Assembly (NCBI GenBank): GCA_011364925.1
Contig: RDOA01000003.1
Location: 64,001 to 128,000 of the forward strand
Reading direction: 5' to 3'
DNA length: 64,000 nt
Source: Promethearchaeota archaeon
GTDB taxonomy: Archaea; Asgardarchaeota; Lokiarchaeia; Sigyniarchaeales; SOKP01
The notes under the pieces are model-generated. The model did no database searches. It was not told the origin of the DNA and was given only the letters and a program-made list of their open reading frames with translations. Of the stretch, positions 1 through 64,000 are shown one piece after another; positions within the stretch are counted from its first letter, which is position 1, and every line of letters starts with the position of its first letter. Position numbers and translations under genes: made by a program.

Positions 1-1031
1 AGAGATTTTCCATCTCTCGTATCCTTTTACATAAGTGGAAAAAGTATCCTGAAGCGGTTCCTTCCATTTTATTGGGATTTTCTCTGCACCCAATCGAGTC
101 CCAAGTATGGCACCAATCCACAGTTACAATCAGCATCGTATCCCATCATACCAGCAATGCAAATGGATCGACCAAACGAATCCTCCTTGTCATGATCGCC
201 ATACAAGAGTGATAAGATAATGATCCCGATATTTGGAAGCACGTGTATTTTTGATTCGTATCCTTTTAGTACTGTAGCTCTTTCAGTATTCGACGCAGGT
301 TCAAGATTAATGAAATCTTTCTTTATTTTGCTCCAGTGCTCGTAAATCAAGATTTCTCTTGCTTTTCTGAAATCGTTTGGATATAGTTCGTACATTTCAA
401 TAGCTTTTTTTACTGTTCTAGTGTATAAACTCTCATTTTCATTGGGCAAAAAGCGTAAAGCTTGTTCGATAGTTGTTCTAATATCTTTCTCAAAAAATGC
501 ATTAGAAATTAGAAGCGCTACAAATACCTCTCCTTCTATGCCAATGCCGGAGTGAGAGATCGAGCCATCCAATTCGCAATAATATTTAACAATTTCTGGA
601 CATCCAGGAGCAATTTGACCCCAAATATCTGCTCTCATTTGAGCCCCTATAAAATCGAAATATGGATTATTATAAGTTCCAGATTTTGGAGGTAAAATGC
701 CTGACTTTATGTTATTTAAAGCTACTTTTTCAGCGGTGAAAACTGCTTTGTCATACTTAAGTAGGCTTACCCATTCTAACGCGATGTCTTTTGATTTTAA
801 ATCTAATCCGTATTTTTCTAAAGCTAATAAAGCGATGATTTCATACATTTCATCGTCGTTAACAGCATTTAAATTGATTTCTTGAGGGTAGTAATCAATT
901 TCGCCATATCTTCTTGTAATAGTTTTAATTGTTCTTAATTCTAACGGTGCGCCAACGAAATCTCCTACAACTCTACCTATCCAAGATCCATGGACTCTTT
1001 CGTAGTATTCACTCGAAGTCAAATATTTCAT
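1..1031 (-). pseudogene. ADP-ribosylglycohydrolase (DraG/ARH) family protein, frameshifted near nt 117-119; true C-terminus runs off the window start
   Basis: Motifs GDFVGAPLE, NDDEMY, GAQMRAD, SH, DADCNCG. After DADCNCG the expected continuation (IGAILGTRLGAEKIPIKWKEPLQDTF...) lies in the adjacent frame and is open to nt 1. Confidence 0.75.
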
Positions 1032-1138
1032 GATGCTCGAAATTTATTTAATCTAAATGTAATTACAATTAATTCCAGATAATAAATAAAATAAAGCTCA
1101 ATAAAAAAAAATATAGTTATTATCTATATCTATAATAA

Positions 1139-2626
1139 CTATTCTATGTATCTATTGTATCTTGTGAAATATACAGCATAGATAAAGAAAATTAGCATAG
1201 AGACGTACGCCATCCAATGATAACTTGGTGGCAATAAATAGACTTGAAGAATCATCGCAATAAAGCTACAAACGAGAAACGCTGTCCATACGAGTACTAT
1301 CAATCTAGGTATCGGTCTTTTTATTGTTAAATGCACAATAAAAGCAGCAATTGCATAACACATAATCACTATAAGAGAGATTGGAATCCAAAATCCTTGT
1401 AACCAAAATACAAACAATAGTGTACACGCAAAAAGTATGAAGAAATTCAAGTAATACAAGATTTTTCTGAAAATGTCTTTCTGATTATCAATTTTATACC
1501 ACCCTACGCCGAACCAAACAAATAGAATCCATACAGCTACTAAGTCTATTAAGTCGTAAGGATTGAAGGGAGCATCCATCAAATAATGAGTGCCCCACCA
1601 TGCAGTGATCATTCCGTATCCTAATATCTGAGTGAGCAAAATGTGATATGTTGAGTTACTTATAAGGGATATTTTCCTTGAAATCCACGATTTTGAAGTT
1701 TTAGGCAGTAAATTGAGCGCCAGCAAAACTAAGAACGCTGAATACGGAAAGACTAGAAGAGTATAATCTCCTCTAAGGAAGCGTTCACCCCCAATAATAA
1801 TGCGATAGTCAAAAAACTGATAGTCAATTATATACCCCAAACTTATTGGCAGCAAAACTAATATTACAACCCAAATGTGTACATCTCTTTTTTTAGTTAG
1901 TTTATAACCAAGCGAAAGCCACAGACCTAATCCAACAGCTGAAAGATAATAGGGTAAGCTACTCGCGAACATCGTGTACAGGTACACTTCCTCCCAAGAT
2001 GAATACGGAGAGCCAATCTGAGCGAAAAATACAATTAATTGCATTATAATTTCCACAACAAAAGTTAAAATCAATGTTAAAATTGGTGCTAAAATTCGAC
2101 TTCTCGTGAAAAGCCAATAAAGGAATGGGACAATGAGAATCGATTGAAATAAAACTGGAATGAACCAATTACCAGGTCCCCAAAAAGGCATGTACAAGTA
2201 AAACAGGTTGATAAATCCGTGATTATGATTAAGGTATTGGTTGTTATACATCAATTCAAAATCGAATCCATACATAAATAATCCAATAAATGTGGATACA
2301 GCATACAGAATGGCAAACGGGACGATGTAGCGCAAAATTTTACTCTTGAAATATCTCCAGGAATATACTTGCTTTAAAGAAGAAGCGCCGTGCCTTCTAA
2401 ATGAATGCCCCATGTTAAATCCAAGGATTACTAAAAAGACGGGTATGGAAATTCTTTCCCAGAGAGCAACCCCAAGATCATTTTTGATGTTCCAAGATAC
2501 CATGTGATCAAAAATAACTAAAAAGATCATTAGTGCTTTTAAAAAATCGATCTGAAAGAAGTGCGTGTCTCTTGAGGGTGAAGTTTCTTCATCTAGTTTA
2601 ATGATTGGAGGATCAATTTCATTCAT
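1139..2626 (-). CDS. Acyltransferase family 3 (OafA/YrhL-like) multi-pass membrane protein
   Basis: N-terminal QIDFLKALMIFLVIFDH, IPVFLVILG, WFIPVL, STYHILLTQ motifs; many TM helices. Confidence 0.8.
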   Translation of the reverse strand: MNEIDPPIIKLDEETSPSRDTHFFQIDFLKALMIFLVIFDHMVSWNIKNDLGVALWERISIPVFLVILGFNMGHSFRRHGASSLKQVYSWRYFKSKILRYIVPFAILYAVSTFIGLFMYGFDFELMYNNQYLNHNHGFINLFYLYMPFWGPGNWFIPVLFQSILIVPFLYWLFTRSRILAPILTLILTFVVEIIMQLIVFFAQIGSPYSSWEEVYLYTMFASSLPYYLSAVGLGLWLSLGYKLTKKRDVHIWVVILVLLPISLGYIIDYQFFDYRIIIGGERFLRGDYTLLVFPYSAFLVLLALNLLPKTSKSWISRKISLISNSTYHILLTQILGYGMITAWWGTHYLMDAPFNPYDLIDLVAVWILFVWFGVGWYKIDNQKDIFRKILYYLNFFILFACTLLFVFWLQGFWIPISLIVIMCYAIAAFIVHLTIKRPIPRLIVLVWTAFLVCSFIAMILQVYLLPPSYHWMAYVSMLIFFIYAVYFTRYNRYIE

Positions 2627-2947
2627 TTTTTATATCACTCTATTTTAGTTGTAATTTCGTTAAAAAATTGTTAATAACTCTTAACCATATGTAATTTTTT
2701 AATGTTAAAGGAGTCCGATTTTTAAAATCAAACTTAAAAATTATTTTATTAAAGTAAGGTATTGTAGTCAATTAAAAAAAATTCCCTTTTGATACTATTT
2801 TTATTTTATCAAATCATTAATGTTTGAGTTCGGCGAGAATAAAATCTACAACATACTGGCTAAGAAGTTATAGAAGTATTATGATAAATTATTTTCCATG
2901 GAATGATTTCCAGCGTGTCAACATTGAACTGATATCACATCCCCAAA

Positions 2948-3355
2948 TTAGATCTTATTCCAATCGTTCACAATGAGATCATCAATACGCTCGAAATGTT
3001 TAATATTTCCAGTATATAGGGATTCTTGATGAATAATACAAATACTAGCAATCAATTCATCTATAATCCCGATAGTTTGACCTCTTTTTTTAAGATCGGA
3101 AGAAAGTTTAGCAAATTCTTCTGCTGAGTCGTTTTCAAATAAAAATATTTCATCTAAAGCATCGACTAGTAATTTAACTTTCATTAGTCCTTTAGCAACG
3201 TTTTTCATAGAATAACAACCCTTGTATAATTCAGCTACATTGAAAATTGTTGTATTCAAAGATTCCTTTTCTTTTTTTAGATTATTAATTTTTGTATAGC
3301 TATCATTCTTACCCCTAAGATAATAAACTAAAACATCTGTGTCTAATACTGCCAT
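2948..3355 (-). CDS. vapC: PIN-domain toxin (VapC)
   Basis: VLDTDVLV, AELYKG, DELIASI, TGNIKHF PIN motifs; directly downstream of an antitoxin. Confidence 0.9.
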   Translation of the reverse strand: MAVLDTDVLVYYLRGKNDSYTKINNLKKEKESLNTTIFNVAELYKGCYSMKNVAKGLMKVKLLVDALDEIFLFENDSAEEFAKLSSDLKKRGQTIGIIDELIASICIIHQESLYTGNIKHFERIDDLIVNDWNKI

Positions 3356-3366
3356 TTACTATCTCC

Positions 3367-3594
3367 TCAAATTCTAGCCGGTCTTCTTCGTTCTTGGTAC
3401 AAATCTTCTACGATTGTGTCCCATTCATCATCCTCTTTGAAAATCCCGGCTAAATCTTCTAACAATTTCTTTCTTGATTTTGATCTTTTTAATAATCTAT
3501 TTATTAAATCTGCAAAAGATTCTCCTTTCCGCTTTTCTTTACGCAGTCTATCGTATGTTTCAAGAGGTAATGATATCGTTTTATTTGCCATCAT
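3367..3594 (-). CDS. vapB: Archaeal VapB-family antitoxin (DUF217-like)
   Basis: KTISLPLETYDRL...GESFADLINRLL pattern; 11 bp upstream of the PIN gene. Confidence 0.85.
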   Translation of the reverse strand: MMANKTISLPLETYDRLRKEKRKGESFADLINRLLKRSKSRKKLLEDLAGIFKEDDEWDTIVEDLYQERRRPARI

Positions 3595-3731
3595 ATAATT
3601 ATAGTTATAAATTATATATATAAACTTGTATTGGATGATATTAACATCAGCAATCTATAAATTTAAGAGCATTATATTAATTTAAACATTAAAAAATAAT
3701 CAAAAAATGTGAGAATAAACTGAAATCTAAT

Positions 3732-4124
3732 TTGCATCACGCTCATCTTTTCGCGTCTAATCTTGACGAGAGCATTAAATTTTACCGAGAAATGTTTGGG
3801 GCAGAAGTTCTTTTTGATCTTGAATTAGCAGGAGCAAGAAATGTAATGATTGCCATTGGTTCATCAAAAATCAACTTTTACGATCAACCTCCCAAAGACA
3901 ATGGTAAGGGAGCTGTGCACCACCTTGGGATTGAAACAGATGATCTTGAAGCGCTTGTTGAACATATGAAGAACATCGGATTTGAATTCAGAAAGTCAAT
4001 TAAAAGTGTAGGTACTTTGAGGTATGTTATGGCTGAAGCACCGGACCATGTGCTTCTAGAGCTTTTTGAAGTTCTAAAAGATAAAGTTCCTGAGGATTTG
4101 TATAGTAAAATTTCCTCTTTATAA
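3732..4124 (+). CDS. VOC/glyoxalase family protein
   Basis: HHAHL...SIKFYREMFG, HHLGIETDDLE, APDHVLLELFE; start may be a few codons upstream (CTG at 3720). Confidence 0.85.
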   Translation: MHHAHLFASNLDESIKFYREMFGAEVLFDLELAGARNVMIAIGSSKINFYDQPPKDNGKGAVHHLGIETDDLEALVEHMKNIGFEFRKSIKSVGTLRYVMAEAPDHVLLELFEVLKDKVPEDLYSKISSL

Positions 4125-4125
4125 C

Positions 4126-6039
4126 TTATTTCTGCTTGGCTTTTGTAAGAAATAAATCTGCTATTGCTAACCATTTTTGCTCGGTTTCAGCGTCGAGAGT
4201 ACTCTTTTTTGCTAAATTTTTACCTTCATCAAGGTTTTTAAGAGCTAAATCATACTTTTCAAGCGATTGATAACAAATTCCTAATTTAATATAAGTTTGA
4301 TAAATATACCAATCGTCGCTTCCAAGAACCATCGCTTTGAGAAATTTATTCACCGCTTCTTCGTAATCTTCAAAATACATTAATATTTCACCATATGTAT
4401 CTTGATAAAGTCCATTATTTGGTTCTTTTTTGGTAAGTTTCTGGATTAAGTTTAACGCTCCTTCTCTATCATCTAAGTATTGGAGCCAATAAGCTTTATA
4501 GCAAATAAGATCGTTATCATTTGGGTAGTTAGTGATTAATTCGTTAATGATTTCTAAACCAACTTCAACATTTTGCATTCTTCTAAGAACCGTTGCCTTT
4601 AATATTTTGAGATCTTTTTCATTTTCGGGAAATCTTTCCAGCAGGTCCTCTAGGTAATCTAAGGCTTCTCTATATTGATTAAAGTAGATTAAAATTCTAA
4701 GCTTCTGATAATATAAATTAAGATCACTTGGTTCCAGTTCAATTTTTTTCTCAATTTCCTGTATTTGTGGTTCTAATTGATCACCAAAAGATTTAGTCAT
4801 ATCTGATTGAAAAATAGTTGAAATTTTCTGCCAAATTATACCTTCTAGTTTATCGTAGCTCTCTTTTAATTTTCTTTTAGTCTCAATTTTATAAGCTAAA
4901 TAATTGATATATTCCAATAAGAATTCTTTTAAGGAAGGCTTTAATTCAATATTAAACAAGAACTCACAGCTCTTTTCTGCAATATCGTCTATAATAGATT
5001 CTACATCAGATCTAGGAAAAATTGGAGTGGATTTTGAAAAAAGTTTATTCAAATAGAAAAATTTAGCCAAGCTCTCCTCAATCAATGCGCGCAACATACT
5101 TTCTATTTTTCCTCCTGATTGAAAATAATAGTGTTCACCAGAAGAATGCCTTAATTCAAAAAATCTCAAAGGATATATTCTCCCCTCAGATATTTCAATT
5201 ATATAATAATCGAGCGTCGTTTTTTTAATATCATAGCGTTTTGAGAAATCTTCGGAGGAAATAGAGTTTGGATAGTTATCAGGATGATTAATTGAAAAGA
5301 AGAGTATAATTTTGTGAAACGAGCCCTCGTCTTTCAATAGCGGTTTAACTTTTTCGTAATCTAAAATTAAAATGTAGTTGAGAAATCTGAATTGAATATC
5401 CTTGTCTTTAATTTTATATTTATCAAAAAAATTGAGCGTTTTTTCCGTAATTTCTTCGATCCTTTTACCTTCCTCCTCTAAAATAGTTTGTCTATCCAAG
5501 TCGTAATTTTTAAGCATCCGTGAGTATTCAGATTTACCTAATCGGGTAATTGTATACTTTCCATCCTCTTTTACGATATTACCCTTTTCGATTAATGTAC
5601 TTAAATTCTTAGACAACGAAGATTGATTAATTGAAAGTGGTTCTTCAAGAAATTCAGACCTTCTACAGAAATTATTATTGTAGACCATCCAAAGAATCCA
5701 GTGAGTGTAATTTCTTCCACTCTTTAAAAGCACATCAGGTGGATAATTTAGTATGCGTGCTTTTTTCTTTGCGCTTGAGAGTTCGTTAAATTTCTTTTTT
5801 CCATCTGATGTGATTCTATAATGTCCTCTTGTGACTTTTTCAATAAATCCCTTACGTTGTAGGGGTTCCAAATGCCTAGAAAGCGTTCCTGGTGGAATCT
5901 TGAGCGGATCCTGACAGAAATCTGCCCATTTACACATTTCATTGTTGGTCAACATCCAGAGAATAATATGGTCATAATTAGGTCTATTCCACTTAGAAGG
6001 GGTATAAATCTTGTCTGGAGGGTAATTTACATTTTCCAT
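4126..6039 (-). CDS. Tandem winged-helix + C-terminal TPR protein (putative transcription regulator), paralog 1
   Basis: Two N-terminal repeats (NYPPD...NY.H.ILWM..NN...TLSRHL/SLSKNL..L..KG...Y.IT..GK) with MarR/ArsR-like wHTH pattern; C-terminal TPRs (YQDTYGEILMYFEDYEEA, YIKLGICYQSL). Confidence 0.75.
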   Translation of the reverse strand: MENVNYPPDKIYTPSKWNRPNYDHIILWMLTNNEMCKWADFCQDPLKIPPGTLSRHLEPLQRKGFIEKVTRGHYRITSDGKKKFNELSSAKKKARILNYPPDVLLKSGRNYTHWILWMVYNNNFCRRSEFLEEPLSINQSSLSKNLSTLIEKGNIVKEDGKYTITRLGKSEYSRMLKNYDLDRQTILEEEGKRIEEITEKTLNFFDKYKIKDKDIQFRFLNYILILDYEKVKPLLKDEGSFHKIILFFSINHPDNYPNSISSEDFSKRYDIKKTTLDYYIIEISEGRIYPLRFFELRHSSGEHYYFQSGGKIESMLRALIEESLAKFFYLNKLFSKSTPIFPRSDVESIIDDIAEKSCEFLFNIELKPSLKEFLLEYINYLAYKIETKRKLKESYDKLEGIIWQKISTIFQSDMTKSFGDQLEPQIQEIEKKIELEPSDLNLYYQKLRILIYFNQYREALDYLEDLLERFPENEKDLKILKATVLRRMQNVEVGLEIINELITNYPNDNDLICYKAYWLQYLDDREGALNLIQKLTKKEPNNGLYQDTYGEILMYFEDYEEAVNKFLKAMVLGSDDWYIYQTYIKLGICYQSLEKYDLALKNLDEGKNLAKKSTLDAETEQKWLAIADLFLTKAKQK

Positions 6040-6128
6040 AATTTTAGAAAATTCGATGTTAATTATCTAATTTATAGATCGGGATCTTTCATATTTATAT
6101 CTTTTTTATCAAACCTTCGAAAAAAATC

Positions 6129-6209
6129 GATACTATCGTGAATCTATCGTGAGCGGAATTATAAATGGAACAATATCTGAAGAGCAATTAATCATCATAA
6201 AGATGATTA
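6129..6209 (+). promoter_or_regulatory. Conserved cargo-gene promoter element, copy 1
   Basis: GATACTATCGT/GAATCTATCGT direct repeats, TTATAAAT at 6159, TAATCATC-ATAAA-GATGATTA at 6189-6209. Confidence 0.75.
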
Positions 6210-6253
6210 TTTACCAAAAAAAAGTTGAATTAAAAAAATTATGTAAGGTGAAA

Positions 6254-6907
6254 ATGATAATGAAAAAAAAATCAAAAGTGATTAAAGGTTTTCTTGCAAC
6301 ATCATTTTTCATAACTATCATAGCAATTGTTCCATCGGCGTTAGCTTTTGATCCTAATCGCTTCTACTTCGTAGCAATAGGAGATGATCTAGATATCCCA
6401 AGAACTACTAATTTTATCATAGGGAAGATTGAATTCGGTGAAGATGGTGAACTCCCATCAGCGAGCATACTTTTCTATTCAAAAGTCCGTGATGAATCAA
6501 GAAAAGTCTATACGATGACAGGAATGCTCAACGAGGTATATTTTATTGATAAGAGCTTTTCATTTTTCTGCCCACTCTTTAAAGTCTGGTTTGTTAATGT
6601 GTGGCAAGTCATGGGTCAGGGAAAGTTTAGGACTACTGGTACCAGCCCCCAAGTATACTTTCGAGATTTGTTTACAATAACCATGCCAAATACTGGAGGT
6701 GAAGTTGTATCAGCACAGATTTTAGTGTTATTAAGCCCTACAGCTGAATATAGAGAGGGTGATCCCATAAATGGACCGACAGGACCAGTTAAAATTTGGG
6801 AACAAGGAAAATGGGCCCTTGCTGCGGTTATATGGTATGTTCCTGAAATTGATGATTATATGCCAATTGGTCCGATATCCGATATGACAATATTCATAGG
6901 AAGATGA
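6254..6907 (+). CDS. Exported hypothetical protein (signal peptide); start probably ATG 6254/6260 rather than 6149
   Basis: MKKKSKVIKGFLATSFFITIIAIVPSALA|F signal peptide with AxA site; the 6149 start lies inside the promoter element. Confidence 0.7.
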   Translation: MIMKKKSKVIKGFLATSFFITIIAIVPSALAFDPNRFYFVAIGDDLDIPRTTNFIIGKIEFGEDGELPSASILFYSKVRDESRKVYTMTGMLNEVYFIDKSFSFFCPLFKVWFVNVWQVMGQGKFRTTGTSPQVYFRDLFTITMPNTGGEVVSAQILVLLSPTAEYREGDPINGPTGPVKIWEQGKWALAAVIWYVPEIDDYMPIGPISDMTIFIGR

Positions 6908-7091
6908 ATCCTATAGTGCTAAATCAATCGTAACAGATAATAAATATATTTTAAATTCTTTTTTTTTTTATAATATCCTTTAGACTATTATTAATTTATT
7001 TACTCTTAAAGAGATTTTTGTCAAGAGAAATCTAATCCAATAATATATGAAATTAATAGAAAAGAATGTTAAGATCCATAATCTATTACAC

Positions 7092-7121
7092 TACATTTAA
7101 AACACTAATTAGCTTATAATA
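7092..7121 (+). promoter_or_regulatory. Conserved upstream motif of TPR-longin genes, copy A
   Basis: TACATTTAAAACACTAATTAGCTTATAATA; near-identical copies at 9779 and 11630, degenerate copy at 19005. Confidence 0.55.
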
Positions 7122-7153
7122 TTCATAGGTTTATTATCCAAACAGTTGAGTAT

Positions 7154-9103
7154 ATGTCCCATTCTGAACTAAATCAATTAGCAAGAGCGGAAGAACTTTT
7201 TGATGAAGGTGAGCTTGACAAGGCTTATGGGATCTTAAACGATCGGAGCCAATTTGAGGAGCTAAATCCCCAACAAAAAGAGCATTTCCAGTTTCTTAAG
7301 GGCTTAATTCTATTTTCCCAGTGGAAACATGTAGAGCTTTTTAAGCATGGTGAGGAAATATTTAAAGAAGGTCAAAACCTTAATGATAATCTCCAATCGC
7401 TTGATGGACTATTTTTTATAATCGCTGGATTAGGTCAAGCTAACAGATTTAAAGAAGCCATTCAAAAATTTGAAACTGCTGAAGTGCTATTAGAGCTTAG
7501 TTCTAATGAATCCAGAACCATTTTTACTCAAAGAAAAGCTCGGATGAGACTTCTAAAAGGATGGATTAATCTGGAGTCAAATAATCTAGATGTAGCAGAA
7601 AAGTGCTTAGATTGGGTCTTAAATTCCCAAAATGATCTGGGTAATACATTTGAAATTGTTTGGGCTACTTTATTGAAGGCACGACTTAAGTTTCAAGGAA
7701 AATTGATGTATAATCTCTGTGGAGAATACGCTAAGAAAGCTTTTTCAATGGCAAAACAAATTAAATTTAACCACTTCTGGATTGCTCTTTGTCAAGTGAT
7801 TTTAGGGGCGCTATATTCTAGTCTAGGCGAGATAGATATCAGTTTGAAATATTTCATGAAAAGTTTGGCGATATTTAGAAAAATCAAAAGCAATTATTGG
7901 ATTGCATTTGTGCTTAACGGCGTAGGCTGTATCTATTATGAACTTGGCAATTTCAAACTAAGTCTTAAATACTACGAAGAATGTTTATCAATTCATGAAA
8001 AATTAACTGGTTATCTGGTTCTACCTCTTTCTAATTTAGTTGAAGTGGCGCTTGAAATAGGTGATAATGAACTTGCTCGGCAATACTTCAATCGACTAAA
8101 AAATTTTTACAATCCAAAAGAAGATAGGCTAAGTGAATTAGCATACTTATCTACTAAGGCATTAATGCTAAAAAAGAGTCCTCGAATTCGCGATAAAGCA
8201 AAAGCTGAAGAGATATTTAGAAAAATCATAAACATTGATGCTTTATGGAGTGAATTTGTGATTCACGCAACAATTCATCTGTGTGACCTGCTTCTTTCAG
8301 AATATCATTTTACTAATAGTAATGAAGTACTTGAAGAGCTTAATCACTACATTGCTAAATTATTAACTATAGCGGAAAAAACACAATCATATACTTACTC
8401 TTGTAATACTTTCATATTACAAGCAAAACTAGCTTTAATAAAGTTTGATATAAAATCAGCTCGACGACTTTTTACTCAAGCACAGAAAATAGCGGAATCC
8501 AATGGGATGAACCGATTAGCAATGAAAATTTCACAGGAACACGATGAGTTAATCAAGCAAATAAAGGTATGGGAAATGTTAAAAGAATCAGAAGCGTCAT
8601 TATCTGAACGCTTTGAACTCGCTGGTTTAAGTAAGCAGATAGAAAGTATGGTGAAAAGGAGAATCATTGAAGTTCCAGAGCTTTCAGATGAAGAACCTGT
8701 GCTACTTTTAATAATTTCTGAGGGAGGCACACCATTTTTCTCACAATCTTTTAATGTGGAAAAATCATTCGAATCACACCTTTTTGGCGGCTTTTTGAGC
8801 ACTATAGATTACTTTATTAACGAGGTGTTTTCCGAAGGATTAGATCGCGCCGTATTCGGCGAACACACTCTTCTTATGAAGTCCGTTCCGCCTTTTTTTA
8901 TTGCCTATATATTTAAAGGTCAATCTTACTATGCTCTTCAAAAAATGAGTAGTTTCATTAGTAACCTCCAAAAAAATACTGATATTTGGAATAAATTACT
9001 TAGACATTTTCGAGCAAATCAGACTATTCAATTGAAAGATTTTCCTTTAATCGATTCCTTAATTACAAATACTTTTCTCGCAGGACATACATCTTCGAAA
9101 TAA
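7154..9103 (+). CDS. TPR protein with C-terminal longin-like domain, paralog 1
   Basis: TPR repeats; conserved LKKSPRIRDKAKAEEIF; C-terminal EEPVLLLIISEGGTPFFS...LFGGFLSTIDYF...LDRAVFGEHTLLMK...FIAYIFKG longin-like pattern. Confidence 0.75.
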   Translation: MSHSELNQLARAEELFDEGELDKAYGILNDRSQFEELNPQQKEHFQFLKGLILFSQWKHVELFKHGEEIFKEGQNLNDNLQSLDGLFFIIAGLGQANRFKEAIQKFETAEVLLELSSNESRTIFTQRKARMRLLKGWINLESNNLDVAEKCLDWVLNSQNDLGNTFEIVWATLLKARLKFQGKLMYNLCGEYAKKAFSMAKQIKFNHFWIALCQVILGALYSSLGEIDISLKYFMKSLAIFRKIKSNYWIAFVLNGVGCIYYELGNFKLSLKYYEECLSIHEKLTGYLVLPLSNLVEVALEIGDNELARQYFNRLKNFYNPKEDRLSELAYLSTKALMLKKSPRIRDKAKAEEIFRKIINIDALWSEFVIHATIHLCDLLLSEYHFTNSNEVLEELNHYIAKLLTIAEKTQSYTYSCNTFILQAKLALIKFDIKSARRLFTQAQKIAESNGMNRLAMKISQEHDELIKQIKVWEMLKESEASLSERFELAGLSKQIESMVKRRIIEVPELSDEEPVLLLIISEGGTPFFSQSFNVEKSFESHLFGGFLSTIDYFINEVFSEGLDRAVFGEHTLLMKSVPPFFIAYIFKGQSYYALQKMSSFISNLQKNTDIWNKLLRHFRANQTIQLKDFPLIDSLITNTFLAGHTSSK

Positions 9104-9166
9104 TTTTTAACTATGTTTTATTGCGTTCGAATTATTCCCAATTTTCAAGCTGTATCATAGAGAATT

Positions 9167-9246
9167 GAAACTATCGTGAAACTATCGCGAGCTCAATTAT
9201 AAATGCAACAATACCTCAAAATCTATTTAGTCATCGTAAAGATGAT
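9167..9246 (+). promoter_or_regulatory. Conserved cargo-gene promoter element, copy 2
   Basis: GAAACTATCGT/GAAACTATCGC, TTATAAAT at 9197, GTCATC-GTAAA-GATGAT at 9230-9246. Confidence 0.75.
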
Positions 9247-9282
9247 AAAATTGAGATTTCAATAAAAAAGCGGATTCAGAAA

Positions 9283-9678
9283 ATGACTGAAATTAAAAAA
9301 TTTACAAAAATCGTGCTTATAGTGGATGCTATTCTTTGGTTCATGTTTACGATATTCCTTATATTTATTTTTGATATGACTATGAATCCTGAGGGTTGGA
9401 CAAACCCCTATCTCCCAAAATTATTTGGGGGTGTTATTTTTGTATCTGCTATTTTCGCAATTTTAATGCTTCGTAAAAAAGAATGGGAAGAAATTAAACT
9501 GTTATTTGCGTATTTTATAGGGTTACTAATATCGACATTATTCTTTGAAGCTACTGTATTTGCTATTGTAGGATTTGCTTTTGGAACTCTAACGATTATG
9601 GTACATTCATTTAATATAACAGTAGAGGCTGTACTTCTAGCGCTTGCAATTATCAGCTGGATAAAACAAAGAGTATAA
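9283..9678 (+). CDS. Small 4-TM membrane protein of unknown function
   Basis: Four hydrophobic segments in 131 aa. Confidence 0.7.
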   Translation: MTEIKKFTKIVLIVDAILWFMFTIFLIFIFDMTMNPEGWTNPYLPKLFGGVIFVSAIFAILMLRKKEWEEIKLLFAYFIGLLISTLFFEATVFAIVGFAFGTLTIMVHSFNITVEAVLLALAIISWIKQRV

Positions 9679-9778
9679 AGCAAAAATCAAAATTAAATTT
9701 AAAAAATTTTTTTCTTTTTTTGACATTGAATATCCATTCTAATAGGTATTAGAATTTTAATAGCAGATTGGTGAACAT

Positions 9779-9808
9779 TATATTTAAAACCCAATTTAGC
9801 TTATATTA
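9779..9808 (+). promoter_or_regulatory. Conserved upstream motif of TPR-longin genes, copy B
   Basis: TATATTTAAAACCCAATTTAGCTTATATTA. Confidence 0.55.
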
Positions 9809-9854
9809 GTAATTATATCCAAAAATGTCTTAAATTAAAATGATTTTTGAGTAG

Positions 9855-11549
9855 ATGTTTTTTCTTAATCCTGAGATTAAAGGTTTGAATTCAGTTAGGC
9901 AACTTATGGAAGATGGGAAAATGCAGAAAGCCTTCCAAATTGTTTTAGAATTAGAACAAGGAGACGATCTTTCTCCCAAAGAATTACTCTCGTGTAAGCT
10001 CGTAAAGGCTAATCTATTACGTGTAATAGGAAATTATCCAGACGCAATTGAAATTGCTAAGGAAATTTTTCGAGAATTTCAAAAACAAGGTGATTTAGTA
10101 TCATCGTTAGACGCTTTACTTATTCAAGCATATACCTATATGATAACGGTTAATTTAACTCAAAGTGAACATCTTATTCCACAGATAGAAAATTTATTCA
10201 AAGCAATTAAAGAACCATTATCAATAGATCTCAAAGAAAGAGAATCTTTTTTCTTAAGAATAAAAGCTGCTATTCATTCTCTCAAAGGCGAATTTCAACG
10301 ATCCTTAGAACTTAACAAAAAAGCTTATGATCTAGCTAAAGAGACTGGAAACACAGTATTGATTGTTGCGAGTCTTAATAATACTGCTAATGATTATTTC
10401 CATATGAAAGAATATGACATGGCAATAATGTATGGTAAACAAGCTATTAAGAATGATAGTCTAAATTTGGCAGTTGCGTACGCTACCTTAATTGAAACTT
10501 ATGTCAGCAAGGGAGACATTAAAGAAGCGATAATTTATCTCGATCGTTTGCATGAATTTTCAGAGAATTACGATTCTAAATGGAATAGAACTTTATATTC
10601 CCTAAATAAAGCTTTGATATTAAAATCAAGTCTCCGAGCAAGAGATCGTATTAAAGCAGAAGATCTATTTAAAAAAATAGCTTTGGACAGTACTGTAGCT
10701 GGTACAATGCGGATTGATGCGATTATATATTTATGCGATTTATACTTAACTGAACTTCGGATAACTCACGACCCAGAAATAATAAACGAGATTCACCCAT
10801 ATATTCAAGAGTTATTAAGTATTGCTAAAAAACAAGATTCACATTTATATTTAGCCGAAACTCTACTTTTGCAAGCAAAACTTTCACTATTGACTTTAGA
10901 TATAAAAGAAGCTAAACGATTTTTAACTCGAGGCCAAAAAGTAGCAGAATCACATGGTATTAAACAACTAGCAATGAGAATCTCAAACGAACACGATTAT
11001 TTACTCGGTCAAGAAAAACTCTGGAATAATTTCAAGCAATCAAAAGTTCCTTTCTCTGAACGCTTGGAACTCGCTGGTTTGAATCAACAGATGGATTATA
11101 TGACAAAAAGGCAAATATTCACTATTCCACAACAACCAGACGAGGAACCGGTGCTCCTTTTATTGCTTTCAGAGGGGGGAGTACCCTTTTTCTCCCACAC
11201 TTTTGTAGAAGATCGATCCTTCAAATCGCATCTTTTTGGTGGATTTCTAACCACTATTGATTACTTTATTCGAGAAATGTTTTCTGAAGGATTAGATCGA
11301 GCAATCTTTGGAGATTACACACTTGTTATGAAGTCTCTAACACCTTTTTTTGTTTCCTATATATTTAAAGGTAATTCTTATTACGCTCTCCAAAAAACAG
11401 ATTATTTTATTGAATGTATTAAGAAAGATGAGCATATATGGGCAAAACTACTAAAATATCTTCAAGCAAACCAGTCAATTCAATTAAAAGACATCCCTCA
11501 ACTTGATTCTTTGATAATAGAAATCTTTATCCCAGAAAAATCTGTATGA
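9855..11549 (+). CDS. TPR protein with C-terminal longin-like domain, paralog 2
   Basis: TPRs; LKSSLRARDRIKAEDLF; EEPVLLLLLSEGGVPFFS...LFGGFLTTIDYF. Confidence 0.75.
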   Translation: MFFLNPEIKGLNSVRQLMEDGKMQKAFQIVLELEQGDDLSPKELLSCKLVKANLLRVIGNYPDAIEIAKEIFREFQKQGDLVSSLDALLIQAYTYMITVNLTQSEHLIPQIENLFKAIKEPLSIDLKERESFFLRIKAAIHSLKGEFQRSLELNKKAYDLAKETGNTVLIVASLNNTANDYFHMKEYDMAIMYGKQAIKNDSLNLAVAYATLIETYVSKGDIKEAIIYLDRLHEFSENYDSKWNRTLYSLNKALILKSSLRARDRIKAEDLFKKIALDSTVAGTMRIDAIIYLCDLYLTELRITHDPEIINEIHPYIQELLSIAKKQDSHLYLAETLLLQAKLSLLTLDIKEAKRFLTRGQKVAESHGIKQLAMRISNEHDYLLGQEKLWNNFKQSKVPFSERLELAGLNQQMDYMTKRQIFTIPQQPDEEPVLLLLLSEGGVPFFSHTFVEDRSFKSHLFGGFLTTIDYFIREMFSEGLDRAIFGDYTLVMKSLTPFFVSYIFKGNSYYALQKTDYFIECIKKDEHIWAKLLKYLQANQSIQLKDIPQLDSLIIEIFIPEKSV

Positions 11550-11629
11550 TCTCAATTTGATAGAATCTCAAAAAATGTTTTAATAGGGATATGTTCTTTA
11601 AAAAATTGAATATAATCATAAGTTCACAT

Positions 11630-11659
11630 TATATTTAAAACACAAATTAGCTTATATTA
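11630..11659 (+). promoter_or_regulatory. Conserved upstream motif of TPR-longin genes, copy C
   Basis: TATATTTAAAACACAAATTAGCTTATATTA. Confidence 0.55.
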
Positions 11660-11704
11660 GTAATTATAACCAAAAAGTTTTGGTTTAGCGAGATTTTTGA
11701 TTAG

Positions 11705-13387
11705 ATGATTCATTTTGATGATAAAGAACTGATTGAAATCAGTCAAATTATAGAAGAGGGCAAACTGAAGGAAGCTTACCAGGCTATTTTAGAATTGGAG
11801 CAAAAAGATGATCTATCTAATAAAGAAAAAATCTCATGTAAACTCATTAAAGCTAATCTTTTCCGAGTTATGGGACAATATTTGGAATCTATTGAATATG
11901 CTGAAACAGTTTTTCAAGAATCTCAAAAAGGAGGAGATATTCTTTCATCTTTCGATGCTTTAACCATTCAAGCGCATTGCTATACATATATGGTTGACAT
12001 AATTAAAAGTGAAGAACTTTACACTCAAGCACAAGAGATATTTAAAATAATAAAAGAAAGATTTTCCATAGATCTAAGGGAGAGAGAATCTTTCTTGGTA
12101 AGGATAAAAGCTGGAATTAACTTTTTTAAGGGAGATATTAAATCTTATATAAAATTAAATGAGGAGGCTTATGACCTCGCAAAAAATACAAAGAGTGAAA
12201 ACCTAATTGCTTCTAGCCTTAACAACCTTGCTCAAGGTTACTTTCATTTAAAAGAATATGACAAAGCCATACAGTATGCTAAAGAAGCCGTTAAGATTGG
12301 AAAATCTTTTACTTTAGCTTATGCATTAGGAACATTAATTGATATATATCTCGGGATGGGCGATATTAACGAAGCAAAAGCTAATCTTGGAATCTTTCAT
12401 GATCATGCCAAAGAACTTGGTACTGAAAGATACAAAACTCTCTATAATTACTCTAAAGCATCAGTTTTAAAAGCTAGTCTAAGAGCCAGAGACCGTATCA
12501 AATCTGAAGATATCTTCCTGAGTATTGCATTGGATCATGCAAGACCTAGCGAACAAAGGATTGATGCGATTCTTAGTTTATGTGATTTATACATAACTGA
12601 ACTTCGGATAACTAATGACCCCGAAATAATAAACGAGATTCACCCATATATTCAAGAATTGTTAAATATTGCTAAAAAACAACATTCACGTTTATATTTA
12701 GCCGAAACATTACTTTTGCAAGCAAAACTTTCACTACTAACTTTAGATATAAAAGAAACTAAACGATTTTTAAATCAAGGTCAAAAAATAGCAGAATTGT
12801 ACGGTATTAAACAACTGGCAATGAGAATCTCAAATGAACATGATAATTTACTCAGTCAAGAAAAAATTTGGGAGAATTTCAAGCAATCAAAAGTACCCTT
12901 CTCCGAACGTTTGGAACTCGCCGGTTTGAATCAACAGATGGATTATATGACGAGAAGGCGAATATCTGTTATCCCACAACAACCCGGCGAGGAACCAGTG
13001 CTGCTTTTATTGCTTTCAGAGGGAGGAGTCCCTTTTTTCTCATACACATTTGGAGAAGATCGATCCTTTAAATCGCATCTTTTTGGTGGATTTTTAACCA
13101 CTATCGATTACTTTATTCGAGAAATGTTTTCTGAAGGATTAGATCGCGCAATCTTTGGAGATTACACTCTTGTCATGAAGTCTGTGACGCCATTTTTCGT
13201 TTCCTATATATTTAAAGGCAATTCTTATTACGCTCTCCAGAAAGCGGATAATTTTATTGATACTATTAAAAACAACGAGCAACTTTGGAAAAAGCTGCTT
13301 AAATATTTTCAAGCGAACCAAGCAATTCAATTAAATGACATCCCTCAACTTGATTCTCTAATAAATGAGGTCTTTATAACAAAATAA
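11705..13387 (+). CDS. TPR protein with C-terminal longin-like domain, paralog 3 (tandem duplicate of paralog 2)
   Basis: Same architecture; C-terminal half nearly identical to 9855..11549. Confidence 0.75.
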   Translation: MIHFDDKELIEISQIIEEGKLKEAYQAILELEQKDDLSNKEKISCKLIKANLFRVMGQYLESIEYAETVFQESQKGGDILSSFDALTIQAHCYTYMVDIIKSEELYTQAQEIFKIIKERFSIDLRERESFLVRIKAGINFFKGDIKSYIKLNEEAYDLAKNTKSENLIASSLNNLAQGYFHLKEYDKAIQYAKEAVKIGKSFTLAYALGTLIDIYLGMGDINEAKANLGIFHDHAKELGTERYKTLYNYSKASVLKASLRARDRIKSEDIFLSIALDHARPSEQRIDAILSLCDLYITELRITNDPEIINEIHPYIQELLNIAKKQHSRLYLAETLLLQAKLSLLTLDIKETKRFLNQGQKIAELYGIKQLAMRISNEHDNLLSQEKIWENFKQSKVPFSERLELAGLNQQMDYMTRRRISVIPQQPGEEPVLLLLLSEGGVPFFSYTFGEDRSFKSHLFGGFLTTIDYFIREMFSEGLDRAIFGDYTLVMKSVTPFFVSYIFKGNSYYALQKADNFIDTIKNNEQLWKKLLKYFQANQAIQLNDIPQLDSLINEVFITK

Positions 13388-13427
13388 CTTGTTTGATCTC
13401 TATTTAGGTAATTGATTAAAAATAATT

Positions 13428-13509
13428 GAAACTATCGCGAAACTATCGATAGCTCAATTATAAATGAGATTTTACCTCCAGATTTAATTAGTCATCGCAA
13501 AGATGATTA
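13428..13509 (+). promoter_or_regulatory. Conserved cargo-gene promoter element, copy 3
   Basis: GAAACTATCGC/GAAACTATCGA, TTATAAAT at 13458, TAGTCATC-GCAAA-GATGATTA at 13489-13509. Confidence 0.75.
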
Positions 13510-13532
13510 CTTTAAATCTAAACACAAGAGAG

Positions 13533-14255
13533 TTGATAAAAATTAATAGATCAAAAATAGTTAAAAATATAACATTACTTGCGACTATCGGAATTTTACT
13601 TCTGGTGTTTTCCACATCAGTGCAAGGTTGGGGTGGATATAGGAGTCGAATCAATATTAGACCTATAGAGGATTGGAAAGGAGAAGATGTTGTAGGCTGG
13701 GCAGATCCAGAATCTGGGTTAGTTATCCATCCTCAAGCTGTCGAATGGGTCCCCGCTGATCCAGAGAGTCCTAACTTTCCATTTACTCTCTTAGATTGGG
13801 AGCGAAAACCCATATGGGAGTGCGAATATTGGGGAACGATTCTGGAACGAGAATTAGATGATCAAAACACATTAATCTCTATTTATATTTATGTAAAGGA
13901 AGTTCCCTTCATGATCTTCACTCTTACTGGAGCAGATTATATCTATTATCCCCCACTCTATTATGGTGTGATGCAATACTATTTCCAATGCAAGATGCAA
14001 TTCAATACAGAGTCCCTTTATAATATATTTGAAGCTGATGGAAAAATTCCTGCTCTCAATGAAATATTTGGTGCATCCTACGGTTTTTGGCCTTATCCCG
14101 AAGAACCAGTTCCACTTGTGACATACATGCACATTTTAGGAGTGGGTGAAATAACTGAAGGAGGAGATGGAACTGTATATCTCCATCAACTTGGGATTTT
14201 TAACACAGAAATAGGAGATTATGATTATCCGTACGAAACGGTAGTCGTTAAGTAG
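13533..14255 (+). CDS. Exported hypothetical protein; start probably TTG 13533
   Basis: MIKINRSKIV... leader matches MIKINRTKLV of 17116; hydrophobic signal ending SVQG; the 13503 ATG lies inside the hairpin. Confidence 0.7.
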   Translation: MIKINRSKIVKNITLLATIGILLLVFSTSVQGWGGYRSRINIRPIEDWKGEDVVGWADPESGLVIHPQAVEWVPADPESPNFPFTLLDWERKPIWECEYWGTILERELDDQNTLISIYIYVKEVPFMIFTLTGADYIYYPPLYYGVMQYYFQCKMQFNTESLYNIFEADGKIPALNEIFGASYGFWPYPEEPVPLVTYMHILGVGEITEGGDGTVYLHQLGIFNTEIGDYDYPYETVVVK

Positions 14256-14294
14256 AGAGCTTTAGGGCGAGGTTTTATATATTTAAATTACATA

Positions 14295-14364
14295 ATAGAA
14301 CATGGAGGAATTGGATTAGAAATTAAATTTCTACCAATAAACCTCCGTTCTATTTTTTTTTTTT
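14295..14364 (+). terminator. Long imperfect hairpin + T-tract (terminator or small RNA)
   Basis: Nested pairs ATAGAAC/GTTCTAT, GGAGG/CCTCC, TTGG/CCAA, TAGAAAT/ATTTCTA, followed by a long T run. Confidence 0.55.
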
Positions 14365-14457
14365 AATTCCTTAGAAAAGGTAAAATTAATTCAATTGAAT
14401 AAATATCGAATTCAATTAACTAAAGTTTTATATTAGGCTATATCTAATTTTACATTA

Positions 14458-15012
14458 ATGACTAATTCTTCTGAATTTGGCTTTAAAATATCTATAATCG
14501 GTGATGGCGGGGTTGGTAAGACCTCCCTAATCAAAAAGTATACAATGGGAACTTTTGAGAAGGATTATGTTAAGACGATAGGTGCTCAATTCTCTAGATA
14601 TGATCAAGAAATCGATGGAGATCTAATTAATTTAATATTTTGGGATATCGCAGGTCAGGATGATTTTAAATTCCTGCATCCTTTATTTTATAAAGAGAGC
14701 CGAGCTGCTATTATTGTATATAGTCTTGAAGAAAATGATTTAGGTAATGATAGCTACAAGCATATAATCAATTGGTATAACGAATTAAAGAAATATTGTG
14801 GAATTATTCCTGTGGTTATTATTGCCAATAAAATTGATTTAATTAATCAATCTGAGTTGGATGAGTTTGCAATTCAAAATTTAGTCAAAGAAAATAACTT
14901 TCTTGGATATTTTATTACTTCTGCAAAAACAGGCGAGGGAGTAATAGATGCTTTTAACGCAATTATCAAAAACTTATACTATAAGTATAAAGATTTATCT
15001 AGCTCTCAGTAG
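14458..15012 (+). CDS. Rab-like small GTPase (Ras superfamily), paralog 1
   Basis: G1 GDGGVGKT, G2 YVKTIG, G3 WDIAGQ, G4 NKID, G5 TSAK. Confidence 0.95.
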   Translation: MTNSSEFGFKISIIGDGGVGKTSLIKKYTMGTFEKDYVKTIGAQFSRYDQEIDGDLINLIFWDIAGQDDFKFLHPLFYKESRAAIIVYSLEENDLGNDSYKHIINWYNELKKYCGIIPVVIIANKIDLINQSELDEFAIQNLVKENNFLGYFITSAKTGEGVIDAFNAIIKNLYYKYKDLSSSQ

Positions 15013-16927
15013 CGTGATTTAAAGGTATCAAAGATCTATGTTCCTCTATCTCTGCGAGAAAAAGGTCTACAATTGCTAACCATTTATTTTTTGATTCCAA
15101 ATCGCTTATAATTTTGCTTGTTAATTCTTTTCCTCTCTTAAGATTTTGTACAGCTAATTCAAAATTTTCGAGAGCTGTATAACAAATTCCAATTTTGATA
15201 TAAGTCTGATAGATAAACCAATCGTTAGAATCAATTTCTATGGCTTTTTGGAATTCATTTATCGCTTCTTCGTATTCTTTAAAGTTTATTAAAATTTCTC
15301 CGAATGTATCGTGGAAAATTCCATTTTCTGGTTCTTTTTTTACGAGTTCCCGAAGAAGTTCCAATGCTTCTTGTTCTTTATCTAAATAAGATAACCAATA
15401 CGCTTTATAATTATGAAGCAGAGTATTGTTTGGATATTTTTCGATTAAATCTTCAATAATTTTTAAGCCTTCTTCTAAGTTTTTATCTTTTTTAAGAGTA
15501 TAAGCTTTTTTTATCGTAATATCTATCTCTTTTTTAGGAAATATCTCGAACATGTTTTCTAGTACCATTAAAACATCGTTATACTGATTAAAATAGAGTA
15601 AAATTCGTACTTTTGAATTGTATAAATCGTAATTCTTTGGACTTAATTCAATTTCATTTTCTATTTCTTTAATTTTCTCTTTGTATTGAGATTCAAATGT
15701 TTCAGAATTCTGCGATTGCATTATCTCCGTCATGTTCTGCCAAATAATTCCTTCTAGTTTATCGTATGTCTCTACTAATTCTTTTTTTATCTCAATTTTA
15801 TATGCTAGATATTCCATATACTCTGGTAAAAATTCTCTTAATGGTTCCTCGAAATCCTTATGAAATAAAAATTGACATACTTCTTCGAGAATATCGTCAA
15901 TCATCGAATTCATACTTCCTAATTCAGCAAATTTTTCTAAATATTTGTTTGCTGCTATATGTTCTTCCGTAATAGCTCGAAGAATTTTCTCTAATTTTTC
16001 GTCAAAATGGAAATAGTACCGTTTCTTGGGGGAAATATCTAAAATAAAAAACTTTAAGTCGTAGAATTCGCTTTCTACAATCTCATGTACCCAATAATCA
16101 AGCATTCTCTTCTCTATTTTGTAAAATCTCGAAAAATCCTCAAAAGATAAGTAATCAGGATAAAAATCGGGATGATTTATTGAAATAAAGAGCAAAATTT
16201 TGTAAAAATCCTCCTCATCTTTTAAGATTGAGTTAACTTTTAAATAATCTAATTTTAAAACCTTATTGAGAAATCTAAATTTTACACGATCGTCAATAAT
16301 ATTGAACTTATCGAAGAAATGCGACGCTTTTACAGTGATTTCGTCTATTCGCTTTCTTTCTTCTTCTAAAATTGTTTGTCTGTCTAAATTATAATTTTGT
16401 AGAATCCTCGAATATTCTATTTTCCCTAATTGAGTAATGATATATCTTTTGTTTTCTCTGACGATAAATCCCTTTTGAATTAATAAACTTAGAGTTTTTG
16501 ATAAAGAGGACTGATTTATAGAGAAAGGTTTTTCAAGAAAATCAGACCTTTTACAAAACCCATTATTGTACACCATCCAAATAATCCAGTGGGCATAATT
16601 TCGCCCTCTCTTCAAAATGACATCAGGGGGGAAACTTAGTTTTCGTTCCCTGGTTCTTTCTCTTGATAATTCTTGAAATTTTTGTTCCCCTTCTGGAGTT
16701 ATCTGGTATTGTCCTCTAGAAAGTTTCTCTACGAAGCCTTTGAGGATTAATTTTGTTAAATGACGGGAAATTGTAGATATGGGAATTTCAAGCGGTTTTT
16801 GTTCGAAATAGGACCATTCACAACTTTCATTATTCTTTAACATCCAAAGAATAATATGGTCATAGTTTGGCCTTTTCAGTTTAGAGGAATTAAGAATCTC
16901 ATCGGAAGGATAATTTATTTTGCTCAT
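14999..16927 (-). CDS. Tandem winged-helix + TPR protein, paralog 2
   Basis: Full-length paralog of 4126..6039 (RPNYDHIILWML, SINQSSLSK, YQTYIKIGICY); 3' end overlaps the GTPase 3' end by 14 bp. Confidence 0.75.
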   Translation of the reverse strand: MSKINYPSDEILNSSKLKRPNYDHIILWMLKNNESCEWSYFEQKPLEIPISTISRHLTKLILKGFVEKLSRGQYQITPEGEQKFQELSRERTRERKLSFPPDVILKRGRNYAHWIIWMVYNNGFCKRSDFLEKPFSINQSSLSKTLSLLIQKGFIVRENKRYIITQLGKIEYSRILQNYNLDRQTILEEERKRIDEITVKASHFFDKFNIIDDRVKFRFLNKVLKLDYLKVNSILKDEEDFYKILLFISINHPDFYPDYLSFEDFSRFYKIEKRMLDYWVHEIVESEFYDLKFFILDISPKKRYYFHFDEKLEKILRAITEEHIAANKYLEKFAELGSMNSMIDDILEEVCQFLFHKDFEEPLREFLPEYMEYLAYKIEIKKELVETYDKLEGIIWQNMTEIMQSQNSETFESQYKEKIKEIENEIELSPKNYDLYNSKVRILLYFNQYNDVLMVLENMFEIFPKKEIDITIKKAYTLKKDKNLEEGLKIIEDLIEKYPNNTLLHNYKAYWLSYLDKEQEALELLRELVKKEPENGIFHDTFGEILINFKEYEEAINEFQKAIEIDSNDWFIYQTYIKIGICYTALENFELAVQNLKRGKELTSKIISDLESKNKWLAIVDLFLAEIEEHRSLIPLNHATES

Positions 16928-17006
16928 GATAGTTGAAAACTTAGTCTTATGATTAATTATGAATATTTATATTTATATCTATTTTTCGAAACTTCCACTT
17001 TTTTTC

Positions 17007-17086
17007 GGAATTTCCGTGGAATTATCGGAAGCTTAATTATATATGCAAATTTATCTCAAGATTTAATTAATCATCGTAAAGATGAT
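17007..17086 (+). promoter_or_regulatory. Conserved cargo-gene promoter element, copy 4 (diverged direct repeats)
   Basis: GGAATTTCCGT/GGAATTATCGG, TTATATAT at 17037, ATCATC-GTAAA-GATGAT at 17070-17086. Confidence 0.7.
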
Positions 17087-17115
17087 AAAATCTAATATAA
17101 CTGAAAAAAAAAGAG

Positions 17116-17664
17116 TTGATTAAAATTAATAGAACAAAATTAGTACCAAAATTAATACTAGTACTCTTAGTATTTACCACTATAACTGGCTTTGCATTTA
17201 CTTTTGTTGTAGCTAAAGGAGATCAAAGGGCAAGTAGATTATCTTTTACAGCTACAGAAACTATGATATGGCCAGATGGTTGGGTTCCTATAGGTGATCC
17301 ATGGGGTGATGGTAAGTTCATACATCAGATGTACTATAAAAAAGCAATTCTTGATGGCACAATTGAGGAAATAGGGGACTTTTCAGGGTATGATGAATTA
17401 TATTTGCATGTTAAAATGGACCCAAATACCTTTGAGGTTATAAGCATTGGTAAAGTAACGATGTATATCTTTTGCGATAACGGACTAGAAGGAACTTTTT
17501 ATGGATCTGTTATTGCGAAGGGTACAGCTGGCTTTGGTCCTTTCGACGGTAAATATACGTTGCAAGGAGCTGGAGGATTTGAAGGAATGAAGCTTTTTGG
17601 TATAGTCTGGCTTGAAAGTGGTCTAGTAAACGGACTTTCTGGTACAATCTTAATCCCAAATTAA
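17116..17664 (+). CDS. Exported all-beta protein (possibly allene-oxide-cyclase/dirigent-like barrel)
   Basis: Signal peptide ending VVA; beta-rich with GKYTLQGAGGFEGM motif; fold call tentative. Confidence 0.6.
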   Translation: MIKINRTKLVPKLILVLLVFTTITGFAFTFVVAKGDQRASRLSFTATETMIWPDGWVPIGDPWGDGKFIHQMYYKKAILDGTIEEIGDFSGYDELYLHVKMDPNTFEVISIGKVTMYIFCDNGLEGTFYGSVIAKGTAGFGPFDGKYTLQGAGGFEGMKLFGIVWLESGLVNGLSGTILIPN

Positions 17665-17688
17665 AATCAAGAATAAAGGTGAATTCAA

Positions 17689-18777
17689 ATGCAAAAATCA
17701 ATGCAAAGAAAACTATTGTTGATGTTTCTCCTTGGTTCAATATTTTTCGTAATTCCTATTGCGAGCTCTAATGGAACTACATTCACTCCAAAGAAGGTTG
17801 CAGAACAATCTCTGTCCGGTGCTACAACTCACGTTTATTTGGATGGAGATTACGCATTCATGGGAGTTGGAACATCCGGTCTGGCCATCGTTGATATTTC
17901 CCACCCGAAAAATCCAGGAACCCCGGTCTATAGAGACACCTCCGGCAGGGCGTATAACCTTTGGGTAGAGGGAGGCTACGCCTATGTGGCAGATTTTGAT
18001 AAGGGTTTAGCTGTCATTGATGTTTCCGACCCAACAAACCCAGGACCTGCTACGCACGTACTAACAACCCAAGCTTGTGGTGATGTATGTGTTAGTGGAA
18101 ATTACGCTTATGTGGACGGTGGTGGCTTAGCGGTTATCGACATTTCTGACCCAGTGCATCCGAACCTGGTCGTAACCAAACCTTTAACTGGAATTCCGTA
18201 TGGTCTTTGCGTGAGTGGAGAATACGCATACATAGCAACTGCTGATACTGGTTTGGCGATCGTCAATATTTCCGATCCGACCAATCCAGGAACTCCCATT
18301 TACGAAGATACGACCGGAACTGCGTGGGATGTGTGTGTAAGTGGCGGTTACGCCTATGTAACAACCGGTAGTACCGGTTTAGCGATTATCGATGTTTCCG
18401 ACCCGACAAATCCGGGAACGCCTGTTTATAGAGACACGACAGGAACTGCATATTTTATTTTTCTAAACGGAAGTTACGCCTATATAGCGGCTGATACTGG
18501 AGGCGTGGCGATCATTGATGTATCCGACCCGACAAATCCGGGAACGCCGACCTATATAGATGTGGAAGGTCAAGCAATTGATGTGTATGTCAGGGGAGAC
18601 TATGCTTATGTGGCGGATGAACATTACGGCTTGAAAGTCTACGATCTTTTCTATACTACTCCAGAACCTGGTATTCCATTCGATAATTTCTACTTATTAT
18701 TTATTGGGTTTAGCGTACTATGCTTAGTATTCATCGTTTCAAAAAAACGCAAAATTACTAGTGAATCTCAAAAATAA
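17689..18777 (+). CDS. LVIVD-repeat beta-propeller surface protein with Loki-CTERM-like anchor
   Basis: Signal peptide; ~6 repeats of YAYVA..GLAIIDVSDPTNPG; C-terminal PGIPF-TM-KKRK. Confidence 0.85.
   Translation: MQKSMQRKLLLMFLLGSIFFVIPIASSNGTTFTPKKVAEQSLSGATTHVYLDGDYAFMGVGTSGLAIVDISHPKNPGTPVYRDTSGRAYNLWVEGGYAYVADFDKGLAVIDVSDPTNPGPATHVLTTQACGDVCVSGNYAYVDGGGLAVIDISDPVHPNLVVTKPLTGIPYGLCVSGEYAYIATADTGLAIVNISDPTNPGTPIYEDTTGTAWDVCVSGGYAYVTTGSTGLAIIDVSDPTNPGTPVYRDTTGTAYFIFLNGSYAYIAADTGGVAIIDVSDPTNPGTPTYIDVEGQAIDVYVRGDYAYVADEHYGLKVYDLFYTTPEPGIPFDNFYLLFIGFSVLCLVFIVSKKRKITSESQK
17870..18640 (+). repeat. Intragenic ~126-bp (42-aa) tandem repeats
   Basis: gatgt(t/a)tccgacccgacaaatccgggaacgcc at 18391 and 18517 (126 bp apart), with weaker copies upstream. 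Confidence 0.7.
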
Positions 18778-18799
18778 ATCAAAAATCTAATAATTAATG

Positions 18800-18832
18800 T
18801 TAACACCTAATTGGTGTTAAACAAATTTTTTT
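18800..18832 (+). terminator. Hairpin + T-tract terminator after the LVIVD gene
   Basis: TTAACACC-TAATT-GGTGTTAA perfect 8-bp stem followed by T7. Confidence 0.6.
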
Positions 18833-19093
18833 CTTATCTTTTACTGGATTTATAATGCATTTTATCATTTATTTTCAGATTTTATTAATCTTAGAATTCA
18901 TTTACTAATTCAAGTGATATATATGATTTTTAACGAAGTGAATAAATTGAACTTTATAGGGAAGATACATTAAGGTTATCTCTCTTTTCAAATCAAAAAT
19001 CAATTACATTTAAAATTATAACAAACATAATATTTTAATTAAATATTATACAATAATGTATCTTTTTCAATCCAATAATTTAGGGACAGGGTC

Positions 19094-21169
19094 TTGTCTC
19101 ATTCAAAACCTCAAGAATTGGTTCAGGTAAAACGACTCATTGATCTCGTAAGATTTGATGAAGCTAACCAATTAATTAAAGAGTTTGAGGAAAAACAAGG
19201 TCATGCTCTGTATGATGAAGTACTATGTAATCTTTTCATGTGTGACATATTATATTACCAAGGATTATATGATGAGGTTATCAAGCTTGCGGAACAAACC
19301 TATAAAGAGAGTTTAAAATTAGGAAAAAACCTACTGTCAGTTGATGCCTTACTAAGAATGGCAGGTGCGTTATCTGGGCATCGTCAATGGGAAAAATTCT
19401 GCGATAGGATTAAGCAAGGAGAAGAGCTGTTAAAGTCATTGACACATGAATTACCAGAAGAATACAAACGAAGAAAGGCTTATTTAGCTCAACTGAAAGG
19501 AGATTATTACGAAGTAAAAAATAAGTTAGATAAGTCAATACAGCAGTTTGAAATCAGTATATCATTGTACGAAGAACTTGGCAATAAAATAGAGATTGTT
19601 TGGCCTATTTTAGGAATTGCCACCGTGTTTTATTGGCATAAAGGCGATTTTGACGGTGCTTTAAAATATTTGGAGCGAGGGCTAGCAATCGCTAAGGAAA
19701 GCGGAAATATAAGGTGTATCGGGGCTTGTCTTAACCAGATGGCATATGTTCATTTTCTTAAAGGTGAGTTTGATCGCAGTATTATGCTTTTTGAGAAGAG
19801 CTTGACAATCTTCGAAGAAACTAACCTTGACCTCTGGAGAGCAAGAATTTTTTGTCTTCTAGGGGAATGTTATGCAATGAAAGGGGAAATTAATCGTAGC
19901 ATTAGATTTTTCGAACAAAGTTTAGAACTTTGGAAAAAAATAAAACATAAACCCATGATGGCTGATATCTTGAATAATGTATCTGAGTGTTATAGAATGA
20001 AAGGAGAATTTGAACATGCGTTAGAGTGTATAGAACAATCAATGGAGTTAAATCATGAGTTGGGAAACTTGGAAAGATTAGCTAATAATCACCTCTATTT
20101 TATTAAGATTTTAATTGATAGGGGTGAACTTACACGAGCATGGAGCTCTCTTCGTGATTTGGAGCAATTGAACAATCAATTAAAAGACAAAAAAATAAAT
20201 TATTATTATCTATTTGTTAAAGCTTTACTATTGAAAACAAGTATGCGAGCCCGTAATAGAGTAAAAGCTGAAGAAATTTTCAATCAACTCCTCGAAGAGG
20301 AGTTATATATGGATTTAGATTATGAATTGAATATGGGATCTCTTTTAAATTTATGCGAATTACTCCTTATTGAATTGCGCCTGATTAACGATGAAGAAAT
20401 ACTAGACGAAATTAATCCTCTACTTGTTCAACTATTGAACAGCGCTGAAAAGTCAAATTCATACTGGATACTTGGTGAAACCTATCTGCTGAGAGCAAAA
20501 CTCTCACTTTTAACCTTTGATGTTAAGAAGGCACAACTATTTTTAACCCAAGCTCAGAAGATCGCAGAATCGCACGGGATTAAACGACTAGCAATGCAAA
20601 TTTCATATGAACACGATGAATTGCTTAAAAAAGCAAAAGTTTGGGAGAATTTAAAAGAGACAGAAGCACCATTATCAAAACGTTGGGAATTAGCTGGGTT
20701 AAACGAACAAATAGAGAAAATGGTTTGGAAACGAATAGTAGAATCTCCTGAAATCTCTGAAGAAGACCCCGTTATGATATTAATCTTAACTGAGGGTGGT
20801 AATCTTTTGTTCTCACAAAAATTTGTATCGGATTTTTCTTTTGAAGAAGATCTTCTGGGGAGCTTTTTAACTACGACACATTACTTTATTAATGCCGCCT
20901 TTTCTGAGGGCCTTGATAGAGCTGTTTTTGGTCAATATACTCTTCTTATGACGCCCCTTCAACCGTTTTTAATATGTTACATCTTTAAAGGGCACTCCTA
21001 TTCTGCTCAATTTAAAATTACAAGTTTTATAGATTCTATACAAAAGGATAGAGATGTTTGGCAAACCTTACAAAAATTCTTCCAATTGAGCAGATCTGTT
21101 CACATAAACGATGTACCGATGCTAGATTCATTGATATCAAATATCTTTACTAAGAAAGTTTCTCAGTAG
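19094..21169 (+). CDS. TPR protein with C-terminal longin-like domain, paralog 4
   Basis: More TPR units; LKTSMRARNRVKAEEIF; EEDPVMILILTEGGNLLFSQ...LLGSFLTTTHYF...LDRAVFGQYTLLM. Confidence 0.75.
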   Translation: MSHSKPQELVQVKRLIDLVRFDEANQLIKEFEEKQGHALYDEVLCNLFMCDILYYQGLYDEVIKLAEQTYKESLKLGKNLLSVDALLRMAGALSGHRQWEKFCDRIKQGEELLKSLTHELPEEYKRRKAYLAQLKGDYYEVKNKLDKSIQQFEISISLYEELGNKIEIVWPILGIATVFYWHKGDFDGALKYLERGLAIAKESGNIRCIGACLNQMAYVHFLKGEFDRSIMLFEKSLTIFEETNLDLWRARIFCLLGECYAMKGEINRSIRFFEQSLELWKKIKHKPMMADILNNVSECYRMKGEFEHALECIEQSMELNHELGNLERLANNHLYFIKILIDRGELTRAWSSLRDLEQLNNQLKDKKINYYYLFVKALLLKTSMRARNRVKAEEIFNQLLEEELYMDLDYELNMGSLLNLCELLLIELRLINDEEILDEINPLLVQLLNSAEKSNSYWILGETYLLRAKLSLLTFDVKKAQLFLTQAQKIAESHGIKRLAMQISYEHDELLKKAKVWENLKETEAPLSKRWELAGLNEQIEKMVWKRIVESPEISEEDPVMILILTEGGNLLFSQKFVSDFSFEEDLLGSFLTTTHYFINAAFSEGLDRAVFGQYTLLMTPLQPFLICYIFKGHSYSAQFKITSFIDSIQKDRDVWQTLQKFFQLSRSVHINDVPMLDSLISNIFTKKVSQ

Positions 21170-21269
21170 CATTATCTTTTTCTGTTAGTTTAATTTGCCA
21201 AAATTTTATATTAAACTAAAACCAATCTAACATTAAATACTTATAATTTGATTTAGATATAGAAATCTA

Positions 21270-21824
21270 ATGAAACCCTTTGAGGAATTTCGATTTAAAA
21301 TTGTAATCTTAGGAGATGGTGCAGTAGGTAAAACATCCCTAATTCAGAAATTCACTAAAGGGGTATTTGAAAAAGAATATGTAAAAACAATCGGAGCTCA
21401 GTTTTCAAAATACAACAAAAAGATTGATGGAGATATAATTAGATTAATATTTTGGGATATAGCAGGTCAGATAGATTTCAATTTTCTAAATCACTTATTT
21501 TATAAAGAAGCTAAAGCAGCAATTATAGTATTTAGTCTCGAAACTAATGATTTGGGTCAAAAAAGTTTCATCCATATAACAAACTGGTATAAGGAATTAG
21601 AAAAGTATTGCGGTACTATTCCTGTTGTTACATTTGCGAATAAAGTTGATTTGGTGGATAAAAATAGATTAAATGAGTCTAAAATCCAAAAATTAGCCAA
21701 GGAAAATAACTTCCTTGGATATTATATCACCTCTGCAAAAACAGGAGAGGGCGTAATAGAAGCTTTTAATGCTATTATTGATAAATTATATTTTAAATAT
21801 AAAAAATTATCATCAATTGATTGA
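21270..21824 (+). CDS. Rab-like small GTPase, paralog 2
   Basis: GDGAVGKT, YVKTIG, WDIAGQ, NKVD, TSAK; same length as 14458..15012. Confidence 0.95.
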   Translation: MKPFEEFRFKIVILGDGAVGKTSLIQKFTKGVFEKEYVKTIGAQFSKYNKKIDGDIIRLIFWDIAGQIDFNFLNHLFYKEAKAAIIVFSLETNDLGQKSFIHITNWYKELEKYCGTIPVVTFANKVDLVDKNRLNESKIQKLAKENNFLGYYITSAKTGEGVIEAFNAIIDKLYFKYKKLSSID

Positions 21825-21987
21825 TTTACAATTAATTCTCAAAGAATCTTAACTATGGGAATCTAAAAATAAAGCGAAGTAGAAATTAATTACATTTAAT
21901 TTTATAAATTGTATATAATTTTAATAAATAAGTTTAATCTGACTTACAAAGATCAAGTCAAATTTAACTCTTTTATGGTTGAATTAA

Positions 21988-23445
21988 ATGAGTGATTTAA
22001 TATGCGTATTTGATATTGGCACCACAGGTGCTAGAACAATTGTTTTTGATGTTTATGGTAAAGAAATTGCAAGAAGTTACGAAGAATATCCAACTATTAA
22101 ACAGCCCGTAGGTGTTTCAGAGCAAGATCCTGAAGTATGGTGGAACAGTGTAAAAAATACTTGTAACCGAGTGATGAATAAAGTAAATGTCAACGATATT
22201 AGAGCAATAAGCGCCGGTATATTGCGTGTAAATTGTACCATATTAGACAGAGATAGAAAACCATTATATCCAATGATAATTGCAATGGATGAGAGGGGAG
22301 TAGATTTTGATAAAGAAGATGGATTAAGGTTATCATTACCCAAAATCTTATGGATAAAGCAAGAAAGACCTGATTTATATGAAAAAATCTACAAAATTAC
22401 TTTTCCAGATACTTATATTTATATGAAACTATGTGAAAACGATCTCCTAATCACAGAACCAACAAATGGAATTTATGGTATAATGGATATCAAAACTCAA
22501 AAATGGGACCAAGAATTAGCCAGTAAGTACGATTTACCAATAGATTTATGGCCTGAAATCCGTACTCCTGGAGAAATACTAGGAGATATTTCCGCTAAAA
22601 CTGCGAAAGAGCTTGGATTGAAAACCAATATTCCCGTTATCTTAGGTGGAGGAGATCAACAATGTTCTGCTCTCGGAATGGGTGTAATAAATAAAGGTCA
22701 AGCTAAAATAACTATGGGAACGTATACTTTTGCTAATTTGGTTACTGGAGATGAGCCAGCTGTCCCTCCAGGAGGAGACATTCCAATCTTCTCATTTCCC
22801 CATGTTATTAAAGGGAAATATATGCTAGAAGGAGCAATGCCAGGAACTGGAATAGCCTTAAAATGGTTTAAGGATAACTTTTCACGTCTTCTTATTAGGA
22901 AATCTGAGGAGAGTAATCTAAATATTTACGATCTTCTGAGCCAGGAAGCCAAGGAAGTAAAACCAGGAAGCGAGGGTTTATTATTTATCCCATTACAGAT
23001 GTTCAGGAAAGGAACAATCTATGGTATGGGGTGGAATCATACTCGAGCTCACATGGTTCGATCAATAATGGAAGCATCTGCTTTAAGCGCTCAAATGTAT
23101 TTAGGGCTAATCGAAGCAGTAAATCGCTCTAAAAGCACAGAAGTGGTAGCTGATGGTGGAGGAATGAACAGCGATGTTTGGGCTCAAATACTTGCTGATG
23201 TGACAAATAGAAAGATAATTATTCCTGAAAATAAAGACTGTTCTGCATTAGGTGCTGCTATTTTAGGATTTTGGGGCAATGGGATTTATAGTAATATTGA
23301 AGATGCCATACAAAATATGGTCAGATTCGAGAAAGAATTTAATCCTATTCAAGAAAATGTCAAGGTCTATAAGAAATTAAATAGATTATTCATGCCTACA
23401 GTTTTAGATCTCTACAACAAAAATCGTATCACTAAAAATCTCTAA
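21988..23445 (+). CDS. FGGY-family carbohydrate kinase (xylulokinase-like)
   Basis: DIGTTGAR, EQDPEVWW, GGGDQQCSALG, GGGMNSDVWAQILADV, SALGAAIL. Confidence 0.9.
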   Translation: MSDLICVFDIGTTGARTIVFDVYGKEIARSYEEYPTIKQPVGVSEQDPEVWWNSVKNTCNRVMNKVNVNDIRAISAGILRVNCTILDRDRKPLYPMIIAMDERGVDFDKEDGLRLSLPKILWIKQERPDLYEKIYKITFPDTYIYMKLCENDLLITEPTNGIYGIMDIKTQKWDQELASKYDLPIDLWPEIRTPGEILGDISAKTAKELGLKTNIPVILGGGDQQCSALGMGVINKGQAKITMGTYTFANLVTGDEPAVPPGGDIPIFSFPHVIKGKYMLEGAMPGTGIALKWFKDNFSRLLIRKSEESNLNIYDLLSQEAKEVKPGSEGLLFIPLQMFRKGTIYGMGWNHTRAHMVRSIMEASALSAQMYLGLIEAVNRSKSTEVVADGGGMNSDVWAQILADVTNRKIIIPENKDCSALGAAILGFWGNGIYSNIEDAIQNMVRFEKEFNPIQENVKVYKKLNRLFMPTVLDLYNKNRITKNL

Positions 23446-23592
23446 ATACCCTAGAGAAAAAAAAGCAATTTAGCTTTAATTTTTTTTAATCCTTTTACTA
23501 TTCTATCATACCATAAGTATAAAGGCAATAGCATCTTCAATTTTTAATGGTCATCTGTATTAATGACAAAAAAGTAAAAATGGTAGTAGATA

Positions 23593-24114
23593 ATGGAACA
23601 AAAAATGGAACAAGATATTTTTTTAAAATTTGATGAAGCTATTCAGAAACTGGAAAAGAATTTACCAAATGAAATGCCTAGTGGGTGTGCAGAAGCAACT
23701 ATGAAAAACATTTTGAACATATTAGGAATGGAAGAAACATTGATAGATAATATTATGATCCCCTTATCTGGGGGATTTGGTGGCTACAAGTCAGAAGAGG
23801 GGAGGTTTGGACCATGTGGGGCTGTAGTTGGAGGCTGTGGAGCTGTTGGGTTAATCTTAGCTGGAAAAGAAAAAATGGATCAAAGTAAAGTGCTTCCTGC
23901 TTATTTAAAATCAGCACAATTTGCTAAAGAATTCGAGAAGGAATTCGGTTCAATAGTTTGTCCAAATCTATCTGGATATGATTTCAGTGATCCTAATAAT
24001 ATTATGAAATACATGGAAGAGGGAGTCTGGGGGAAAAAATGCTATAAATATGTGTTGTGGGCAATTGATAACATAAGAAAACTCATGAGAAAAGAACTGA
24101 AAAAGAATTGGTAA
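23593..24114 (+). CDS. C_GCAxxG_C_C family redox protein
   Basis: GCAEA, GPCGAVVGG, FGSIVC, C-terminal KC. Confidence 0.85.
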   Translation: MEQKMEQDIFLKFDEAIQKLEKNLPNEMPSGCAEATMKNILNILGMEETLIDNIMIPLSGGFGGYKSEEGRFGPCGAVVGGCGAVGLILAGKEKMDQSKVLPAYLKSAQFAKEFEKEFGSIVCPNLSGYDFSDPNNIMKYMEEGVWGKKCYKYVLWAIDNIRKLMRKELKKNW

Positions 24115-24350
24115 ATTGCTATTTTCATTTTAAATCATCTATTTTTTTTAATTTTATCTATGAATAATCACTTTAATGGTTAAAAGAAATCAACAAACGA
24201 GATCGTTTAAACGAAACTTTGATCAACTAATTTTTTTGAATACATGAAAATAAATACATAAATTCTTATATTTAACTAATAATTCAATCTAATCAAAACA
24301 AATGTTTTTAATAATTCTTTGATGATAAAAACTTTAGATCTGAAAATTCT

Positions 24351-24629
24351 ATGGGAAATGAATCTAAACCAGAATTAGTTAAAAGAATTAAATCCGAATA
24401 TCATAAAAATCTGAAAGATTTAGAAGCAAACTTAGCGGAACAGCATAAAGAGTTAAGTCAAATTGAACAAAAATTGCAGCACGAATCAAAAAAGAGGTAT
24501 ACTTCAACTACTTCCATGCTTTCTAAACTTAAAGCTGAAAAACTCGATGTAAATTCTAAGATTAGGAGCTTAAAAAAAGAGATCAAACGCCTAAGAGCGG
24601 ATTATCTCAAAAAGATAAAAAAAATATAA
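24351..24629 (+). CDS. Small coiled-coil hypothetical protein
   Basis: Heptad-like L/K/E-rich 92 aa. Confidence 0.55.
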   Translation: MGNESKPELVKRIKSEYHKNLKDLEANLAEQHKELSQIEQKLQHESKKRYTSTTSMLSKLKAEKLDVNSKIRSLKKEIKRLRADYLKKIKKI

Positions 24630-24707
24630 TAAATTGATATTCCCTCTTTTCTTATAATTAGGAAAAAACATAAATATTGATCACATAATTAGGTCTATTG
24701 AATAACC

Positions 24708-24860
24708 GTGAAAAAGAACAATAACTCAATCCATATCACAAAAGCAGACGTAGAAAGAGCATTTAAAAAAGCAGAACAATTCAAACGCTTGCTTAAGCAA
24801 GGAAGAACTAAGGAGCATATATTTAAAGAAATGCTGAGGTTGATTGAAGGTGGAGAGTAA
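24708..24860 (+). CDS. Small 50-aa protein overlapping the nucleotidyltransferase start (putative antitoxin/partner); absent from the ORF track
   Basis: GTG start; MKKNNNSIHITKADVERAFKKAEQFKRLLKQGRTKEHIFKEMLRLIEGGE*. Confidence 0.55.
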   Translation: MKKNNNSIHITKADVERAFKKAEQFKRLLKQGRTKEHIFKEMLRLIEGGE

Positions 24861-25443
24861 TTTAACTCAAACTATTTTTGGCATCACAACCCACCTCAAA
24901 ATTCCAGCGATTATTCTTGGCGGTTTAGCTCTTCCAGCATATAATGTGTTCAGAACAACTTTGGATGTTGATATATGCGTTTTTATAAAAACTCAAGAGA
25001 GATTAGATGAATTAATTAACGCTTTAAAGAAAAAAAATATAATAACTCTACAACAACCTAAAATCCATCACGATTTGTTTACTGTTTTCAAAGATAATTC
25101 TGAGGCTGAAATATGGTTAAAACCATGTGATGCGTTTTCATGGGATCAACAGATGGTTGAAAAAATTCAGCATTATACTGATGATGTCTTTGTCTTAGCT
25201 ATAGAAGATTATATCTTAACAAAGTTAGCAAGAAGCGATCGCAGCTCGATTGATATTGACGACATCCTCCAGATCTTAATCAATAATCATAATGAGATTG
25301 ACTGGAAATATCTACACTTTAGAATAGAATGGGTAAATTTCGTGCAAGACTTTAAAGAAATTTTACGAGCTTTTGAAATTGGTATAGATAAAAAGTTCCA
25401 AAAAATTGCTAAAGAAATCATTGAAAAATTTAATGAAAAGTAA
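24844..25443 (+). CDS. Pol-beta-superfamily nucleotidyltransferase (AbiEii/DUF6036-like)
   Basis: ILGGLAL...RTTLDVD; LAIEDYILTKL...DIDDI. Confidence 0.75.
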   Translation: MKVESNLTQTIFGITTHLKIPAIILGGLALPAYNVFRTTLDVDICVFIKTQERLDELINALKKKNIITLQQPKIHHDLFTVFKDNSEAEIWLKPCDAFSWDQQMVEKIQHYTDDVFVLAIEDYILTKLARSDRSSIDIDDILQILINNHNEIDWKYLHFRIEWVNFVQDFKEILRAFEIGIDKKFQKIAKEIIEKFNEK

Positions 25444-25517
25444 AAATGGGCTATCCCCTGTAAGAGGAAACTGATTAAACCAGCTAAGTCATTAAATAGT
25501 TTTTTCGTCGTTTTAAT

Positions 25518-26624
25518 TTAAAACAAGAAGTTTATGGGGAGTCTTTTAGGATGGTCATTTTTTACTTTAACCATTTTAATTGCGTTATTAGGACAATTCG
25601 CAGCGCAAACACCACATCCTACGCAGAATTCTTCTCTGACTTTCATTCTTTCGTCTGATAGATCGGGTTTACTTGGCCAAAGATGATAAATCGCTTCATT
25701 TTGGCATTTGTTCATACAAATTTCGCATTTTGTGCAGAGGTCCATGTCAAATCTAGGAACAAAATTTGTCTCAACTACACCCTTATAGTCGTATTTCTTT
25801 GCTGGAAGTAATACTCCACAATGACAACTGCAACAGTTACAAATAAACCGTGAGCTTTCTTTACTCGTATCCGCAATTGTATTATGAATAAGACCAGCTT
25901 TCTCAGTTTTTCTAAGAAAGTCAATAGCCTCCTCTTTAGTTAACCTTCTTGCCTTCCCTCGATTAATCCATTTTTCTGCGCCTTCTCCAACAACAAAACA
26001 TCCCAATTCGGAACTCGCGACTTTACAAGGTTCTCCCGTTAATTCTCCAATTAACCGGCATTGGCACGGAATGACTGCAAAAGTATCGTTTTTATCAATC
26101 ATATCTTTTACTACCTCAAAAGGGAGAACCTGATTCTCGACCTCAAAGGATTCCTCCACTTTAATTAGCTTTTCTTCAGAATCGTATGGAAGTAATGGAC
26201 GGAATCCTTTTCGAATGCTATTAACATTCTCCAAATCGGGTGCCTTATTTTTAAAAATGTATCGGTATAATTCAGCTACTTTTAGTTGATTTTCTTCGGT
26301 ATCTTGACGTTTTATAAAATATGATTCAAATATACCAGGGACAAGAGGCATTAACCTATAGTCTGAATCGGTCTTTATTATCGTTCCAATATTTACTGAT
26401 CTCTCTAATATTTCTTCTATTTCTTGTTCTGGAATACCAGTCTTTTTGCTTAAATTTTTTAGTGAATTTTTTTTGCCAACACTGTCAAAATGGGAAAGTA
26501 ATTTTATCTCTTCTTCATTCCAGAGGATCTTCATCAATTTGAAAATTTCCTTGCGGTTAGGTGCTGTAATTCTTCCAATTTGCAGTTTTTGCCTTACGTT
26601 TTCGTAATTATCAACTTCAGTCAT
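25518..26624 (-). CDS. 4Fe-4S dicluster (ferredoxin)-domain protein with Cys-rich middle domain
   Basis: PCQCR, ICNCCSCHC, CTKCEICMNKC, CVGCGVCAANCP. Confidence 0.85.
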   Translation of the reverse strand: MTEVDNYENVRQKLQIGRITAPNRKEIFKLMKILWNEEEIKLLSHFDSVGKKNSLKNLSKKTGIPEQEIEEILERSVNIGTIIKTDSDYRLMPLVPGIFESYFIKRQDTEENQLKVAELYRYIFKNKAPDLENVNSIRKGFRPLLPYDSEEKLIKVEESFEVENQVLPFEVVKDMIDKNDTFAVIPCQCRLIGELTGEPCKVASSELGCFVVGEGAEKWINRGKARRLTKEEAIDFLRKTEKAGLIHNTIADTSKESSRFICNCCSCHCGVLLPAKKYDYKGVVETNFVPRFDMDLCTKCEICMNKCQNEAIYHLWPSKPDLSDERMKVREEFCVGCGVCAANCPNNAIKMVKVKNDHPKRLPINFLF

Positions 26625-26818
26625 ATTATAAAGAACAGTAAGATTGATTTAAAGCTTAACGGTTTTGACATTATTGACAAAAATGTGAATTGTAAGAATT
26701 CTATTGAAACGCATTATTATACGTTTAAATATTTTTTCTTTTCTTGAAAAATCTTGAATCAAAATACCTCCTCATAACCAGTTTTTTCTTTTATAAGTAG
26801 AAACCTGAAGATAAATTT

Positions 26819-28285
26819 ATGAAAGGAATGGAATTAGAAAGAGAATTAAATTCCAAATATGGGTTATGTCTATTTTGTGGGTATTTTGAAAATGATTTTT
26901 GCTATAAATATTTATTACCTAGAAGTCCTATAGAAGGAAAATGTTGGAAATTTAAGAAAAGTATTCTGTTTTTGCGTAAAAAAGTTAAATCTCGTAACTT
27001 TCTTTTAATTTTCTCGCTTTATTTTATGATTTATTTCTGTGTAGGGATTATACCTCCAAATATTGAAGGTATTATAAACTCTTTACCGTCAATATCTGAG
27101 TTTTCAATAAGCACGGCAATATTATTTTATCTAATATGTAATTCGGTAAGTGTTCTGTTTTTTGGTTATTTTAGAGAGAGGATTTTGCATACTCTAAGTA
27201 GTAAAATCTTATTTTTGTTAACAAATTTGCTCTGGATTACAAGTTTTGGACTTATATCCATTTCTTTTAGTTATCCTTTTTTCTTCAGCTTGCTTATGAT
27301 TAGTGCTATCGGGACCGGCGGATATATCCCCTTAGGCTTTTCTAAAATCGGAGAAATGTTTCCAGCCCAAGAACGAGGATCAAGATTCGGGCTAATGCAG
27401 TTTGCTCTTATTTTAGGAAATGGAATTGGTATCATAACAGGTTCAATTTTACATTGGCGTATTGCTTTTAATTTAGGATTTTATATTAGTATGATAGTTA
27501 TCATTATTTATTTTGTACTCGCATTGGATTCATCACATAACACTTTAAATAGAGGAGATCAACTAAATCCTAATAGCTACAATTACAAGTTATCGCGTCA
27601 TGATCTAGTCTCTTTATTCAAAATAAGATCGGTTATAAGCATTCTATTTTATGTACTCACCGGTGGACTTGTCGTCTCTGTTCTTGGTAATTGGGGGATC
27701 TATATCTTGAGTTCTAACTTTAAGAATTCAGATCTAGCTACATTAATTTATCTAATAATTGGTATTGCAGCCCTTCCAGGAGCAATTATCGGAGGAAAAA
27801 TAAATGATCGTTTGTTTCGAAAAAGAAAACACCAATTACGCTTTTTAGTTGCTATGATAGGAGTTTTAGGAGGATCGCTCTCCTTATTAATTTTTTATGT
27901 CTTTCCATTCGCTATCATGGTTTTCACGCTCATGCTTGGATTCATAGGATATTTCTTTACCTCTTTTACTACAGGTACCCAATTTGCCGTGTATTCTGAA
28001 GTATGCCTTCCAGAAACCCGTAGTACTGCTAATGCCTTGAATGGTTTAATGGTGAATATAGGAGGAATATGTGGGAACTTTATTCTTTCCATTATTATCT
28101 TCCATGAAGGCTTGTCTATCCAAAATGCAGTGTTTCTAATACTTTTAGTGTGGTTAGCTGGTTCACTTCTTTGGCTATTCCCTATTTTTTATTATCATAA
28201 GGATATATTAAAACAACGAGATCGTCAGATAAAAAGAAGAATTGAAAAAAGTATATATCCAATAGTTCTGGATAACAGTACTTAA
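26819..28285 (+). CDS. MFS transporter
   Basis: ~12 TM; FPAQERGSRFGL, GGKINDR, PETRSTANAL. Confidence 0.85.
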   Translation: MKGMELERELNSKYGLCLFCGYFENDFCYKYLLPRSPIEGKCWKFKKSILFLRKKVKSRNFLLIFSLYFMIYFCVGIIPPNIEGIINSLPSISEFSISTAILFYLICNSVSVLFFGYFRERILHTLSSKILFLLTNLLWITSFGLISISFSYPFFFSLLMISAIGTGGYIPLGFSKIGEMFPAQERGSRFGLMQFALILGNGIGIITGSILHWRIAFNLGFYISMIVIIIYFVLALDSSHNTLNRGDQLNPNSYNYKLSRHDLVSLFKIRSVISILFYVLTGGLVVSVLGNWGIYILSSNFKNSDLATLIYLIIGIAALPGAIIGGKINDRLFRKRKHQLRFLVAMIGVLGGSLSLLIFYVFPFAIMVFTLMLGFIGYFFTSFTTGTQFAVYSEVCLPETRSTANALNGLMVNIGGICGNFILSIIIFHEGLSIQNAVFLILLVWLAGSLLWLFPIFYYHKDILKQRDRQIKRRIEKSIYPIVLDNST

Positions 28286-28335
28286 TCAGACTTTTTAAAA
28301 AAAAGAATTTGTAAATTTATATTTGAAAAAGGAAC

Positions 28336-29994
28336 TCACATTTTCCGCTTTTTAAGGTAACGATATGCTATGGCAATCACGGCAATTCCACCTATTATAG
28401 AAACAACTACAATTACTATAACTATAGTTGGATCAAATTCTCCGGGAAGATTCTTCCCTATCGTTACTTCAGCAGTTCCAATATTTCCTGCTATATCTAT
28501 TGCGTAAAACTTAATTGTAATAGCACCATCAGACATAGCACTCCAAGCAGATTGCGAGATGGTATCATCTTCTCCGGTAAACGTGTAATTATGCAAGCCA
28601 TCGTCAAGCGTGTACCACATCGAAACTACGTAAATATCACTGGCTGTTATAGAGAAAGTTGGCGCCGTATTCCCATATTTGCTGCCGTCTTGCGGAGAAT
28701 GAATAGTAAGAACTGGCGCTCCATCTTCCGCTAAAGGAAAATAATCAATGCTTCCGGCAGATCCACCTATATAAGTATAGGGATCGTCAACGATACCATC
28801 TACCGGACTAAAATCCGGATCAGTATGATTGTCCCAGTAATTACCGATAAAAGTGCTGCTCCATGCATTATCAATTCCATCATCGAACGCATGCACTCCA
28901 TTCTTTGAAAAGACATTTCGTTCATATATCGTGTTATTATCACTGTTATCAATATAGACACCAATAGTGTCATTATAGAGTAAATTTCTACGAACAGTAT
29001 TACGATCCGAAAAATCGTATATCCCTATTCCGTTTAATCCATTATAGCTTACGATATTATACGAAACTTTGTTGCCCTCACAATAATCGTACAATTCTAT
29101 TCCAATTTCTCCGTTGTAATTTGCAACATTGTTGTTAATGGAATTATCTTGACTATACCAATGTAATGATATTCCATAATCTTGAGTATCGTTTATGAAA
29201 TTATTCGAAATCTCATTATCCTCACAATAATAATATAAATATATACCATTATAGTTATTCTCTTTTATTATGTTTCCCGAGATAATGTTATCATTACTAT
29301 ATTCTTCCAGATATATCCCAGAATCTCCGTTTTCATTAAATGTATTGTTTAAAATCTTATTATTATCACAATTATACATATAAACCCCATTACCACCATT
29401 ATTGCTGACGCTGTTTCCCGAAATTGTGGTTAAATTACTATCTACTAAATAAATACCATCTAGTTGGTCATATATTGTATTGCCCGTGATGTTTATATTA
29501 TTGCAATCTTCTAACCTGATTCCATACCCTAAATGATGCATCATATTATCGGTTATTTGACCATGAGTTGTATTTCGTAAGTAAATCCCTGTCATGACTA
29601 TTGTATTAGTTAATTCGTTCCATTTGAAAGTACAATTTCTTATGATGAAATGTTTACTTTGAGAGTTATTAATTTTCAATCCGTCTATTCTCATAGACAT
29701 ATTCCAAATATTACTTTCAATGATATAGGGATCCAATAAGGTTCCTGACCCCGAACACCACTCTTGTGTCTCTGCCCACGCCCAATTACCTTCAGTTGTA
29801 GTATTAGAGATAAGAAGATCATCAATTATTATACTAGTATAAACTCCAGAAGTCTTAGGTTTTTTTACATTATTTACCTCATTCGATTGACCTGGTTTCA
29901 ATTCAGTATTGAAAAAAGAGTAATAATTAATAGTTAAAGAAAATACCAATCCGATTAAAAATAAGATTGCTAGCCTTTTTGTTTTAAATTTCAT
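28336..29994 (-). CDS. NosD-type parallel beta-helix surface protein with Ig-like domain and C-terminal TM anchor
   Basis: GSGT..DPYIIE, N.I.GN...N...GI.L repeats, GNYWD, WYTLD, YAIDIAGN, TM + KKRK. Confidence 0.85.
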   Translation of the reverse strand: MKFKTKRLAILFLIGLVFSLTINYYSFFNTELKPGQSNEVNNVKKPKTSGVYTSIIIDDLLISNTTTEGNWAWAETQEWCSGSGTLLDPYIIESNIWNMSMRIDGLKINNSQSKHFIIRNCTFKWNELTNTIVMTGIYLRNTTHGQITDNMMHHLGYGIRLEDCNNINITGNTIYDQLDGIYLVDSNLTTISGNSVSNNGGNGVYMYNCDNNKILNNTFNENGDSGIYLEEYSNDNIISGNIIKENNYNGIYLYYYCEDNEISNNFINDTQDYGISLHWYSQDNSINNNVANYNGEIGIELYDYCEGNKVSYNIVSYNGLNGIGIYDFSDRNTVRRNLLYNDTIGVYIDNSDNNTIYERNVFSKNGVHAFDDGIDNAWSSTFIGNYWDNHTDPDFSPVDGIVDDPYTYIGGSAGSIDYFPLAEDGAPVLTIHSPQDGSKYGNTAPTFSITASDIYVVSMWYTLDDGLHNYTFTGEDDTISQSAWSAMSDGAITIKFYAIDIAGNIGTAEVTIGKNLPGEFDPTIVIVIVVVSIIGGIAVIAIAYRYLKKRKM

Positions 29995-30201
29995 AATCTT
30001 ATTCCTATAGAGTGTTGAAGTACATTTATGTCAAGGATGTATATAAAAGTATGTAGAAGTATAAGTAAGATAAATATGTAGTAGTATCTTCCTTGATTCT
30101 ATCGAGAACGATCGATCAAAAAAGGATGCTATAAAACAACGGGATCGCTTGAAAAAGGGAAAATTTGAAAAGTATATCTTTCCACTAGCTCTGAATAATA
30201 A

Positions 30202-30765
30202 TTAGGTAGGCTTTCGTTTCCAAATTTTCATCGATTCAAAAATGAATACACAGGTGCAATAACTTATAAAAAACAAAAAAAGTAGGCTAGCTGGATTTGT
30301 TATAAACACATCACCATACAGGATTGCAAGATATGCGTACAATATTACACCTAAAATATTAATAACTAAGTATAAAGAATATCGGGGAATCATAAGAGGT
30401 CCTATGCGAAAGTAAAAACCTAATATGCCTTTTTTAACTCCTTCCTTTACAAAATATTTACCATCTTTATCTTTTTTTGAAATAATCCCTGCTTTCATTA
30501 ATTTATCTAATTGATATGCTACCGTTCCAGAAGAGACCATCTTTAATGCCTTCTGAATTTCCCTTACTCCCGCGCTATGATGAGTCAAAATGTACCAATA
30601 GATTTGTAGAGTCTTTCCTTGTAATATTTTTTTATGATTATTCTTTAGAGCTTCTGCTTCTACCTCAAGATCTGACATCGCAAGGAAGGTTTCATTGTTT
30701 GATTTAGATGATATAGGTGTTATTGCAGGACTTTCGTTTATATACTTTCGTCTTCTTGGGGTCAT
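30202..30765 (-). CDS. Membrane-anchored winged-helix transcription regulator (wHTH + 2 TM)
   Basis: TLQIYWYIL...GVREIQKAL..SSGTVAYQLDKL..AGII followed by two hydrophobic helices; 4-bp overlap with the upstream gene. Confidence 0.75.
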   Translation of the reverse strand: MTPRRRKYINESPAITPISSKSNNETFLAMSDLEVEAEALKNNHKKILQGKTLQIYWYILTHHSAGVREIQKALKMVSSGTVAYQLDKLMKAGIISKKDKDGKYFVKEGVKKGILGFYFRIGPLMIPRYSLYLVINILGVILYAYLAILYGDVFITNPASLLFLFFISYCTCVFIFESMKIWKRKPT

Positions 30766-32375
30766 AAAAACTCTATGTCCTCTTGAGGTTTTCTAAATCT
30801 TTTACGATTTTGATATATTATAAAAACAGAAACTGCAATGATTGTACTACTAATAACGAGAATAGTTGGCAAGTAATTTAACGATGGTGTAATGGGTGGG
30901 AGTGTACAATCATTATCTTCGATTACATTTCCTTGACAATTAAATTCAACGATGCATTCATCATTTCCTATTAAACTATTACCCGAAATAGTGTTATAAC
31001 TACTAGTGTAAAGAACTAATCCCCACTGGTTGTAATTTGCGGTGTTTCCCGAAATGGTGTTATAAATGCTTTCGATTAGAATTATCCCACATTCTATATT
31101 ATTAAGTGCGGTGTTTCCTGAGAGGGTGTTATAACTGCAACCTACTAAACATATCCCACTCCAATTATTGTTATTTACAATGTTTCCTGAAATGATATTA
31201 TTTTTACTATTTTCAAAACAAATCCCATGAAACCTTTTAATGTTATTCGCCGTGTTTTCTGAAATAGTATTATTGTCACAATTGATTAAATATAGCCCAC
31301 CATAATAGTAATTGTAATTAGCAACGTTTCCCGAAATAGTATTATTATTGCTATCCCATATCATTAACCCCGAGCAATTATTAGTATTTGCGGCATTTTC
31401 TGAAATATAATTGTTATTACTATTGTCTAAGAATATCCCATAATAGGTGTTGTTATTCACGGTGTTTCCCGAAATAACACTATTATTACAATAATGTAAT
31501 GAAATACCAATAGTAGTATAAGATATGTTCAAGTTTGATATTAATGACCCACTGCAGTTGACTAAAATCAATTGTCCAGCATTTGGAAAATCGGTTGATC
31601 TTAGATTTTCTTGGTTAGTACAATAATATACTGGTTTGCCATTCACTAGATTTGTTGTATCTATCTCAGTTGAAAGTAATATCTCAAGATTTCCAATTAT
31701 TCTAAACCCACATTCATACATTAAATTTTCCGTAAAAACATTATTAAAACCTTTAGTTTGGTCCGATAGCCATCCCTGCAACGCAATTCCAGAATAGGTA
31801 TTACTTATCGTGTTTCCTGAAATGGTATTGTTACCACTACCGTATAAAGCTATCCCATAACCATAATTATCTTTTACGATATTTCCTGAAATGATGCTAT
31901 TATTACAATTCCATAAACGGATTCCCTTATTGTTATTATTGGAACAATTATTGTTAAGTAGTTGTCCATTATTTACATCAACTAATTTTATTCCAGCATC
32001 GTCAAAACCTTCTCCAGAATTAAAAAGAGTACAATTTTCAATTCGAAAATAAACTTCGGAATTATCAATCCAGATGCAACTTCCCGAATTTTCACCATCT
32101 ATTTCTAAATCTTCAATAATATAAGGATCAGAATAAATCCCATTCCCCGTACATATTCCATCTTCTTTAGCAACCGTCCAATTAATACTTGGATTGTCAT
32201 CATCTATATGAATTTTTCCTGATACTGCTGGGGTTTTTGGTTTTTCGTTGTCAGAATCAATTACCTCATTGTCATCAGGAATAAAACTTGAATTAATATT
32301 AATCATTCCCACTAAAGCGAAAATGATTCCTAAAGTGATTAAAACTGTTATTATTAATTTTGCATTTGATTTCAT
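30762..32375 (-). CDS. NosD-type parallel beta-helix surface protein, membrane-anchored
   Basis: GNG..SDPYIIEDL, NLVNGKPVYY, repeated NTISGN..N.N..GI, C-terminal TM. Confidence 0.85.
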   Translation of the reverse strand: MKSNAKLIITVLITLGIIFALVGMININSSFIPDDNEVIDSDNEKPKTPAVSGKIHIDDDNPSINWTVAKEDGICTGNGIYSDPYIIEDLEIDGENSGSCIWIDNSEVYFRIENCTLFNSGEGFDDAGIKLVDVNNGQLLNNNCSNNNNKGIRLWNCNNSIISGNIVKDNYGYGIALYGSGNNTISGNTISNTYSGIALQGWLSDQTKGFNNVFTENLMYECGFRIIGNLEILLSTEIDTTNLVNGKPVYYCTNQENLRSTDFPNAGQLILVNCSGSLISNLNISYTTIGISLHYCNNSVISGNTVNNNTYYGIFLDNSNNNYISENAANTNNCSGLMIWDSNNNTISGNVANYNYYYGGLYLINCDNNTISENTANNIKRFHGICFENSKNNIISGNIVNNNNWSGICLVGCSYNTLSGNTALNNIECGIILIESIYNTISGNTANYNQWGLVLYTSSYNTISGNSLIGNDECIVEFNCQGNVIEDNDCTLPPITPSLNYLPTILVISSTIIAVSVFIIYQNRKRFRKPQEDIEFL

Positions 32376-32466
32376 TTTGGTTTCACCATTATTATTTAGT
32401 GTTTCTAAAATTTGATTTTTAAGACATATTTGTCAAATAATTAATTAATTTATTATTTTAAAAAAG

Positions 32467-32507
32467 TATTTTTTGAACACTCTGTTCTGAGATTTGAATA
32501 ATTCAAT
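32467..32507 (-). promoter_or_regulatory. Shared upstream motif with GAACA/TGTTC half-sites, copy 1
   Basis: TATTTTTTGAACA-CTC-TGTTC-N8-GAATAATTCAA; homologous to 33207-33257. Confidence 0.45.
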
Positions 32508-32602
32508 ACTATCATTTGATTATTTTTTTTGAATCTCTTTAACCAAAATTGAATTTTATAAGTCTATGGCAAATCTTGTCTAAAGTACGGTTGTGCTGAA
32601 CA

Positions 32603-33109
32603 CTACTTGATAGATGGATGATGTGGATCTCTTGTAATGTTAAAAGTAACTGTTACTGGATCTTGTAAATCATACCCGATCCATATCTTATATGTCTCTA
32701 CCATATCAAAAATTACAAAAACAATTTTCGTCTTTGGGTCCCTATGAACTTCACCGCCTCTTATTTCAATAAAATATTCCGTACCATCCACATCCCACCA
32801 AAATTGAAACTTATATTCCCATGGCATATTGCGCCCAAAACTGTTCATAAATATCTTGCCAGTATGTTCTCCGCGAAATTCAGGTGAAAATTCATCAGAC
32901 AAAGTCATCGTGTATTCTGGATTTGGACCTGCATTCGGACAACAGCCTGCTATTTCCTGTGAGCCTTCCAAGTCCCCGGTGAAGGTTATCAACTCGGTAT
33001 TTGTTCCTCGTTTACTTAAACCAGAACTTACGAAAATCATAGTAATTGAAAGAATTAAGGTAATTGAAAGAATTACTAGTGAAATTCTTTTAGATTCCAT
33101 AAAGACCAC
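32603..33109 (-). CDS. Exported/membrane-anchored hypothetical protein
   Basis: N-terminal hydrophobic segment; beta-rich domain with a CC pair. Confidence 0.65.
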   Translation of the reverse strand: MVFMESKRISLVILSITLILSITMIFVSSGLSKRGTNTELITFTGDLEGSQEIAGCCPNAGPNPEYTMTLSDEFSPEFRGEHTGKIFMNSFGRNMPWEYKFQFWWDVDGTEYFIEIRGGEVHRDPKTKIVFVIFDMVETYKIWIGYDLQDPVTVTFNITRDPHHPSIK

Positions 33110-33206
33110 CTCCTTGTTTATTAGGTTTGAATGTGATTTTAAACTTTTTTTTCCATTATTGTATAAAATTGCTTATTATACAATTATGTCTTTTATGTAA
33201 TAATAC

Positions 33207-33257
33207 TATTTTTTGAACAACATCTAAATCACTGTTCAGTAATTAGAACAACTCAAA
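33207..33257 (-). promoter_or_regulatory. Shared upstream motif with GAACA/TGTTC half-sites, copy 2
   Basis: TATTTTTTGAACA-N13-TGTTC-N8-GAACAACTCAA. Confidence 0.45.
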
Positions 33258-33439
33258 AATTCCCCTTCAATTGTTTTAAAAACGAGTGTTTTTTGCGAAC
33301 AGTGTTAAACTCTTTTCTGTTCATTTAAGCTATAAGGAATTTCTCATAATATTAAGGTAAAAGTAACTAATAAAATTGAAGAAGTTATTATTAAAAATAA
33401 AGCCTTCAATCAAGTTTGAGATTAAATGTTAATAAGACT

Positions 33440-33940
33440 CTATTCAGGTATGATTATTGATGTATCTTCCTTAATTCTATCAAGGACAATTTGAGTCTTT
33501 ACTTCTTCCACTCCCGGAAGGTTTCGCAACTGTTTAATCAGTTCCATTGAATCTTCGTGATCCATACATTTAGCCATAACAAACAGAGGATATTCACCAG
33601 TTACTATGTATCCATATTTTATTTTTTCCATTTTTTCAATTTTACTCTTAATATCCTCAATTGGTTGCTTAGAGTTCACTCTCAAGGAAGCCATAACCAT
33701 TTCCCGATATCCTAAATAACGACAATCTATTAAAGCAACGTATTTTTTAATTAAAAGTTCTTCTAATTTTTGGACTCGAGCTCTAATAGCTGTCGCACTT
33801 TTAGGTTTGTCTAAGCCTAACTTTTCTGACACTTTTTCGGCAATCTTATTTATAGTTATTTTTCCATCCTGTTGTAATAAGTCTAGGATCTCTCTATCAA
33901 TCTCATCGATTTCAATTGGTTTAAAATTATCAGCTGCCAT
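33440..33940 (-). CDS. Lrp/AsnC family transcription regulator, divergent from the tusA-hdr operon
   Basis: IDEIDREILDLLQQDGK HTH; VTGEYPL; LPGVEEVKTQIVL. Confidence 0.9.
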   Translation of the reverse strand: MAADNFKPIEIDEIDREILDLLQQDGKITINKIAEKVSEKLGLDKPKSATAIRARVQKLEELLIKKYVALIDCRYLGYREMVMASLRVNSKQPIEDIKSKIEKMEKIKYGYIVTGEYPLFVMAKCMDHEDSMELIKQLRNLPGVEEVKTQIVLDRIKEDTSIIIPE

Positions 33941-34180
33941 TATAAAACTCCCAATTTTTGTTATTCAATAATAAAATAGTGCACACTTATTTATAACTTT
34001 TTTCACTATGATCTGTGATCAACTTAGTTTTTTTTTGTGAATTTTGTGGGATTTATAAATAGAAAAACTATTATTTAAATAGTGGGAAGCATTTTTGATC
34101 CACAAGGAATATCAAATTTAAACTTTATTTGGTATTAAAACTGAAAAAAATAGAAAAAATATCTAGAGAAGTTGAAAAAA

Positions 34181-34405
34181 ATGGCAGATAAAACACTTAA
34201 TGCAATAGGTAAAAAATGCCCTATGCCTGTTCTCATGACCAAAAAAGAGCTAAAAAACATGAGTTCAGGACAAACTCTTGAATTGGTTGTCGATGATAAA
34301 GGAGCATTAAAAGATGTTCCGGCACTTATCAGTAAAACCGGTGATTCAATACTCGAGACGAAAGAAGGCGAAAACCAGATAACATTTATGATTAAAAAGG
34401 CTTAA
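34181..34405 (+). CDS. tusA: Sulfurtransferase TusA/SirA family, copy 1
   Basis: LNAIGKKCPMPVL (CPxP), LELVVDD...DVP. Confidence 0.9.
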   Translation: MADKTLNAIGKKCPMPVLMTKKELKNMSSGQTLELVVDDKGALKDVPALISKTGDSILETKEGENQITFMIKKA

Positions 34406-34434
34406 ACCAGAGATTAAAACACGCGTGATGTACA

Positions 34435-34803
34435 ATGACAACCTATTCTTTTTTTATTAGTACGGAACCTTACAAATTTGAAGCAAGCGATTCGTTAATC
34501 GAAATGGGTAAAGCTTTAATAAAGAAGGGACACAGTATAAAGGGTTTATTTTTCTTTGGAACTGGCGTATATAACATCAAGGGCGATATTAGTAGTGGAA
34601 GCTCAATAAGAAACATTCCAAAAAAGCTTGAAGAGTTTGCGACTGAGAACAAGATTCCAGTGGTTGGATGTTCCACTTGGGTAAGTTTGACTGGGTTAAA
34701 AGAACCAGAGTTTATTGAAGGGGCAACGGAAGAGGGATTAGGCGACTTTTCAAATTGGGCTGTAGAATCAGACAAATTAATTGTATTTGGAGCGGGGTGT
34801 TAA
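34435..34803 (+). CDS. dsrE: DsrE/TusD-like sulfur relay subunit
   Basis: KGHSIKGLFFFGTGVYN, active-site-position Cys (VGCSTW), GLGDF...SDKLIVF. Confidence 0.75.
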   Translation: MTTYSFFISTEPYKFEASDSLIEMGKALIKKGHSIKGLFFFGTGVYNIKGDISSGSSIRNIPKKLEEFATENKIPVVGCSTWVSLTGLKEPEFIEGATEEGLGDFSNWAVESDKLIVFGAGC

Positions 34804-35177
34804 AAATAACAATAGAATCTGTAGTAATAATAACTGACCAAGGACCGATTGGTAAAAATTCAGCTTTAGAAGCAGTCCGTATTGGTTCCGGATTCGTAGC
34901 ACTCGGTGAATTTGTGGACTGCAAAATGGTATTTACAGGAGACGCAGTTTACTTGCTCAATAAAAACGCAAAACCAGAAGCGGTTGGAATGGATCCATAC
35001 GACGAGGTTATGGAAATTGCAGACTTATCAGACTTAGAATTATACGTTCTTGATCAAGCGTTACAAGACGCTGGAATGAGTGCTGAAGATTTAGTTGAGT
35101 ACGAAAATTTGAGCATAATTACATACGACGAACTAGTCGATTTAATTGAAAATGCAACTACGAGTTTTAGATTTTAA
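34797..35177 (+). CDS. dsrF: DsrF/TusC-like subunit (start uncertain, ~34797-34806)
   Basis: GPIGKNSALEAVR, VFTGDAVYLL, C-terminal LVDLIE...F. Confidence 0.7.
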   Translation: MLKITIESVVIITDQGPIGKNSALEAVRIGSGFVALGEFVDCKMVFTGDAVYLLNKNAKPEAVGMDPYDEVMEIADLSDLELYVLDQALQDAGMSAEDLVEYENLSIITYDELVDLIENATTSFRF

Positions 35178-35193
35178 ACGAGGAGAATAAATA

Positions 35194-35535
35194 ATGGCTG
35201 AAAACAGAAAAATATTGTATTTATTTGGATATAGTGAAATAACAGGAACACATTTGAAGCGGTTATTACCCATTTTAAAAGCACAGATTGCCAAAGGGTC
35301 TCAAATTGGACTCGTGTTGATTCACGACGGCGTAATCGGGATTAACAAAAAAGGGAATATCCCCGAGATGATGGGCGAACTACTTAGCTTGAATGTAGCA
35401 ATTTACGCAATGATACCTGATTTGCAAGCTCGAGGGATTGCTCAAGAAAGTATTCACGACAAGGTTAAGCCGATTGGATATGACGAACTAATCGATATTA
35501 TTGATGTAACACCAAAAATAATATCTTGGATGTAA
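35194..35535 (+). CDS. dsrH: DsrH/TusB-like subunit
   Basis: LVLIHDGV, DLQARG, IGYDELIDII...ISW. Confidence 0.75.
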   Translation: MAENRKILYLFGYSEITGTHLKRLLPILKAQIAKGSQIGLVLIHDGVIGINKKGNIPEMMGELLSLNVAIYAMIPDLQARGIAQESIHDKVKPIGYDELIDIIDVTPKIISWM

Positions 35536-35649
35536 AAAGTCCAAGAAATCAAAATAGATTTTTTGAAAATTAAGGTAATAAAATATTACAAAATTTTGGA
35601 ATATAAAATAATTAGAAATTAAAAAAACAAAAAAAAGAAGTGAAAAAAT

Positions 35650-36066
35650 ATGGGAGAAACTATTAACTTTATAGTTAAGGACAAGTCATTCGAAAAATTC
35701 GCAATGATGATGCTCCTAGGTACCACAGCAGACGCGATGGACACTAAAACCAACTTTTTCTTTACATTTTGGGGTTTAAAATTATTAACTAAGAAATTTA
35801 AACCGAAAGTCGCTGGTATGCCTTTTCCAATGAAGGGAATGGCTGCAGGCATGTTCAAGAAAAAGATGGCTACATTTGGAATCGAAGATCCATGGGGTAT
35901 GATTAAAGACGCTGTCGAGAATGGAAACATGAAATTATTTCCATGCCAAATGACAATGGATTTAATGGGGATTAAGAGAGAAGATCTGATTGACATTGTT
36001 GAAGAGCCTGTGGGTGCCGCAACTTTCTTAGAGATGAGTGAAGGTGGAAAAATAGTCTCACTATAA
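35650..36066 (+). CDS. DsrE2-like (DsrE/DsrF/DrsH-like family) sulfurtransferase
   Basis: FFTFWGL, PCQMTMDLMGI, GAATFLE. Confidence 0.85.
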   Translation: MGETINFIVKDKSFEKFAMMMLLGTTADAMDTKTNFFFTFWGLKLLTKKFKPKVAGMPFPMKGMAAGMFKKKMATFGIEDPWGMIKDAVENGNMKLFPCQMTMDLMGIKREDLIDIVEEPVGAATFLEMSEGGKIVSL

Positions 36067-36119
36067 AATATACATTAAAATTTTTTTTTTTTTTCAAGAT
36101 AATAAATTGGTGAATGTAA

Positions 36120-36680
36120 ATGTCTGATGTAGAAGAACAACAAAAAAATAGAGAATTCAAGACGGATGATGATTTCGATACTGAATTCTTTAAGAGAATA
36201 GAAAATAGGTCAAACATTATGAAATGTATCCAATGTGGAACGTGTACCGCGAGTTGTGAAAGTGGTAGATGGACTGCATTAAAAACTCGTTCGATTGTAC
36301 GAAAAGTTGTTCTCGGAGATTTATCAGTACTGGATGACCCGGATATTTGGCTCTGTACGACCTGTTATCAGTGTTATGAGCGATGTCCACGGGATGTAAA
36401 ACCAACAGATGTTATTATGGAATTGCGAAATTACGCAACCAAACGAGGAAATATCTCACCTAACCATAGAGCTGTTGTTGGTTACTTAAAAAATTTTGGC
36501 CACGCAGTACCGATAAATGATGAAGTAAGAAAAAGACGAGTCGAATTAGGTTTAGAAGAATTACCTCCAACTGCTTTTAAATACAAGCAAGAAGGAGATG
36601 ATAAAGACTTAAAAAAGATTGAAAAATATATGTTTGATTTACCTCCCGTTAAGGAGGAAAAAAAAGGAGAGGAGAAATAA
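36120..36680 (+). CDS. hdrC: Heterodisulfide reductase subunit C
   Basis: CIQCGTCTASC, IWLCTTCYQCYERCPRDV, GHAVP. Confidence 0.92.
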   Translation: MSDVEEQQKNREFKTDDDFDTEFFKRIENRSNIMKCIQCGTCTASCESGRWTALKTRSIVRKVVLGDLSVLDDPDIWLCTTCYQCYERCPRDVKPTDVIMELRNYATKRGNISPNHRAVVGYLKNFGHAVPINDEVRKRRVELGLEELPPTAFKYKQEGDDKDLKKIEKYMFDLPPVKEEKKGEEK

Positions 36681-36683
36681 ATA

Positions 36684-37598
36684 ATGGTTAAAGAACATAC
36701 ATTTGCTTTTTTCCTCGGATGTATCATGCCCAATAGATATCCTGCGATTGAGAAAGCAACTAAATTCGTGATGGAGAAGCTTGGATATGAAATATTGGAA
36801 ATGGAGAGGGCTACTTGCTGTCCAGCTCCAGGAGTATTCCGTTCATTCAATAAATTTGATTGGATGGTTGCGGGAGCTAGAAATTTATGCATTGCTGAAC
36901 AATTAGATGCTGATATTCTTACTGTTTGTAATGGATGTTTTGGTACACTCCAAGAAATTAACAAACATCTTAAAGAAAACGAGGAACATCGAATACAAGT
37001 AAATGAGAAACTGAAACTCCTCGGAGACTACGAATTCAAGGGGATAATTGACGTTCGTCATGTTGCCGAAGTACTTGGATACGAAGTTGGACCTTGGGGG
37101 ATAGAAGACCATATAGTAAGAAAGCTGAATTTGAAAGCTGCAATTCATTACGGGTGCCACTTTCTAAAACCAACCAGAATTAGAGAAATTGAGAGTTCAG
37201 AAGGACCTACAATAATCGAAGATTTCGTTGAAGCGTTAGGAATAGAGTCCGTTCGGTTCAAAGAGCAACTTACTTGCTGTGGAGCGGGTGGTGGCGTAAA
37301 AGCTTATTCTGGCGATGCGAGCATGACCATATTCGGGGAGAAAATGAAAAATATTGATGAAGTTAAACCTGATATTATATTAGATATCTGTCCATTCTGT
37401 CACTTACAGTTTGAGACAGGTCAAGATTATCTCAACAAAAATAAGGAATGTAATTACGATTATCCAGTGTTCCATCTTTCGCAAGTTTTAGCATATTGTA
37501 TGGGAATGGATGTAGACTTTATTGGCCTTCAGTATCAAATGATGGGCAGGGACTTTATTTTTGGTGGAGAAGATGTTAAAAAAGAGGAGGCAATTTAA
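36684..37598 (+). CDS. hdrB: Heterodisulfide reductase subunit B
   Basis: FFLGCIMPNRYP, TCCPAPG, CNGC, HYGCH, CCGAGGG, CPFCHLQ. Confidence 0.93.
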   Translation: MVKEHTFAFFLGCIMPNRYPAIEKATKFVMEKLGYEILEMERATCCPAPGVFRSFNKFDWMVAGARNLCIAEQLDADILTVCNGCFGTLQEINKHLKENEEHRIQVNEKLKLLGDYEFKGIIDVRHVAEVLGYEVGPWGIEDHIVRKLNLKAAIHYGCHFLKPTRIREIESSEGPTIIEDFVEALGIESVRFKEQLTCCGAGGGVKAYSGDASMTIFGEKMKNIDEVKPDIILDICPFCHLQFETGQDYLNKNKECNYDYPVFHLSQVLAYCMGMDVDFIGLQYQMMGRDFIFGGEDVKKEEAI

Positions 37599-39638
37599 AT
37601 GACTGTTGAAGAAAAAGTCAAAAAAACTGACGAAATTAAGGGCGGGGCAGATTCTAAAGAAGCAGAAGAAGAGCCTAGAATTGGTGTTTTTATTTGCCAC
37701 TGTGGACACAATATTGCTGGTACGGTTGATGTTGCCAAAGTGGCAGAATACGCCAAAACTTTACCTAACGTGGTTAAGGCCGAACATTATATGTTCATGT
37801 GTAGCAAACCGGGAGTTCAAATGCTTAAAGATTCGATTGAAGAACTTGGAGTTAATAGAACAGTTGTGGCTTCATGCTCAAAAAATCAACATGGGAGAAC
37901 CTTTGCTAACGCGATCCAAGAAGAGGGATTAAATAAACATAGACACCAACAAGTTAACATAAGAGAATTTAATAGTTGGGTTCATCAAAAAGAGAAAGAT
38001 AAAGCCACAGAAAAAGCGAAAAAGTTAGTAGAAGCGGGCGTTAACCGAGCAAGGAAATTAGAGGATGTTGAAACTCGCAGAATTGCGACTACTAAAGCTG
38101 CTCTGGTTATTGGTGCTGGAATTGCGGGACTTCGCGCTAGTTATGATTTAGCTGAATTAGGGATACCAGTTTACTTAATAGAGAGGTTATCTACAATTGG
38201 AGGGCACATGACTCAATTAAATAAAACGTTCCCGACACTTGAATGCCCTCAGTGTTCCATAAGTCCATTAACTAATGGAGTTGCGAACCATCCGCTAGTA
38301 GAACTTTATACAAACGCTCAGATTAAAAATGTTGGTGGCTCTATGGGGAATTTCGAAGTGGAAGTCGAGATTAAACCTCGATATGTTAAGGATAATTGTA
38401 CTTCATGCGGTGAATGTTCAGCTCATTGTCCTGTTGAAGTGCCAAGCGAGTGGGATAGTGGAATGTCTATACGTAAAGCGATATATAAGGCTTATCCACA
38501 AGCGATACCTGCGACTTTTGTCAGAGATAAGAAGAACTGTATTGAATGCAACACCTGTGTTAACATATGTCCGGTCAAAGCCGTTGATTTTTCGATGGAG
38601 ACTGAGACCAAAACGTTCAAAGTCGGCTCTATTGTTGTAGCTGCGGGTTATGACGAATACGATCCTTCAGAAATCGAACCTTATCACTACGGACAAAAAG
38701 GATTCGAAGATGTCATTACACAGTTGAAATTGGAACGAATGTTAGCTCCAGGATCACTTACAAACAGTCAAGTTTTAAGACCTTCAGATGCAAAAATTCC
38801 GAAGAGTGTTGTAATGATCCAGTGTGTTGGGAGTCGAAATGACCAAGTTGGAAACGAATATTGCACAGGAGTCTGTTGTAAGTTTGCGATTAAGAACGCA
38901 AGAATTGTTAAAGAGATGTATCCTGACACTGACGTGACTATTTGTTATATTGATGTGCGAACTCCAGGGCTCAACTTTGAGGAGTTATATAAATCGGCTC
39001 AGGAAGTTGGAGTGAGATTTATCAGAGGGCGCCCATCAGAGATTGTGAGAGATCCGATATCTGGGAATCTAAAGGTAATCGTTGAAGATACTTTAAGTAT
39101 GACTCCATTACAGTTGAAAGCTGACATGGTGGTATTAAGTGCTGCGATGGTTCCACCTGAAGGAATTGGACCACTTGGGTCAAAACTTCAAGTATTAAGG
39201 TCAAAAGAAGGATTTTTGAAGGAATTTCATATCAAAATGAACCCTACATTAAGTAGCAAAGGTGGAATTTTTATAGCTGGTGCGATTCAAGGTCCTAAGG
39301 ATATTTCTGAATCGGTGGCTCAAGCAGGGAATGCCGCTGCGATCGCTGCTGCACCGTTGGTAAAAGGTTATATCGAAAAAGAAATGCTTATTCCTTCAGT
39401 TGATCTTGACCTATGCGTTAGATGTGGATTATGCAAAACTGTTTGCGCTCCAGCTGCAATACAAATTAACGACGATGGAACGCCGATGGTGAACGAAGTC
39501 GCTTGCAAGTCATGTGGTATGTGTATGCCTGCATGTCCTACAGGAGCAATACAATTATTAAACTTTAGCGATAAACAACTATTAGATGAAATTATACCAA
39601 TAGCAGGCGGAGGTGCTGTATGCGAAGATGAGCTGTGA
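37599..39638 (+). CDS. hdrA: Heterodisulfide reductase subunit A (FAD, 4Fe-4S)
   Basis: IGVFICHCG.NIAG, LVIGAGIAG, KTFPT.EC..C, inserted ferredoxin, QCVGSR, GPKDI, C-terminal ferredoxin. Confidence 0.95.
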   Translation: MTVEEKVKKTDEIKGGADSKEAEEEPRIGVFICHCGHNIAGTVDVAKVAEYAKTLPNVVKAEHYMFMCSKPGVQMLKDSIEELGVNRTVVASCSKNQHGRTFANAIQEEGLNKHRHQQVNIREFNSWVHQKEKDKATEKAKKLVEAGVNRARKLEDVETRRIATTKAALVIGAGIAGLRASYDLAELGIPVYLIERLSTIGGHMTQLNKTFPTLECPQCSISPLTNGVANHPLVELYTNAQIKNVGGSMGNFEVEVEIKPRYVKDNCTSCGECSAHCPVEVPSEWDSGMSIRKAIYKAYPQAIPATFVRDKKNCIECNTCVNICPVKAVDFSMETETKTFKVGSIVVAAGYDEYDPSEIEPYHYGQKGFEDVITQLKLERMLAPGSLTNSQVLRPSDAKIPKSVVMIQCVGSRNDQVGNEYCTGVCCKFAIKNARIVKEMYPDTDVTICYIDVRTPGLNFEELYKSAQEVGVRFIRGRPSEIVRDPISGNLKVIVEDTLSMTPLQLKADMVVLSAAMVPPEGIGPLGSKLQVLRSKEGFLKEFHIKMNPTLSSKGGIFIAGAIQGPKDISESVAQAGNAAAIAAAPLVKGYIEKEMLIPSVDLDLCVRCGLCKTVCAPAAIQINDDGTPMVNEVACKSCGMCMPACPTGAIQLLNFSDKQLLDEIIPIAGGGAVCEDEL

Positions 39639-40077
39639 AGATATAGAGCCAGAAGTAATGGAAAAGATCCAAGATATTGTTGTTTTTATGTGTAACGAAT
39701 GTGGACAAGGATCGGCAAATACTGCTGGTGTAGCAAGAATGGCGTATAATCCCGCAATCCGAATCGTTCGAGTCCAATGCACGGGTCAAGTAGGACCTAT
39801 TCAAATAATGGATGCTTTGAATAACGGTGCTGATGCGGTTGCTTGCGTTGGTTGTTGTCTTGGAGCGTGTCATTTCTTTAACGGAAATATTTTATCGATG
39901 CATAGAATCAAACTGCTGAAGAAAGTATTTAAAGAATTAGGGTATAGCGATCAGTTTGTTAATCAATACACATCACGAGCCGCGGAAGGAGAAACAGCTG
40001 TAGGAGATTTTGAGGATTTAGTGATACGATTGTCTAATGCAATTAGAGAGGAGGGGACAATAAAAGATGGATGTTAG
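39628..40077 (+). CDS. mvhD: MvhD/VhuD 2Fe-2S subunit (start probably ATG 39628)
   Basis: FMCNEC, IRIVRVQCTGQV, GADAV..VGC...ACHF.NGN. Confidence 0.85.
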   Translation: MSCEDIEPEVMEKIQDIVVFMCNECGQGSANTAGVARMAYNPAIRIVRVQCTGQVGPIQIMDALNNGADAVACVGCCLGACHFFNGNILSMHRIKLLKKVFKELGYSDQFVNQYTSRAAEGETAVGDFEDLVIRLSNAIREEGTIKDGC

Positions 40078-41302
40078 AATTTTTCAATTTAATGGCTGCA
40101 ATAAATGTTTCAACGAGACGATTCTCCTTAACGGTGAATCAAAATACAAGATTGAATTCATTGAAGATCCGAAGAATTGGAAAGAGATGAAAACTGATGT
40201 TTCTGTTATAACAGGATACCTTTTACCTGAAGATAAAGATACTTTAGAAAAAATTAAATCAAATTCGAAACGAGTCGTTGGTTACGGAAATTGTACTACG
40301 ATGGGAGGAATATTTGCTTTAGCTAATCAAAGAGGCTATGAAGTATCCCCATTGAGTAGTTTCATCGAAGAAACAGAGAAAGTAAATGGTTGTCTGGGAG
40401 AAATTGAAGAATTGAGTGTAGCGATTAACAGTGAGGCGGCTCCTAAATTACAGAATTTATGTGCGGTTTGCGCAAGAGAAACGACTTGCGATTACTTAGA
40501 AAGTGTTCATCGTCAAATAGAATTAGAAGACGAGACAACATGTTTTAACGATCTCGGATATCTTTGTAATGGTTTTGTTGCTAAAGAATGTAAAGAGCGA
40601 TGTATCGATTATAACGCACCTTGTAGAGGATGTAAACCAATTATAGATCGTTCAGGGATTAGAATGTTAGGAATGTTCGGTACTCTAATGGGCAACATTG
40701 AGGTTGCGACAGAGCATTCGGAATTAGGCGCTACTGATAAGCTTGCAGATCGAGACGATGATATTACAGATAGTTTACCTGATGTTTTAGGCAATTTCTT
40801 TAGATTTACTCTATCGACTTCAGGACTTCCCAGAGGTAGAATTCCTTCGTCAGGAAATATACTTAACGATGTCTTTACTGGAAGATTAATAGAAGAGTTA
40901 CCTCTGATTTCTGGGTTATTAGGTGGGAATCGTTCAATTTCCCTAACGCTAAAAATTATAGAAACATACGAGACCGCGAATAGCATTGAAGTAAGTGAAC
41001 AAACAAAAAAATATCGTAAAGAATTGTTAGATTTGGAAAGCCAGTTGCAGGAAGCTATTAAAAGCAAAGATCCTAAGCAGTATAAAAAGATTACAGACGA
41101 AATCAGAAAAATAGGCGGAAATATGAATTTATCAAACGTATATTTCGGAGGATTCAAAGCTCAGATCGACGATAAAGACAATTTTGAAGATTATAAAGCC
41201 CACGTTTTTGATGTGGTTGAAGGAACCTATAAGAATGGTTCAGTAGAATTTACGATTGATCCAATCGGTATTGTAAAAGAAATAAAAATTAAAGAGGGAT
41301 AA
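40067..41302 (+). CDS. MvhG/FrhG-like (NiFe-hydrogenase small-subunit-like) Fe-S protein with C-terminal extension
   Basis: GCNKC, GYGNCTTMGGI, GC, LCAVC, CF...G.LC.G, PCRGC, D..G.FFRFTL. Confidence 0.75.
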   Translation: MDVRIFQFNGCNKCFNETILLNGESKYKIEFIEDPKNWKEMKTDVSVITGYLLPEDKDTLEKIKSNSKRVVGYGNCTTMGGIFALANQRGYEVSPLSSFIEETEKVNGCLGEIEELSVAINSEAAPKLQNLCAVCARETTCDYLESVHRQIELEDETTCFNDLGYLCNGFVAKECKERCIDYNAPCRGCKPIIDRSGIRMLGMFGTLMGNIEVATEHSELGATDKLADRDDDITDSLPDVLGNFFRFTLSTSGLPRGRIPSSGNILNDVFTGRLIEELPLISGLLGGNRSISLTLKIIETYETANSIEVSEQTKKYRKELLDLESQLQEAIKSKDPKQYKKITDEIRKIGGNMNLSNVYFGGFKAQIDDKDNFEDYKAHVFDVVEGTYKNGSVEFTIDPIGIVKEIKIKEG

Positions 41303-41304
41303 AC

Positions 41305-43767
41305 ATGAGTTTCGAATTATTAAGGAGCGAAATTATTGACGCAGGTTTATGTCAAGGTTGCGGTTTATGTGCTGGTTCGTGCAAACACATTAATATGGAA
41401 ATTGCCAGGCCGGTATTAAAAGACTATTGCATCCTTGAAAGAGATGGTGAAGATTGTGGAAAATGTTACCAATCTTGTCCACAAGTGATCCAGAAAAAGT
41501 TTAAGGAAAAACAACCATTAGCCATATATTCGTTAAGAACAAAAAATCCTGAAATTTTAGCTAAAGCTTCTAATGGAGGATTTGTCACAACTATCGCTAA
41601 AGAACTGTTAGAAAGTGAATCTCTGAAAGAGATTGTGATGGTTCAAGAAGATGACGAAAAACCAAAAGCAGAGATAGTAACGAATCCCGATGAAGTTATT
41701 AAAAAAGCAGGAGTCGTCTATGGTCGTTCTGGGGTACTTGAGCGTTTAATAGATGTTACTGGAGAAACCTTTGACCCTATTGGAATAGTGGGAGTACCCT
41801 GTGAAATGAGAGGAGCTGCGGAGATCGAAGAAGAAATGAATAGAGAAATCTTGAAGATCGGGCTTTTCTGTAGTTCCCAAATGCGAACAGCTGAGACTGA
41901 TAAAGGTTTAGTCTGTTCTCCATGCTGTAACGGTTGCCCCTCAGGTGTTAATGCTCAAGGGTACGTGTCATTAATTCGTCAGGGAAAATACCAAGAAGCC
42001 GTGGATTTAATACGAGAAAATAATCCCTTACCGTCCATCTGTGGAAGAATTTGTACAAACGAATGTGAATACGGATGCACATTAATTGGAGACGATCATC
42101 CTGTTGCAATCAGAGAACTAAAAAAATTCGTAACAGAATGGGAAATGGAACATGGGAAGAAGAAGAAGAAAAAGGTTGCTAAAAAGAATGGTAAAAAAGT
42201 GGCTATAATTGGAGCGGGACCAGCGGGATTAACCGCTGCGCATTACTTAGCAAATAGAGGATATTCACCAACTATTTTTGAAAAGACAGATCAAACAGGA
42301 GGTATGCTTCGATTTGGAGTCCCACAATTCAGATTACCTAATTATGTATTAGATTACGATGTAGAATCAATAACAGATGCAGGTGTTGAGCTCGTTCTTA
42401 ACAAACCTTTAGGACCTGATATGACGATCAATGATTTAAAAAAGGAAGGTTTTGAAGCAATTTTTATTGCAACTGGTCAGTATAAACCAAGAACTTTGCA
42501 CTTAGAAGGAGAAGACTTACCTAATGTTTACGTAGCTATTAACTTCCTTATGGACAGGAAGTATAGATATTGGGAAAATAAAGAAGAATTTAATGGTAAA
42601 ACAATTGGCATCATTGGGGGAGGTCCGGTTGCTGTAGATGTTGCTCAAACTGCGCTGAGACTTGGAGCGGAAAAAGTTCACCTCGTTGACATCATGAACG
42701 AAAAAGAACTCGAATTAGTCCTAAAAGATATCCCTGAAAATGAATACGAATATATGAAGTATCATTTTGCCACATCCACTTCTAAAATAACGCAAAACAA
42801 AGACGGAAAGTTAGTTTTGAACTGCTACAATATCGAATGGGGTGCTCCTGACAAGACGGGTAGACGACCTCTAAATAAAGTTGAGGGTTCTGATTACGAG
42901 ATACCCATTGATGTTATTATAATGGCAGTAGGACAAGCTGTTGACTTTGATTTAATCGATGTAGCAACCGAAAATAAGATTGAAAAAGAGCGAAATAGGA
43001 TCAAGATAAATCCGGTAACGTTTGAAACAAGTATTCCCGGAGTGTTTGCTGGAGGTGATATCGTTTCAAACTCTAAAGCTGTCGCGATTGCTGGTATTGC
43101 TCATGGGAAAGAAGCTGCGATTTCAATAGACAGATATTTGAACGGTGAGGATTTAGAAGAAGGCAGAAATTATCGAAGTCAAATGTTTTTTACTGGTCCT
43201 CGTAAACCACCTAAAGATTACTCTTTAAAACCAGAAAATTTAGAGGATGCTACTGAAGAAATACAGTGGACATTCGATGAAATTGATGAAATGTTCAACG
43301 AAGATATGGCTTTAAGGGAGGCAAGGAGATGTTTGAGTTGTAACCACTTCTGTTCCCATTGTCAAGATTTTCCTGCCATATATTCTGACGTTACGGCAGG
43401 TGAAGTTGGTTCAGAAAAAGGTTATACAACGGTAGTTGCTTGGACAGAAAAAGGTAAAGAACTTGTTGATAACGCGATCGCGAAGGGATTATTTGACCAA
43501 GGAAAGGTTAACGAAGGAGAGTTAAAAACGGCAATAAACCTTAAATCGAAACGAGAACTTATGAATTTCGAAAAAACTCCACGAACTCAGGTATTAGACT
43601 ACGTAAAAATCCAAGGACCAAGTACTATTAGCGATATAGCTCGAAATACTGGACTTGAGCAGAAAAAGGTCAGGTATGAAGCACTTCGATTAGTTCAGTT
43701 AATGGAATTTGAAATGAAAGCAGATCCTGATATGACCGAACCGCTGTTTTCTATTGTATGTGATTAA
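41305..43767 (+). CDS. FrhB/FdhB-like F420-binding protein with an inserted GltD/NfnB-like NAD(P)H:flavin oxidoreductase and C-terminal wHTH
   Basis: FrhB N-part (CQGCGLC, NGGFVT, VGVPC, IGLFC); GltD (CPSGVNAQGY, NPLPSICGRIC, GAGPAG, GGGPVAVDVA, GVFAGGD, EARRCLSC); FrhB C-part (C..CQDF...SDV.AG.VGS..GYTTVV.WT.KG). Confidence 0.8.
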   Translation: MSFELLRSEIIDAGLCQGCGLCAGSCKHINMEIARPVLKDYCILERDGEDCGKCYQSCPQVIQKKFKEKQPLAIYSLRTKNPEILAKASNGGFVTTIAKELLESESLKEIVMVQEDDEKPKAEIVTNPDEVIKKAGVVYGRSGVLERLIDVTGETFDPIGIVGVPCEMRGAAEIEEEMNREILKIGLFCSSQMRTAETDKGLVCSPCCNGCPSGVNAQGYVSLIRQGKYQEAVDLIRENNPLPSICGRICTNECEYGCTLIGDDHPVAIRELKKFVTEWEMEHGKKKKKKVAKKNGKKVAIIGAGPAGLTAAHYLANRGYSPTIFEKTDQTGGMLRFGVPQFRLPNYVLDYDVESITDAGVELVLNKPLGPDMTINDLKKEGFEAIFIATGQYKPRTLHLEGEDLPNVYVAINFLMDRKYRYWENKEEFNGKTIGIIGGGPVAVDVAQTALRLGAEKVHLVDIMNEKELELVLKDIPENEYEYMKYHFATSTSKITQNKDGKLVLNCYNIEWGAPDKTGRRPLNKVEGSDYEIPIDVIIMAVGQAVDFDLIDVATENKIEKERNRIKINPVTFETSIPGVFAGGDIVSNSKAVAIAGIAHGKEAAISIDRYLNGEDLEEGRNYRSQMFFTGPRKPPKDYSLKPENLEDATEEIQWTFDEIDEMFNEDMALREARRCLSCNHFCSHCQDFPAIYSDVTAGEVGSEKGYTTVVAWTEKGKELVDNAIAKGLFDQGKVNEGELKTAINLKSKRELMNFEKTPRTQVLDYVKIQGPSTISDIARNTGLEQKKVRYEALRLVQLMEFEMKADPDMTEPLFSIVCD

Positions 43768-43802
43768 ATTTAAACCAAAATAAAATCAAGGAGAGAAAAA
43801 AT

Positions 43803-44042
43803 ATGAATTTTGACCAAGAATTAAATGTCTGCGGATTAGTCTGTCCCGTTCCAGCGCTTAAAACCAAAAAACAATTAATGAAGATGCGCCCTGGAACCGT
43901 GTTAAAGGTAATAACAGACTATAAACCTGCAAGTGAATCTGTTCCAAGAGATTTAGCTAAACAAACTAAGCACAAACACTTAGGAACAGAATTTCTCGAA
44001 GACGAAGAACAGTGGTATATGTATTTTGAAGCTGTAAAATAG
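43803..44042 (+). CDS. tusA: Sulfurtransferase TusA/SirA family, copy 2
   Basis: LNVCGLVCPVPALKTKK (CPxP), LKVITD...SVP. Confidence 0.88.
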   Translation: MNFDQELNVCGLVCPVPALKTKKQLMKMRPGTVLKVITDYKPASESVPRDLAKQTKHKHLGTEFLEDEEQWYMYFEAVK

Positions 44043-44258
44043 GTTCACAGAAAGTTAAAATTATAATATTTTATAATTCTTTTTTTATTAATATTGCTAT
44101 AGAATTCACCATGTAATGTAGTGTATTATGAGTTTTAGATTGGAACCATATTAACGCTCTAACTTTTATGAATTTCAATCTCAGATGTAAATATTGATAT
44201 TATTAACATCGTTATATGGATTAATAGAGAATCATCAGAAACTATTAATTTGAAAAAC

Positions 44259-45851
44259 ATGGCAAAACCTAATATTATCTTAATATTAAATGACGACATG
44301 GGATATTCAGATTTAGGTTGCTATGGAGGAGAAGTTCAAACTCCTAATTTAGATAATTTAGCAAAAAACGGGATTAGATTTACTAATTTCTATAATACGG
44401 CTCGGTGTTCTCCTTCACGGGCTTCGCTATTGACAGGACTACATCCTCATCAGACGGGTATAGGAGTTTTGGTTAACAATGATGGTCCAGAAGGATATGC
44501 CGGTTCGTTAAACAATAAATGTGTTACTATCGCAGAAGTCTTGAGAGAAGATGGATACAAGACATATGTAAGTGGTAAATGGCACGTCTCGAATTCTCCT
44601 TACAAAGAAGCTGATAGCTGGCCAACTAAACGCGGATTTGACCATCATTATGGCATCCTCCAAGGAGCTACTGATTATTTCTATCCTATTAAGTTAAGAA
44701 GAGATGGAAAAAACATTGAAGAGGAAGCGAGAAACGATCCTAATTATTATCTAACAGATGCCATTAGCGACCAAGCCGTAGCTTTCCTTAAGGAGCACCA
44801 TCAAAATTTTCCAGAAGACCCATACTTCCTATATATTGCGTACACTGCCCCTCATTGGCCGCTTCACGCTAAAGAATCGGATATCAAAAAATATGAAGGA
44901 CGGTTTATCGTAGGATGGGACATTCTTCGCGAAGAAAGACTCCAAAGAATGAAAAAATTAGGTCTTTGTGATGAAAATTTAAAGCTTTCTGAACGCGATC
45001 CCACCCAACGAGCATGGGATTTAACTAAAAACAAAGAGTGGGAAGCTCGTAGAATGGCTGTATATACTGCTCAAATTGACAATATGGACCAAGGCATAGG
45101 TCGAATTATTGCGGAAGTTAAAAAACAAAATCAGTTGGAGAATACTGTGATCGTTTTTCTTTCGGATAATGGTGGTTGTGCGGAACCTATGGGTCGTGCC
45201 ATGAAAAAATTGACAAATTTAGATGAGTGGAAGAGTGGTCGTATAAAAACCAAGGATGGTCGTGATATTCTTTATGGGAATAGGAAGTCCGTTATTCCAG
45301 GACCCGCTAACACTTACGCAAGCTATGGTACAGCTTGGGCAAATCTTTCAAATACCCCTTTCCGGAAGTATAAACATTGGGTACATGAAGGTGGAATTGC
45401 CACTCCATTAATTATTCATTGGCCTAATGGCATAAAGTTTAAAGGGAAGATCTGTCATCAACCAGGTCAACTCCCCGATATCATGGCGACAATTATTGAA
45501 ATTACACATTCTCCTTATCCTGAGAAATACAATGGAGACAAAATTCTACCTTTGGAAGGACAAAGCTTAGCTTTAAGCTTTTCTAGTACCACCTCTATTG
45601 AACGAACACTATTTTTTGAGCACGAAGGGAACGCAGCGGTAATACAAGGAAACTGGAAATTAGTTAAAGAATATCCCTATTCATGGGAATTGTATGATAG
45701 AGAATCTGACCGAACTGAACTAGATAATATTATCTCGAGATATCCCGTAAAAGCTCGAGAATTGGAATTAGCATTTCACCAATGGGCTAAACGCTGTGGC
45801 GTTATTCCATGGGATTTATACCTTACAAATAACAGATTTATCCAATATTAA
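44259..45851 (+). CDS. Arylsulfatase (Cys-type, formylglycine-dependent)
   Basis: KPNIILILNDDMGYSD, CSPSRASLLTG, GKWH, APHWPL, SDNG, HEGG. Confidence 0.92.
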   Translation: MAKPNIILILNDDMGYSDLGCYGGEVQTPNLDNLAKNGIRFTNFYNTARCSPSRASLLTGLHPHQTGIGVLVNNDGPEGYAGSLNNKCVTIAEVLREDGYKTYVSGKWHVSNSPYKEADSWPTKRGFDHHYGILQGATDYFYPIKLRRDGKNIEEEARNDPNYYLTDAISDQAVAFLKEHHQNFPEDPYFLYIAYTAPHWPLHAKESDIKKYEGRFIVGWDILREERLQRMKKLGLCDENLKLSERDPTQRAWDLTKNKEWEARRMAVYTAQIDNMDQGIGRIIAEVKKQNQLENTVIVFLSDNGGCAEPMGRAMKKLTNLDEWKSGRIKTKDGRDILYGNRKSVIPGPANTYASYGTAWANLSNTPFRKYKHWVHEGGIATPLIIHWPNGIKFKGKICHQPGQLPDIMATIIEITHSPYPEKYNGDKILPLEGQSLALSFSSTTSIERTLFFEHEGNAAVIQGNWKLVKEYPYSWELYDRESDRTELDNIISRYPVKARELELAFHQWAKRCGVIPWDLYLTNNRFIQY

Positions 45852-45957
45852 TTAGGTACTAAAATTGTAAATAACACTAAATTCATTATTTATTCACATT
45901 CTTAAATTATAAATTCAAATGTAATTTTATAAAATTAATAGCGCTAATGTGATAAAC

Positions 45958-46812
45958 ATGAATTTTGAGACCATTAAGTTTGAATTGCAAGAAAACGGAA
46001 TTGGAATACTGACGCTTAATCGTCCTGAGAAACTAAACGCTATGTCCTTTCAAATGATTAAGGATTTACACGCGTTATTCGACTCTTTAATGGTAAATTT
46101 AGACTGTCGCGTTCTTATCTTAAAAGCAGAAGGGAGAGCGTTTTGTGCTGGATTAGATTTGAAAGAATCGACAATTTTACAATCGAAAAAGAAACCTCCA
46201 GAGTTAAAAGAGAAGTTTCATTTTCTAAACGCTCCCGATAAAGATATAATAAAGGCAAAATTGTACGCTCAATGGTATACCAGCAACATTATTGTGAAAA
46301 TGCGTAAAATTAATCAACCAATCATTGCCTTAGTTCAAGGGGCAGCATCTGGAGCCGGATTCGCTTTCTCTTTAGCAGCAGACATTAGAATTGCCAGTAA
46401 AAACGCAAGGTTCAATAACGCATTTATCAATGTTGGGTTTTCCGGCTCAGACTTAGGATCTAGCTATTATCTTCCGCGACTTATAGGGATGTCAAGAGCG
46501 GCAGAGATTCTATACACGGGAAGATTTGTAGACGCTTATGAAGCTGAAAGGATTGGGCTCGTATTGAATGTCGTAGAAGAAGCGGAATTGCTCGATACTG
46601 CAATTAAATTAGCAGAAAACATGTTACATAAAAGCCCATTAGGGTTGCGTATGACTAAGCAAACGCTCAATTTATCCCTTGATTCTCCAAGCCTAGAAAC
46701 CATTCTTCAGTTAGAAAACCGAGCACAGATGCTTTGCTCTGCGTCTGATGATATTATGGAAGGAATTCAATCTTTTTTTGAAAAAAGAGAGCCAAAATAT
46801 CCGTTAACCTGA
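45958..46812 (+). CDS. Enoyl-CoA hydratase/isomerase family, copy 1
   Basis: LNRPEKLNA, AFCAGLDL, QPIIALVQG, F.EKREP. Confidence 0.9.
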   Translation: MNFETIKFELQENGIGILTLNRPEKLNAMSFQMIKDLHALFDSLMVNLDCRVLILKAEGRAFCAGLDLKESTILQSKKKPPELKEKFHFLNAPDKDIIKAKLYAQWYTSNIIVKMRKINQPIIALVQGAASGAGFAFSLAADIRIASKNARFNNAFINVGFSGSDLGSSYYLPRLIGMSRAAEILYTGRFVDAYEAERIGLVLNVVEEAELLDTAIKLAENMLHKSPLGLRMTKQTLNLSLDSPSLETILQLENRAQMLCSASDDIMEGIQSFFEKREPKYPLT

Positions 46813-46857
46813 AAATCTAGATTATAGTAAAGAAATAGAAAAATAAAAGTGAGAAAG

Positions 46858-47703
46858 ATGGAATATCAGACTATTAAATTTGAACTGAAAGAGAATGGGA
46901 TTGGAATTTTGTCCCTCAATCGTCCTGAAAAATTAAACGCGATTAACTTCCAAATGGAACAAGAATTACACGAGGCATTGGACCATTTAATGATAAATTT
47001 AGACTGTCGCATATTGATTTTACGGGCGGAAGGAAGAGCTTTTTGCGCTGGAACTGATTTACAAGAGGGTTTAATATTACACCAGAAAAAATTTCCAGAG
47101 GGATACGAGAAATATTATTTTCTGGAAGTTCCAGAACCGATTAAAAAGAAGATGTATCATCAATGGCGTATTAGCTCAATTTTCGTAAAAATGCGGAAAA
47201 TAAGCCAACCGATAATTGCGTTGGTTCAAGGTGCGGCTGCCGGGGGAGGATTTGGTTTCGCGATGGCCTCGGACTTTCGGATAGTGGCTTCGGATGTTAA
47301 TTTTATGAACGCCTCAATTAATATAGGCTTGTCAGGAGCAGATGTGGGAGGAAGCTATTTTCTTCCTAGATTAATTGGATCAGCTCGAGCGTCTGAAATT
47401 ATGTATACTGGAAGATCTGTAGGAGCTGAAGAAGCGGTGAATATTGGATTAGCACTAAAATCAGTTGATTCGGAAGAACTATTGAATTCAGCTCTGGAAT
47501 TAGCGAATGGACTACTGAAAAAGAGCCCTTTAGGTCTTCGAATGACAAAACAAGCCCTGAATTTAACACTGGACTCTCCAAGTTTAGAGACTATTTGTCA
47601 ATTAGAAAATTCCAGCATTGTTCTTACATTTAGTTCTAAAGATGTTAACGAAGCTTCAGCGGCTTTTTTTAGTAAACGAGATCCTAAATATCCACTTCGA
47701 TAA
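46858..47703 (+). CDS. Enoyl-CoA hydratase/isomerase family, copy 2 (tandem paralog)
   Basis: LNRPEKLNA, AFCAGTDL, QPIIALVQGAAAGGG. Confidence 0.9.
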   Translation: MEYQTIKFELKENGIGILSLNRPEKLNAINFQMEQELHEALDHLMINLDCRILILRAEGRAFCAGTDLQEGLILHQKKFPEGYEKYYFLEVPEPIKKKMYHQWRISSIFVKMRKISQPIIALVQGAAAGGGFGFAMASDFRIVASDVNFMNASINIGLSGADVGGSYFLPRLIGSARASEIMYTGRSVGAEEAVNIGLALKSVDSEELLNSALELANGLLKKSPLGLRMTKQALNLTLDSPSLETICQLENSSIVLTFSSKDVNEASAAFFSKRDPKYPLR

Positions 47704-47933
47704 TTAATTACTTTACTACTTTAAGAGGATAATTAACGTTTTTGGTAAAAGATTTTATATAAATGAAATAAATTAAATCTTAATTATCCTAAATTAATGC
47801 ATATTCTAATTATAAGGCGAAGTTTTTAAAGAATACATAAAAATCTAAGTAAAAAAGCTTCAATCTATTCAAGTGGAATTATTGATAATTCTGGAAATCC
47901 AAATATAAAATAAAATAAAATTAAATAGAGAAT

Positions 47934-48443
47934 TTAATCTCTAATTTGTAATTTTGGAGTAATAGGTGAAGCTCCACCCATATTTGTAATAATTGGACAG
48001 TGCGTAAAAACTTTTTCCATCATTTCTTCAATTTTTTCTTTCGGAGCATTTGCTTTAATTCTAATAACAGGCTCGAGATTGTCGTATCCCGCGAGTTTAC
48101 TATCGTCGATACCAAAGATCGCTCCAAGATTAATGTGCCCACGAGAAAACACTTTTAATTCTATAATTTCAATGTCCATGATTTTAGCCCAAAAACGGGT
48201 TACTGCCACTATGCATGCCCCTACTGAGGCTAAAATTAGTAATAAAGGTGAGGGTCCTTCATTGGTTCCGTCTAAACCTGGAGGTGCGTCAATTAATATT
48301 TCAAAAGGTTTCGCTCCCATAGTACATTTAACTTGCATACCTTCTGGTAACATTTCGCACTCAACGTTGAAGTTTTTTTCGCCGTTGGCCCAATCTACTT
48401 TAATTGCTTCATACGTTTCTTTAAAACTTGGCATTTTTATCAT
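47934..48443 (-). CDS. OsmC/Ohr family protein
   Basis: IDAP...G.NEGPSP...LASVGAC and HCPI cysteine pair. Confidence 0.85.
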   Translation of the reverse strand: MIKMPSFKETYEAIKVDWANGEKNFNVECEMLPEGMQVKCTMGAKPFEILIDAPPGLDGTNEGPSPLLLILASVGACIVAVTRFWAKIMDIEIIELKVFSRGHINLGAIFGIDDSKLAGYDNLEPVIRIKANAPKEKIEEMMEKVFTHCPIITNMGGASPITPKLQIRD

Positions 48444-48777
48444 ATTTTAATATTGTTTTACTATAATGAATAATCATCCATTATTCAAAATATATACTTT
48501 AGAATTAAGAATCTTATATAAATTTCTCTAATTTGAGAACGACTTCCGAGAGTTGTATTTTCTTGTGTTTTACCATAATATCGGATTCTTTCTAGCTTTA
48601 CTTCTTGGTTTCCAATTGAAACTTTTTTTGATGATCTCGTAGTAGATTGAAACTTGAAGGTATTCCATTGTTTAAGTTGATCTATAAGCGATATATTTAA
48701 ATACTAGTAAAGAGAAATAAATTTTAGATAAATAGAAATTCAAAGGTGATGTAAAAAAAGTAGAAATTGAAAAAGCA

Positions 48778-49512
48778 ATGGAAATAGATGACAGCAATAA
48801 GAGATCTTTTATGATCTTTGCTGGGATTCTGGTTTTTACTTTATTGTCTATTTTCATGATAATCTTATTGGGAGTTGGGAGCGCAAGAGTTTACAATCAA
48901 AACAGTATCACGATGTTAGGTGGAGACCTTCAGCAAAACATCACATTAAGTAACGGAAATAAGGGCACAGGAAGCAAAGAAATCGAACTAATAGCTTATA
49001 GAGGTTTGGTCGATGGCCTAGACACAGAACAGGGTTATATTAAGGTTCTTGATTATAATTTTGATTATCCATTACCTTTGCATCTATCACAAGAAGAAGT
49101 CTCTGATTGGTTTGTAACATTGGAAGTAAGAGGTGGCTACGAACCATTAGAAGGCTATATTGATATATGCCAGAAAGGAGAAGACAAAGGAAGGCTTTGG
49201 ATGGATTGGACCTACCTTGGATTAAGACCAAGCTGGTACGAATATTGGAATGTAACCTTCAAGCCTGAAGGAAATATCTATCTTGACAGCAATCAATTCC
49301 CTGCAGTGGATCATGATTGGTTCTGGATCGATAAAGATGGGGAAATCCCCGGTAAAGACGTCAAATTTGATGTTTATACCCTGTGGACTGGATGTGGCCA
49401 AGAAGATCAGAACTTCGAGATAATATTGGTTCAAACGTTTTGTTTCCAGAGTCCTCAACACCCGAATGTGAAATTTAAATCACCGTTTGAATTTCTATTT
49501 ATCGGTATTTAA
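48778..49512 (+). CDS. Membrane-anchored hypothetical protein
   Basis: Single N-terminal TM, then a soluble Trp/Asp-rich domain. Confidence 0.6.
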   Translation: MEIDDSNKRSFMIFAGILVFTLLSIFMIILLGVGSARVYNQNSITMLGGDLQQNITLSNGNKGTGSKEIELIAYRGLVDGLDTEQGYIKVLDYNFDYPLPLHLSQEEVSDWFVTLEVRGGYEPLEGYIDICQKGEDKGRLWMDWTYLGLRPSWYEYWNVTFKPEGNIYLDSNQFPAVDHDWFWIDKDGEIPGKDVKFDVYTLWTGCGQEDQNFEIILVQTFCFQSPQHPNVKFKSPFEFLFIGI

Positions 49513-49723
49513 GATTGCTTAGTGATCGACCTCGATCTTGGATTGATTGACCTCGATTATCGGTTATCTTAAAACTTTTATTTAATAATTACTCTTTGTT
49601 AATATTTTAACGAATTATAAATAAGAGCCTGTATCTTCCTTCTTCCTCTTAGAATGTAAAAATAGAATAGTCTTACTATAACTTTTTATTAAGCGAAACA
49701 TAGAATAATGTATATTTTAATAG

Positions 49724-51067
49724 GTGTATGTGTTGGAAGAAGGAGAAAAAAAAGCTCAATTAAAACGAAGAGTAACCCTATTCGGAGCAACTGCCTACGG
49801 AGTTGGTAATATCTTAGGAGCGGGGATATATGCCTTAATTGGAATTGTTATAGGAGACACAGGAAACTATTCGTGGATAATTTTTGTTATTGCTGCAATT
49901 ATCGGAGCTTTTACTGGGTTATCTTACGCTGAGCTTTCTGCTATGTACCCTAAAAGCGCTGCTGAATTTGTCTATACCGAAGAAGCTTTTAGAATTCGGA
50001 TTTTATCGTTTCTTTTAGGATGGATAATAATTTTTTCGGGAGTTCTCTCTGCGGCTACGGTTGCATTAGGTTTTGCGGGGTACTTATCAAACTTACTTGG
50101 AATTTCTATGGAGATACTTATATCAATAATGGCTGTCATTCTGATCGTGATTTTAGGTCTTATAAATTTCTTTGGTATAAGAGCATCTACATGGACAAAT
50201 GTTTTGTTTACATTAATTGAAGCTTCAGGACTTATTTTAATTATCATAATCGGGATTCCCAAATTTGGTACCGTCAATTATTTCGTTTTACCTCCCTCTA
50301 GTTCTGTTTTTTCAGTTTTTTCAACGGTTGGTTTAGTGTTTTTCGCGTATATTGGGTTCGAAGATGTCGCAAACATCGCGGAGGAGGTGAAAAGACCAGC
50401 AAAAAATCTGCCGCGAGCAATTATTATTTCGATCGTTATAACAACTCTTTTGTATTGTTTTACTGCTATATCCGTAGTGAGTATAAAACCTTTTGATACA
50501 ATTGATCCTTCAGCCCCATTAAGCGATGTCGCCATAACAATACTTGGTCCAATCGGTGGCGTAATTATGTCGCTTATCGCTCTTTTTGCCACTGCTAATA
50601 CCGTTTTGATAATGTTAATTGTTACCTCTAGAATGATGTACGGTATGGCGAGGGATAAAGCGTTACCAGAAGGAATAGGAAAAATTTCTCCAAAGTTTAA
50701 AACTCCTGCTTTAGCTGTTCTATTAACAACAATTTTTACCATTATTCCGTTGTTTTTTGGAGATATCCGCCTTGTAGCTGATGCCACTGTTTTTGGTGTA
50801 TTAGTTACTTTTTTCCTCGTAAATCTAAGTTTAATTGTTTTACGCAAGAAAAAACCCGAGCTAGAACGACCATTTAAACAAAAGCCAAACATTAAATGGA
50901 TGCCGATTATTGCATTCCTCGGTTGCCTTGCGTGTTTAGGATTGCTCTTTACTTTTGCGGATTTAAACGGCTTATGGACTGTACTTATTCAAGGAATAAT
51001 AATCGTGTGCGGTATAATAGTATTTTACGCAATGAAATCAAAAATCCAAACAAGTGTTAGAAAGTAA
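49724..51067 (+). CDS. APC-family amino acid permease
   Basis: GVGNILGAGIY, SYAELSAMYP, FFAYIGFE, SRMMYGMARD..LP, LERPF. Confidence 0.92.
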   Translation: MYVLEEGEKKAQLKRRVTLFGATAYGVGNILGAGIYALIGIVIGDTGNYSWIIFVIAAIIGAFTGLSYAELSAMYPKSAAEFVYTEEAFRIRILSFLLGWIIIFSGVLSAATVALGFAGYLSNLLGISMEILISIMAVILIVILGLINFFGIRASTWTNVLFTLIEASGLILIIIIGIPKFGTVNYFVLPPSSSVFSVFSTVGLVFFAYIGFEDVANIAEEVKRPAKNLPRAIIISIVITTLLYCFTAISVVSIKPFDTIDPSAPLSDVAITILGPIGGVIMSLIALFATANTVLIMLIVTSRMMYGMARDKALPEGIGKISPKFKTPALAVLLTTIFTIIPLFFGDIRLVADATVFGVLVTFFLVNLSLIVLRKKKPELERPFKQKPNIKWMPIIAFLGCLACLGLLFTFADLNGLWTVLIQGIIIVCGIIVFYAMKSKIQTSVRK

Positions 51068-51078
51068 CTAGTAAATAT

Positions 51079-51255
51079 TTATCCATACTTATCTTTCCAT
51101 TTTTTTTGTCGTTCTTCTACGTCTCCTTTCATTTTACACGATTTATGTATCTGATCTTGCATTTCCCACTGTTTTTCTAATTCATCCTCAAGATCATCCT
51201 TTTTCTCATTATTCTTGTTCTTATGTCCTTTATTTTTCTCGCTTATTTCACTCAC
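51079..51255 (-). CDS. Small hydrophilic 58-aa protein directly downstream of the nrdG-like gene; absent from the ORF track
   Basis: GTG start 3 bp after the 51259 stop; MSEISEKNKGHKNKNNEKKDDLEDELEKQWEMQDQIHKSCKMKGDVEERQKKWKDKYG*. Confidence 0.5.
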   Translation of the reverse strand: MSEISEKNKGHKNKNNEKKDDLEDELEKQWEMQDQIHKSCKMKGDVEERQKKWKDKYG

Positions 51256-51258
51256 CTT

Positions 51259-52017
51259 TTATTCGTCTAAATACTCGTATAGTTCGTTTATCTTACAATA
51301 TCCAATTATATTATCTCTTAAATAGATCTGGAATGACAATTCCTTATTTCTATAAGGTTTTAGGATGTTAAGTAGCGTGATGTGTTCTGGCTGTTGGAAT
51401 ATTTCTTTATAATCCTCTCCAACACCTTCAGAGTATTGATATTGTTGGAGGACAAAATCACCCTTGAACCGATTTTTCTTTAGAAATGCGATTATCTTAT
51501 CGATATCACTTGGTTCTATTAAATTTTCCACATAAGTTGTCCTAATTTCAAAATCAATATCTTCATAACTATTTACAATATTAAATGTCTGAAGAATCAA
51601 GTCAGAATTAACTTGGTTTCCCGTAATTTTCGCTAATCTTTTATTATTAAGAGGACCTTTCAAATCTAAAGCTATTCTGTTAATATGTGGCAATAACTCC
51701 TTAATAGCGCTTGGTTTTGTTCCGTTAGTATCAATACTAACATATTTTCCAAATTGATTAATCTCCCTACATAACTCCAATAGATCTTTTTGGAGGGTAG
51801 GTTCTCCTCCTGAAATACTAACTGCGCTAACTAGCATGTTACTTTTGATTTGTTCCATGAGTTCAGGAACACCGATGTCCCTTCCAACATCTTTATATAA
51901 TAGATACTTATTGTGGCAGAATCCACAACTTAGGTTGCACCCAACAGTGAATATAACCATTGTTGATCTATTAGGGATGTCTTTCGTCGAAATATCTACA
52001 ATTCCACCGACTCTCAT
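51259..52017 (-). CDS. nrdG: Anaerobic ribonucleotide reductase activating protein (radical SAM)
   Basis: GCNLSCGFCHN, ISGGEPTLQ, IDTNG, EIRTT, VLQQY. Confidence 0.8.
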   Translation of the reverse strand: MRVGGIVDISTKDIPNRSTMVIFTVGCNLSCGFCHNKYLLYKDVGRDIGVPELMEQIKSNMLVSAVSISGGEPTLQKDLLELCREINQFGKYVSIDTNGTKPSAIKELLPHINRIALDLKGPLNNKRLAKITGNQVNSDLILQTFNIVNSYEDIDFEIRTTYVENLIEPSDIDKIIAFLKKNRFKGDFVLQQYQYSEGVGEDYKEIFQQPEHITLLNILKPYRNKELSFQIYLRDNIIGYCKINELYEYLDE

Positions 52018-52144
52018 GATAAAGATTAATTTTATGATTTTACGAGTTTCTTCGCTACTGTATGGTTTCTAAAAAGTATGTCAAATTTAAAAAATAATCC
52101 TTTATTTTAGATGTTATTAAATTTTAAATAAATTAAATCGTAAA

Positions 52145-53374
52145 GTGATGTTATTGGACGGACATGTTCATTTTGAGGATTTAAATATTGAATATGGTTA
52201 TTCGTGCATGCCAGATAGGTTGCACTTCTATACAAAAGAAGAAAACGATTTCAGAATGGAAGTGCGAGAGTGGTGCAGAGATAATATCGAGCCCTATGCT
52301 GAGAAAATAGATCGAGAGAGAAATTACGACTTAGCGGTGGAAATCTTGCGTAAGATGAAACCATACTTAAATATTATTATCCCTGAAGAAGCAGGAGGGC
52401 TTGGGAAAGGAATTTTGTATCGAACAATATTTGGAGAAGAACTTACCGCTTTTAATTATGCTCTTGCAGGCATTTTTGGAGCTTCTTCGTGCTTATTTGC
52501 CGGACCTGTTATTGAATTCGGAACATTAGAACAAAAGAAGAAGTATCTCTCCGGTATAGCAGATGGCTCAAAAATCGGTGCGATTGGAATAACTGAGCCT
52601 ACTGGGGGTTCTGACGCAATAGGCGGGATGAGACTGAAAGCTGTAAGAGAGGGTGATTATTACGTGCTCAACGGAGAAAAATGTTTCATCACCAACGGAA
52701 GCGTAGCAGATTACATCTGTCTATACACAAAAACAAACGATCAAGTAAAAGCACATCAGGGTATCACCGCGTTTATCTTTGAGACTGACACACCTGGCTT
52801 TGAAGTGATAAAAAATTACAACCATATGGGGCGTAGAGGAATGCCTAACTCTCACCTACGTTTTACCAACTGTAAAGTTCCAGTTGAAAATATGCTTCAT
52901 CGAGAGAATGAAGGTGCAGACGTTTTATTGTTTGGTCTTGATGGTGAAAGAACATTCACTGCGTCTCAGTACGTTGGACTCGCTCGAAGCGCTATGGAAG
53001 TCGCTTATAGATATGCTCACAAACGCGTACAGTTTAAGCAACCGCTATACAACTTTGAAGGAATTTCCTTCAAGATAGCTGAAATGTTTATGGATATTGA
53101 GTTAAATAGAATGGCTATTGCTCAAATCGCCAGAATGCTTGACGAAGGCCATAATTGTAGAGCCTCAGTTGCAGCTGTTAAAACGAGGATCGCTGACGCG
53201 ACCGTGAGAATCACCCAAGACGCAGTTCAAATAGCTGGAGGTCTCGGATACTCTGAAGAATATCCCTTAGAACGATACTATCGAGATTCAAAGATTGGAC
53301 AGATCTCGGCAGGCACTTCCGAAATTATGAGGTATATCGTAACAAGGGAAATGATAAGAATGTGGGGTAAATAA
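52145..53374 (+). CDS. Acyl-CoA dehydrogenase
   Basis: ITEPTGGSD, LNGEKCFITNG, RVQFKQPL, GGLGYSEEYPLERYYRD. Confidence 0.93.
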   Translation: MMLLDGHVHFEDLNIEYGYSCMPDRLHFYTKEENDFRMEVREWCRDNIEPYAEKIDRERNYDLAVEILRKMKPYLNIIIPEEAGGLGKGILYRTIFGEELTAFNYALAGIFGASSCLFAGPVIEFGTLEQKKKYLSGIADGSKIGAIGITEPTGGSDAIGGMRLKAVREGDYYVLNGEKCFITNGSVADYICLYTKTNDQVKAHQGITAFIFETDTPGFEVIKNYNHMGRRGMPNSHLRFTNCKVPVENMLHRENEGADVLLFGLDGERTFTASQYVGLARSAMEVAYRYAHKRVQFKQPLYNFEGISFKIAEMFMDIELNRMAIAQIARMLDEGHNCRASVAAVKTRIADATVRITQDAVQIAGGLGYSEEYPLERYYRDSKIGQISAGTSEIMRYIVTREMIRMWGK

Positions 53375-53454
53375 GTTTAAAACGAATTTCTATTTTATTA
53401 CCTTTTTAATTATTACTCAAAAAAAAAGAAAATATAAAAATATGTAAATAAAAA

Positions 53455-53721
53455 CTACTCGTAGATCAAAAGCGGATTTTCTTTTGCATCTTCATTGAGA
53501 ATACTATCTAATATTCTCTCTTCAATTTTATATATACTTGAAGCTTCTGTTATAAAACAATTCCAATCGTAACACTTACGGTCGTCTTCAAAAACAACTC
53601 CATGACCTATTGTAATTTTATCGCAATCAGCATATAAAGCGTGAATTCTACCGCACTTTTCACAATTTATCACTTTTTTTTTCACATCACCTTTTTTTTT
53701 TGAATGGGAAAAAGTTCCCAA
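53455..53721 (-). CDS. Small Cys-rich (zinc-ribbon-like) hypothetical protein; start probably ~53672
   Basis: CEKCG...C...CYDWNC. Confidence 0.5.
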   Translation of the reverse strand: MGTFSHSKKKGDVKKKVINCEKCGRIHALYADCDKITIGHGVVFEDDRKCYDWNCFITEASSIYKIEERILDSILNEDAKENPLLIYE

Positions 53722-54015
53722 TTAATATAATAATAGACAAAATGATTTATAAATATTACTCCTTTTTTCAGTTTTTTTCAGCAATAGTTAAAAAAAAGAA
53801 TTGCTACATTAGCATTATATTAAACATTTTTTAATAGAAAATTTGTTCTGATATACAAATCAACAAATTTTGATCGAGAAAATAATGTAATTTGAACAGA
53901 TTTCAGATAAAATCAGAGTAAAACGACAAAAATATAATTTTTTGATATATTACATCCATAAATCATATCAAAATTGTGAAAAATTCTTAAAGAGAGTCAT
54001 ACATTTAAGTGATTA

Positions 54016-54228
54016 ATGAAGAAAGAACGGAAAAAAGCATTTTTTATTTACCTGTTGCTTTTTGTTGTTTTTTTAATTGGAACCGTATTCTCGATAATGT
54101 ATCTTGTCGTGAAACAATTTGAGAATTGGGTGCAATATCAAATTGCTGTTATAGTAATGGTTAGCATAATCTTTTTCATGGGATTTTTTTTCTTTTCGGC
54201 GCTCCATTATGTAATCCGGAAGGGTTAA
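54016..54228 (+). CDS. Small 2-TM membrane protein
   Basis: Basic N-terminus, two hydrophobic helices. Confidence 0.6.
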   Translation: MKKERKKAFFIYLLLFVVFLIGTVFSIMYLVVKQFENWVQYQIAVIVMVSIIFFMGFFFFSALHYVIRKG

Positions 54229-54242
54229 AGTGATTGGATTGG

Positions 54243-54968
54243 TCATTTTCCATTAATGGACTTGAGAATTGCGTCAACAAATGCTTTAACTAGTTTTTTC
54301 GTTTGTAAAGCATCAGTACGAATGTATTTTGCTACTTCTATTTGAATCGTGTTAACTTGCTTAACATTATAAAACTGGTGAGTAATGTATCCTCCAGAAT
54401 ACGCTAAACTATATTCCGATTCGGCGAATCCGTTATCGATACTAAAGTGTTTTGAAATTTCCGCTTCTAACTGATAACAACCCCAAAATTTCTCGCAAGC
54501 TTTACTTGTATTATCGTGAACGAGATCAAGAGTTTGACCGAAGATGTGTCCAAAAATAACATCGGGATAGGATTCATACGGGCGTGTAAAGCCGTGAAAG
54601 TCTATTACAAGAGCTTTTTCAAATTGAGCAATACAGTCTTGAGAGAATTCTATTAATTGGTCGTGAAAAGCGTGGAACACACCATTTGCTTCCGTAGAAG
54701 TTTTATCAAAAGCCATGGAAGAATGAGGTGGCCTATTCAAATCTATTTTACTCCTGTGAATTTTACTAAGAATATAGTAGATTTTGATTCCTTTTGCTTT
54801 GAGTAGATTGGTAATTAATTTTGCAATAAAATATGTGTTTTTATCAGCAATTCTTGGACCAAGGGGTTTATCTGGTATCCTTATAGGTTTTTTGTAACCA
54901 CCGTGTGGGCATGATAGGATTACTGGCGCGTTACCTTCAGCGAAATCGAAATATTTGTGAAAATCCAT
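54243..54968 (-). CDS. N-formylglutamate amidohydrolase family protein
   Basis: SCPHGG, D.NT, DLNR, FH, DFHG, YSGGYIT, IQIE. Confidence 0.8.
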   Translation of the reverse strand: MDFHKYFDFAEGNAPVILSCPHGGYKKPIRIPDKPLGPRIADKNTYFIAKLITNLLKAKGIKIYYILSKIHRSKIDLNRPPHSSMAFDKTSTEANGVFHAFHDQLIEFSQDCIAQFEKALVIDFHGFTRPYESYPDVIFGHIFGQTLDLVHDNTSKACEKFWGCYQLEAEISKHFSIDNGFAESEYSLAYSGGYITHQFYNVKQVNTIQIEVAKYIRTDALQTKKLVKAFVDAILKSINGK

Positions 54969-55204
54969 TAAGATAAAAAATTAATTTCGCATTATAAAGT
55001 TTGATAAATAACTTTGAAGTTGATAAGGATAACGATTTTGAGGGTTTTTTAAAGTTAGAACGATTGAATATAAATTTGTCGGTAAATGTCTTAAGTTGTT
55101 AATTATGGACTTAATAAATATTTCCAAAATGTTTAATAAATCTAAATTATTTATTACAAATAAGTAAATTATAAAGTTACCATTTAATTGAGGTATTAGA
55201 TAGA

Positions 55205-55492
55205 TTGACAATTGACGACTTAATAAGTTTCTTGAAAAAGAAAGGTTTTAGAGATACTTTAGAAGTGTTAATGAACACTAAAGGCCATAAAATTGACAAG
55301 CATGCGTTCTATAGCGAGTTGAACAAGTTTAGTTACTACAATTCGTATTTCAGAGTAAAAGAAGATTTAATCGACCGTGGCTTAATAGCTATTGAGCAGA
55401 ATAACAAAAAGAAATTCGTTAAACTAACACCGAAAGGTTTAGATGTGTATAATAGGCTTGTTGAAATCAATAAGCTAATTAATAACAAGTAA
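55205..55492 (+). CDS. Small winged-helix DNA-binding protein
   Basis: LIDRGLI...VKLTPKG wing motif. Confidence 0.7.
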   Translation: MTIDDLISFLKKKGFRDTLEVLMNTKGHKIDKHAFYSELNKFSYYNSYFRVKEDLIDRGLIAIEQNNKKKFVKLTPKGLDVYNRLVEINKLINNK

Positions 55493-55591
55493 AACGAACT
55501 TTTTGCTCTTTTCTTAAAACTTAGTAATAATTTTTTATTCATTCTTTCTTTTTTTATTATATAAACCTATTTATTTAGGAGTTGGGAACTG

Positions 55592-56224
55592 TTGATTTTT
55601 AGGAAATTAATTGTTGGACCTCTAGGGACAAATTGCTATATTTTCGGATCTGATGAGACTGGTGAAGTTGTTGTAATAGATCCTGGAGGTAACGCAGATA
55701 AAATTATCGCATCTATAGAGGAATTGGGGGGTAAACCAATAGCTGTTTTATTAACTCATGGACACTTCGATCACACAACAAAAGTTGGAAGGATGCTGCG
55801 ACACTTCCAAATCCCGCTGATGTATAGCAGAAAGGAGTACGATTTTGGTACGTTTACGCAAAAAGAAGCTGATAGATGGTTAGTTGAGGGGGACATTATC
55901 AGTGTTGGTGAAATTACACTTCACACTTTAGAGACTCCAGGACATAGCCCGGGTTCTCTTTGTTTTTATTCCACAGATGTTAAAGAGTTTAACGGTAAAG
56001 CAATAGATGGAATAGTGTTTTCGGGGGATTTAATCTTCAGGGGGAGCATTGGTCGTTCAGACTTTCAAGGTGGCGATCAAAAAGCTCTATTTTCAAGCAT
56101 TAAAACTAAAATTATGTATAATAAAAATCTGACCGATAACATGATACTTTGTTCTGGTCACATGGAGTTAACAACGATAGGAATAGAAAGAGCGTCAAAT
56201 ATGTTTAGAAAATATTTCCTCTAA
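55592..56224 (+). CDS. MBL-fold metallo-hydrolase (glyoxalase II-like)
   Basis: TNCYI, IDPG, THGHFDH, TPGHSPGS, SGDLIF.GSIGR. Confidence 0.9.
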   Translation: MIFRKLIVGPLGTNCYIFGSDETGEVVVIDPGGNADKIIASIEELGGKPIAVLLTHGHFDHTTKVGRMLRHFQIPLMYSRKEYDFGTFTQKEADRWLVEGDIISVGEITLHTLETPGHSPGSLCFYSTDVKEFNGKAIDGIVFSGDLIFRGSIGRSDFQGGDQKALFSSIKTKIMYNKNLTDNMILCSGHMELTTIGIERASNMFRKYFL

Positions 56225-56285
56225 TGATTAATATCAACTCTGGATATTAAGGAGCAAGAGAGAGTTAAAATCCAAGAAGAAGATC

Positions 56286-56570
56286 TTACTTTAGGATAAT
56301 TAGAATTAGTTGTTCTTCTAAAGCAATCATAGTTTCTCCTTTCGATGTCTCCAAGCGAATAAATTTCAGACCACCTTCTTTCAGAGCATCGACCACTTGT
56401 TTACCTTTACCGATGAGTGAGGTTACGTAAGCTGATATCTCTTCACTAATTTCAATATCCATGTTAGAATCGATTGGTAAACCGCTTGAATCACAAATTA
56501 TCACACCGCGAATACCTTCTCGTTCTTCAAAGCGACGAATGATGGCTTTTACTTCTTGACGATTAATCAA
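56286..56570 (-). CDS. Roadblock/LC7 protein, dynein-light-chain-roadblock-like
   Basis: GIRGVIICDSSGLPIDS...LKFIRLETSKGETMIA...LILIILK. Confidence 0.85.
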   Translation of the reverse strand: MINRQEVKAIIRRFEEREGIRGVIICDSSGLPIDSNMDIEISEEISAYVTSLIGKGKQVVDALKEGGLKFIRLETSKGETMIALEEQLILIILK

Positions 56571-56852
56571 ATTCTAATTTTCACCATTTAGACAATAAAT
56601 AGATTAAAATTTCAATTATATGATATAAATATAATATATTTAGTATTTAAAAAACTATCATCTTCTTTTAATGCTTTTAATAAGACGCAAATAATTTAAG
56701 GAAGTTTTAGTACTCAATATTTTAACGAAATGTCCTAAAATAAATTTAAATTACTTTAAAATATATATATATTTAAGAATTTATCAGTTCAAATTTGAAT
56801 AAGCTAATTCAGAAATCAAACTGATAAAAATACAGTAAAGAGTAGCGTTACA

Positions 56853-57206
56853 ATGGTAGACAAAAATGTAATCGAACAGAAATTGGCAGAATTGATGGAT
56901 ATTGTACCAGAATGTGAAGGATTAATCGCTGCAGATCTTGAAGGTAAAGTGATTGTAGGTCAGACTATTACTGAAATGAACCACGGTGAAATCGCAAAAA
57001 AATGCAGCACAATAGTAAGAGATTCCAATGGATTAGGTAACCACACGGGAAAAGGGTCTTTAAAATCTGCTACTATAGAGTTAGAAAGTGGATACGCTGT
57101 AATCGTTGGTTCTGACACTGGGATTTTGATCGCATTAGCAGGGGTAGATGGAAAATCCTCACTCTCGCTTCTAAAGAGAAATTTAGTTTCAATCTCAAAC
57201 TTATAA
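56853..57206 (+). CDS. Roadblock/LC7 (MglB/LAMTOR-like) protein
   Basis: PECEGLIAADLEGKVI...LKSATIELESGYAVIV...ILIALA + C-terminal helix. Confidence 0.8.
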   Translation: MVDKNVIEQKLAELMDIVPECEGLIAADLEGKVIVGQTITEMNHGEIAKKCSTIVRDSNGLGNHTGKGSLKSATIELESGYAVIVGSDTGILIALAGVDGKSSLSLLKRNLVSISNL

Positions 57207-57255
57207 TTTTATTTCCTCTTTTTAAAAAATAAGGATGAAAAGTTAAGTTAGAATC

Positions 57256-60200
57256 TTAATCTTTAAGACCCTTTTCTTCTAATAAGGAGTCTAAATCTGT
57301 TTTTTCTTCTTCTTCTTCCTCAACTTTCTCTTTTTTAGCTTTCTTCTTTTTAATTTTTTTAAGTTTTACTTCGCGAATTTCTTCTGTCTTTTCTTCTTGC
57401 ACTTTGAGAGGTAATTCTCTCACTGAAACGTATTTTCCTCTCCTTGGTCGTGGTTTAATTGGTTCCTCAAGAGGAGTTTCAATTTTCCTGATTGTTCTTC
57501 TTATATAAAGCAAAGAGATCGCCCACACTATTACGAAAATGCCAATCATTATCAAAGCGAAATAGGATATAAGCAACGAATCAAGTGGAGCATCGTAAAT
57601 TGTAAAATCTACAGTTTTTTGGAACACTACATTCTCCTGTGTTTGTTCGTTTCTTGCATCAATCGTCATGGAGAATGATATTTGGTCAACTGAAGATATA
57701 TCTATTTTAACTATTATTGTTGTTATGTCATTTGGTTTGAATTCAGCTAATTTCATGAAGTTAATTTGCTCAATACTGTACGATAAAGTTGGAGAAATTT
57801 GAATAGTAATATTTTGGATTAATACTTTAAGTTCAGAATCACCAATATTACTTAATGTAATGCTAATCGCCGACGGAGTGTTTTTAAACAACTGATCCAC
57901 ATCCTTAGTGATCCTCAACGAGATATTATTACGTGCTCGGAACATTGTTACAGTTATGTTTTGCGAATTGGCGAGGGTGTATTGATCTCCTTGCCAACTT
58001 AATCGAAATGTAAACTCATCCTCATGAGGCAACAAGAGAGTGTCGATCTCAAAATTTGTTGTTCCATTTTCGTCAGTCATCTGAGTCGAAAAGTTTTGCC
58101 ACGCATTGTTATCAAAATAAAGGAGCGAGACATTCTTAGCGGGGAATCTATCTCCAAATTCAGTGCTTAACACGGAACTTATGTTAAATTTTTGACCATA
58201 TATCGGTGTGTGAGGGATAGTTGAAATCTCTGAAAATTTGCTATTAATTTTCAATGAGAATGAGCTAATGAAATCGTTATAACTGCTAACATAATTCTTA
58301 TCGTAAATGTTAACGATGAATGTAGTTTTGTTAGGTAAGTATAAGCATTCGTCTCTTTTGAATGGCTTTAGGATCGATGCGCTTGTGACCTGTTTATCTT
58401 TTTTTAAGGCAATAAGGTATCCTTCAAATTCTGATTGAGTGCTATTTACGAGTAAGGATGTATCTGCACTTTTATAAGTTCCAACTTCATGACTTTTCCC
58501 GCCGTATTCAAAGTAAATAGTAAATTTTGTCGTCACCCCTCCTTTTCTTACAGGTGCATTCACGCCCTTCCAAATTCCGTTTCCGAGAAGGTCTGGAATT
58601 GTGAGATCGACAAAGAAATCTTTCGTATCGTCCCCATTTGGATCGATACTTGGTTTTAACGTTTGAATTCCTGTAGTTTTTTCAGCAATTATCCATTTTT
58701 CGTTAGCAAAAGAAACCAATTGAACTTTAACTTTGACCTTTAAATCAAGAAAATCGTGTAGATTATGAATTCTAGTGCCTATCCTTATGTCCTCATTCGG
58801 ATTTAAGATGGTCTCGTTTTGCACAAAAGTTTCAACGAGAATAGGGATTTCTTCATTGTTTACCTTATGAATAAATTCTTTATTAATGTTAGTTTTATTG
58901 ATTGCGAAAAATCCGGGTCTATATCGATCGTCTGTCACATTAACAGTGCCAATTAAAATTGAATAGCTTTCATAGACTCTATCAACTATTCCAACCAAAA
59001 TATTGCGATCTAGATTTTCTTCGTAGAAACAATCTTGTAAATTAACATCGTAAGAATCAATATATAATTTAAGTTTTTGACAACCTATAGCAGATCCGTT
59101 CTCCCAAAAGAACCCTAAATAGTAGTTTCCGAGAAGAGGTGTAGCTTGATTAACATCTAAAATTGTAAGGTTGTTAAAGTCGTACTTAAGGTAATCGTCT
59201 ACAATAACTCCCACTCCTGAATTCATTTCTGCTCCTGGAACTTTTGTTTTATTGTTTGGATAGAATAAAACTACATTAGCATTTCCATTGGTTGGGGGTT
59301 CCCCATCTGGTCTTTGAACATCGAGGCTAACAGAAATATTATCACCATACATAAATCCATTTGTTTCCCATAAAATGTCGTTATAGTTGATATAACTGTG
59401 CATATTGTAAATTAAATTACTGCTATTTAAAGCTAGAGAATATTGACCACTTATACCATTGATAATATAATAAGGAACAGCCGTATAATCAAATGATGGT
59501 CTGGAAACCAACGAACGTTCTCCTCCTGTGTTGTTTATTACTTCTCTATAAATATCATCGTAATTAGGATTTGTTAAATTATGTGCAGCATAATCGTTGG
59601 GGTACACAAACCAAACTTCTTGAAATGTCCACTCGTTCAAGTTCGGATCGGCAAGATTTAAAGTGAAATTTAGTTGCCATTCAGGAGTAGTATCATACGA
59701 TACTTTATAATAGCTGTTCGCGTTTTCTATCCAATAAGCTCTTACCGTATATGATACATTAAATTCAAATCCTTTAATGACACTTTTATTCCAAGTGAGA
59801 ACTATAGGAAAATTGTAAGAACCGTCATTGACTATCTCTGGTGTGAAGTGACTCGTCCATTGTCCTAAACCCCATGTTAAAGAGGAACTTACATCGTAAG
59901 GAGGAGCAGCAATAACGCTATTGTTTAATGGAATATTCTGAATCTTCAATGTATCTTCACTATCGTATGGATTTATAAAATCCGACGGCATGTAAGCCCT
60001 CGTCACGTTCAATTTAAACGCTGCTGCGTCTAGTTGTTCCGAGAGATATAGTGGCACTGAAGGGACTTGTTTTTTAGCTATGTTCCATGTAGATCCACTA
60101 TCTTCGGATAAAAGTAATTTATGGTCTATTCGATTATCGGGATCACCATATGTCTGTCGGGGTAACGTGACCAAACTGTAGACCAAATCTGTCCGATTAG

Positions 60201-61455
60201 ATTTGATCACGATAAAATAATTATAAAGATTTAATTTTTGAGTGTTGCCAAGATTGAATCCAAAATATGTAAGTGAATCACCATGATATTCATTAAAACC
60301 AATTATTTTTGAATCAATAAGTTGAGAATTATTAGGTTTAAGATTGTTTGCAATTAAATAGGATTGAGTTCGAGGGATTGTAGAATTTGCTTTGTATAAC
60401 GAGATATTTAATTCTGCGTTTGCAGCTTTGGCTAAATCTAAAGTTCTTATCCACGCGTAAAATCCATTTACTGTTGTACTTATTCCTTTTAGATCAAATT
60501 CCAACGCTAGTTGTTTGTTTTCGGTTATAGGTAAATCGAATCCGTATGTTGATACTAATTTAAATTCTCTTAAGGTGAGAATAAAATCACTAGAATCGTA
60601 TTTCTGCACATAAAATTGAAGTTGGTTAACATCAGAACCATTAATGTAGTTTAAATTTTCGTTAATAATGCGATCTTCAAACTGTTGCGTGCCCAGACTG
60701 CTATTGATGAACAATCTGTCAGTTACATTGACCCACATAGAATCATAGATATTATACATCTTCAGAGTTAAAAACACATCATTGTTAAGACTACCAGAAA
60801 AGGTCGATATCAACCCTAATATCAAGGATCTATTAAAGTCTACATTAAACACTGGTCCGTCAAAAATCGTGTTAGTAAAGCTGGAATCGATTGTGAAATT
60901 CAATATTCCACCTGAAGAACTCAACCTTATGTATGTAGATGGATTATTATCAACTAACTTATTGAAATTAATGGCATCTAAGTTTGTACCTGTATTGATG
61001 TTCATAAGCGATGCGTCTTCATCGTATGTAAACTTTATAAAATCATTTGCATATAGCGCACCCGTATTTTCAATAATATAATCGGTTGTAAAGTTATTTT
61101 GAAAAGTGAAATTGAAATTCCCATATGAAAGGTATGTCGTGTCTGTAGTTGACATAGATGGAATGTTAAAAGAACCAACATTATTAGCATTAGAATTAGA
61201 GTTATTCAGCGCGTAAATTCTAACATCTTGATTGGATCCCGAGCCGGTTATGTAGTAATCTGTTAAATATGGATCAGCAGCAGAAGATTCGGGATTCTCT
61301 TCACGATCGGACCAATATTGTTCTAAGGTATTGTTTGTATTGTGATTAAAATTACTGAAAATCTGAATATTGGCTAACAACATAAAAATAATAAACATAC
61401 TTGCCACAATTATTCTTGTAACATCATTTTTTCGGCGTTGAATCAAATAAACCAA
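57256..61455 (-). CDS. Large (1399 aa) membrane-anchored cell-surface protein with charged cytoplasmic tail
   Basis: N-terminal TM/signal, Asn-rich beta domains with many NxS/T sequons, Ig-like segments, C-terminal TM and K/E-rich tail. Confidence 0.75.
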   Translation of the reverse strand: MVYLIQRRKNDVTRIIVASMFIIFMLLANIQIFSNFNHNTNNTLEQYWSDREENPESSAADPYLTDYYITGSGSNQDVRIYALNNSNSNANNVGSFNIPSMSTTDTTYLSYGNFNFTFQNNFTTDYIIENTGALYANDFIKFTYDEDASLMNINTGTNLDAINFNKLVDNNPSTYIRLSSSGGILNFTIDSSFTNTIFDGPVFNVDFNRSLILGLISTFSGSLNNDVFLTLKMYNIYDSMWVNVTDRLFINSSLGTQQFEDRIINENLNYINGSDVNQLQFYVQKYDSSDFILTLREFKLVSTYGFDLPITENKQLALEFDLKGISTTVNGFYAWIRTLDLAKAANAELNISLYKANSTIPRTQSYLIANNLKPNNSQLIDSKIIGFNEYHGDSLTYFGFNLGNTQKLNLYNYFIVIKSNRTDLVYSLVTLPRQTYGDPDNRIDHKLLLSEDSGSTWNIAKKQVPSVPLYLSEQLDAAAFKLNVTRAYMPSDFINPYDSEDTLKIQNIPLNNSVIAAPPYDVSSSLTWGLGQWTSHFTPEIVNDGSYNFPIVLTWNKSVIKGFEFNVSYTVRAYWIENANSYYKVSYDTTPEWQLNFTLNLADPNLNEWTFQEVWFVYPNDYAAHNLTNPNYDDIYREVINNTGGERSLVSRPSFDYTAVPYYIINGISGQYSLALNSSNLIYNMHSYINYNDILWETNGFMYGDNISVSLDVQRPDGEPPTNGNANVVLFYPNNKTKVPGAEMNSGVGVIVDDYLKYDFNNLTILDVNQATPLLGNYYLGFFWENGSAIGCQKLKLYIDSYDVNLQDCFYEENLDRNILVGIVDRVYESYSILIGTVNVTDDRYRPGFFAINKTNINKEFIHKVNNEEIPILVETFVQNETILNPNEDIRIGTRIHNLHDFLDLKVKVKVQLVSFANEKWIIAEKTTGIQTLKPSIDPNGDDTKDFFVDLTIPDLLGNGIWKGVNAPVRKGGVTTKFTIYFEYGGKSHEVGTYKSADTSLLVNSTQSEFEGYLIALKKDKQVTSASILKPFKRDECLYLPNKTTFIVNIYDKNYVSSYNDFISSFSLKINSKFSEISTIPHTPIYGQKFNISSVLSTEFGDRFPAKNVSLLYFDNNAWQNFSTQMTDENGTTNFEIDTLLLPHEDEFTFRLSWQGDQYTLANSQNITVTMFRARNNISLRITKDVDQLFKNTPSAISITLSNIGDSELKVLIQNITIQISPTLSYSIEQINFMKLAEFKPNDITTIIVKIDISSVDQISFSMTIDARNEQTQENVVFQKTVDFTIYDAPLDSLLISYFALIMIGIFVIVWAISLLYIRRTIRKIETPLEEPIKPRPRRGKYVSVRELPLKVQEEKTEEIREVKLKKIKKKKAKKEKVEEEEEEKTDLDSLLEEKGLKD

Positions 61456-61605
61456 CCGTATTTCTCTATTTTTTAGTTATTAAATAATTTAAGAATATTA
61501 AAATTTGCTAATTTATATTAAATTTATTCGATAGATTACTAAATGACAAGATATTCAAATAACTTAACGATAAAAAATTAAATGAAACCATAGTTTAATA
61601 AAATT

Positions 61606-62964
61606 ATGACAGAAGAATTAATTATCAGGAAAATCGATGAAGAAAAAGAAAAATACATCGAATTCTTTAGAAAACTTGTCCAATGCGATTCAATTAATCC
61701 TCCTGGAAATGAAATGAATGTAGCGCTCGTAGTGGAAGCGTTTTTAAAGGAGGTTGGAATTAAAACTGAATTATTCCCTTTTGGGAATAATCGAGCAAAT
61801 TTAGTGGCATATTTAACTAATACTTTCAACGGAAAAAATTTACTATTTAATGGTCATATGGATACTGTTCCTCCTGGTACAGAAAATGATTGGAAATATC
61901 CTCCTTTAAGTGCTACAATTAAGCGAAATAAGTTAATTTTTGGGAGAGGGACCACTGACATGAAAGGGGGATTAGCAGCTATGGTCATTACTTTAAAAAT
62001 TCTAAAGGAGTTAGATGTTCACATTGATGGAAACTTGATTTTAAACGCTGTAGCAGATGAAGAAATAGGGGGAGAATTCGGAACGGGTTGGAGTGTAGAA
62101 AATCCACTTAAGAATATAAAGTGCAATTTTGCGATTATAGGTGAAGCCTCGGCTCTTAGTCCACTTCCAAAAGCGATATTAGTTGGAGAAAAAGGACATC
62201 TTCAAATTAAAATTACTACCAACGGAATATCTGGTCATTCAGGAATGCCATCTATTAGTAAGAATGCAATTTACATGATGAGTGAAATAATTGAAAAGCT
62301 GGATAAACTTGATGAGCTGATTCCAACGCCTAAACCTCCAATGAGTTTAGAAAAAGTCAAAAGTTTAATAGGGGTAGTCTTTCCTAGTAGGGAAATATTC
62401 GAAAGGATAATGAAGGAACAACCTGAATTGGAGGGAGTTATGCTATCGATAACATCATATTCAAAAGCACTTACCATGATTCGAGGGGGAGTCAAAGAGA
62501 ATGTAATCCCAGACTCCTGTGAAGGAGTACTTGACGTTAGACTTCTACCTAATCAGAAGAGTGAACCGATTGTGGATGCTTTGAAGAAATTGATCGAAGA
62601 AGATGTTGGTTATGAAGTAAGAGATAAGGACTCTACCAGTCCAACTAAAATTTTTGTTGAACTTGAAGTAATATGTGACTCTGAAGGGTCTTACTGGGAT
62701 GAGTGGGAGGATTCGGAAGACTTAAAGTTATTATACAGTATCGTTGAAGACATTTACGAAAAAAAACCTTTTTACTTCCTACTGCCAGGTTCTGCCGACG
62801 CCCGTTATTTACGTAATAAAGGTTACTGTCCCCAAACTGTCCTTTTTGGCCCTGGTGAAGGAAGATCTGCCCACGCCGTAGATGAACACGTTGAAATTCA
62901 AGATTTTCTGAGATCGATTAAAGTTTATTCGATTTTTGCTTACAGATTTCTATCAAAAAATTAA
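61606..62964 (+). CDS. M20 metallopeptidase (ArgE/DapE family)
   Basis: NGHMDTVP, GRGTTDMKGG, ADEE, GE, NVIP, AHAVDE. Confidence 0.92.
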   Translation: MTEELIIRKIDEEKEKYIEFFRKLVQCDSINPPGNEMNVALVVEAFLKEVGIKTELFPFGNNRANLVAYLTNTFNGKNLLFNGHMDTVPPGTENDWKYPPLSATIKRNKLIFGRGTTDMKGGLAAMVITLKILKELDVHIDGNLILNAVADEEIGGEFGTGWSVENPLKNIKCNFAIIGEASALSPLPKAILVGEKGHLQIKITTNGISGHSGMPSISKNAIYMMSEIIEKLDKLDELIPTPKPPMSLEKVKSLIGVVFPSREIFERIMKEQPELEGVMLSITSYSKALTMIRGGVKENVIPDSCEGVLDVRLLPNQKSEPIVDALKKLIEEDVGYEVRDKDSTSPTKIFVELEVICDSEGSYWDEWEDSEDLKLLYSIVEDIYEKKPFYFLLPGSADARYLRNKGYCPQTVLFGPGEGRSAHAVDEHVEIQDFLRSIKVYSIFAYRFLSKN

Positions 62965-63070
62965 AAAGGTTGAGAAAAAGTTAAGTATAAAGAATCAGAT
63001 TAGATTTTTATTAAGAGCCCTCCTATACTGAAACTTTTATTTTTAAGGTAGATATTATAGAGACAAGAAA

Positions 63071-64000
63071 GTGCAAGATTTAGTAAAGATTGAGGATTGT
63101 GTTATTCTTATAGATTCTTCAAGATCTATGGTTAGGAAAGATTTTAAACCAAGTCGATTAGCAATTGCCTTAGAAACTGCAAAAAAATTTATTCACGAGA
63201 AATTCCTAATAGATCCTAAGGATCGGATCGCGATTCTTTCGTTTGGAGCAAATGTTACTAAATTATGCCCATTCAGTTTCGACGAAGAAAAACTCTTGAA
63301 TGCATTAAATCGAATTCAGGTATCTGGGAGCGGTACGCTTAATGAAGGTCTCGCGTTTTCAGTTCAATATTTAGTAGGAGAAATGCGTAAACTTGGAGGT
63401 AAGACAAATAGAATTTTTGTCATCTCCGATAATAAAGTAGAATATACTGATAAGATAAGAAAAATCATCAATATCGCTAATGGATTAGGCATTTACATTG
63501 ACGCATGTCAATTAGGAAAGACCGAGGACCATTCTGAAAGTATTTTAAAGAAAATTGCCAAAACTACAGGCGGAAATTTTGGTTTTTTCAATAATTCGAA
63601 AGCGATGTTAAATGCTGGAGCTTTATACGCATCAAAAAAAGAACTAAAAGAATCCATTGACTACTTTGGTCCAGAACAAAAGAGTGAGAATGCTCCACTT
63701 ATCAGCGAGATCGCATTACAATTGAGAAGACCAAATGTTCTGGATATTCGTTTATTGATGAGTAGTAAAGAACGAGGTCAGGAAAAGTGTCAGATCTGTC
63801 ACTCCACGAAATCTCAAATAACTGGCGCTGATTTTTACAGTGAGGGCCGATATTGCCCCTCATGTGAAAGACCTATGCATTTATCTTGCGTTGCTATGTG
63901 GGCTAAGAAAACTGAATACAAGGAAAATGTGTTCAGATGCCCGTTCTGCTTCTTCTTATTAGAACTCCCTCCTAGTGCGGTAAAATTGGTTGAAGAAAAA
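63071..64000 (+). CDS. VWA domain + C4HC3 RING-type zinc finger protein (Ssl1/Rpn10-like VWA); runs off the window end; absent from the ORF track
   Basis: GTG start; LIDSSRSMVRKDFKPSRL (DxSxS), RIFVISD, IAKTTGG; CQIC...CPSC....H..C...W...CPFC. Confidence 0.8.
   Translation, partial: MQDLVKIEDCVILIDSSRSMVRKDFKPSRLAIALETAKKFIHEKFLIDPKDRIAILSFGANVTKLCPFSFDEEKLLNALNRIQVSGSGTLNEGLAFSVQYLVGEMRKLGGKTNRIFVISDNKVEYTDKIRKIINIANGLGIYIDACQLGKTEDHSESILKKIAKTTGGNFGFFNNSKAMLNAGALYASKKELKESIDYFGPEQKSENAPLISEIALQLRRPNVLDIRLLMSSKERGQEKCQICHSTKSQITGADFYSEGRYCPSCERPMHLSCVAMWAKKTEYKENVFRCPFCFFLLELPPSAVKLVEEK

Follow-up and report, generated by a model that had tools for sequence, protein, structure and literature searches.

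Operators of SARP-type activators are tandem direct repeats that are spaced one helical turn apart and lie against a core promoter element. The proteins concerned belong to bacteria, depend on sigma-70, and combine a BTAD with a DNA-binding domain of the OmpR type, to which AfsR adds an NB-ARC ATPase; the SARP/AfsR-type activators of Streptomyces serve here as a comparison system (PMC11301090). In archaea, the sites of activators such as Ptr2 of Methanocaldococcus and members of the TrmB and Lrp families are found immediately upstream of BRE/TATA (PMC12993045 and general knowledge), and repressors typically act at the start of transcription (general knowledge; reviewed in PMC12993045, section 6).

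We analyzed a 64,000-nucleotide stretch (the window; contig RDOA01000003.1) from a Loki-type Asgard archaeon of the Promethearchaeia. Its archaeal origin, proposed in an earlier note made from the sequence alone, agrees with the TBP genes in the genome and with its Promethearchaeia relatives. The window contains four copies of a module of ~85 bp that combines a promoter and a leader. We consider it rather probable that this cassette comprises an entire regulated archaeal promoter and the first part of an mRNA leader, and that its repeats are the operator of the neighbouring regulators. As at archaeal activator sites, the putative operator abuts BRE/TATA and the candidate regulators have winged-helix DNA-binding domains. 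In contrast to those systems, the regulators carry two winged helix-turn-helix (wHTH) domains in one chain, followed by a middle region and TPR repeats; the operator is a tandem direct repeat of 11-bp period accompanied by a third site, and the module includes a conserved 5′ hairpin.

A winged helix and a C-terminal TPR domain are common to these regulators and the SARP/AfsR proteins, and the geometry of the repeats (11-bp period, 8 bp from the TATA box) corresponds as well. Pfam nevertheless finds no Trans_reg_C, BTAD, or NB-ARC in the regulators, and membership in that family was rejected; the likeness appears to be an analogy. RRNPP quorum-sensing receptors similarly have a DNA-binding domain fused to TPR and are encoded near genes for exported proteins, but their HTH is of the XRE type instead of a tandem wHTH, and they too were rejected as a home for the regulators. 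The genes cognate to RRNPP receptors encode short secreted propeptides, whereas the neighbouring exported proteins here are 130–260 aa long. The sole ComR_TPR match in Pfam is a neighbouring TPR-longin protein, not a regulator.

Cassette Anatomy and Distribution

The four copies begin at positions 6129, 9167, 13428, and 17007, all on the plus strand, exactly where the earlier note had placed them; each was checked and has the described order of two abutting 11-bp direct repeats, an 8-bp spacer, TTATAWAT, and a downstream palindrome. In cassette 1 (6129–6207), the repeats (6129–6139 and 6140–6150) are followed by a BRE-like element (6151–6158), the TATA box (6159–6166), a transcription start predicted at about 6188–6191, and a stem-loop (6191–6207); its leader has a predicted RNA fold of −10 kcal/mol (z = −2.85). 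Cassette 2 (9167–9246) has repeats at 9167–9188, a TATA box at 9197–9204, and a stem-loop at 9230–9246; the corresponding elements of cassette 3 (13428–13507) are at 13428–13449, 13458–13465, and 13491–13507, and in both of these copies the outer pair of the stem is G-U. Cassette 4 (17007–17086) has diverged repeats (17007–17028), a TATA box at 17037–17044, and a stem-loop at 17070–17086. TCATC starts 33 nt after the first T of the TATA box in cassette 1 and 34 nt after it in cassettes 2–4. The arms of the stem are 6 bp long (ATCATC/GATGAT, with an N5 loop), one more than the 5 bp first noted. CTATCG repeats are present in copies 1–3, and those of copy 4 read GGAATTTCCGT/GGAATTATCGG.

A third repeat-like site (site 0, consensus RGAACTTCCAY) lies 8 bp 5′ of repeat 1 in cassette 1 (6110–6120, plus strand, CAAACCTTCGA) and cassette 4 (16988–16998, plus strand, GAAACTTCCAC). 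It keeps this position in almost every cassette that lies next to a regulator and in many of the others, and, in contrast to repeats 1 and 2, it is unchanged between regulator clades.

A scan of the genome and its relatives, of the kind the earlier note had called for, found the cassette to be rare in the genome and recurrent in related species. The pattern TTATAWAT-N20-30-TCATC-N5-GATGA has four matches in the window and none in 100 shuffles; only one further match, a chance occurrence that lacks the repeats, is present in the whole 3.9-Mb genome. CTATCG-N5-CTATCG occurs three times genome-wide, each time within a cassette. The genome total comes to four cassettes and one diverged fifth copy on another contig (C24:29552–29640). 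Among relatives, the cassette is present in 24 of 42 genomes of the host genus and in all three genomes of the sister genus; it was found in none of seven genomes from other genera of the family and in none of 19 from three other families. The copy set from relatives comprises 58 unique copies, and a metagenome scan supplied 34 more. Information content is highest in the repeats, BRE, TATA box, and both stem arms, and lower in the flanks, loop, and leader.

TTATAWAT is invariant or near-invariant in the 58 copies, with ..CAA just 5′ of it. In each copy, 8 bp separate the end of repeat 2 from the TATA box, so the repeats abut the BRE, in keeping with the proposal that they lie directly 5′ of a BRE/TATA-like core promoter, and every copy faces an ORF that starts 18–72 nt past the stem-loop. 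Archaeal TATA boxes lie about 28 nt upstream of the transcription start (PMC8553660), and long ORFs with an ATG at 29 nt from the first T of a TATA box are slightly overrepresented in the genome (18 versus about 8). Transcription from the cassettes is predicted to start about 29–31 nt after that T.

Downstream and Neighbouring Genes

The cassettes had been described as preceding four unrelated genes for exported or membrane proteins. The genes do belong to four different families, with an hhalign probability of <10% between the mature parts, and two of the families have only the signal peptide in common; three of the proteins begin with a signal-peptide-like segment, and the fourth, of 131 aa, is a multipass membrane protein. 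Cassette 1 precedes an exported protein of family F3 (6254–6907, plus strand; 217 aa, signal-peptide-like N-terminus), for which no Pfam or Atlas annotation was found, followed by a T11 run at 6959–6969. Behind cassette 2 is the small multipass membrane protein, of family F0 (9283–9678, plus strand), with T7 runs at 9707–9713 and 9715–9721; F0 is the most frequent first gene behind cassettes, and its leader is conserved in 25 loci. The family F4 exported protein behind cassette 3 (13533–14255, plus strand; about 240 aa) may start at the TTG at 13533 or at an in-frame ATG at 13503, and is followed by a hairpin and a T12 run (14353–14364). Cassette 4 heads a two-gene unit (17116–18777, plus strand) encoding an F5 exported protein (17116–17664) and an exported LVIVD beta-propeller protein (17689–18777); the 24-nt gap between them contains a GGTGA Shine-Dalgarno (SD) sequence, and the unit closes with a hairpin and a T7 run (18826–18832). 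The units are short. Each has one or two genes, which encode signal-peptide or membrane proteins, and closes with a long oligo-T run: a run of at least six T, usually T9–T16, lies within 120 nt past the first gene in 33 of 36 cases, against a background of 21.5%.

Other genes of the locus have promoter-like elements of their own. Three TPR-longin genes (7154–9103, 9855–11549, and 11705–13387, plus strand; Pfam TPR) are preceded by promoter-like elements (7088–7138, 9775–9825, and 11626–11676, plus strand; repeat family D6) that are conserved in relatives. The C-terminal domain of these proteins is modelled by AF2 as a beta-beta-alpha-beta-beta-beta-alpha(-alpha) fold (pLDDT 74, pTM 0.70), with AP sigma subunits, zeta-COP, LAMTOR, Mon1-Ccz1, and Fuzzy as top Foldseek matches (probability about 1, TM 0.42–0.56). 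As modelled, this is a longin/roadblock-like fold; no Pfam match supporting that identity was found. A Rab-like GTPase gene (14458–15012, plus strand; Pfam Ras, E = 9e-40) follows a BRE/TATA element (14411–14466, plus strand; repeat family D15) that also precedes GTPase paralogues in many relatives, and its mRNA is probably leaderless, since its ATG is found at 32 nt from the first T of the TATA box. The neighbours in the second unit (19094–21824, plus strand) are a TPR-longin gene (19094–21169) and a second Rab-like GTPase (21270–21824), 70% identical to the first. The regulon that the cassette defines is limited to exported and membrane genes; the adjacent TPR-longin and GTPase genes bear different conserved promoter-like elements. 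The local regulon suggested earlier holds up in this sense of a cassette-defined gene set, which on comparison of sequences is conserved across species.

The Predicted 5′ Hairpin

Stem-loops at the 5′ terminus, of the ompA and ermC type, stabilise bacterial mRNAs. The cassette hairpin is likewise short and predicted to lie a few nucleotides from the 5′ end, but the sequence of its arms is conserved far beyond what pairing in a purely structural hairpin would need. A literature search found no archaeal precedent for a 5′-terminal mRNA-stabilising stem-loop, and a comparison of the window with Rfam gave no family at or above its gathering score.

In the stem alignment, 94% of cells are paired, and 14 cells are G-U, paired on the sense strand only. 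The stem has eight double-change cells, with six double changes from UA to CG; the paired cells, double-change cells, and covariation score each exceed those of all 500 shuffles, but the double changes come from only one or two lineages. The diverged copy on the other contig has a compensatory C-G to U-A change (stem GGUUAUC/GAUAAUC). Among metagenome cassettes selected solely by repeat 2, BRE, and TATA box, 22 stems pair perfectly, five contain one G-U, and single mismatches are absent; five of the 34 lack the canonical hairpin, and two metagenome cassettes have an unrelated 10-bp hairpin in its place. Loops of 3–6 nt occur, and one copy is displaced by 7 nt. On the strength of the G-U changes, the compensatory changes, and the replacement hairpins, the palindrome most likely behaves more as an RNA hairpin than as a DNA operator.

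An unlikely alternative is that the palindrome is an operator in DNA, overlapping the transcription start and bound by a common dimeric repressor or by the second wHTH domain, with the repeats as a second, clade-specific site; a factor on the palindrome would then block recruitment of RNA polymerase. The predicted transcription start is a typical place for an archaeal repressor, the arms are almost invariant across regulator clades while loop and flanks vary, and the recognition helix of the second wHTH domain (NQSSLSKNL) is nearly invariant, as the palindrome is. The 14 G-U cells, however, disrupt a DNA palindrome and retain RNA pairing, and in the unbiased metagenome set each of the five variants with a single change is a G-U. 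The variation in loop length, the displaced copy, and the substitution of an unrelated hairpin also argue against a DNA operator, as do F0 genes that have this hairpin and leader in front of them but neither repeats nor TATA box.

Candidate Regulators and Repeat Variants

Regulator 1 (4126–6039, minus strand; 637 aa) has two tandem winged-helix domains, a middle region, and C-terminal TPR repeats; Pfam places wHTH domains at aa 26–89 and 126–173 and TPR at 441–611. Regulator 2 (14999–16927, minus strand; 642 aa) is a paralogue, 55% identical. Roughly 230 aa in the middle part have no domain assignment. An AF2 model of aa 1–185 of regulator 1 contains two wHTH domains (mean pLDDT 88). The Pfam types of these domains are MarR, PadR, HTH_45, and HVO_A0261_N only, and no match to named archaeal transcription factor families was found beyond generic wHTH models. 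The best Foldseek matches of the N-terminus are weak ones to the SarS/SarA family (PDB 1p4x) and to PadR, MarR, and PhiH1-repressor-like proteins (TM about 0.3, E about 1e-3). SarS also has two wHTH domains per chain, but these proteins have no TPR domain and come from unrelated organisms, and no sequence similarity between the regulators and the SarS/PadR-type structural matches was found.

The regulator 1 promoter region (6068–6102, minus strand) contains two TATA-like elements, CTATAAAT and ATATAAATA in the minus-strand reading. Both blocks are kept in position and sequence across 30+ orthologous intergenic regions, and a repeat family (D20) connects the region with 16966–16992. The architecture of the regulator-cassette intergenic region is conserved among orthologous loci: the start codon of a divergent tandem-wHTH/TPR regulator lies 84–95 bp from cassette position 1 in 38 of the 58 unique copies, and in 33 the distance is 85–86 bp.

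Among the 38 regulator-adjacent copies, the repeat variant tracks the regulator clade: GRAACTATC repeats pair with the regulator helix IP(P/T)GTLSRHL..LKRKG, and GGAATTTYC/GGAATTRYCG repeats with IPISTISRHLTKLILKG. The paralogous regulators of clades 1 and 2 probably read different repeat variants. The earlier note had proposed co-evolved regulator-operator specificity. In a partial Mantel test, however, control for overall regulator divergence leaves a weak correlation between repeat and helix (partial r 0.14, p about 0.07), and the non-repeat flank correlates with the helix at least as strongly, so linked descent of the gene and its neighbouring promoter accounts equally well for the pattern. 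A simple model of one domain per repeat does not fit well, because the second recognition helix is nearly invariant, yet both repeats differ between clades.

That some other factor binds the repeats, and that these lie beside the wHTH-TPR genes only because the gene neighbourhood, with its shared divergent intergenic region, is conserved, is in our estimate distinctly unlikely. The covariation, not significant beyond phylogeny, would allow it, as would the 20 of 58 unique cassettes that have no adjacent regulator; non-adjacent cassettes, however, share clusters with regulators, and cassettes 2 and 3 carry the repeat type of regulator 1, encoded in the same locus. The near-constant spacing extends over two genera, repeat variants are clade-specific and fixed inside clades, and the two wHTH domains of the AF2 model match two repeats one helical turn apart, which also argues for the neighbouring regulators.

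Leader Sequences and Translation

The hairpin region could act in translation, through a short upstream ORF or by a switch in pairing with the true SD sequence (GAGKUGAU). Such a role would be compatible with the cassette being a regulated promoter, but we regard it as very improbable. The 3′ arm, G(A/G)UGAU, resembles an SD sequence and contains AUG, and the 5′ arm, AUCA(U/C)C, resembles the 16S 3′ end (GGATCACCTCCT); variant arms ATCACC/GGTGAT are exact matches to anti-SD and SD, and a true SD-like GAG(T/G)TGAT lies upstream of the F0, F4, and F5 starts. The arm AUG opens short ORFs in cassettes 2 (7 codons) and 4 (13 codons, overlapping the main start), but shares the reading frame of the main ORF in cassettes 1 and 3. 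The inconsistent frame (two copies in, two out), the lack of conservation in the upstream-ORF peptides, the absence of a start codon at SD distance past the arm, and the rarity of SD use in the genome (about 3% of long ORFs) all argue against this reading.

It is hardly credible that the cassettes are alike as a functionless leftover of recent duplication or gene conversion inside the locus: the locus is built of duplicated modules, and cassettes 3 and 4 share the leader and signal-peptide coding region too (repeat family D12), but dozens of species and metagenome contigs retain the cassette at orthologous positions, and the cross-species pattern of block-wise conservation against diverged flanking intergenic DNA already contradicts such an origin.

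Proposed Mechanism

If the cassette is a regulated promoter, its elements would follow in the order of an optional site 0, two repeats, TTATAWAT, the transcription start, and the hairpin AUCAUC-N5-GAUGAU (6 bp, 5-nt loop), which would begin 1–3 nt from the predicted 5′ end of the RNA. The repeats would form the operator for the divergently encoded tandem-wHTH/TPR regulators, whose likeliest action would be activation, by recruitment of TFB/TBP. The near-consensus TATA box suggests that an activator is perhaps dispensable for basal transcription, and occupancy of a site 8 bp from the TATA box could also keep TFB off. The divergent position of the regulator gene suggests autoregulation by likeness to archaeal activator systems, and the regulators would most likely control the promoter of their own divergent gene too. 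The signal receivers would be the TPR and middle domains, and each cassette would drive a one- or two-gene unit up to a terminator made of a long oligo-T run. For the 5′ hairpin, the most likely role is at the RNA level, in transcript stability or the control of translation.

Because the cassette is conserved across many related species, it offers, together with its regulators, a regulator/DNA-site pair that is open to direct testing in an uncultivated Asgard group.

A Lineage-Restricted Putative Promoter Cassette

The four plus-strand cassettes at 6129, 9167, 13428, and 17007 (c1–c4; the first three form unit 1, and c4 belongs to unit 2) were recovered where an earlier note had placed them; its observations held, whereas its interpretation was borne out only in part. 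All four sites have the same order: two 11-bp direct repeats that abut each other, 8 bp of spacer, TTATA(A/T)AT, about 25 nt of semi-conserved sequence, and the palindrome ATCATC-N5-GATGAT. The distance from the first T of the TATA box to TCATC is 33 nt in c1 and 34 nt in c2–c4, as the note had measured, and the combined TATA-palindrome pattern has four matches in the window versus none in 100 shuffles. The genome (3.9 Mb, 33% GC) has just three CTATCG-N5-CTATCG sites, the repeat type that the note assigned to unit 1, and each lies within a cassette. Three isolated matches on other contigs of the genome were dismissed as chance: a single additional TATA-palindrome match (C33) lacking all other cassette parts, and a palindrome at C49:234 and a repeat-like match on C50, both also without the other parts, the latter within a GTPase coding region. 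Rfam had no match at the cassette locus.

A covariance model trained on 17 copies was used to scan the genome and its relatives. The search identified a fifth, diverged cassette in the same genome (C24:29552-29640, plus strand; repeats GGAACTCCCAC/GAATGTTCCAT, TATA box CTATAAAT, stem GGTTATC/GATAATC) and positive genomes in two genera. Of 42 genomes in the same genus, 24 carry the cassette, with one to five copies each clustered on the regulator-bearing contigs; so do all three genomes from a second genus within the family. It was not found in seven genomes of other genera in that family or in 19 genomes from three other families. Among the genomes searched, it is confined to two genera. The C24 copy precedes a 213-aa signal-peptide protein and a membrane protein similar to that downstream of c2, and has no regulator gene adjacent.

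Across 58 unique copies gathered from relatives' loci, information content is high in both repeats, a BRE-like octamer, the TATA box, and both palindrome arms, and low in the flanks, loop, and leader. Conservation in such blocks, seen in many species, is more than a leftover of duplication could explain. The best-supported reading is that the cassette is a regulated archaeal promoter whose tandem repeats are the putative operator, proposed to be read by the adjacent regulators, which combine tandem winged helix-turn-helix (wHTH) domains with TPR repeats; we infer this function from sequence. A bacterial promoter, with a −10 box and a class II activator site, was rejected on two grounds: the genome encodes TBP, and the regulator's close relatives all occur in MAGs named Promethearchaeota or Promethearchaeia, Loki-type Asgard archaea.

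Candidate Regulators and Putative Operator Repeats

Two paralogous regulator genes, 55% identical, lie on the minus strand divergent to c1 (regulator 1, 4126-6039) and c4 (regulator 2, 14999-16927). Both proteins comprise two N-terminal winged-helix domains, a middle part without a Pfam match, and C-terminal TPR repeats. An AF2 model from a 54-sequence alignment has two clear wHTH domains at the N-terminus (pLDDT 88), with predicted recognition helices at about residues 50-62 and 139-151. A PDB sequence search with the N-terminus gave no match, and Foldseek returned only generic relatives (SarS, PadR, MarR, and PhiH1-repressor-like proteins), of which SarS likewise carries two wHTH domains in one chain. 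The family is expanded in the genus, with matches in 22 of 24 sampled genomes and up to 13 per genome, and was not found among 11 genomes of a sister family. Further paralogues in this genome (C56:12926-14806, C23:12628-15084, C61:2708-5584, and C43:38135-38569) are 44-58% identical, and some are 850-990 aa long; the C56 gene is divergent to a small GTPase gene, and repeats of the form AAACYTYCATGAAAG lie upstream of the C43 gene. The 3′ ends of regulator 2 and the first GTPase gene (plus strand) overlap convergently by 14 nt (14999-15012).

The cassette recurs beside regulator orthologues in other genomes. Of the 58 copies, 38 have a divergent regulator gene whose start codon is separated from cassette position 1 by 84-95 bp, most often by 85-86 bp (33 copies). 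Conservation extends to the intergenic region between gene and cassette, with two TATA-like blocks on the regulator side and a third repeat-like site (site 0, RGAACTTCCAY) 8 bp 5′ of repeat 1. Site 0 is constant between regulator clades and is also present 5′ of many non-adjacent cassettes; through it the regulators would probably also control their own divergent promoter.

Repeat type tracks regulator clade. Clade 1, which includes regulator 1, has the first wHTH helix IP(P/T)GTLSRHL(E/D)xLKRKG and repeats GRAACTATC(G/A); clade 2, with regulator 2, combines the helix IPISTISRHLTKLILKG with GGAATTTYC and GGAATTRYCG repeats. Further variants occur in two smaller clades, and the second wHTH helix, NQSSLSKNL, shows almost no variation. 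Joint divergence is expected of any gene and the promoter next to it, so this pattern by itself does not demonstrate co-evolution. With overall regulator divergence controlled in a partial Mantel test, the repeat-helix correlation was not significant (partial r 0.14, p about 0.07) and of the same size as that of the non-repeat flank. The data are therefore compatible with the co-evolved specificity suggested in the note but fall short of demonstrating it.

Recruitment of TFB/TBP, and hence activation, is the favored mode of action because the repeats abut the BRE directly. Occlusion of the promoter by the repeat-bound regulator is a possible alternative, and with a TATA box already near consensus, basal transcription may need no activator. 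The closest working likeness is the bacterial SARP/AfsR system (PMC11301090), where a protein with a winged helix and TPR likewise goes with direct repeats spaced by one helical turn and placed right at the core promoter; the defining SARP/AfsR domains are absent here, so the likeness is one of analogy only. Peptide sensing of the RRNPP kind is not supported, given tandem wHTH domains instead of an XRE-type HTH and exported neighbors of 130-260 aa.

The Palindrome as a Probable Leader Hairpin

The archaeal TATA box lies about 28 nt upstream of the transcription start (PMC8553660), and this genome has a small excess of long ORFs with the ATG 29 nt after the TATA start. Given the usual spacing, transcription is predicted to start 1-3 nt before the palindrome stem, which would then open the mRNA. 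All four leaders in the window fold into the hairpin (z-scores −2.3 to −3.2), and pairing is kept in 94% of cells over 59 aligned copies. At the fifth stem pair, 44 copies have UA, six have CG, and two have UG; at the outer pair, 44 have AU, seven have GU, and one has GC. The stem holds 14 G-U cells in all, which pair only in RNA of the sense strand and in DNA would spoil the palindrome. The C24 stem (GGUUAUC/GAUAAUC) contains a compensatory C-G to U-A change, and the loop ranges from 3 to 6 nt.

A metagenome scan anchored only on repeat 2, BRE, and TATA, and so blind to the hairpin, returned 34 true cassettes: 22 with a perfect stem, five with one G-U pair, none with a single mismatch, one shifted by 7 nt, one broken, and five without the canonical hairpin, two of which have an unrelated stable 10-bp leader hairpin instead. 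(On metagenome contigs, L126:1972-2035 and L148:4466-4529 combine normal repeats and TATA with a leader bearing the 10-bp hairpin UUGCGUUUUA/UAAAAUGCAA.) Moreover, genes of membrane-protein family F0 that follow a gene of exported family F3 and an oligo-T run have no repeats and no clear TATA box, yet retain a compact hairpin and the same F0 leader (intergenic regions of loci L041, L047, L054, L058-L061, L063, L070, and L092). These spacers consist of a T9–T13 run, a CATCA-ATT-TGATG hairpin, and the usual F0 leader.

Taken together, the G-U cells, the C24 compensation, the variable loop, the metagenome stems, the replacement hairpins, and the F0 leaders that have neither repeats nor a clear TATA box favor an RNA hairpin, which we consider the probable role of the palindrome. 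A purely structural hairpin is harder to reconcile with arms far more conserved than pairing needs and with double changes from only one or two lineages. That the palindrome is instead a DNA operator at the start site appears unlikely, since the G-U cells would disrupt it. The stem arms (6191-6207 in c1, and equivalents) resemble anti-Shine-Dalgarno (SD) and SD sequences. The 16S rRNA 3′ end is GGATCACCTCCT (contig C86), which makes the variant arms ATCACC/GGTGAT found in relatives exact anti-SD/SD mimics; this likeness may bear on the role of the hairpin. An SD-like GAG(T/G)TGAT lies further down the leader, just before the start codons of F0 and of the exported families F4 and F5.

Cargo Genes and Neighboring Promoter-Like Elements

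The c1 gene encodes a 217-aa protein with a signal peptide (F3), c2 a 131-aa multipass membrane protein (F0), and c3 a signal-peptide protein of about 240 aa (F4); c4 precedes a 182-aa signal-peptide protein (F5) and an exported LVIVD beta-propeller. In profile comparison, the mature parts of F0, F3, F4, and F5 are unrelated, and F4, F5, and a further cargo family, F10, have only the signal peptide MIKINR(S/T)KLVPK in common. ESM Atlas placed two cargo proteins only in unnamed clusters, with scores below 0.9. The leader and signal-peptide coding start (MIKINR(S/T)K) common to c3 and c4 (13513-13577 and 17096-17160) are 75% identical in DNA; it seems that a single duplicated module, made up of promoter, leader, and signal peptide, was joined to mature domains that are unrelated.

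The recurrent gene order 3′ of the cassettes (cargo, a TPR protein of about 650 aa, and a 184-aa Ras-family GTPase) first suggested long operons. One long operon per cassette was rejected: 33 of 36 first genes have a run of at least six T within 120 nt on their 3′ side (usually T9–T16; background 21.5%), in the window at 6959-6969, 9707-9721, 14353-14364, and 18826-18832, and the TPR and GTPase genes have their own conserved promoter-like elements. The cassette-defined regulon therefore comprises exported and membrane proteins, in agreement with the note. A 3′ element that is kept in other species, GCTAAATCAATCGTAACAGATAA..AATATATT (6918-6958), separates the stop codon of F3 from the oligo-T run.

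The TPR element (ACATTATATTTAAAAC..TTAGCTTATATTAG, also written ACATTATATTTAAAAC..TTAGCTTATATTAGTAA.TATA), distinct from the cassette, precedes the three TPR genes of unit 1 (7088-7138, 9775-9825, and 11626-11676) and their homologues in other species. In all four TPR proteins, the last 150 aa (8621-9100, 11073-11531, 12920-13381, and 20693-21148) model as a longin/roadblock-like fold, with AP sigma subunits, zeta-COP, LAMTOR, and Mon1-Ccz1 as best Foldseek matches; Pfam did not detect such a domain in these C-termini. The GTPases of the locus are Rab/Ras-like, and their BRE/TATA element with a conserved downstream block, CTAAA(G/A)TTTTATATTA..ATCTAAT.TTACATTAA (14411-14466 and 21189-21244), also precedes many GTPase paralogues in relatives. 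The ATG of the first Rab-like GTPase lies 32 nt after the TATA start, so its mRNA is probably leaderless.

A structural survey of Asgard GTPases (PMC10933270) notes that their genes generally lie outside operons with putative regulators and that, in a cultured Loki strain, they as a rule share no operon with roadblock or longin genes; it suggests transcription-factor-specific regulation. The present locus has tight neighborhoods of GTPase and longin/roadblock-like genes beside a putative regulator/operator pair for adjacent exported proteins. A bolder reading, which we hold to be quite improbable, is that the locus is a self-contained Asgard signaling circuit: the regulators would be the transcriptional outputs of Rab-like GTPase/TPR-longin modules (e.g., by TPR-mediated contact), each recognizing a repeat variant of its own and thereby turning on a private surface or secreted protein set, with the shared 5′ hairpin and its SD/anti-SD-like arms as a common post-transcriptional gate. 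If true, this would make the locus a prokaryotic pathway leading from small GTPases to transcription, its operator code diversifying.

None of the papers searched describes a characterized specific transcription factor-operator pair for Asgard archaea. Here a cis-element of about 85 bp, with clearly delimited sub-parts, stands beside two paralogous candidate regulators whose operator variants differ within a single genome, and relatives supply dozens of natural variants; this candidate system is directly testable with recombinant protein and synthetic DNA, no culture being required. The three promoter classes set apart in one neighborhood (exported cargo, TPR-longin, and Rab-like GTPase) provide a starting point for Asgard regulatory logic around eukaryote-like trafficking proteins.

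Follow-up and report, generated by a model that had tools for sequence, protein, structure and literature searches.

What does an HdrABC-type enzyme reduce, and from which donor, when its genes lie among those of sulfur carriers in a Lokiarchaeial (Asgard) archaeon without methanogenesis? The question is raised by positions 33440-44042 of the window (the whole stretch of DNA analysed, 64,000 nucleotides). The ORF list, Pfam and NCBIfam revealed there a divergent lrp followed by tusA1-dsrE-dsrF-dsrH-dsrE2-hdrC-hdrB-hdrA-mvhD-mvhG'-frhB::gltD-tusA2. Each gene named in the preliminary description was recovered, in the same place and order:

33440..33940, minus strand: Lrp/AsnC-family regulator, divergent from the cluster (Pfam AsnC_trans_reg and HTH_AsnC).
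34172..34405, plus strand: TusA1 sulfur carrier (PF01206, 79 bits; likely ATG start at 34181).
34435..34803, plus strand: DsrE/TusD-like subunit (PF02635; TIGR03012 at 48.6 bits, under the cut-off of 89).
34797..35177, plus strand: DsrF/TusC-like subunit with a GTG start (PF02635; TIGR03010 under the cut-off).
35194..35535, plus strand: DsrH/TusB-like subunit, Cys-free (PF04077; TIGR03011 at 47.7 bits against a cut-off of 49.2).
35650..36066, plus strand: DsrE2-type carrier of the COG2210 type (PF13686, 81 bits).
36067..36119, plus strand: dsrE2-hdrC spacer with a T14 run, a candidate archaeal terminator or attenuator at the seam between two modules.
36120..36680, plus strand: HdrC (TIGR03290, 181.7 bits, over the cut-off of 160).
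36684..37598, plus strand: HdrB, the catalytic subunit, with two CCG motifs/domains (TIGR03288, 362 bits, over the cut-off of 345).
37599..39638, plus strand: HdrA, full-length bifurcating type, 679 aa (NF040770 HdrA2 model, 741.8 bits, model positions 1-637).
39613..40077, plus strand: MvhD [2Fe-2S] connector (PF02662, 107.5 bits).
40067..41302, plus strand: MvhG', a 411-aa Oxidored_q6 protein (PF01058), small subunit fused to a Cys-free [NiFe] large-subunit vestige.
41305..43767, plus strand: FrhB with a GltD/NfnB-like insert, 820 aa (Pfam FrhB_N, Fer4_20/Pyr_redox_2 and FrhB_C).
43803..44042, plus strand: TusA2, the sulfur carrier associated with the Hdr genes (PF01206, 62.6 bits).

Intergenic distances in the cluster ranged from -26 to +114 nt. 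The dsrE and dsrF genes overlap by 7 nt, given the GTG start of dsrF at 34797, and tusA2 lies inside the Hdr module behind a 35-nt spacer with a Shine-Dalgarno-like AAGGAG. No gene for MvhA, DsrAB, DsrC or a lipoate-binding protein (GcvH/LbpA) was present within the cluster, as previously described. The phrase "without a hydrogenase" was right as to function, but the MvhG-like ORF bears a vestigial large-subunit domain. Similarly, the genes are co-oriented and closely spaced, as expected of the operon first proposed, but a conserved oligo-T run lies inside the dsrE2-hdrC spacer (at least 7 T in 47 of 50 orthologous spacers). This seam houses lrp in Promethearchaeum syntrophicum MK-D1 and Lokiarchaeum ossiferum (lrp is co-oriented between dsrE2 and hdrC in these two and in Harpocratesius, and divergent in most loci). 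In genome G005 the deletion of the Hdr block has its left edge here. The two blocks, carriers and Hdr, are probably transcribed as separate units or with attenuation between them. Among the genomes that lost the Hdr block, some keep tusA1-dsrEFH-dsrE2 and others a bare tusA1-dsrE2 pair; since carriers are retained after this loss, they would also have an Hdr-independent life.

All 12 genes were co-oriented in 39 species-level loci, including those of MK-D1, L. ossiferum and Sigynarchaeum. Among the values taken from the published MK-D1 table, the RPKM of the cluster genes was 182-348, within the narrow range of the other genes examined there, and is uninformative. Rearranged variants were found in a second Asgard family, f31 (hdrCBA-mvhD-mvhG'-frhB-tusA2-dsrEFH), and on the metagenome contigs L113 (dsrE-dsrE-hdrCBA-mvhD-mvhG'-frhB-tusA2) and L112 (lrp/tusA2/dsrE-hdrCBA-mvhD-mvhG'-frhB, with tusA2 divergent and upstream of dsrE-hdrC). 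All three encode a plain FrhB, yet they retain TusA2-type and DsrE-type genes; MvhG' in lineages with differing gene order was only 34-41% identical. Because 39 loci are complete and the association outlasts rearrangement in distant variants, these comparisons support a functional link, not a chance one, between the sulfur-carrier genes and the cluster Hdr. Within the host's genus the cluster was present in 24 of 41 genomes, complete genomes being among those that lack it, and is therefore not essential.

The carrier cysteines were strongly conserved. The CPxP cysteine of TusA1 (Cys16) was present in 45/45 orthologues, Cys79 of DsrE was invariant (47/47), Cys56 of DsrF was found in 47/48, and Cys99 of DsrE2, which is a single copy in the genome, was invariant (54/54). 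DsrH is without cysteine, and its 50 orthologues had no conserved Cys column. Cys14 of TusA2 was present in 65/65 orthologues (an extra Cys10 in only 58/65). Median identity among orthologues was highest in the cluster for TusA2 (89.9%), compared to 85-87.5% for HdrABC and MvhD and 59.7% for TusA1, the fastest-evolving gene; judged by these values, TusA2 is under core-like constraint. Its gene adjoins frhB in the Lokiarchaeial loci, f31 and L113.

The small-subunit part of MvhG' has three [4Fe-4S] sites with 12 invariant or near-invariant cysteines, and the best Foldseek match of this N-terminal part was MvhG (5ODI_E). What is new here is that this small subunit is fused to a large-subunit vestige (residues ~257-411, nt 40835-41299; ~150 residues, cysteine-free). 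The C-terminal domain folded alone reached a pLDDT of 85.7, and in a structure search its predicted fold resembled only large subunits or NuoD (FrhA 6QGT_A, Z 13.3, 148/155 residues aligned; Z falls to 5.2 after rank 15). In hhalign the large-subunit RICGIC was aligned opposite LLGGNR of MvhG'. It is a very small protein family, with 20 clusters at E<=1e-30 in a set of 1.84 billion representatives. These comparisons identify the donor arm as a dead hydrogenase of the Frh/Mvh kind with its Fe-S wire intact.

In the adjacent flavoprotein, Pfam placed FrhB_FdhB_N at 75-146, Fer4_20 at 190-284, Pyr_redox_2 at 297-596 and FrhB_FdhB_C at 666-733. NfnB-type PDB chains (5JCA_L, 4YLF_B) span residues 182-615 and FrhB/Fsr chains span both ends, while the plain FrhB of the distant variants aligns to residues 1-207 and 683-808. 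The insert is a GltD/NfnB-like NAD(P)H-FAD-2x[4Fe-4S] module, and the C-terminal tail is winged-helix-like. For F420 biosynthesis, CofH and CofD were above the cut-off. Because the Ni-binding cysteines are gone and the FrhB and GltD/NfnB-like modules and F420 biosynthesis genes are present, an electron input other than H2 is supported, in agreement with the NAD(P)H or F420H2 partner suggested earlier.

The genome was rated 100% complete, and the checks for mvhA, CoM synthesis and dsrC that had been called for were run genome-wide. The sole [NiFe] large subunit lies on another contig, where it has a small subunit and an HdrCB to itself. McrA, ComA, the DsrC/TusE family, NIR_SIR sulfite reductase and a YeeE/TsuA sulfur importer were not found in the genome; the search for MnmA gave only weak PP-loop matches, and GcvH-family genes were on contigs other than that of the cluster. 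CoM-S-S-CoB is an unlikely substrate because McrA and ComA were not found. Nor is the cluster likely to serve tRNA thiolation alone: the genome encodes ThiF-TusA-ThiI-like and TusA-IscS-IscU sets in other places, and some complete genomes of the genus do without the cluster.

We give roughly an even chance to an H2-independent, bifurcating-type HdrABC with a dead-hydrogenase donor arm that reduces sulfur, sulfane or disulfide, delivered by the relay. The proposed direction, substrate, bifurcation and physiological role would be as follows. FrhB would be the F420H2 site and, in Lokiarchaeia, the inserted GltD/NfnB-like module would take NAD(P)H; the small-subunit Fe-S wire, stabilised by the nickel-free large-subunit stump, and MvhD would form the rest of the arm. 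Electrons would pass to the HdrA flavin and from there along a high-potential branch to the HdrBC noncubane clusters and a low-potential branch to the HdrA ferredoxin domains. The oxidant at HdrB would be sulfur from the relay TusA1, DsrEFH, DsrE2 and then TusA2, the likely proximal partner of Hdr, and would be released as H2S. It may be offered as a TusA2 persulfide, as a mixed polysulfide or via transfer to a small thiol. In amino-acid-fermenting Lokiarchaeia, the complex might serve as an optional F420H2/NAD(P)H sink using zero-valent or organic sulfane sulfur. The S0/H2S couple (near -270 mV) is little more positive than F420 or NAD(P)H (-320 to -360 mV), which would make bifurcation-driven ferredoxin reduction marginal. 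The oligo-T run, the carriers retained without the Hdr block and the failure to find a YeeE/TsuA importer also count against this reading. Carrier-borne sulfur is proposed as a testable candidate substrate for Hdr in archaea without methanogenesis. The idea has a partial forerunner: in the model of a 2025 preprint, Hdr of a related Promethearchaeaceae Asgard archaeon (Nerearchaeum) reduces TusA/DsrE-bound persulfides, with H2 as the donor.

The enzyme core was methanogen-like and not sHdr-like, as first described. HdrB and HdrC pass the curated thresholds set for CoB-CoM HdrB/C equivalogs, and HdrB aligned end-to-end with methanogen HdrB 5ODC_B (E 5e-89). In HdrA both ferredoxin inserts are present (Fer4 at 260-328 and 598-653), and the ten CCG cysteines of HdrB are all invariant. 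The methanogen CoM/CoB contacts G46, G198, F233 and R14 are kept (G50, G203, F238 and R18 here), R201 is replaced by K206, and only R240 is lost (T245). In 61-65 of 65 orthologues, five of the six published contact positions are retained or bear a conservative substitution, whereas most are lost from the Mvh-linked HdrB paralogue of this genome. By alignment, the HdrB pocket is largely methanogen-like, and its contact positions suit a small anion no less than a protein-bound persulfide; against a folded carrier, they better suit a small anionic molecule in a narrow crevice. The model scores, the end-to-end alignment and the contact positions would favour HdrB reducing a small-thiol disulfide or persulfide (a CoM/CoB-like anionic thiol pair, or a CoA- or cysteine-type persulfide), with carriers that never dock but put sulfur onto the thiol or help to make a thiol cofactor. 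We consider this unlikely: McrA and ComA were not found, one of the two CoB-phosphate arginines is gone in 64/65 orthologues, a candidate cofactor pathway in Asgard archaea is not known, and the conservation of TusA2 above the enzyme core and the adjacency to frhB in most variants would be left unexplained.

Sulfur assimilation or mobilisation, in place of energy metabolism, is an improbable role. Here Fe-S, cofactor or thionucleoside synthesis would draw on sulfide that Hdr frees reductively from carrier persulfides, whose sulfur would come from thiosulfate, sulfite or cysteine. This is the model of the Nerearchaeum preprint, and it accords with the failure to find a sulfite reductase and with TusA and DsrE being classical biosynthetic carrier families (the NCBIfam TusA/TusBCD matches were sub-threshold). 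However, the cluster is dispensable within the genus, dedicated TusA sets are encoded elsewhere, TusE/DsrC and the YeeE/TsuA importer were not found, MnmA is represented by weak PP-loop matches only, and a biosynthetic trickle would hardly call for machinery as heavy as a complete bifurcating HdrA plus its large donor arm.

An oxidative or confurcating direction, with sulfide or carrier persulfide oxidised as in sHdr, or reduced ferredoxin and thiol yielding NAD(P)H/F420H2, is very improbable. Other Hdr-like complexes clustered with TusA/DsrE do come from sulfur oxidisers, and Imachi et al. term the MvhADG-HdrABC of MK-D1 electron-confurcating, but the cluster has no hdrC1B1A-hyp-C2B2 set and no LbpA, its HdrA is long rather than short, and these are strict anaerobes in whose genome a route onward from sulfite was not found. 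It is hardly credible that the relay and an Hdr acting on some unrelated substrate are merely independently transcribed neighbours, given the position of tusA2 within the Hdr module, its core-like constraint and the recurrence of the association in other gene orders. In favour of this reading are the oligo-T run, the carriers that outlast Hdr-block deletion and the many related genes of the genome: 24 or more ORFs with CCG domains and 12 or more HdrA-like genes, the majority of them not accompanied by carriers.

The cluster and its proposed reaction were compared with known systems. MvhAGD-HdrABC of methanogens (PDB 5ODC) is alike in HdrC, the two-CCG HdrB, the full-length HdrA, MvhD and a three-cluster MvhG-type small subunit. 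The cluster differs in lacking a functional MvhA (only the Cys-free stump remains), in adding the FrhB::GltD flavoprotein and the sulfur-carrier genes, in the lost CoB-phosphate Arg and in a genome without Mcr or the CoM pathway. The sHdr-LbpA system (TusA/DsrE3 carriers; Dahl laboratory) also links the genes of an Hdr-family enzyme with those of TusA and DsrE-type sulfurtransferases, but it has hdrC1B1A-hyp-C2B2, a short non-bifurcating HdrA and an obligatory LbpA, and is oxidative (PMC11094781, PMC6067878). None of these hallmark components occurs in the cluster. Sulfate reducers, with DsrMK(JOP)-DsrC and FlxABCD-HdrABC, offer precedents both for a noncubane subunit of the CCG type that reduces tri- or disulfide sulfur bound to a protein and for Hdr complexes driven by NADH outside the methanogens. 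CCG-type DsrK is said to reduce DsrC trisulfide in a study titled 'DsrMKJOP is the terminal reductase complex in anaerobic sulfate respiration'. Unlike in DsrC, the cysteines of TusA and DsrE are not on a flexible arm; the present carriers are of the TusA/DsrE type without such a C-terminal arm, DsrC/TusE was not found in the genome, and the cluster is without Flx subunits.

FrhAGB (PDB 6QGT, 4OMF) supplies the closest structural match of the stump, FrhA, while FrhG-type chains match the N-terminal part, and the cluster likewise encodes FrhB in the gene next to mvhG'. By contrast, the cluster protein is without NiFe ligands, its large subunit is cut to about one third of the length and fused to the small subunit, and the complex would be coupled to MvhD-HdrABC, whereas FrhAGB is free-standing. 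In Elp-Hdr (ElpABC-HdrABC, Methanothermobacter, Nature 2025), a dead FdhA, FdhB and an MvhD homologue pass F420H2 electrons to HdrABC (PMC12350162). Elp reduces CoM-S-S-CoB in a methanogen and is without the GltD insertion and sulfur carriers; its dead scaffold comes from FdhA, that of the cluster from a [NiFe] hydrogenase (small subunit and large-subunit stump). The logic is the same, namely a nickel-independent arm made of an FdhB/FrhB-type F420H2-oxidising flavoprotein, a dead Fe-S scaffold and an MvhD-type connector, which in both would supply the bifurcating FAD of HdrA (PMC12350162).

The cluster consists of twelve co-oriented genes with a divergent lrp. The gene map of the preliminary description agreed with the ORF listing and with Pfam and NCBIfam. 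The fusion gene is written frhB::gltD, and mvhG' encodes an MvhG-like protein (MvhG'), a small subunit carrying a C-terminal vestige of a large subunit.

Genes of the cluster (window coordinates; assigned from the ORF listing, Pfam and NCBIfam unless a Pfam basis is given)
33440-33940, minus strand: lrp
34172-34405, plus strand: tusA1 (likelier ATG start at 34181)
34435-34803, plus strand: dsrE
34797-35177, plus strand: dsrF (GTG start)
35194-35535, plus strand: dsrH
35650-36066, plus strand: dsrE2
36120-36680, plus strand: hdrC
36684-37598, plus strand: hdrB
37599-39638, plus strand: hdrA (679 aa)
39613-40077, plus strand: mvhD (PF02662)
40067-41302, plus strand: mvhG', 411-aa small-subunit-like protein (PF01058)
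41305-43767, plus strand: frhB::gltD fusion, 820 aa (Pfam)
43803-44042, plus strand: tusA2

A NosD/beta-helix repeat gene lies upstream of lrp (30762-32375, minus strand), and several relatives have a comparable gene flanking the cluster. Downstream of tusA2 are a sulfatase gene (PF00884) and two genes for enoyl-CoA hydratases (44250-47703, plus strand). This neighbourhood is not conserved in relatives, and these genes, which lie downstream of the cluster in this genome only, were rejected as parts of the system.

Conservation was searched using the 411-aa MvhG', the product of the most distinctive gene of the cluster, as the query; approximately 80 loci were fetched and all of their genes were mapped. 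The contig scan used two Lokiarchaeia-biased peptide patterns, so that its results apply to Asgard archaea. Within the genus, 24 of 41 genomes had mvhG', and complete genomes are among those without it; several further genera of the order also had the gene. The MvhG' family is tiny: a search of 1.84 billion representative proteins gave 20 clusters at E<=1e-30, many of which were fragments. All twelve co-oriented genes were found in 39 loci; almost all of these shared one gene order, and most had the divergent lrp. Nearly all of the shorter gene patterns among the fetched loci are accounted for by contig ends. Contigs of metagenome-assembled genomes often start 1-4 kb upstream of mvhG', around hdrB/hdrA (e.g. 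G229:C80, G248:C6, G249:C155 and G234:C153), making the cluster look incomplete in draft genomes. These breaks may result from the many HdrA paralogues (this genome has at least 12 HdrA-like genes and at least 24 CCG-domain genes).

The cluster was found in Promethearchaeum syntrophicum MK-D1 (DSAG12_01139-01151), Candidatus Lokiarchaeum ossiferum and Ca. Sigynarchaeum, and also in Ca. Harpocratesius, where frhB is reduced. Imachi et al. listed the MK-D1 hdr genes under 'Heterodisulfide reductase complexes' and made no remark on the carriers next to them (PMC7015854 supplement). In Ca. Harpocratesius repetitus (L101:11283-11696, plus strand), frhB::gltD is represented by short fragments that align solely to residues 1-80 and 749-815, corresponding to the ferredoxin-like N-terminal part and the winged-helix-like tail; the other cluster genes are intact, and about 3 kb is inserted between dsrH and dsrE2.

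Gene order was different in three distant variants, in which MvhG' identity was 34-41%. It was hdrCBA-mvhD-mvhG'-frhB-tusA2-dsrEFH in a second Asgard family (f31), dsrE-dsrE-hdrCBA-mvhD-mvhG'-frhB-tusA2 in a JGI metagenome contig (L113), and lrp, tusA2 (minus strand), then dsrE-hdrCBA-mvhD-mvhG'-frhB in an ENA contig (L112). TusA2-type and DsrE-type genes were thus kept with the Hdr genes despite the changed order, which is a classical signature of functional coupling. With the 39 complete loci and these rearranged forms, the linkage between carriers and Hdr is more than chance.

The N-terminal ~255 residues of MvhG' are a [NiFe]-hydrogenase small subunit (PF01058), and its best Foldseek match was MvhG of the Mvh-Hdr complex (5ODI_E). 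Among 16 sequences, the most distant at 35% identity, eleven cysteines were invariant and one nearly so, which is enough for three [4Fe-4S] clusters. The C-terminal ~155 residues are strongly conserved and have no cysteine. Foldseek with the whole model made only the small-subunit part visible, and this C-terminal stump was recognised by a wide structural search and by folding the domain alone (pLDDT 85.7). Both in the whole-protein model and folded alone, it matched only [NiFe] large subunits and complex-I NuoD relatives. The best match was FrhA (6QGT_A, Z 13.3, 148 of 155 residues aligned, 2.5 A), which was also first in the Foldseek ranking, and MvhA (5ODC_F) scored Z 11.7; fifteen matches at Z 9.6-13.3 were followed by a sharp fall to Z 5.2 (unrelated helical bundles). 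A profile comparison with the genome's own large subunit aligned the N-terminal nickel-binding motif RICGIC to LLGGNR at the start of the stump; this alignment was weak (probability 20%), and its register agreed with the structural match. The fold matches and the motif register indicate that the ORF is a small subunit joined to approximately one third of a large subunit without the metal ligands. As the next gene encodes FrhB, the donor arm resembles an Frh/Mvh hydrogenase with a decayed catalytic site.

The FrhB fold (N- and C-terminal Pfam halves) is split at approximately residues 182-655 by a complete GltD/NfnB-type module (Fer4_20 and Pyr_redox_2), matching the NfnB-type chains 4YLF_B and 5JCA_L with E values of 1e-69 to 1e-73. 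The distant variants have a plain FrhB (345-389 aa) that aligns to residues 1-207 and 683-808 of the fusion, indicating that the ancestral system was fed by FrhB and that the GltD insertion was added in Lokiarchaeia. The C-terminal ~55 residues of the fusion (window 43600-43767) form a winged-helix-like tail, which is also present in the plain FrhB (matches to residue ~808). CofH and CofD were above their cut-offs in this genome, making F420H2 a plausible electron donor, and the inserted module plausibly adds an NAD(P)H input.

HdrB and HdrC scored above the curated cut-offs of the CoB-CoM HdrB (TIGR03288) and HdrC models. HdrB has PF02754 twice, that is, two complete CCG motifs for two noncubane [4Fe-4S] clusters, with all ten cysteines invariant in 65 orthologues, and it aligned end to end with methanogen HdrB (5ODC_B, E 5e-89). 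HdrA is of the long form (679 aa), with Fer4 domains at 260-328 and 598-653 and positions 1-637 of the HdrA2 model matched. For the M. thermolithotrophicus enzyme, six HdrB positions are reported as contacts of CoM and CoB, including the CoB-anchoring R14, R201 and R240 (5ODR numbering) (PMC13261682). Among the orthologues, G46, G198, F233 and R14 (65/65) were invariant, R201 was replaced by K in 61 of 65, and R240, the second phosphate-binding arginine, was lost (T, G or S in 64 of 65). The Mvh-linked HdrB of the same genome has diverged at most of the contact positions. Judged by these residues, the pocket still appears suited to a thiol or (per)sulfide that is small and anionic. Since the contact positions are largely kept as in methanogens, which counts against direct docking of a protein, a small-molecule thiol intermediate at HdrB is a serious rival to a docked carrier protein.

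Neither McrA (PF02249), ComA (PF02679), DsrC/TusE (PF04358) nor a NIR_SIR sulfite reductase was found in this genome, which is rated 100% complete. Its sole [NiFe] large subunit is encoded on contig C67 (L117:3650-7962, plus strand), where an unusually long 438-aa small subunit, the 434-aa large subunit, hdrC and hdrB follow each other and the contig ends just past hdrB. Reduction of CoM-S-S-CoB with an MvhA acting in trans was rejected, as this large subunit has its own small subunit and HdrCB, and McrA and ComA were not found.

Conserved cysteines were present in TusA1 (C16, 45/45), DsrE (C79, 47/47), DsrF (C56, 47/48), DsrE2 (C99, 54/54) and TusA2 (C14, 65/65); DsrH has no cysteine. DsrE, DsrF and DsrH scored below the TusD/C/B NCBIfam equivalog cut-offs, which marks them as a divergent archaeal clade. 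Across the 39 complete loci, the median identity of TusA2 was the highest in the cluster (89.9%), followed by HdrC, HdrB, MvhD and HdrA (85-87.5%), and was 60.2% for DsrH and 59.7% for TusA1. In addition, tusA2 is a direct neighbour of frhB in f31, L113 and the Lokiarchaeial loci. On account of this conservation and adjacency, TusA2 was taken as the carrier working closest with the enzyme. Its additional Cys10 was present in 58 of 65 orthologues and missing from MK-D1, Sigynarchaeum, f31 and L113, and hence is not essential; TusA2 was therefore rejected as a two-cysteine DsrC analogue, and a DsrC-like mechanism is ruled out as a general feature.

Four other TusA genes are present in the genome. 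Two of them have recognisable housekeeping neighbours, in a ThiF-TusA-ThiI/PP-loop set (C23) and in a TusA-IscS-IscU set beside an 811-aa CoADR-rhodanese-TusA fusion (C70); a DsrE-TusA pair lies on C45. The fusion (L116:6103-8538, minus strand) comprises a CoA-disulfide-reductase-type flavoprotein, two rhodanese domains and TusA; it was likened to NADH-dependent persulfide reductase and is a second, independent candidate persulfide reductase. A second dsrE-dsrF-dsrH on C50 (L115:6524-7625, minus strand), 39-49% identical to the window set, adjoins a GNAT acetyltransferase gene. It was rejected as Hdr-linked because the nearby CCG protein is part of a GlcD/FAD_binding_4-type dehydrogenase pair. 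MnmA gave weak matches only. A relay serving tRNA thiolation alone was rejected in view of the separate ThiF-TusA-ThiI-like and TusA-IscS-IscU sets, the lack of TusE, the weak MnmA matches and the patchy occurrence of the cluster in the genus.

The carrier genes (tusA1-dsrEFH-dsrE2) and the Hdr genes are separable. Archaeal oligo-T tracts are intrinsic transcription terminators; the dsrE2-hdrC spacer contains a T14 run, and runs of at least seven T were present in 47 of 50 orthologous spacers. The two sets of genes are thus probably separate or attenuated transcripts. The tusA2 gene stays in the Hdr unit (35-nt spacer with an AAGGAG motif). In MK-D1 and L. ossiferum, the dsrE2-hdrC seam is occupied by lrp. 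Among the genes compared, MK-D1 RPKM values were mostly about 150-430; being uninformative, they were rejected as evidence of co-expression. In one genome of the same genus (G005), lrp and tusA1-dsrEFH-dsrE2 are followed directly by a tusA2 remnant (residues 41-79), indicating that the whole 7.7-kb hdrCBA-mvhD-mvhG'-frhB::gltD block was excised and the carriers kept. The scar (L121:10812-10925, minus strand) is non-coding and lies within ~60 nt of dsrE2. G217 has the carriers only, and just tusA1-dsrE2 is left in G008 and G256. Together with the complete genomes of the genus without MvhG', these deletions indicate that the system is accessory and that the carriers also serve some purpose where this Hdr is missing.

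From this architecture we infer the direction of electron flow, the substrate and bifurcation as follows. FrhB would be the entry point of F420H2, and in Lokiarchaeia the inserted module would be that of NAD(P)H. The clusters of the small subunit and the [2Fe-2S] cluster of MvhD would conduct the electrons to the flavin of HdrA, where their path would fork. On one branch, the HdrBC noncubane clusters would be reduced, and there the relay would provide sulfane or disulfide sulfur for reduction to H2S; the other branch would leave through the HdrA ferredoxin domains. The standard potential of S0/H2S is slightly above that of F420 or NAD(P)H, so that bifurcation to ferredoxin would be marginal. 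That in Lokiarchaeia TusA2-borne sulfane sulfur replaces the methanogen heterodisulfide, with F420H2/NAD(P)H reducing protein-bound zero-valent sulfur and ferredoxin together by bifurcation or confurcation, in a machine that evolved from a hydrogenase via a killed nickel site, is a tentative reading that we regard as rather unlikely.

To our knowledge, the substrate of the many HdrABC complexes in non-methanogenic archaea and bacteria has been unsettled for years. Asgard genomes abound in such complexes, and this cluster is the sole place where Hdr travels with its own candidate substrates. The cluster joins two known themes, modular bifurcating Hdr with exchangeable donor arms and the coupling of Hdr-family enzymes to sulfur carriers. 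The open literature searched gave two relevant items, the Imachi et al. gene list and a preprint of 2025 on Nerearchaeum (Promethearchaeaceae). A figure legend in the latter puts forward an Hdr that is H2-driven via a group 3c hydrogenase and reduces TusA- and DsrE-bound persulfides; the YeeE/TsuA thiosulfate importer (PF04143) that is part of that model was not found in this genome. In the same literature, no description was found of the nickel-free hydrogenase-derived donor arm, the FrhB::GltD insertion, the special status of TusA2 or the modular seam. Should sulfur be the acceptor, Asgard archaea that live by fermentation would have an electron sink besides H2/formate transfer, with consequences for their ecology in sulfidic sediments and for syntrophy models of eukaryote origin. 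If the TusA2-sulfur reading is true, redox balancing or energy conservation in Asgard archaea could be H2-independent and sulfur-dependent. This would hold for Lokiarchaeia, among them the cultured strains that stand nearest to the ancestor of eukaryotes, and would be directly relevant to hydrogen-sulfur syntrophy models of eukaryogenesis. Since both cultured Lokiarchaeia (MK-D1 and L. ossiferum) have the cluster, the idea of carrier-borne substrates is already open to laboratory testing.

Compared to known systems, the carriers resemble TusBCD/DsrEFH in that the active-site Cys78 of DsrE/TusD is present as the invariant Cys79, but both the conserved DsrH cysteine and the DsrC/TusE acceptor are missing. 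The FlxA, FlxB and FlxC ORFs of FlxABCD-HdrABC are absent from the cluster, and in MK-D1 the Flox/Flx-type sets are separate loci. TusA and DsrE-type transferases (here two TusA, DsrEFH and DsrE2) also accompany sHdr-LbpA. However, that system has hdrC1-B1-A-hyp-C2-B2 and a short HdrA, whereas the cluster has one hdrC, one hdrB and the long HdrA, and no LbpA (two GcvH-family copies lie on other contigs). The preliminary view of a methanogen-like Hdr, distinct from sHdr, is borne out by these differences and by the HdrB and HdrC scores. The likeness to methanogen soluble HdrABC lies in the two-CCG HdrB, the full-length HdrA with both ferredoxin domains and the MvhD connector, but the full R14/R201/R240 set is not retained, and Mcr and CoM synthesis, searched as McrA and ComA, were not found.

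The small subunit of group 3 [NiFe] hydrogenases (Mvh/Frh), with its ligands for three Fe-S clusters, is present, whereas the N- and C-terminal CxxC nickel-iron ligands are absent and the 155-residue cysteine-free domain is all that stands for the large subunit. The closest functional parallel of the donor arm is Elp-Hdr of Methanothermobacter, in which F420H2 electrons reach HdrABC through an FdhA devoid of the molybdopterin domain and through homologues of FdhB and MvhD (PMC12350162). Both have a flavoprotein of the FdhB/FrhB family (FrhB_FdhB_N and FrhB_FdhB_C) and an MvhD homologue (PF02662) alongside HdrABC. The ElpA scaffold is FdhA-derived, whereas the scaffold of this cluster, in which Pfam detected no FdhA-like ORF, is hydrogenase-derived. 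It is a second, independent case, after Elp, of a metal-dependent catalytic subunit decayed to an Fe-S scaffold, by which F420H2/NAD(P)H could feed Hdr.
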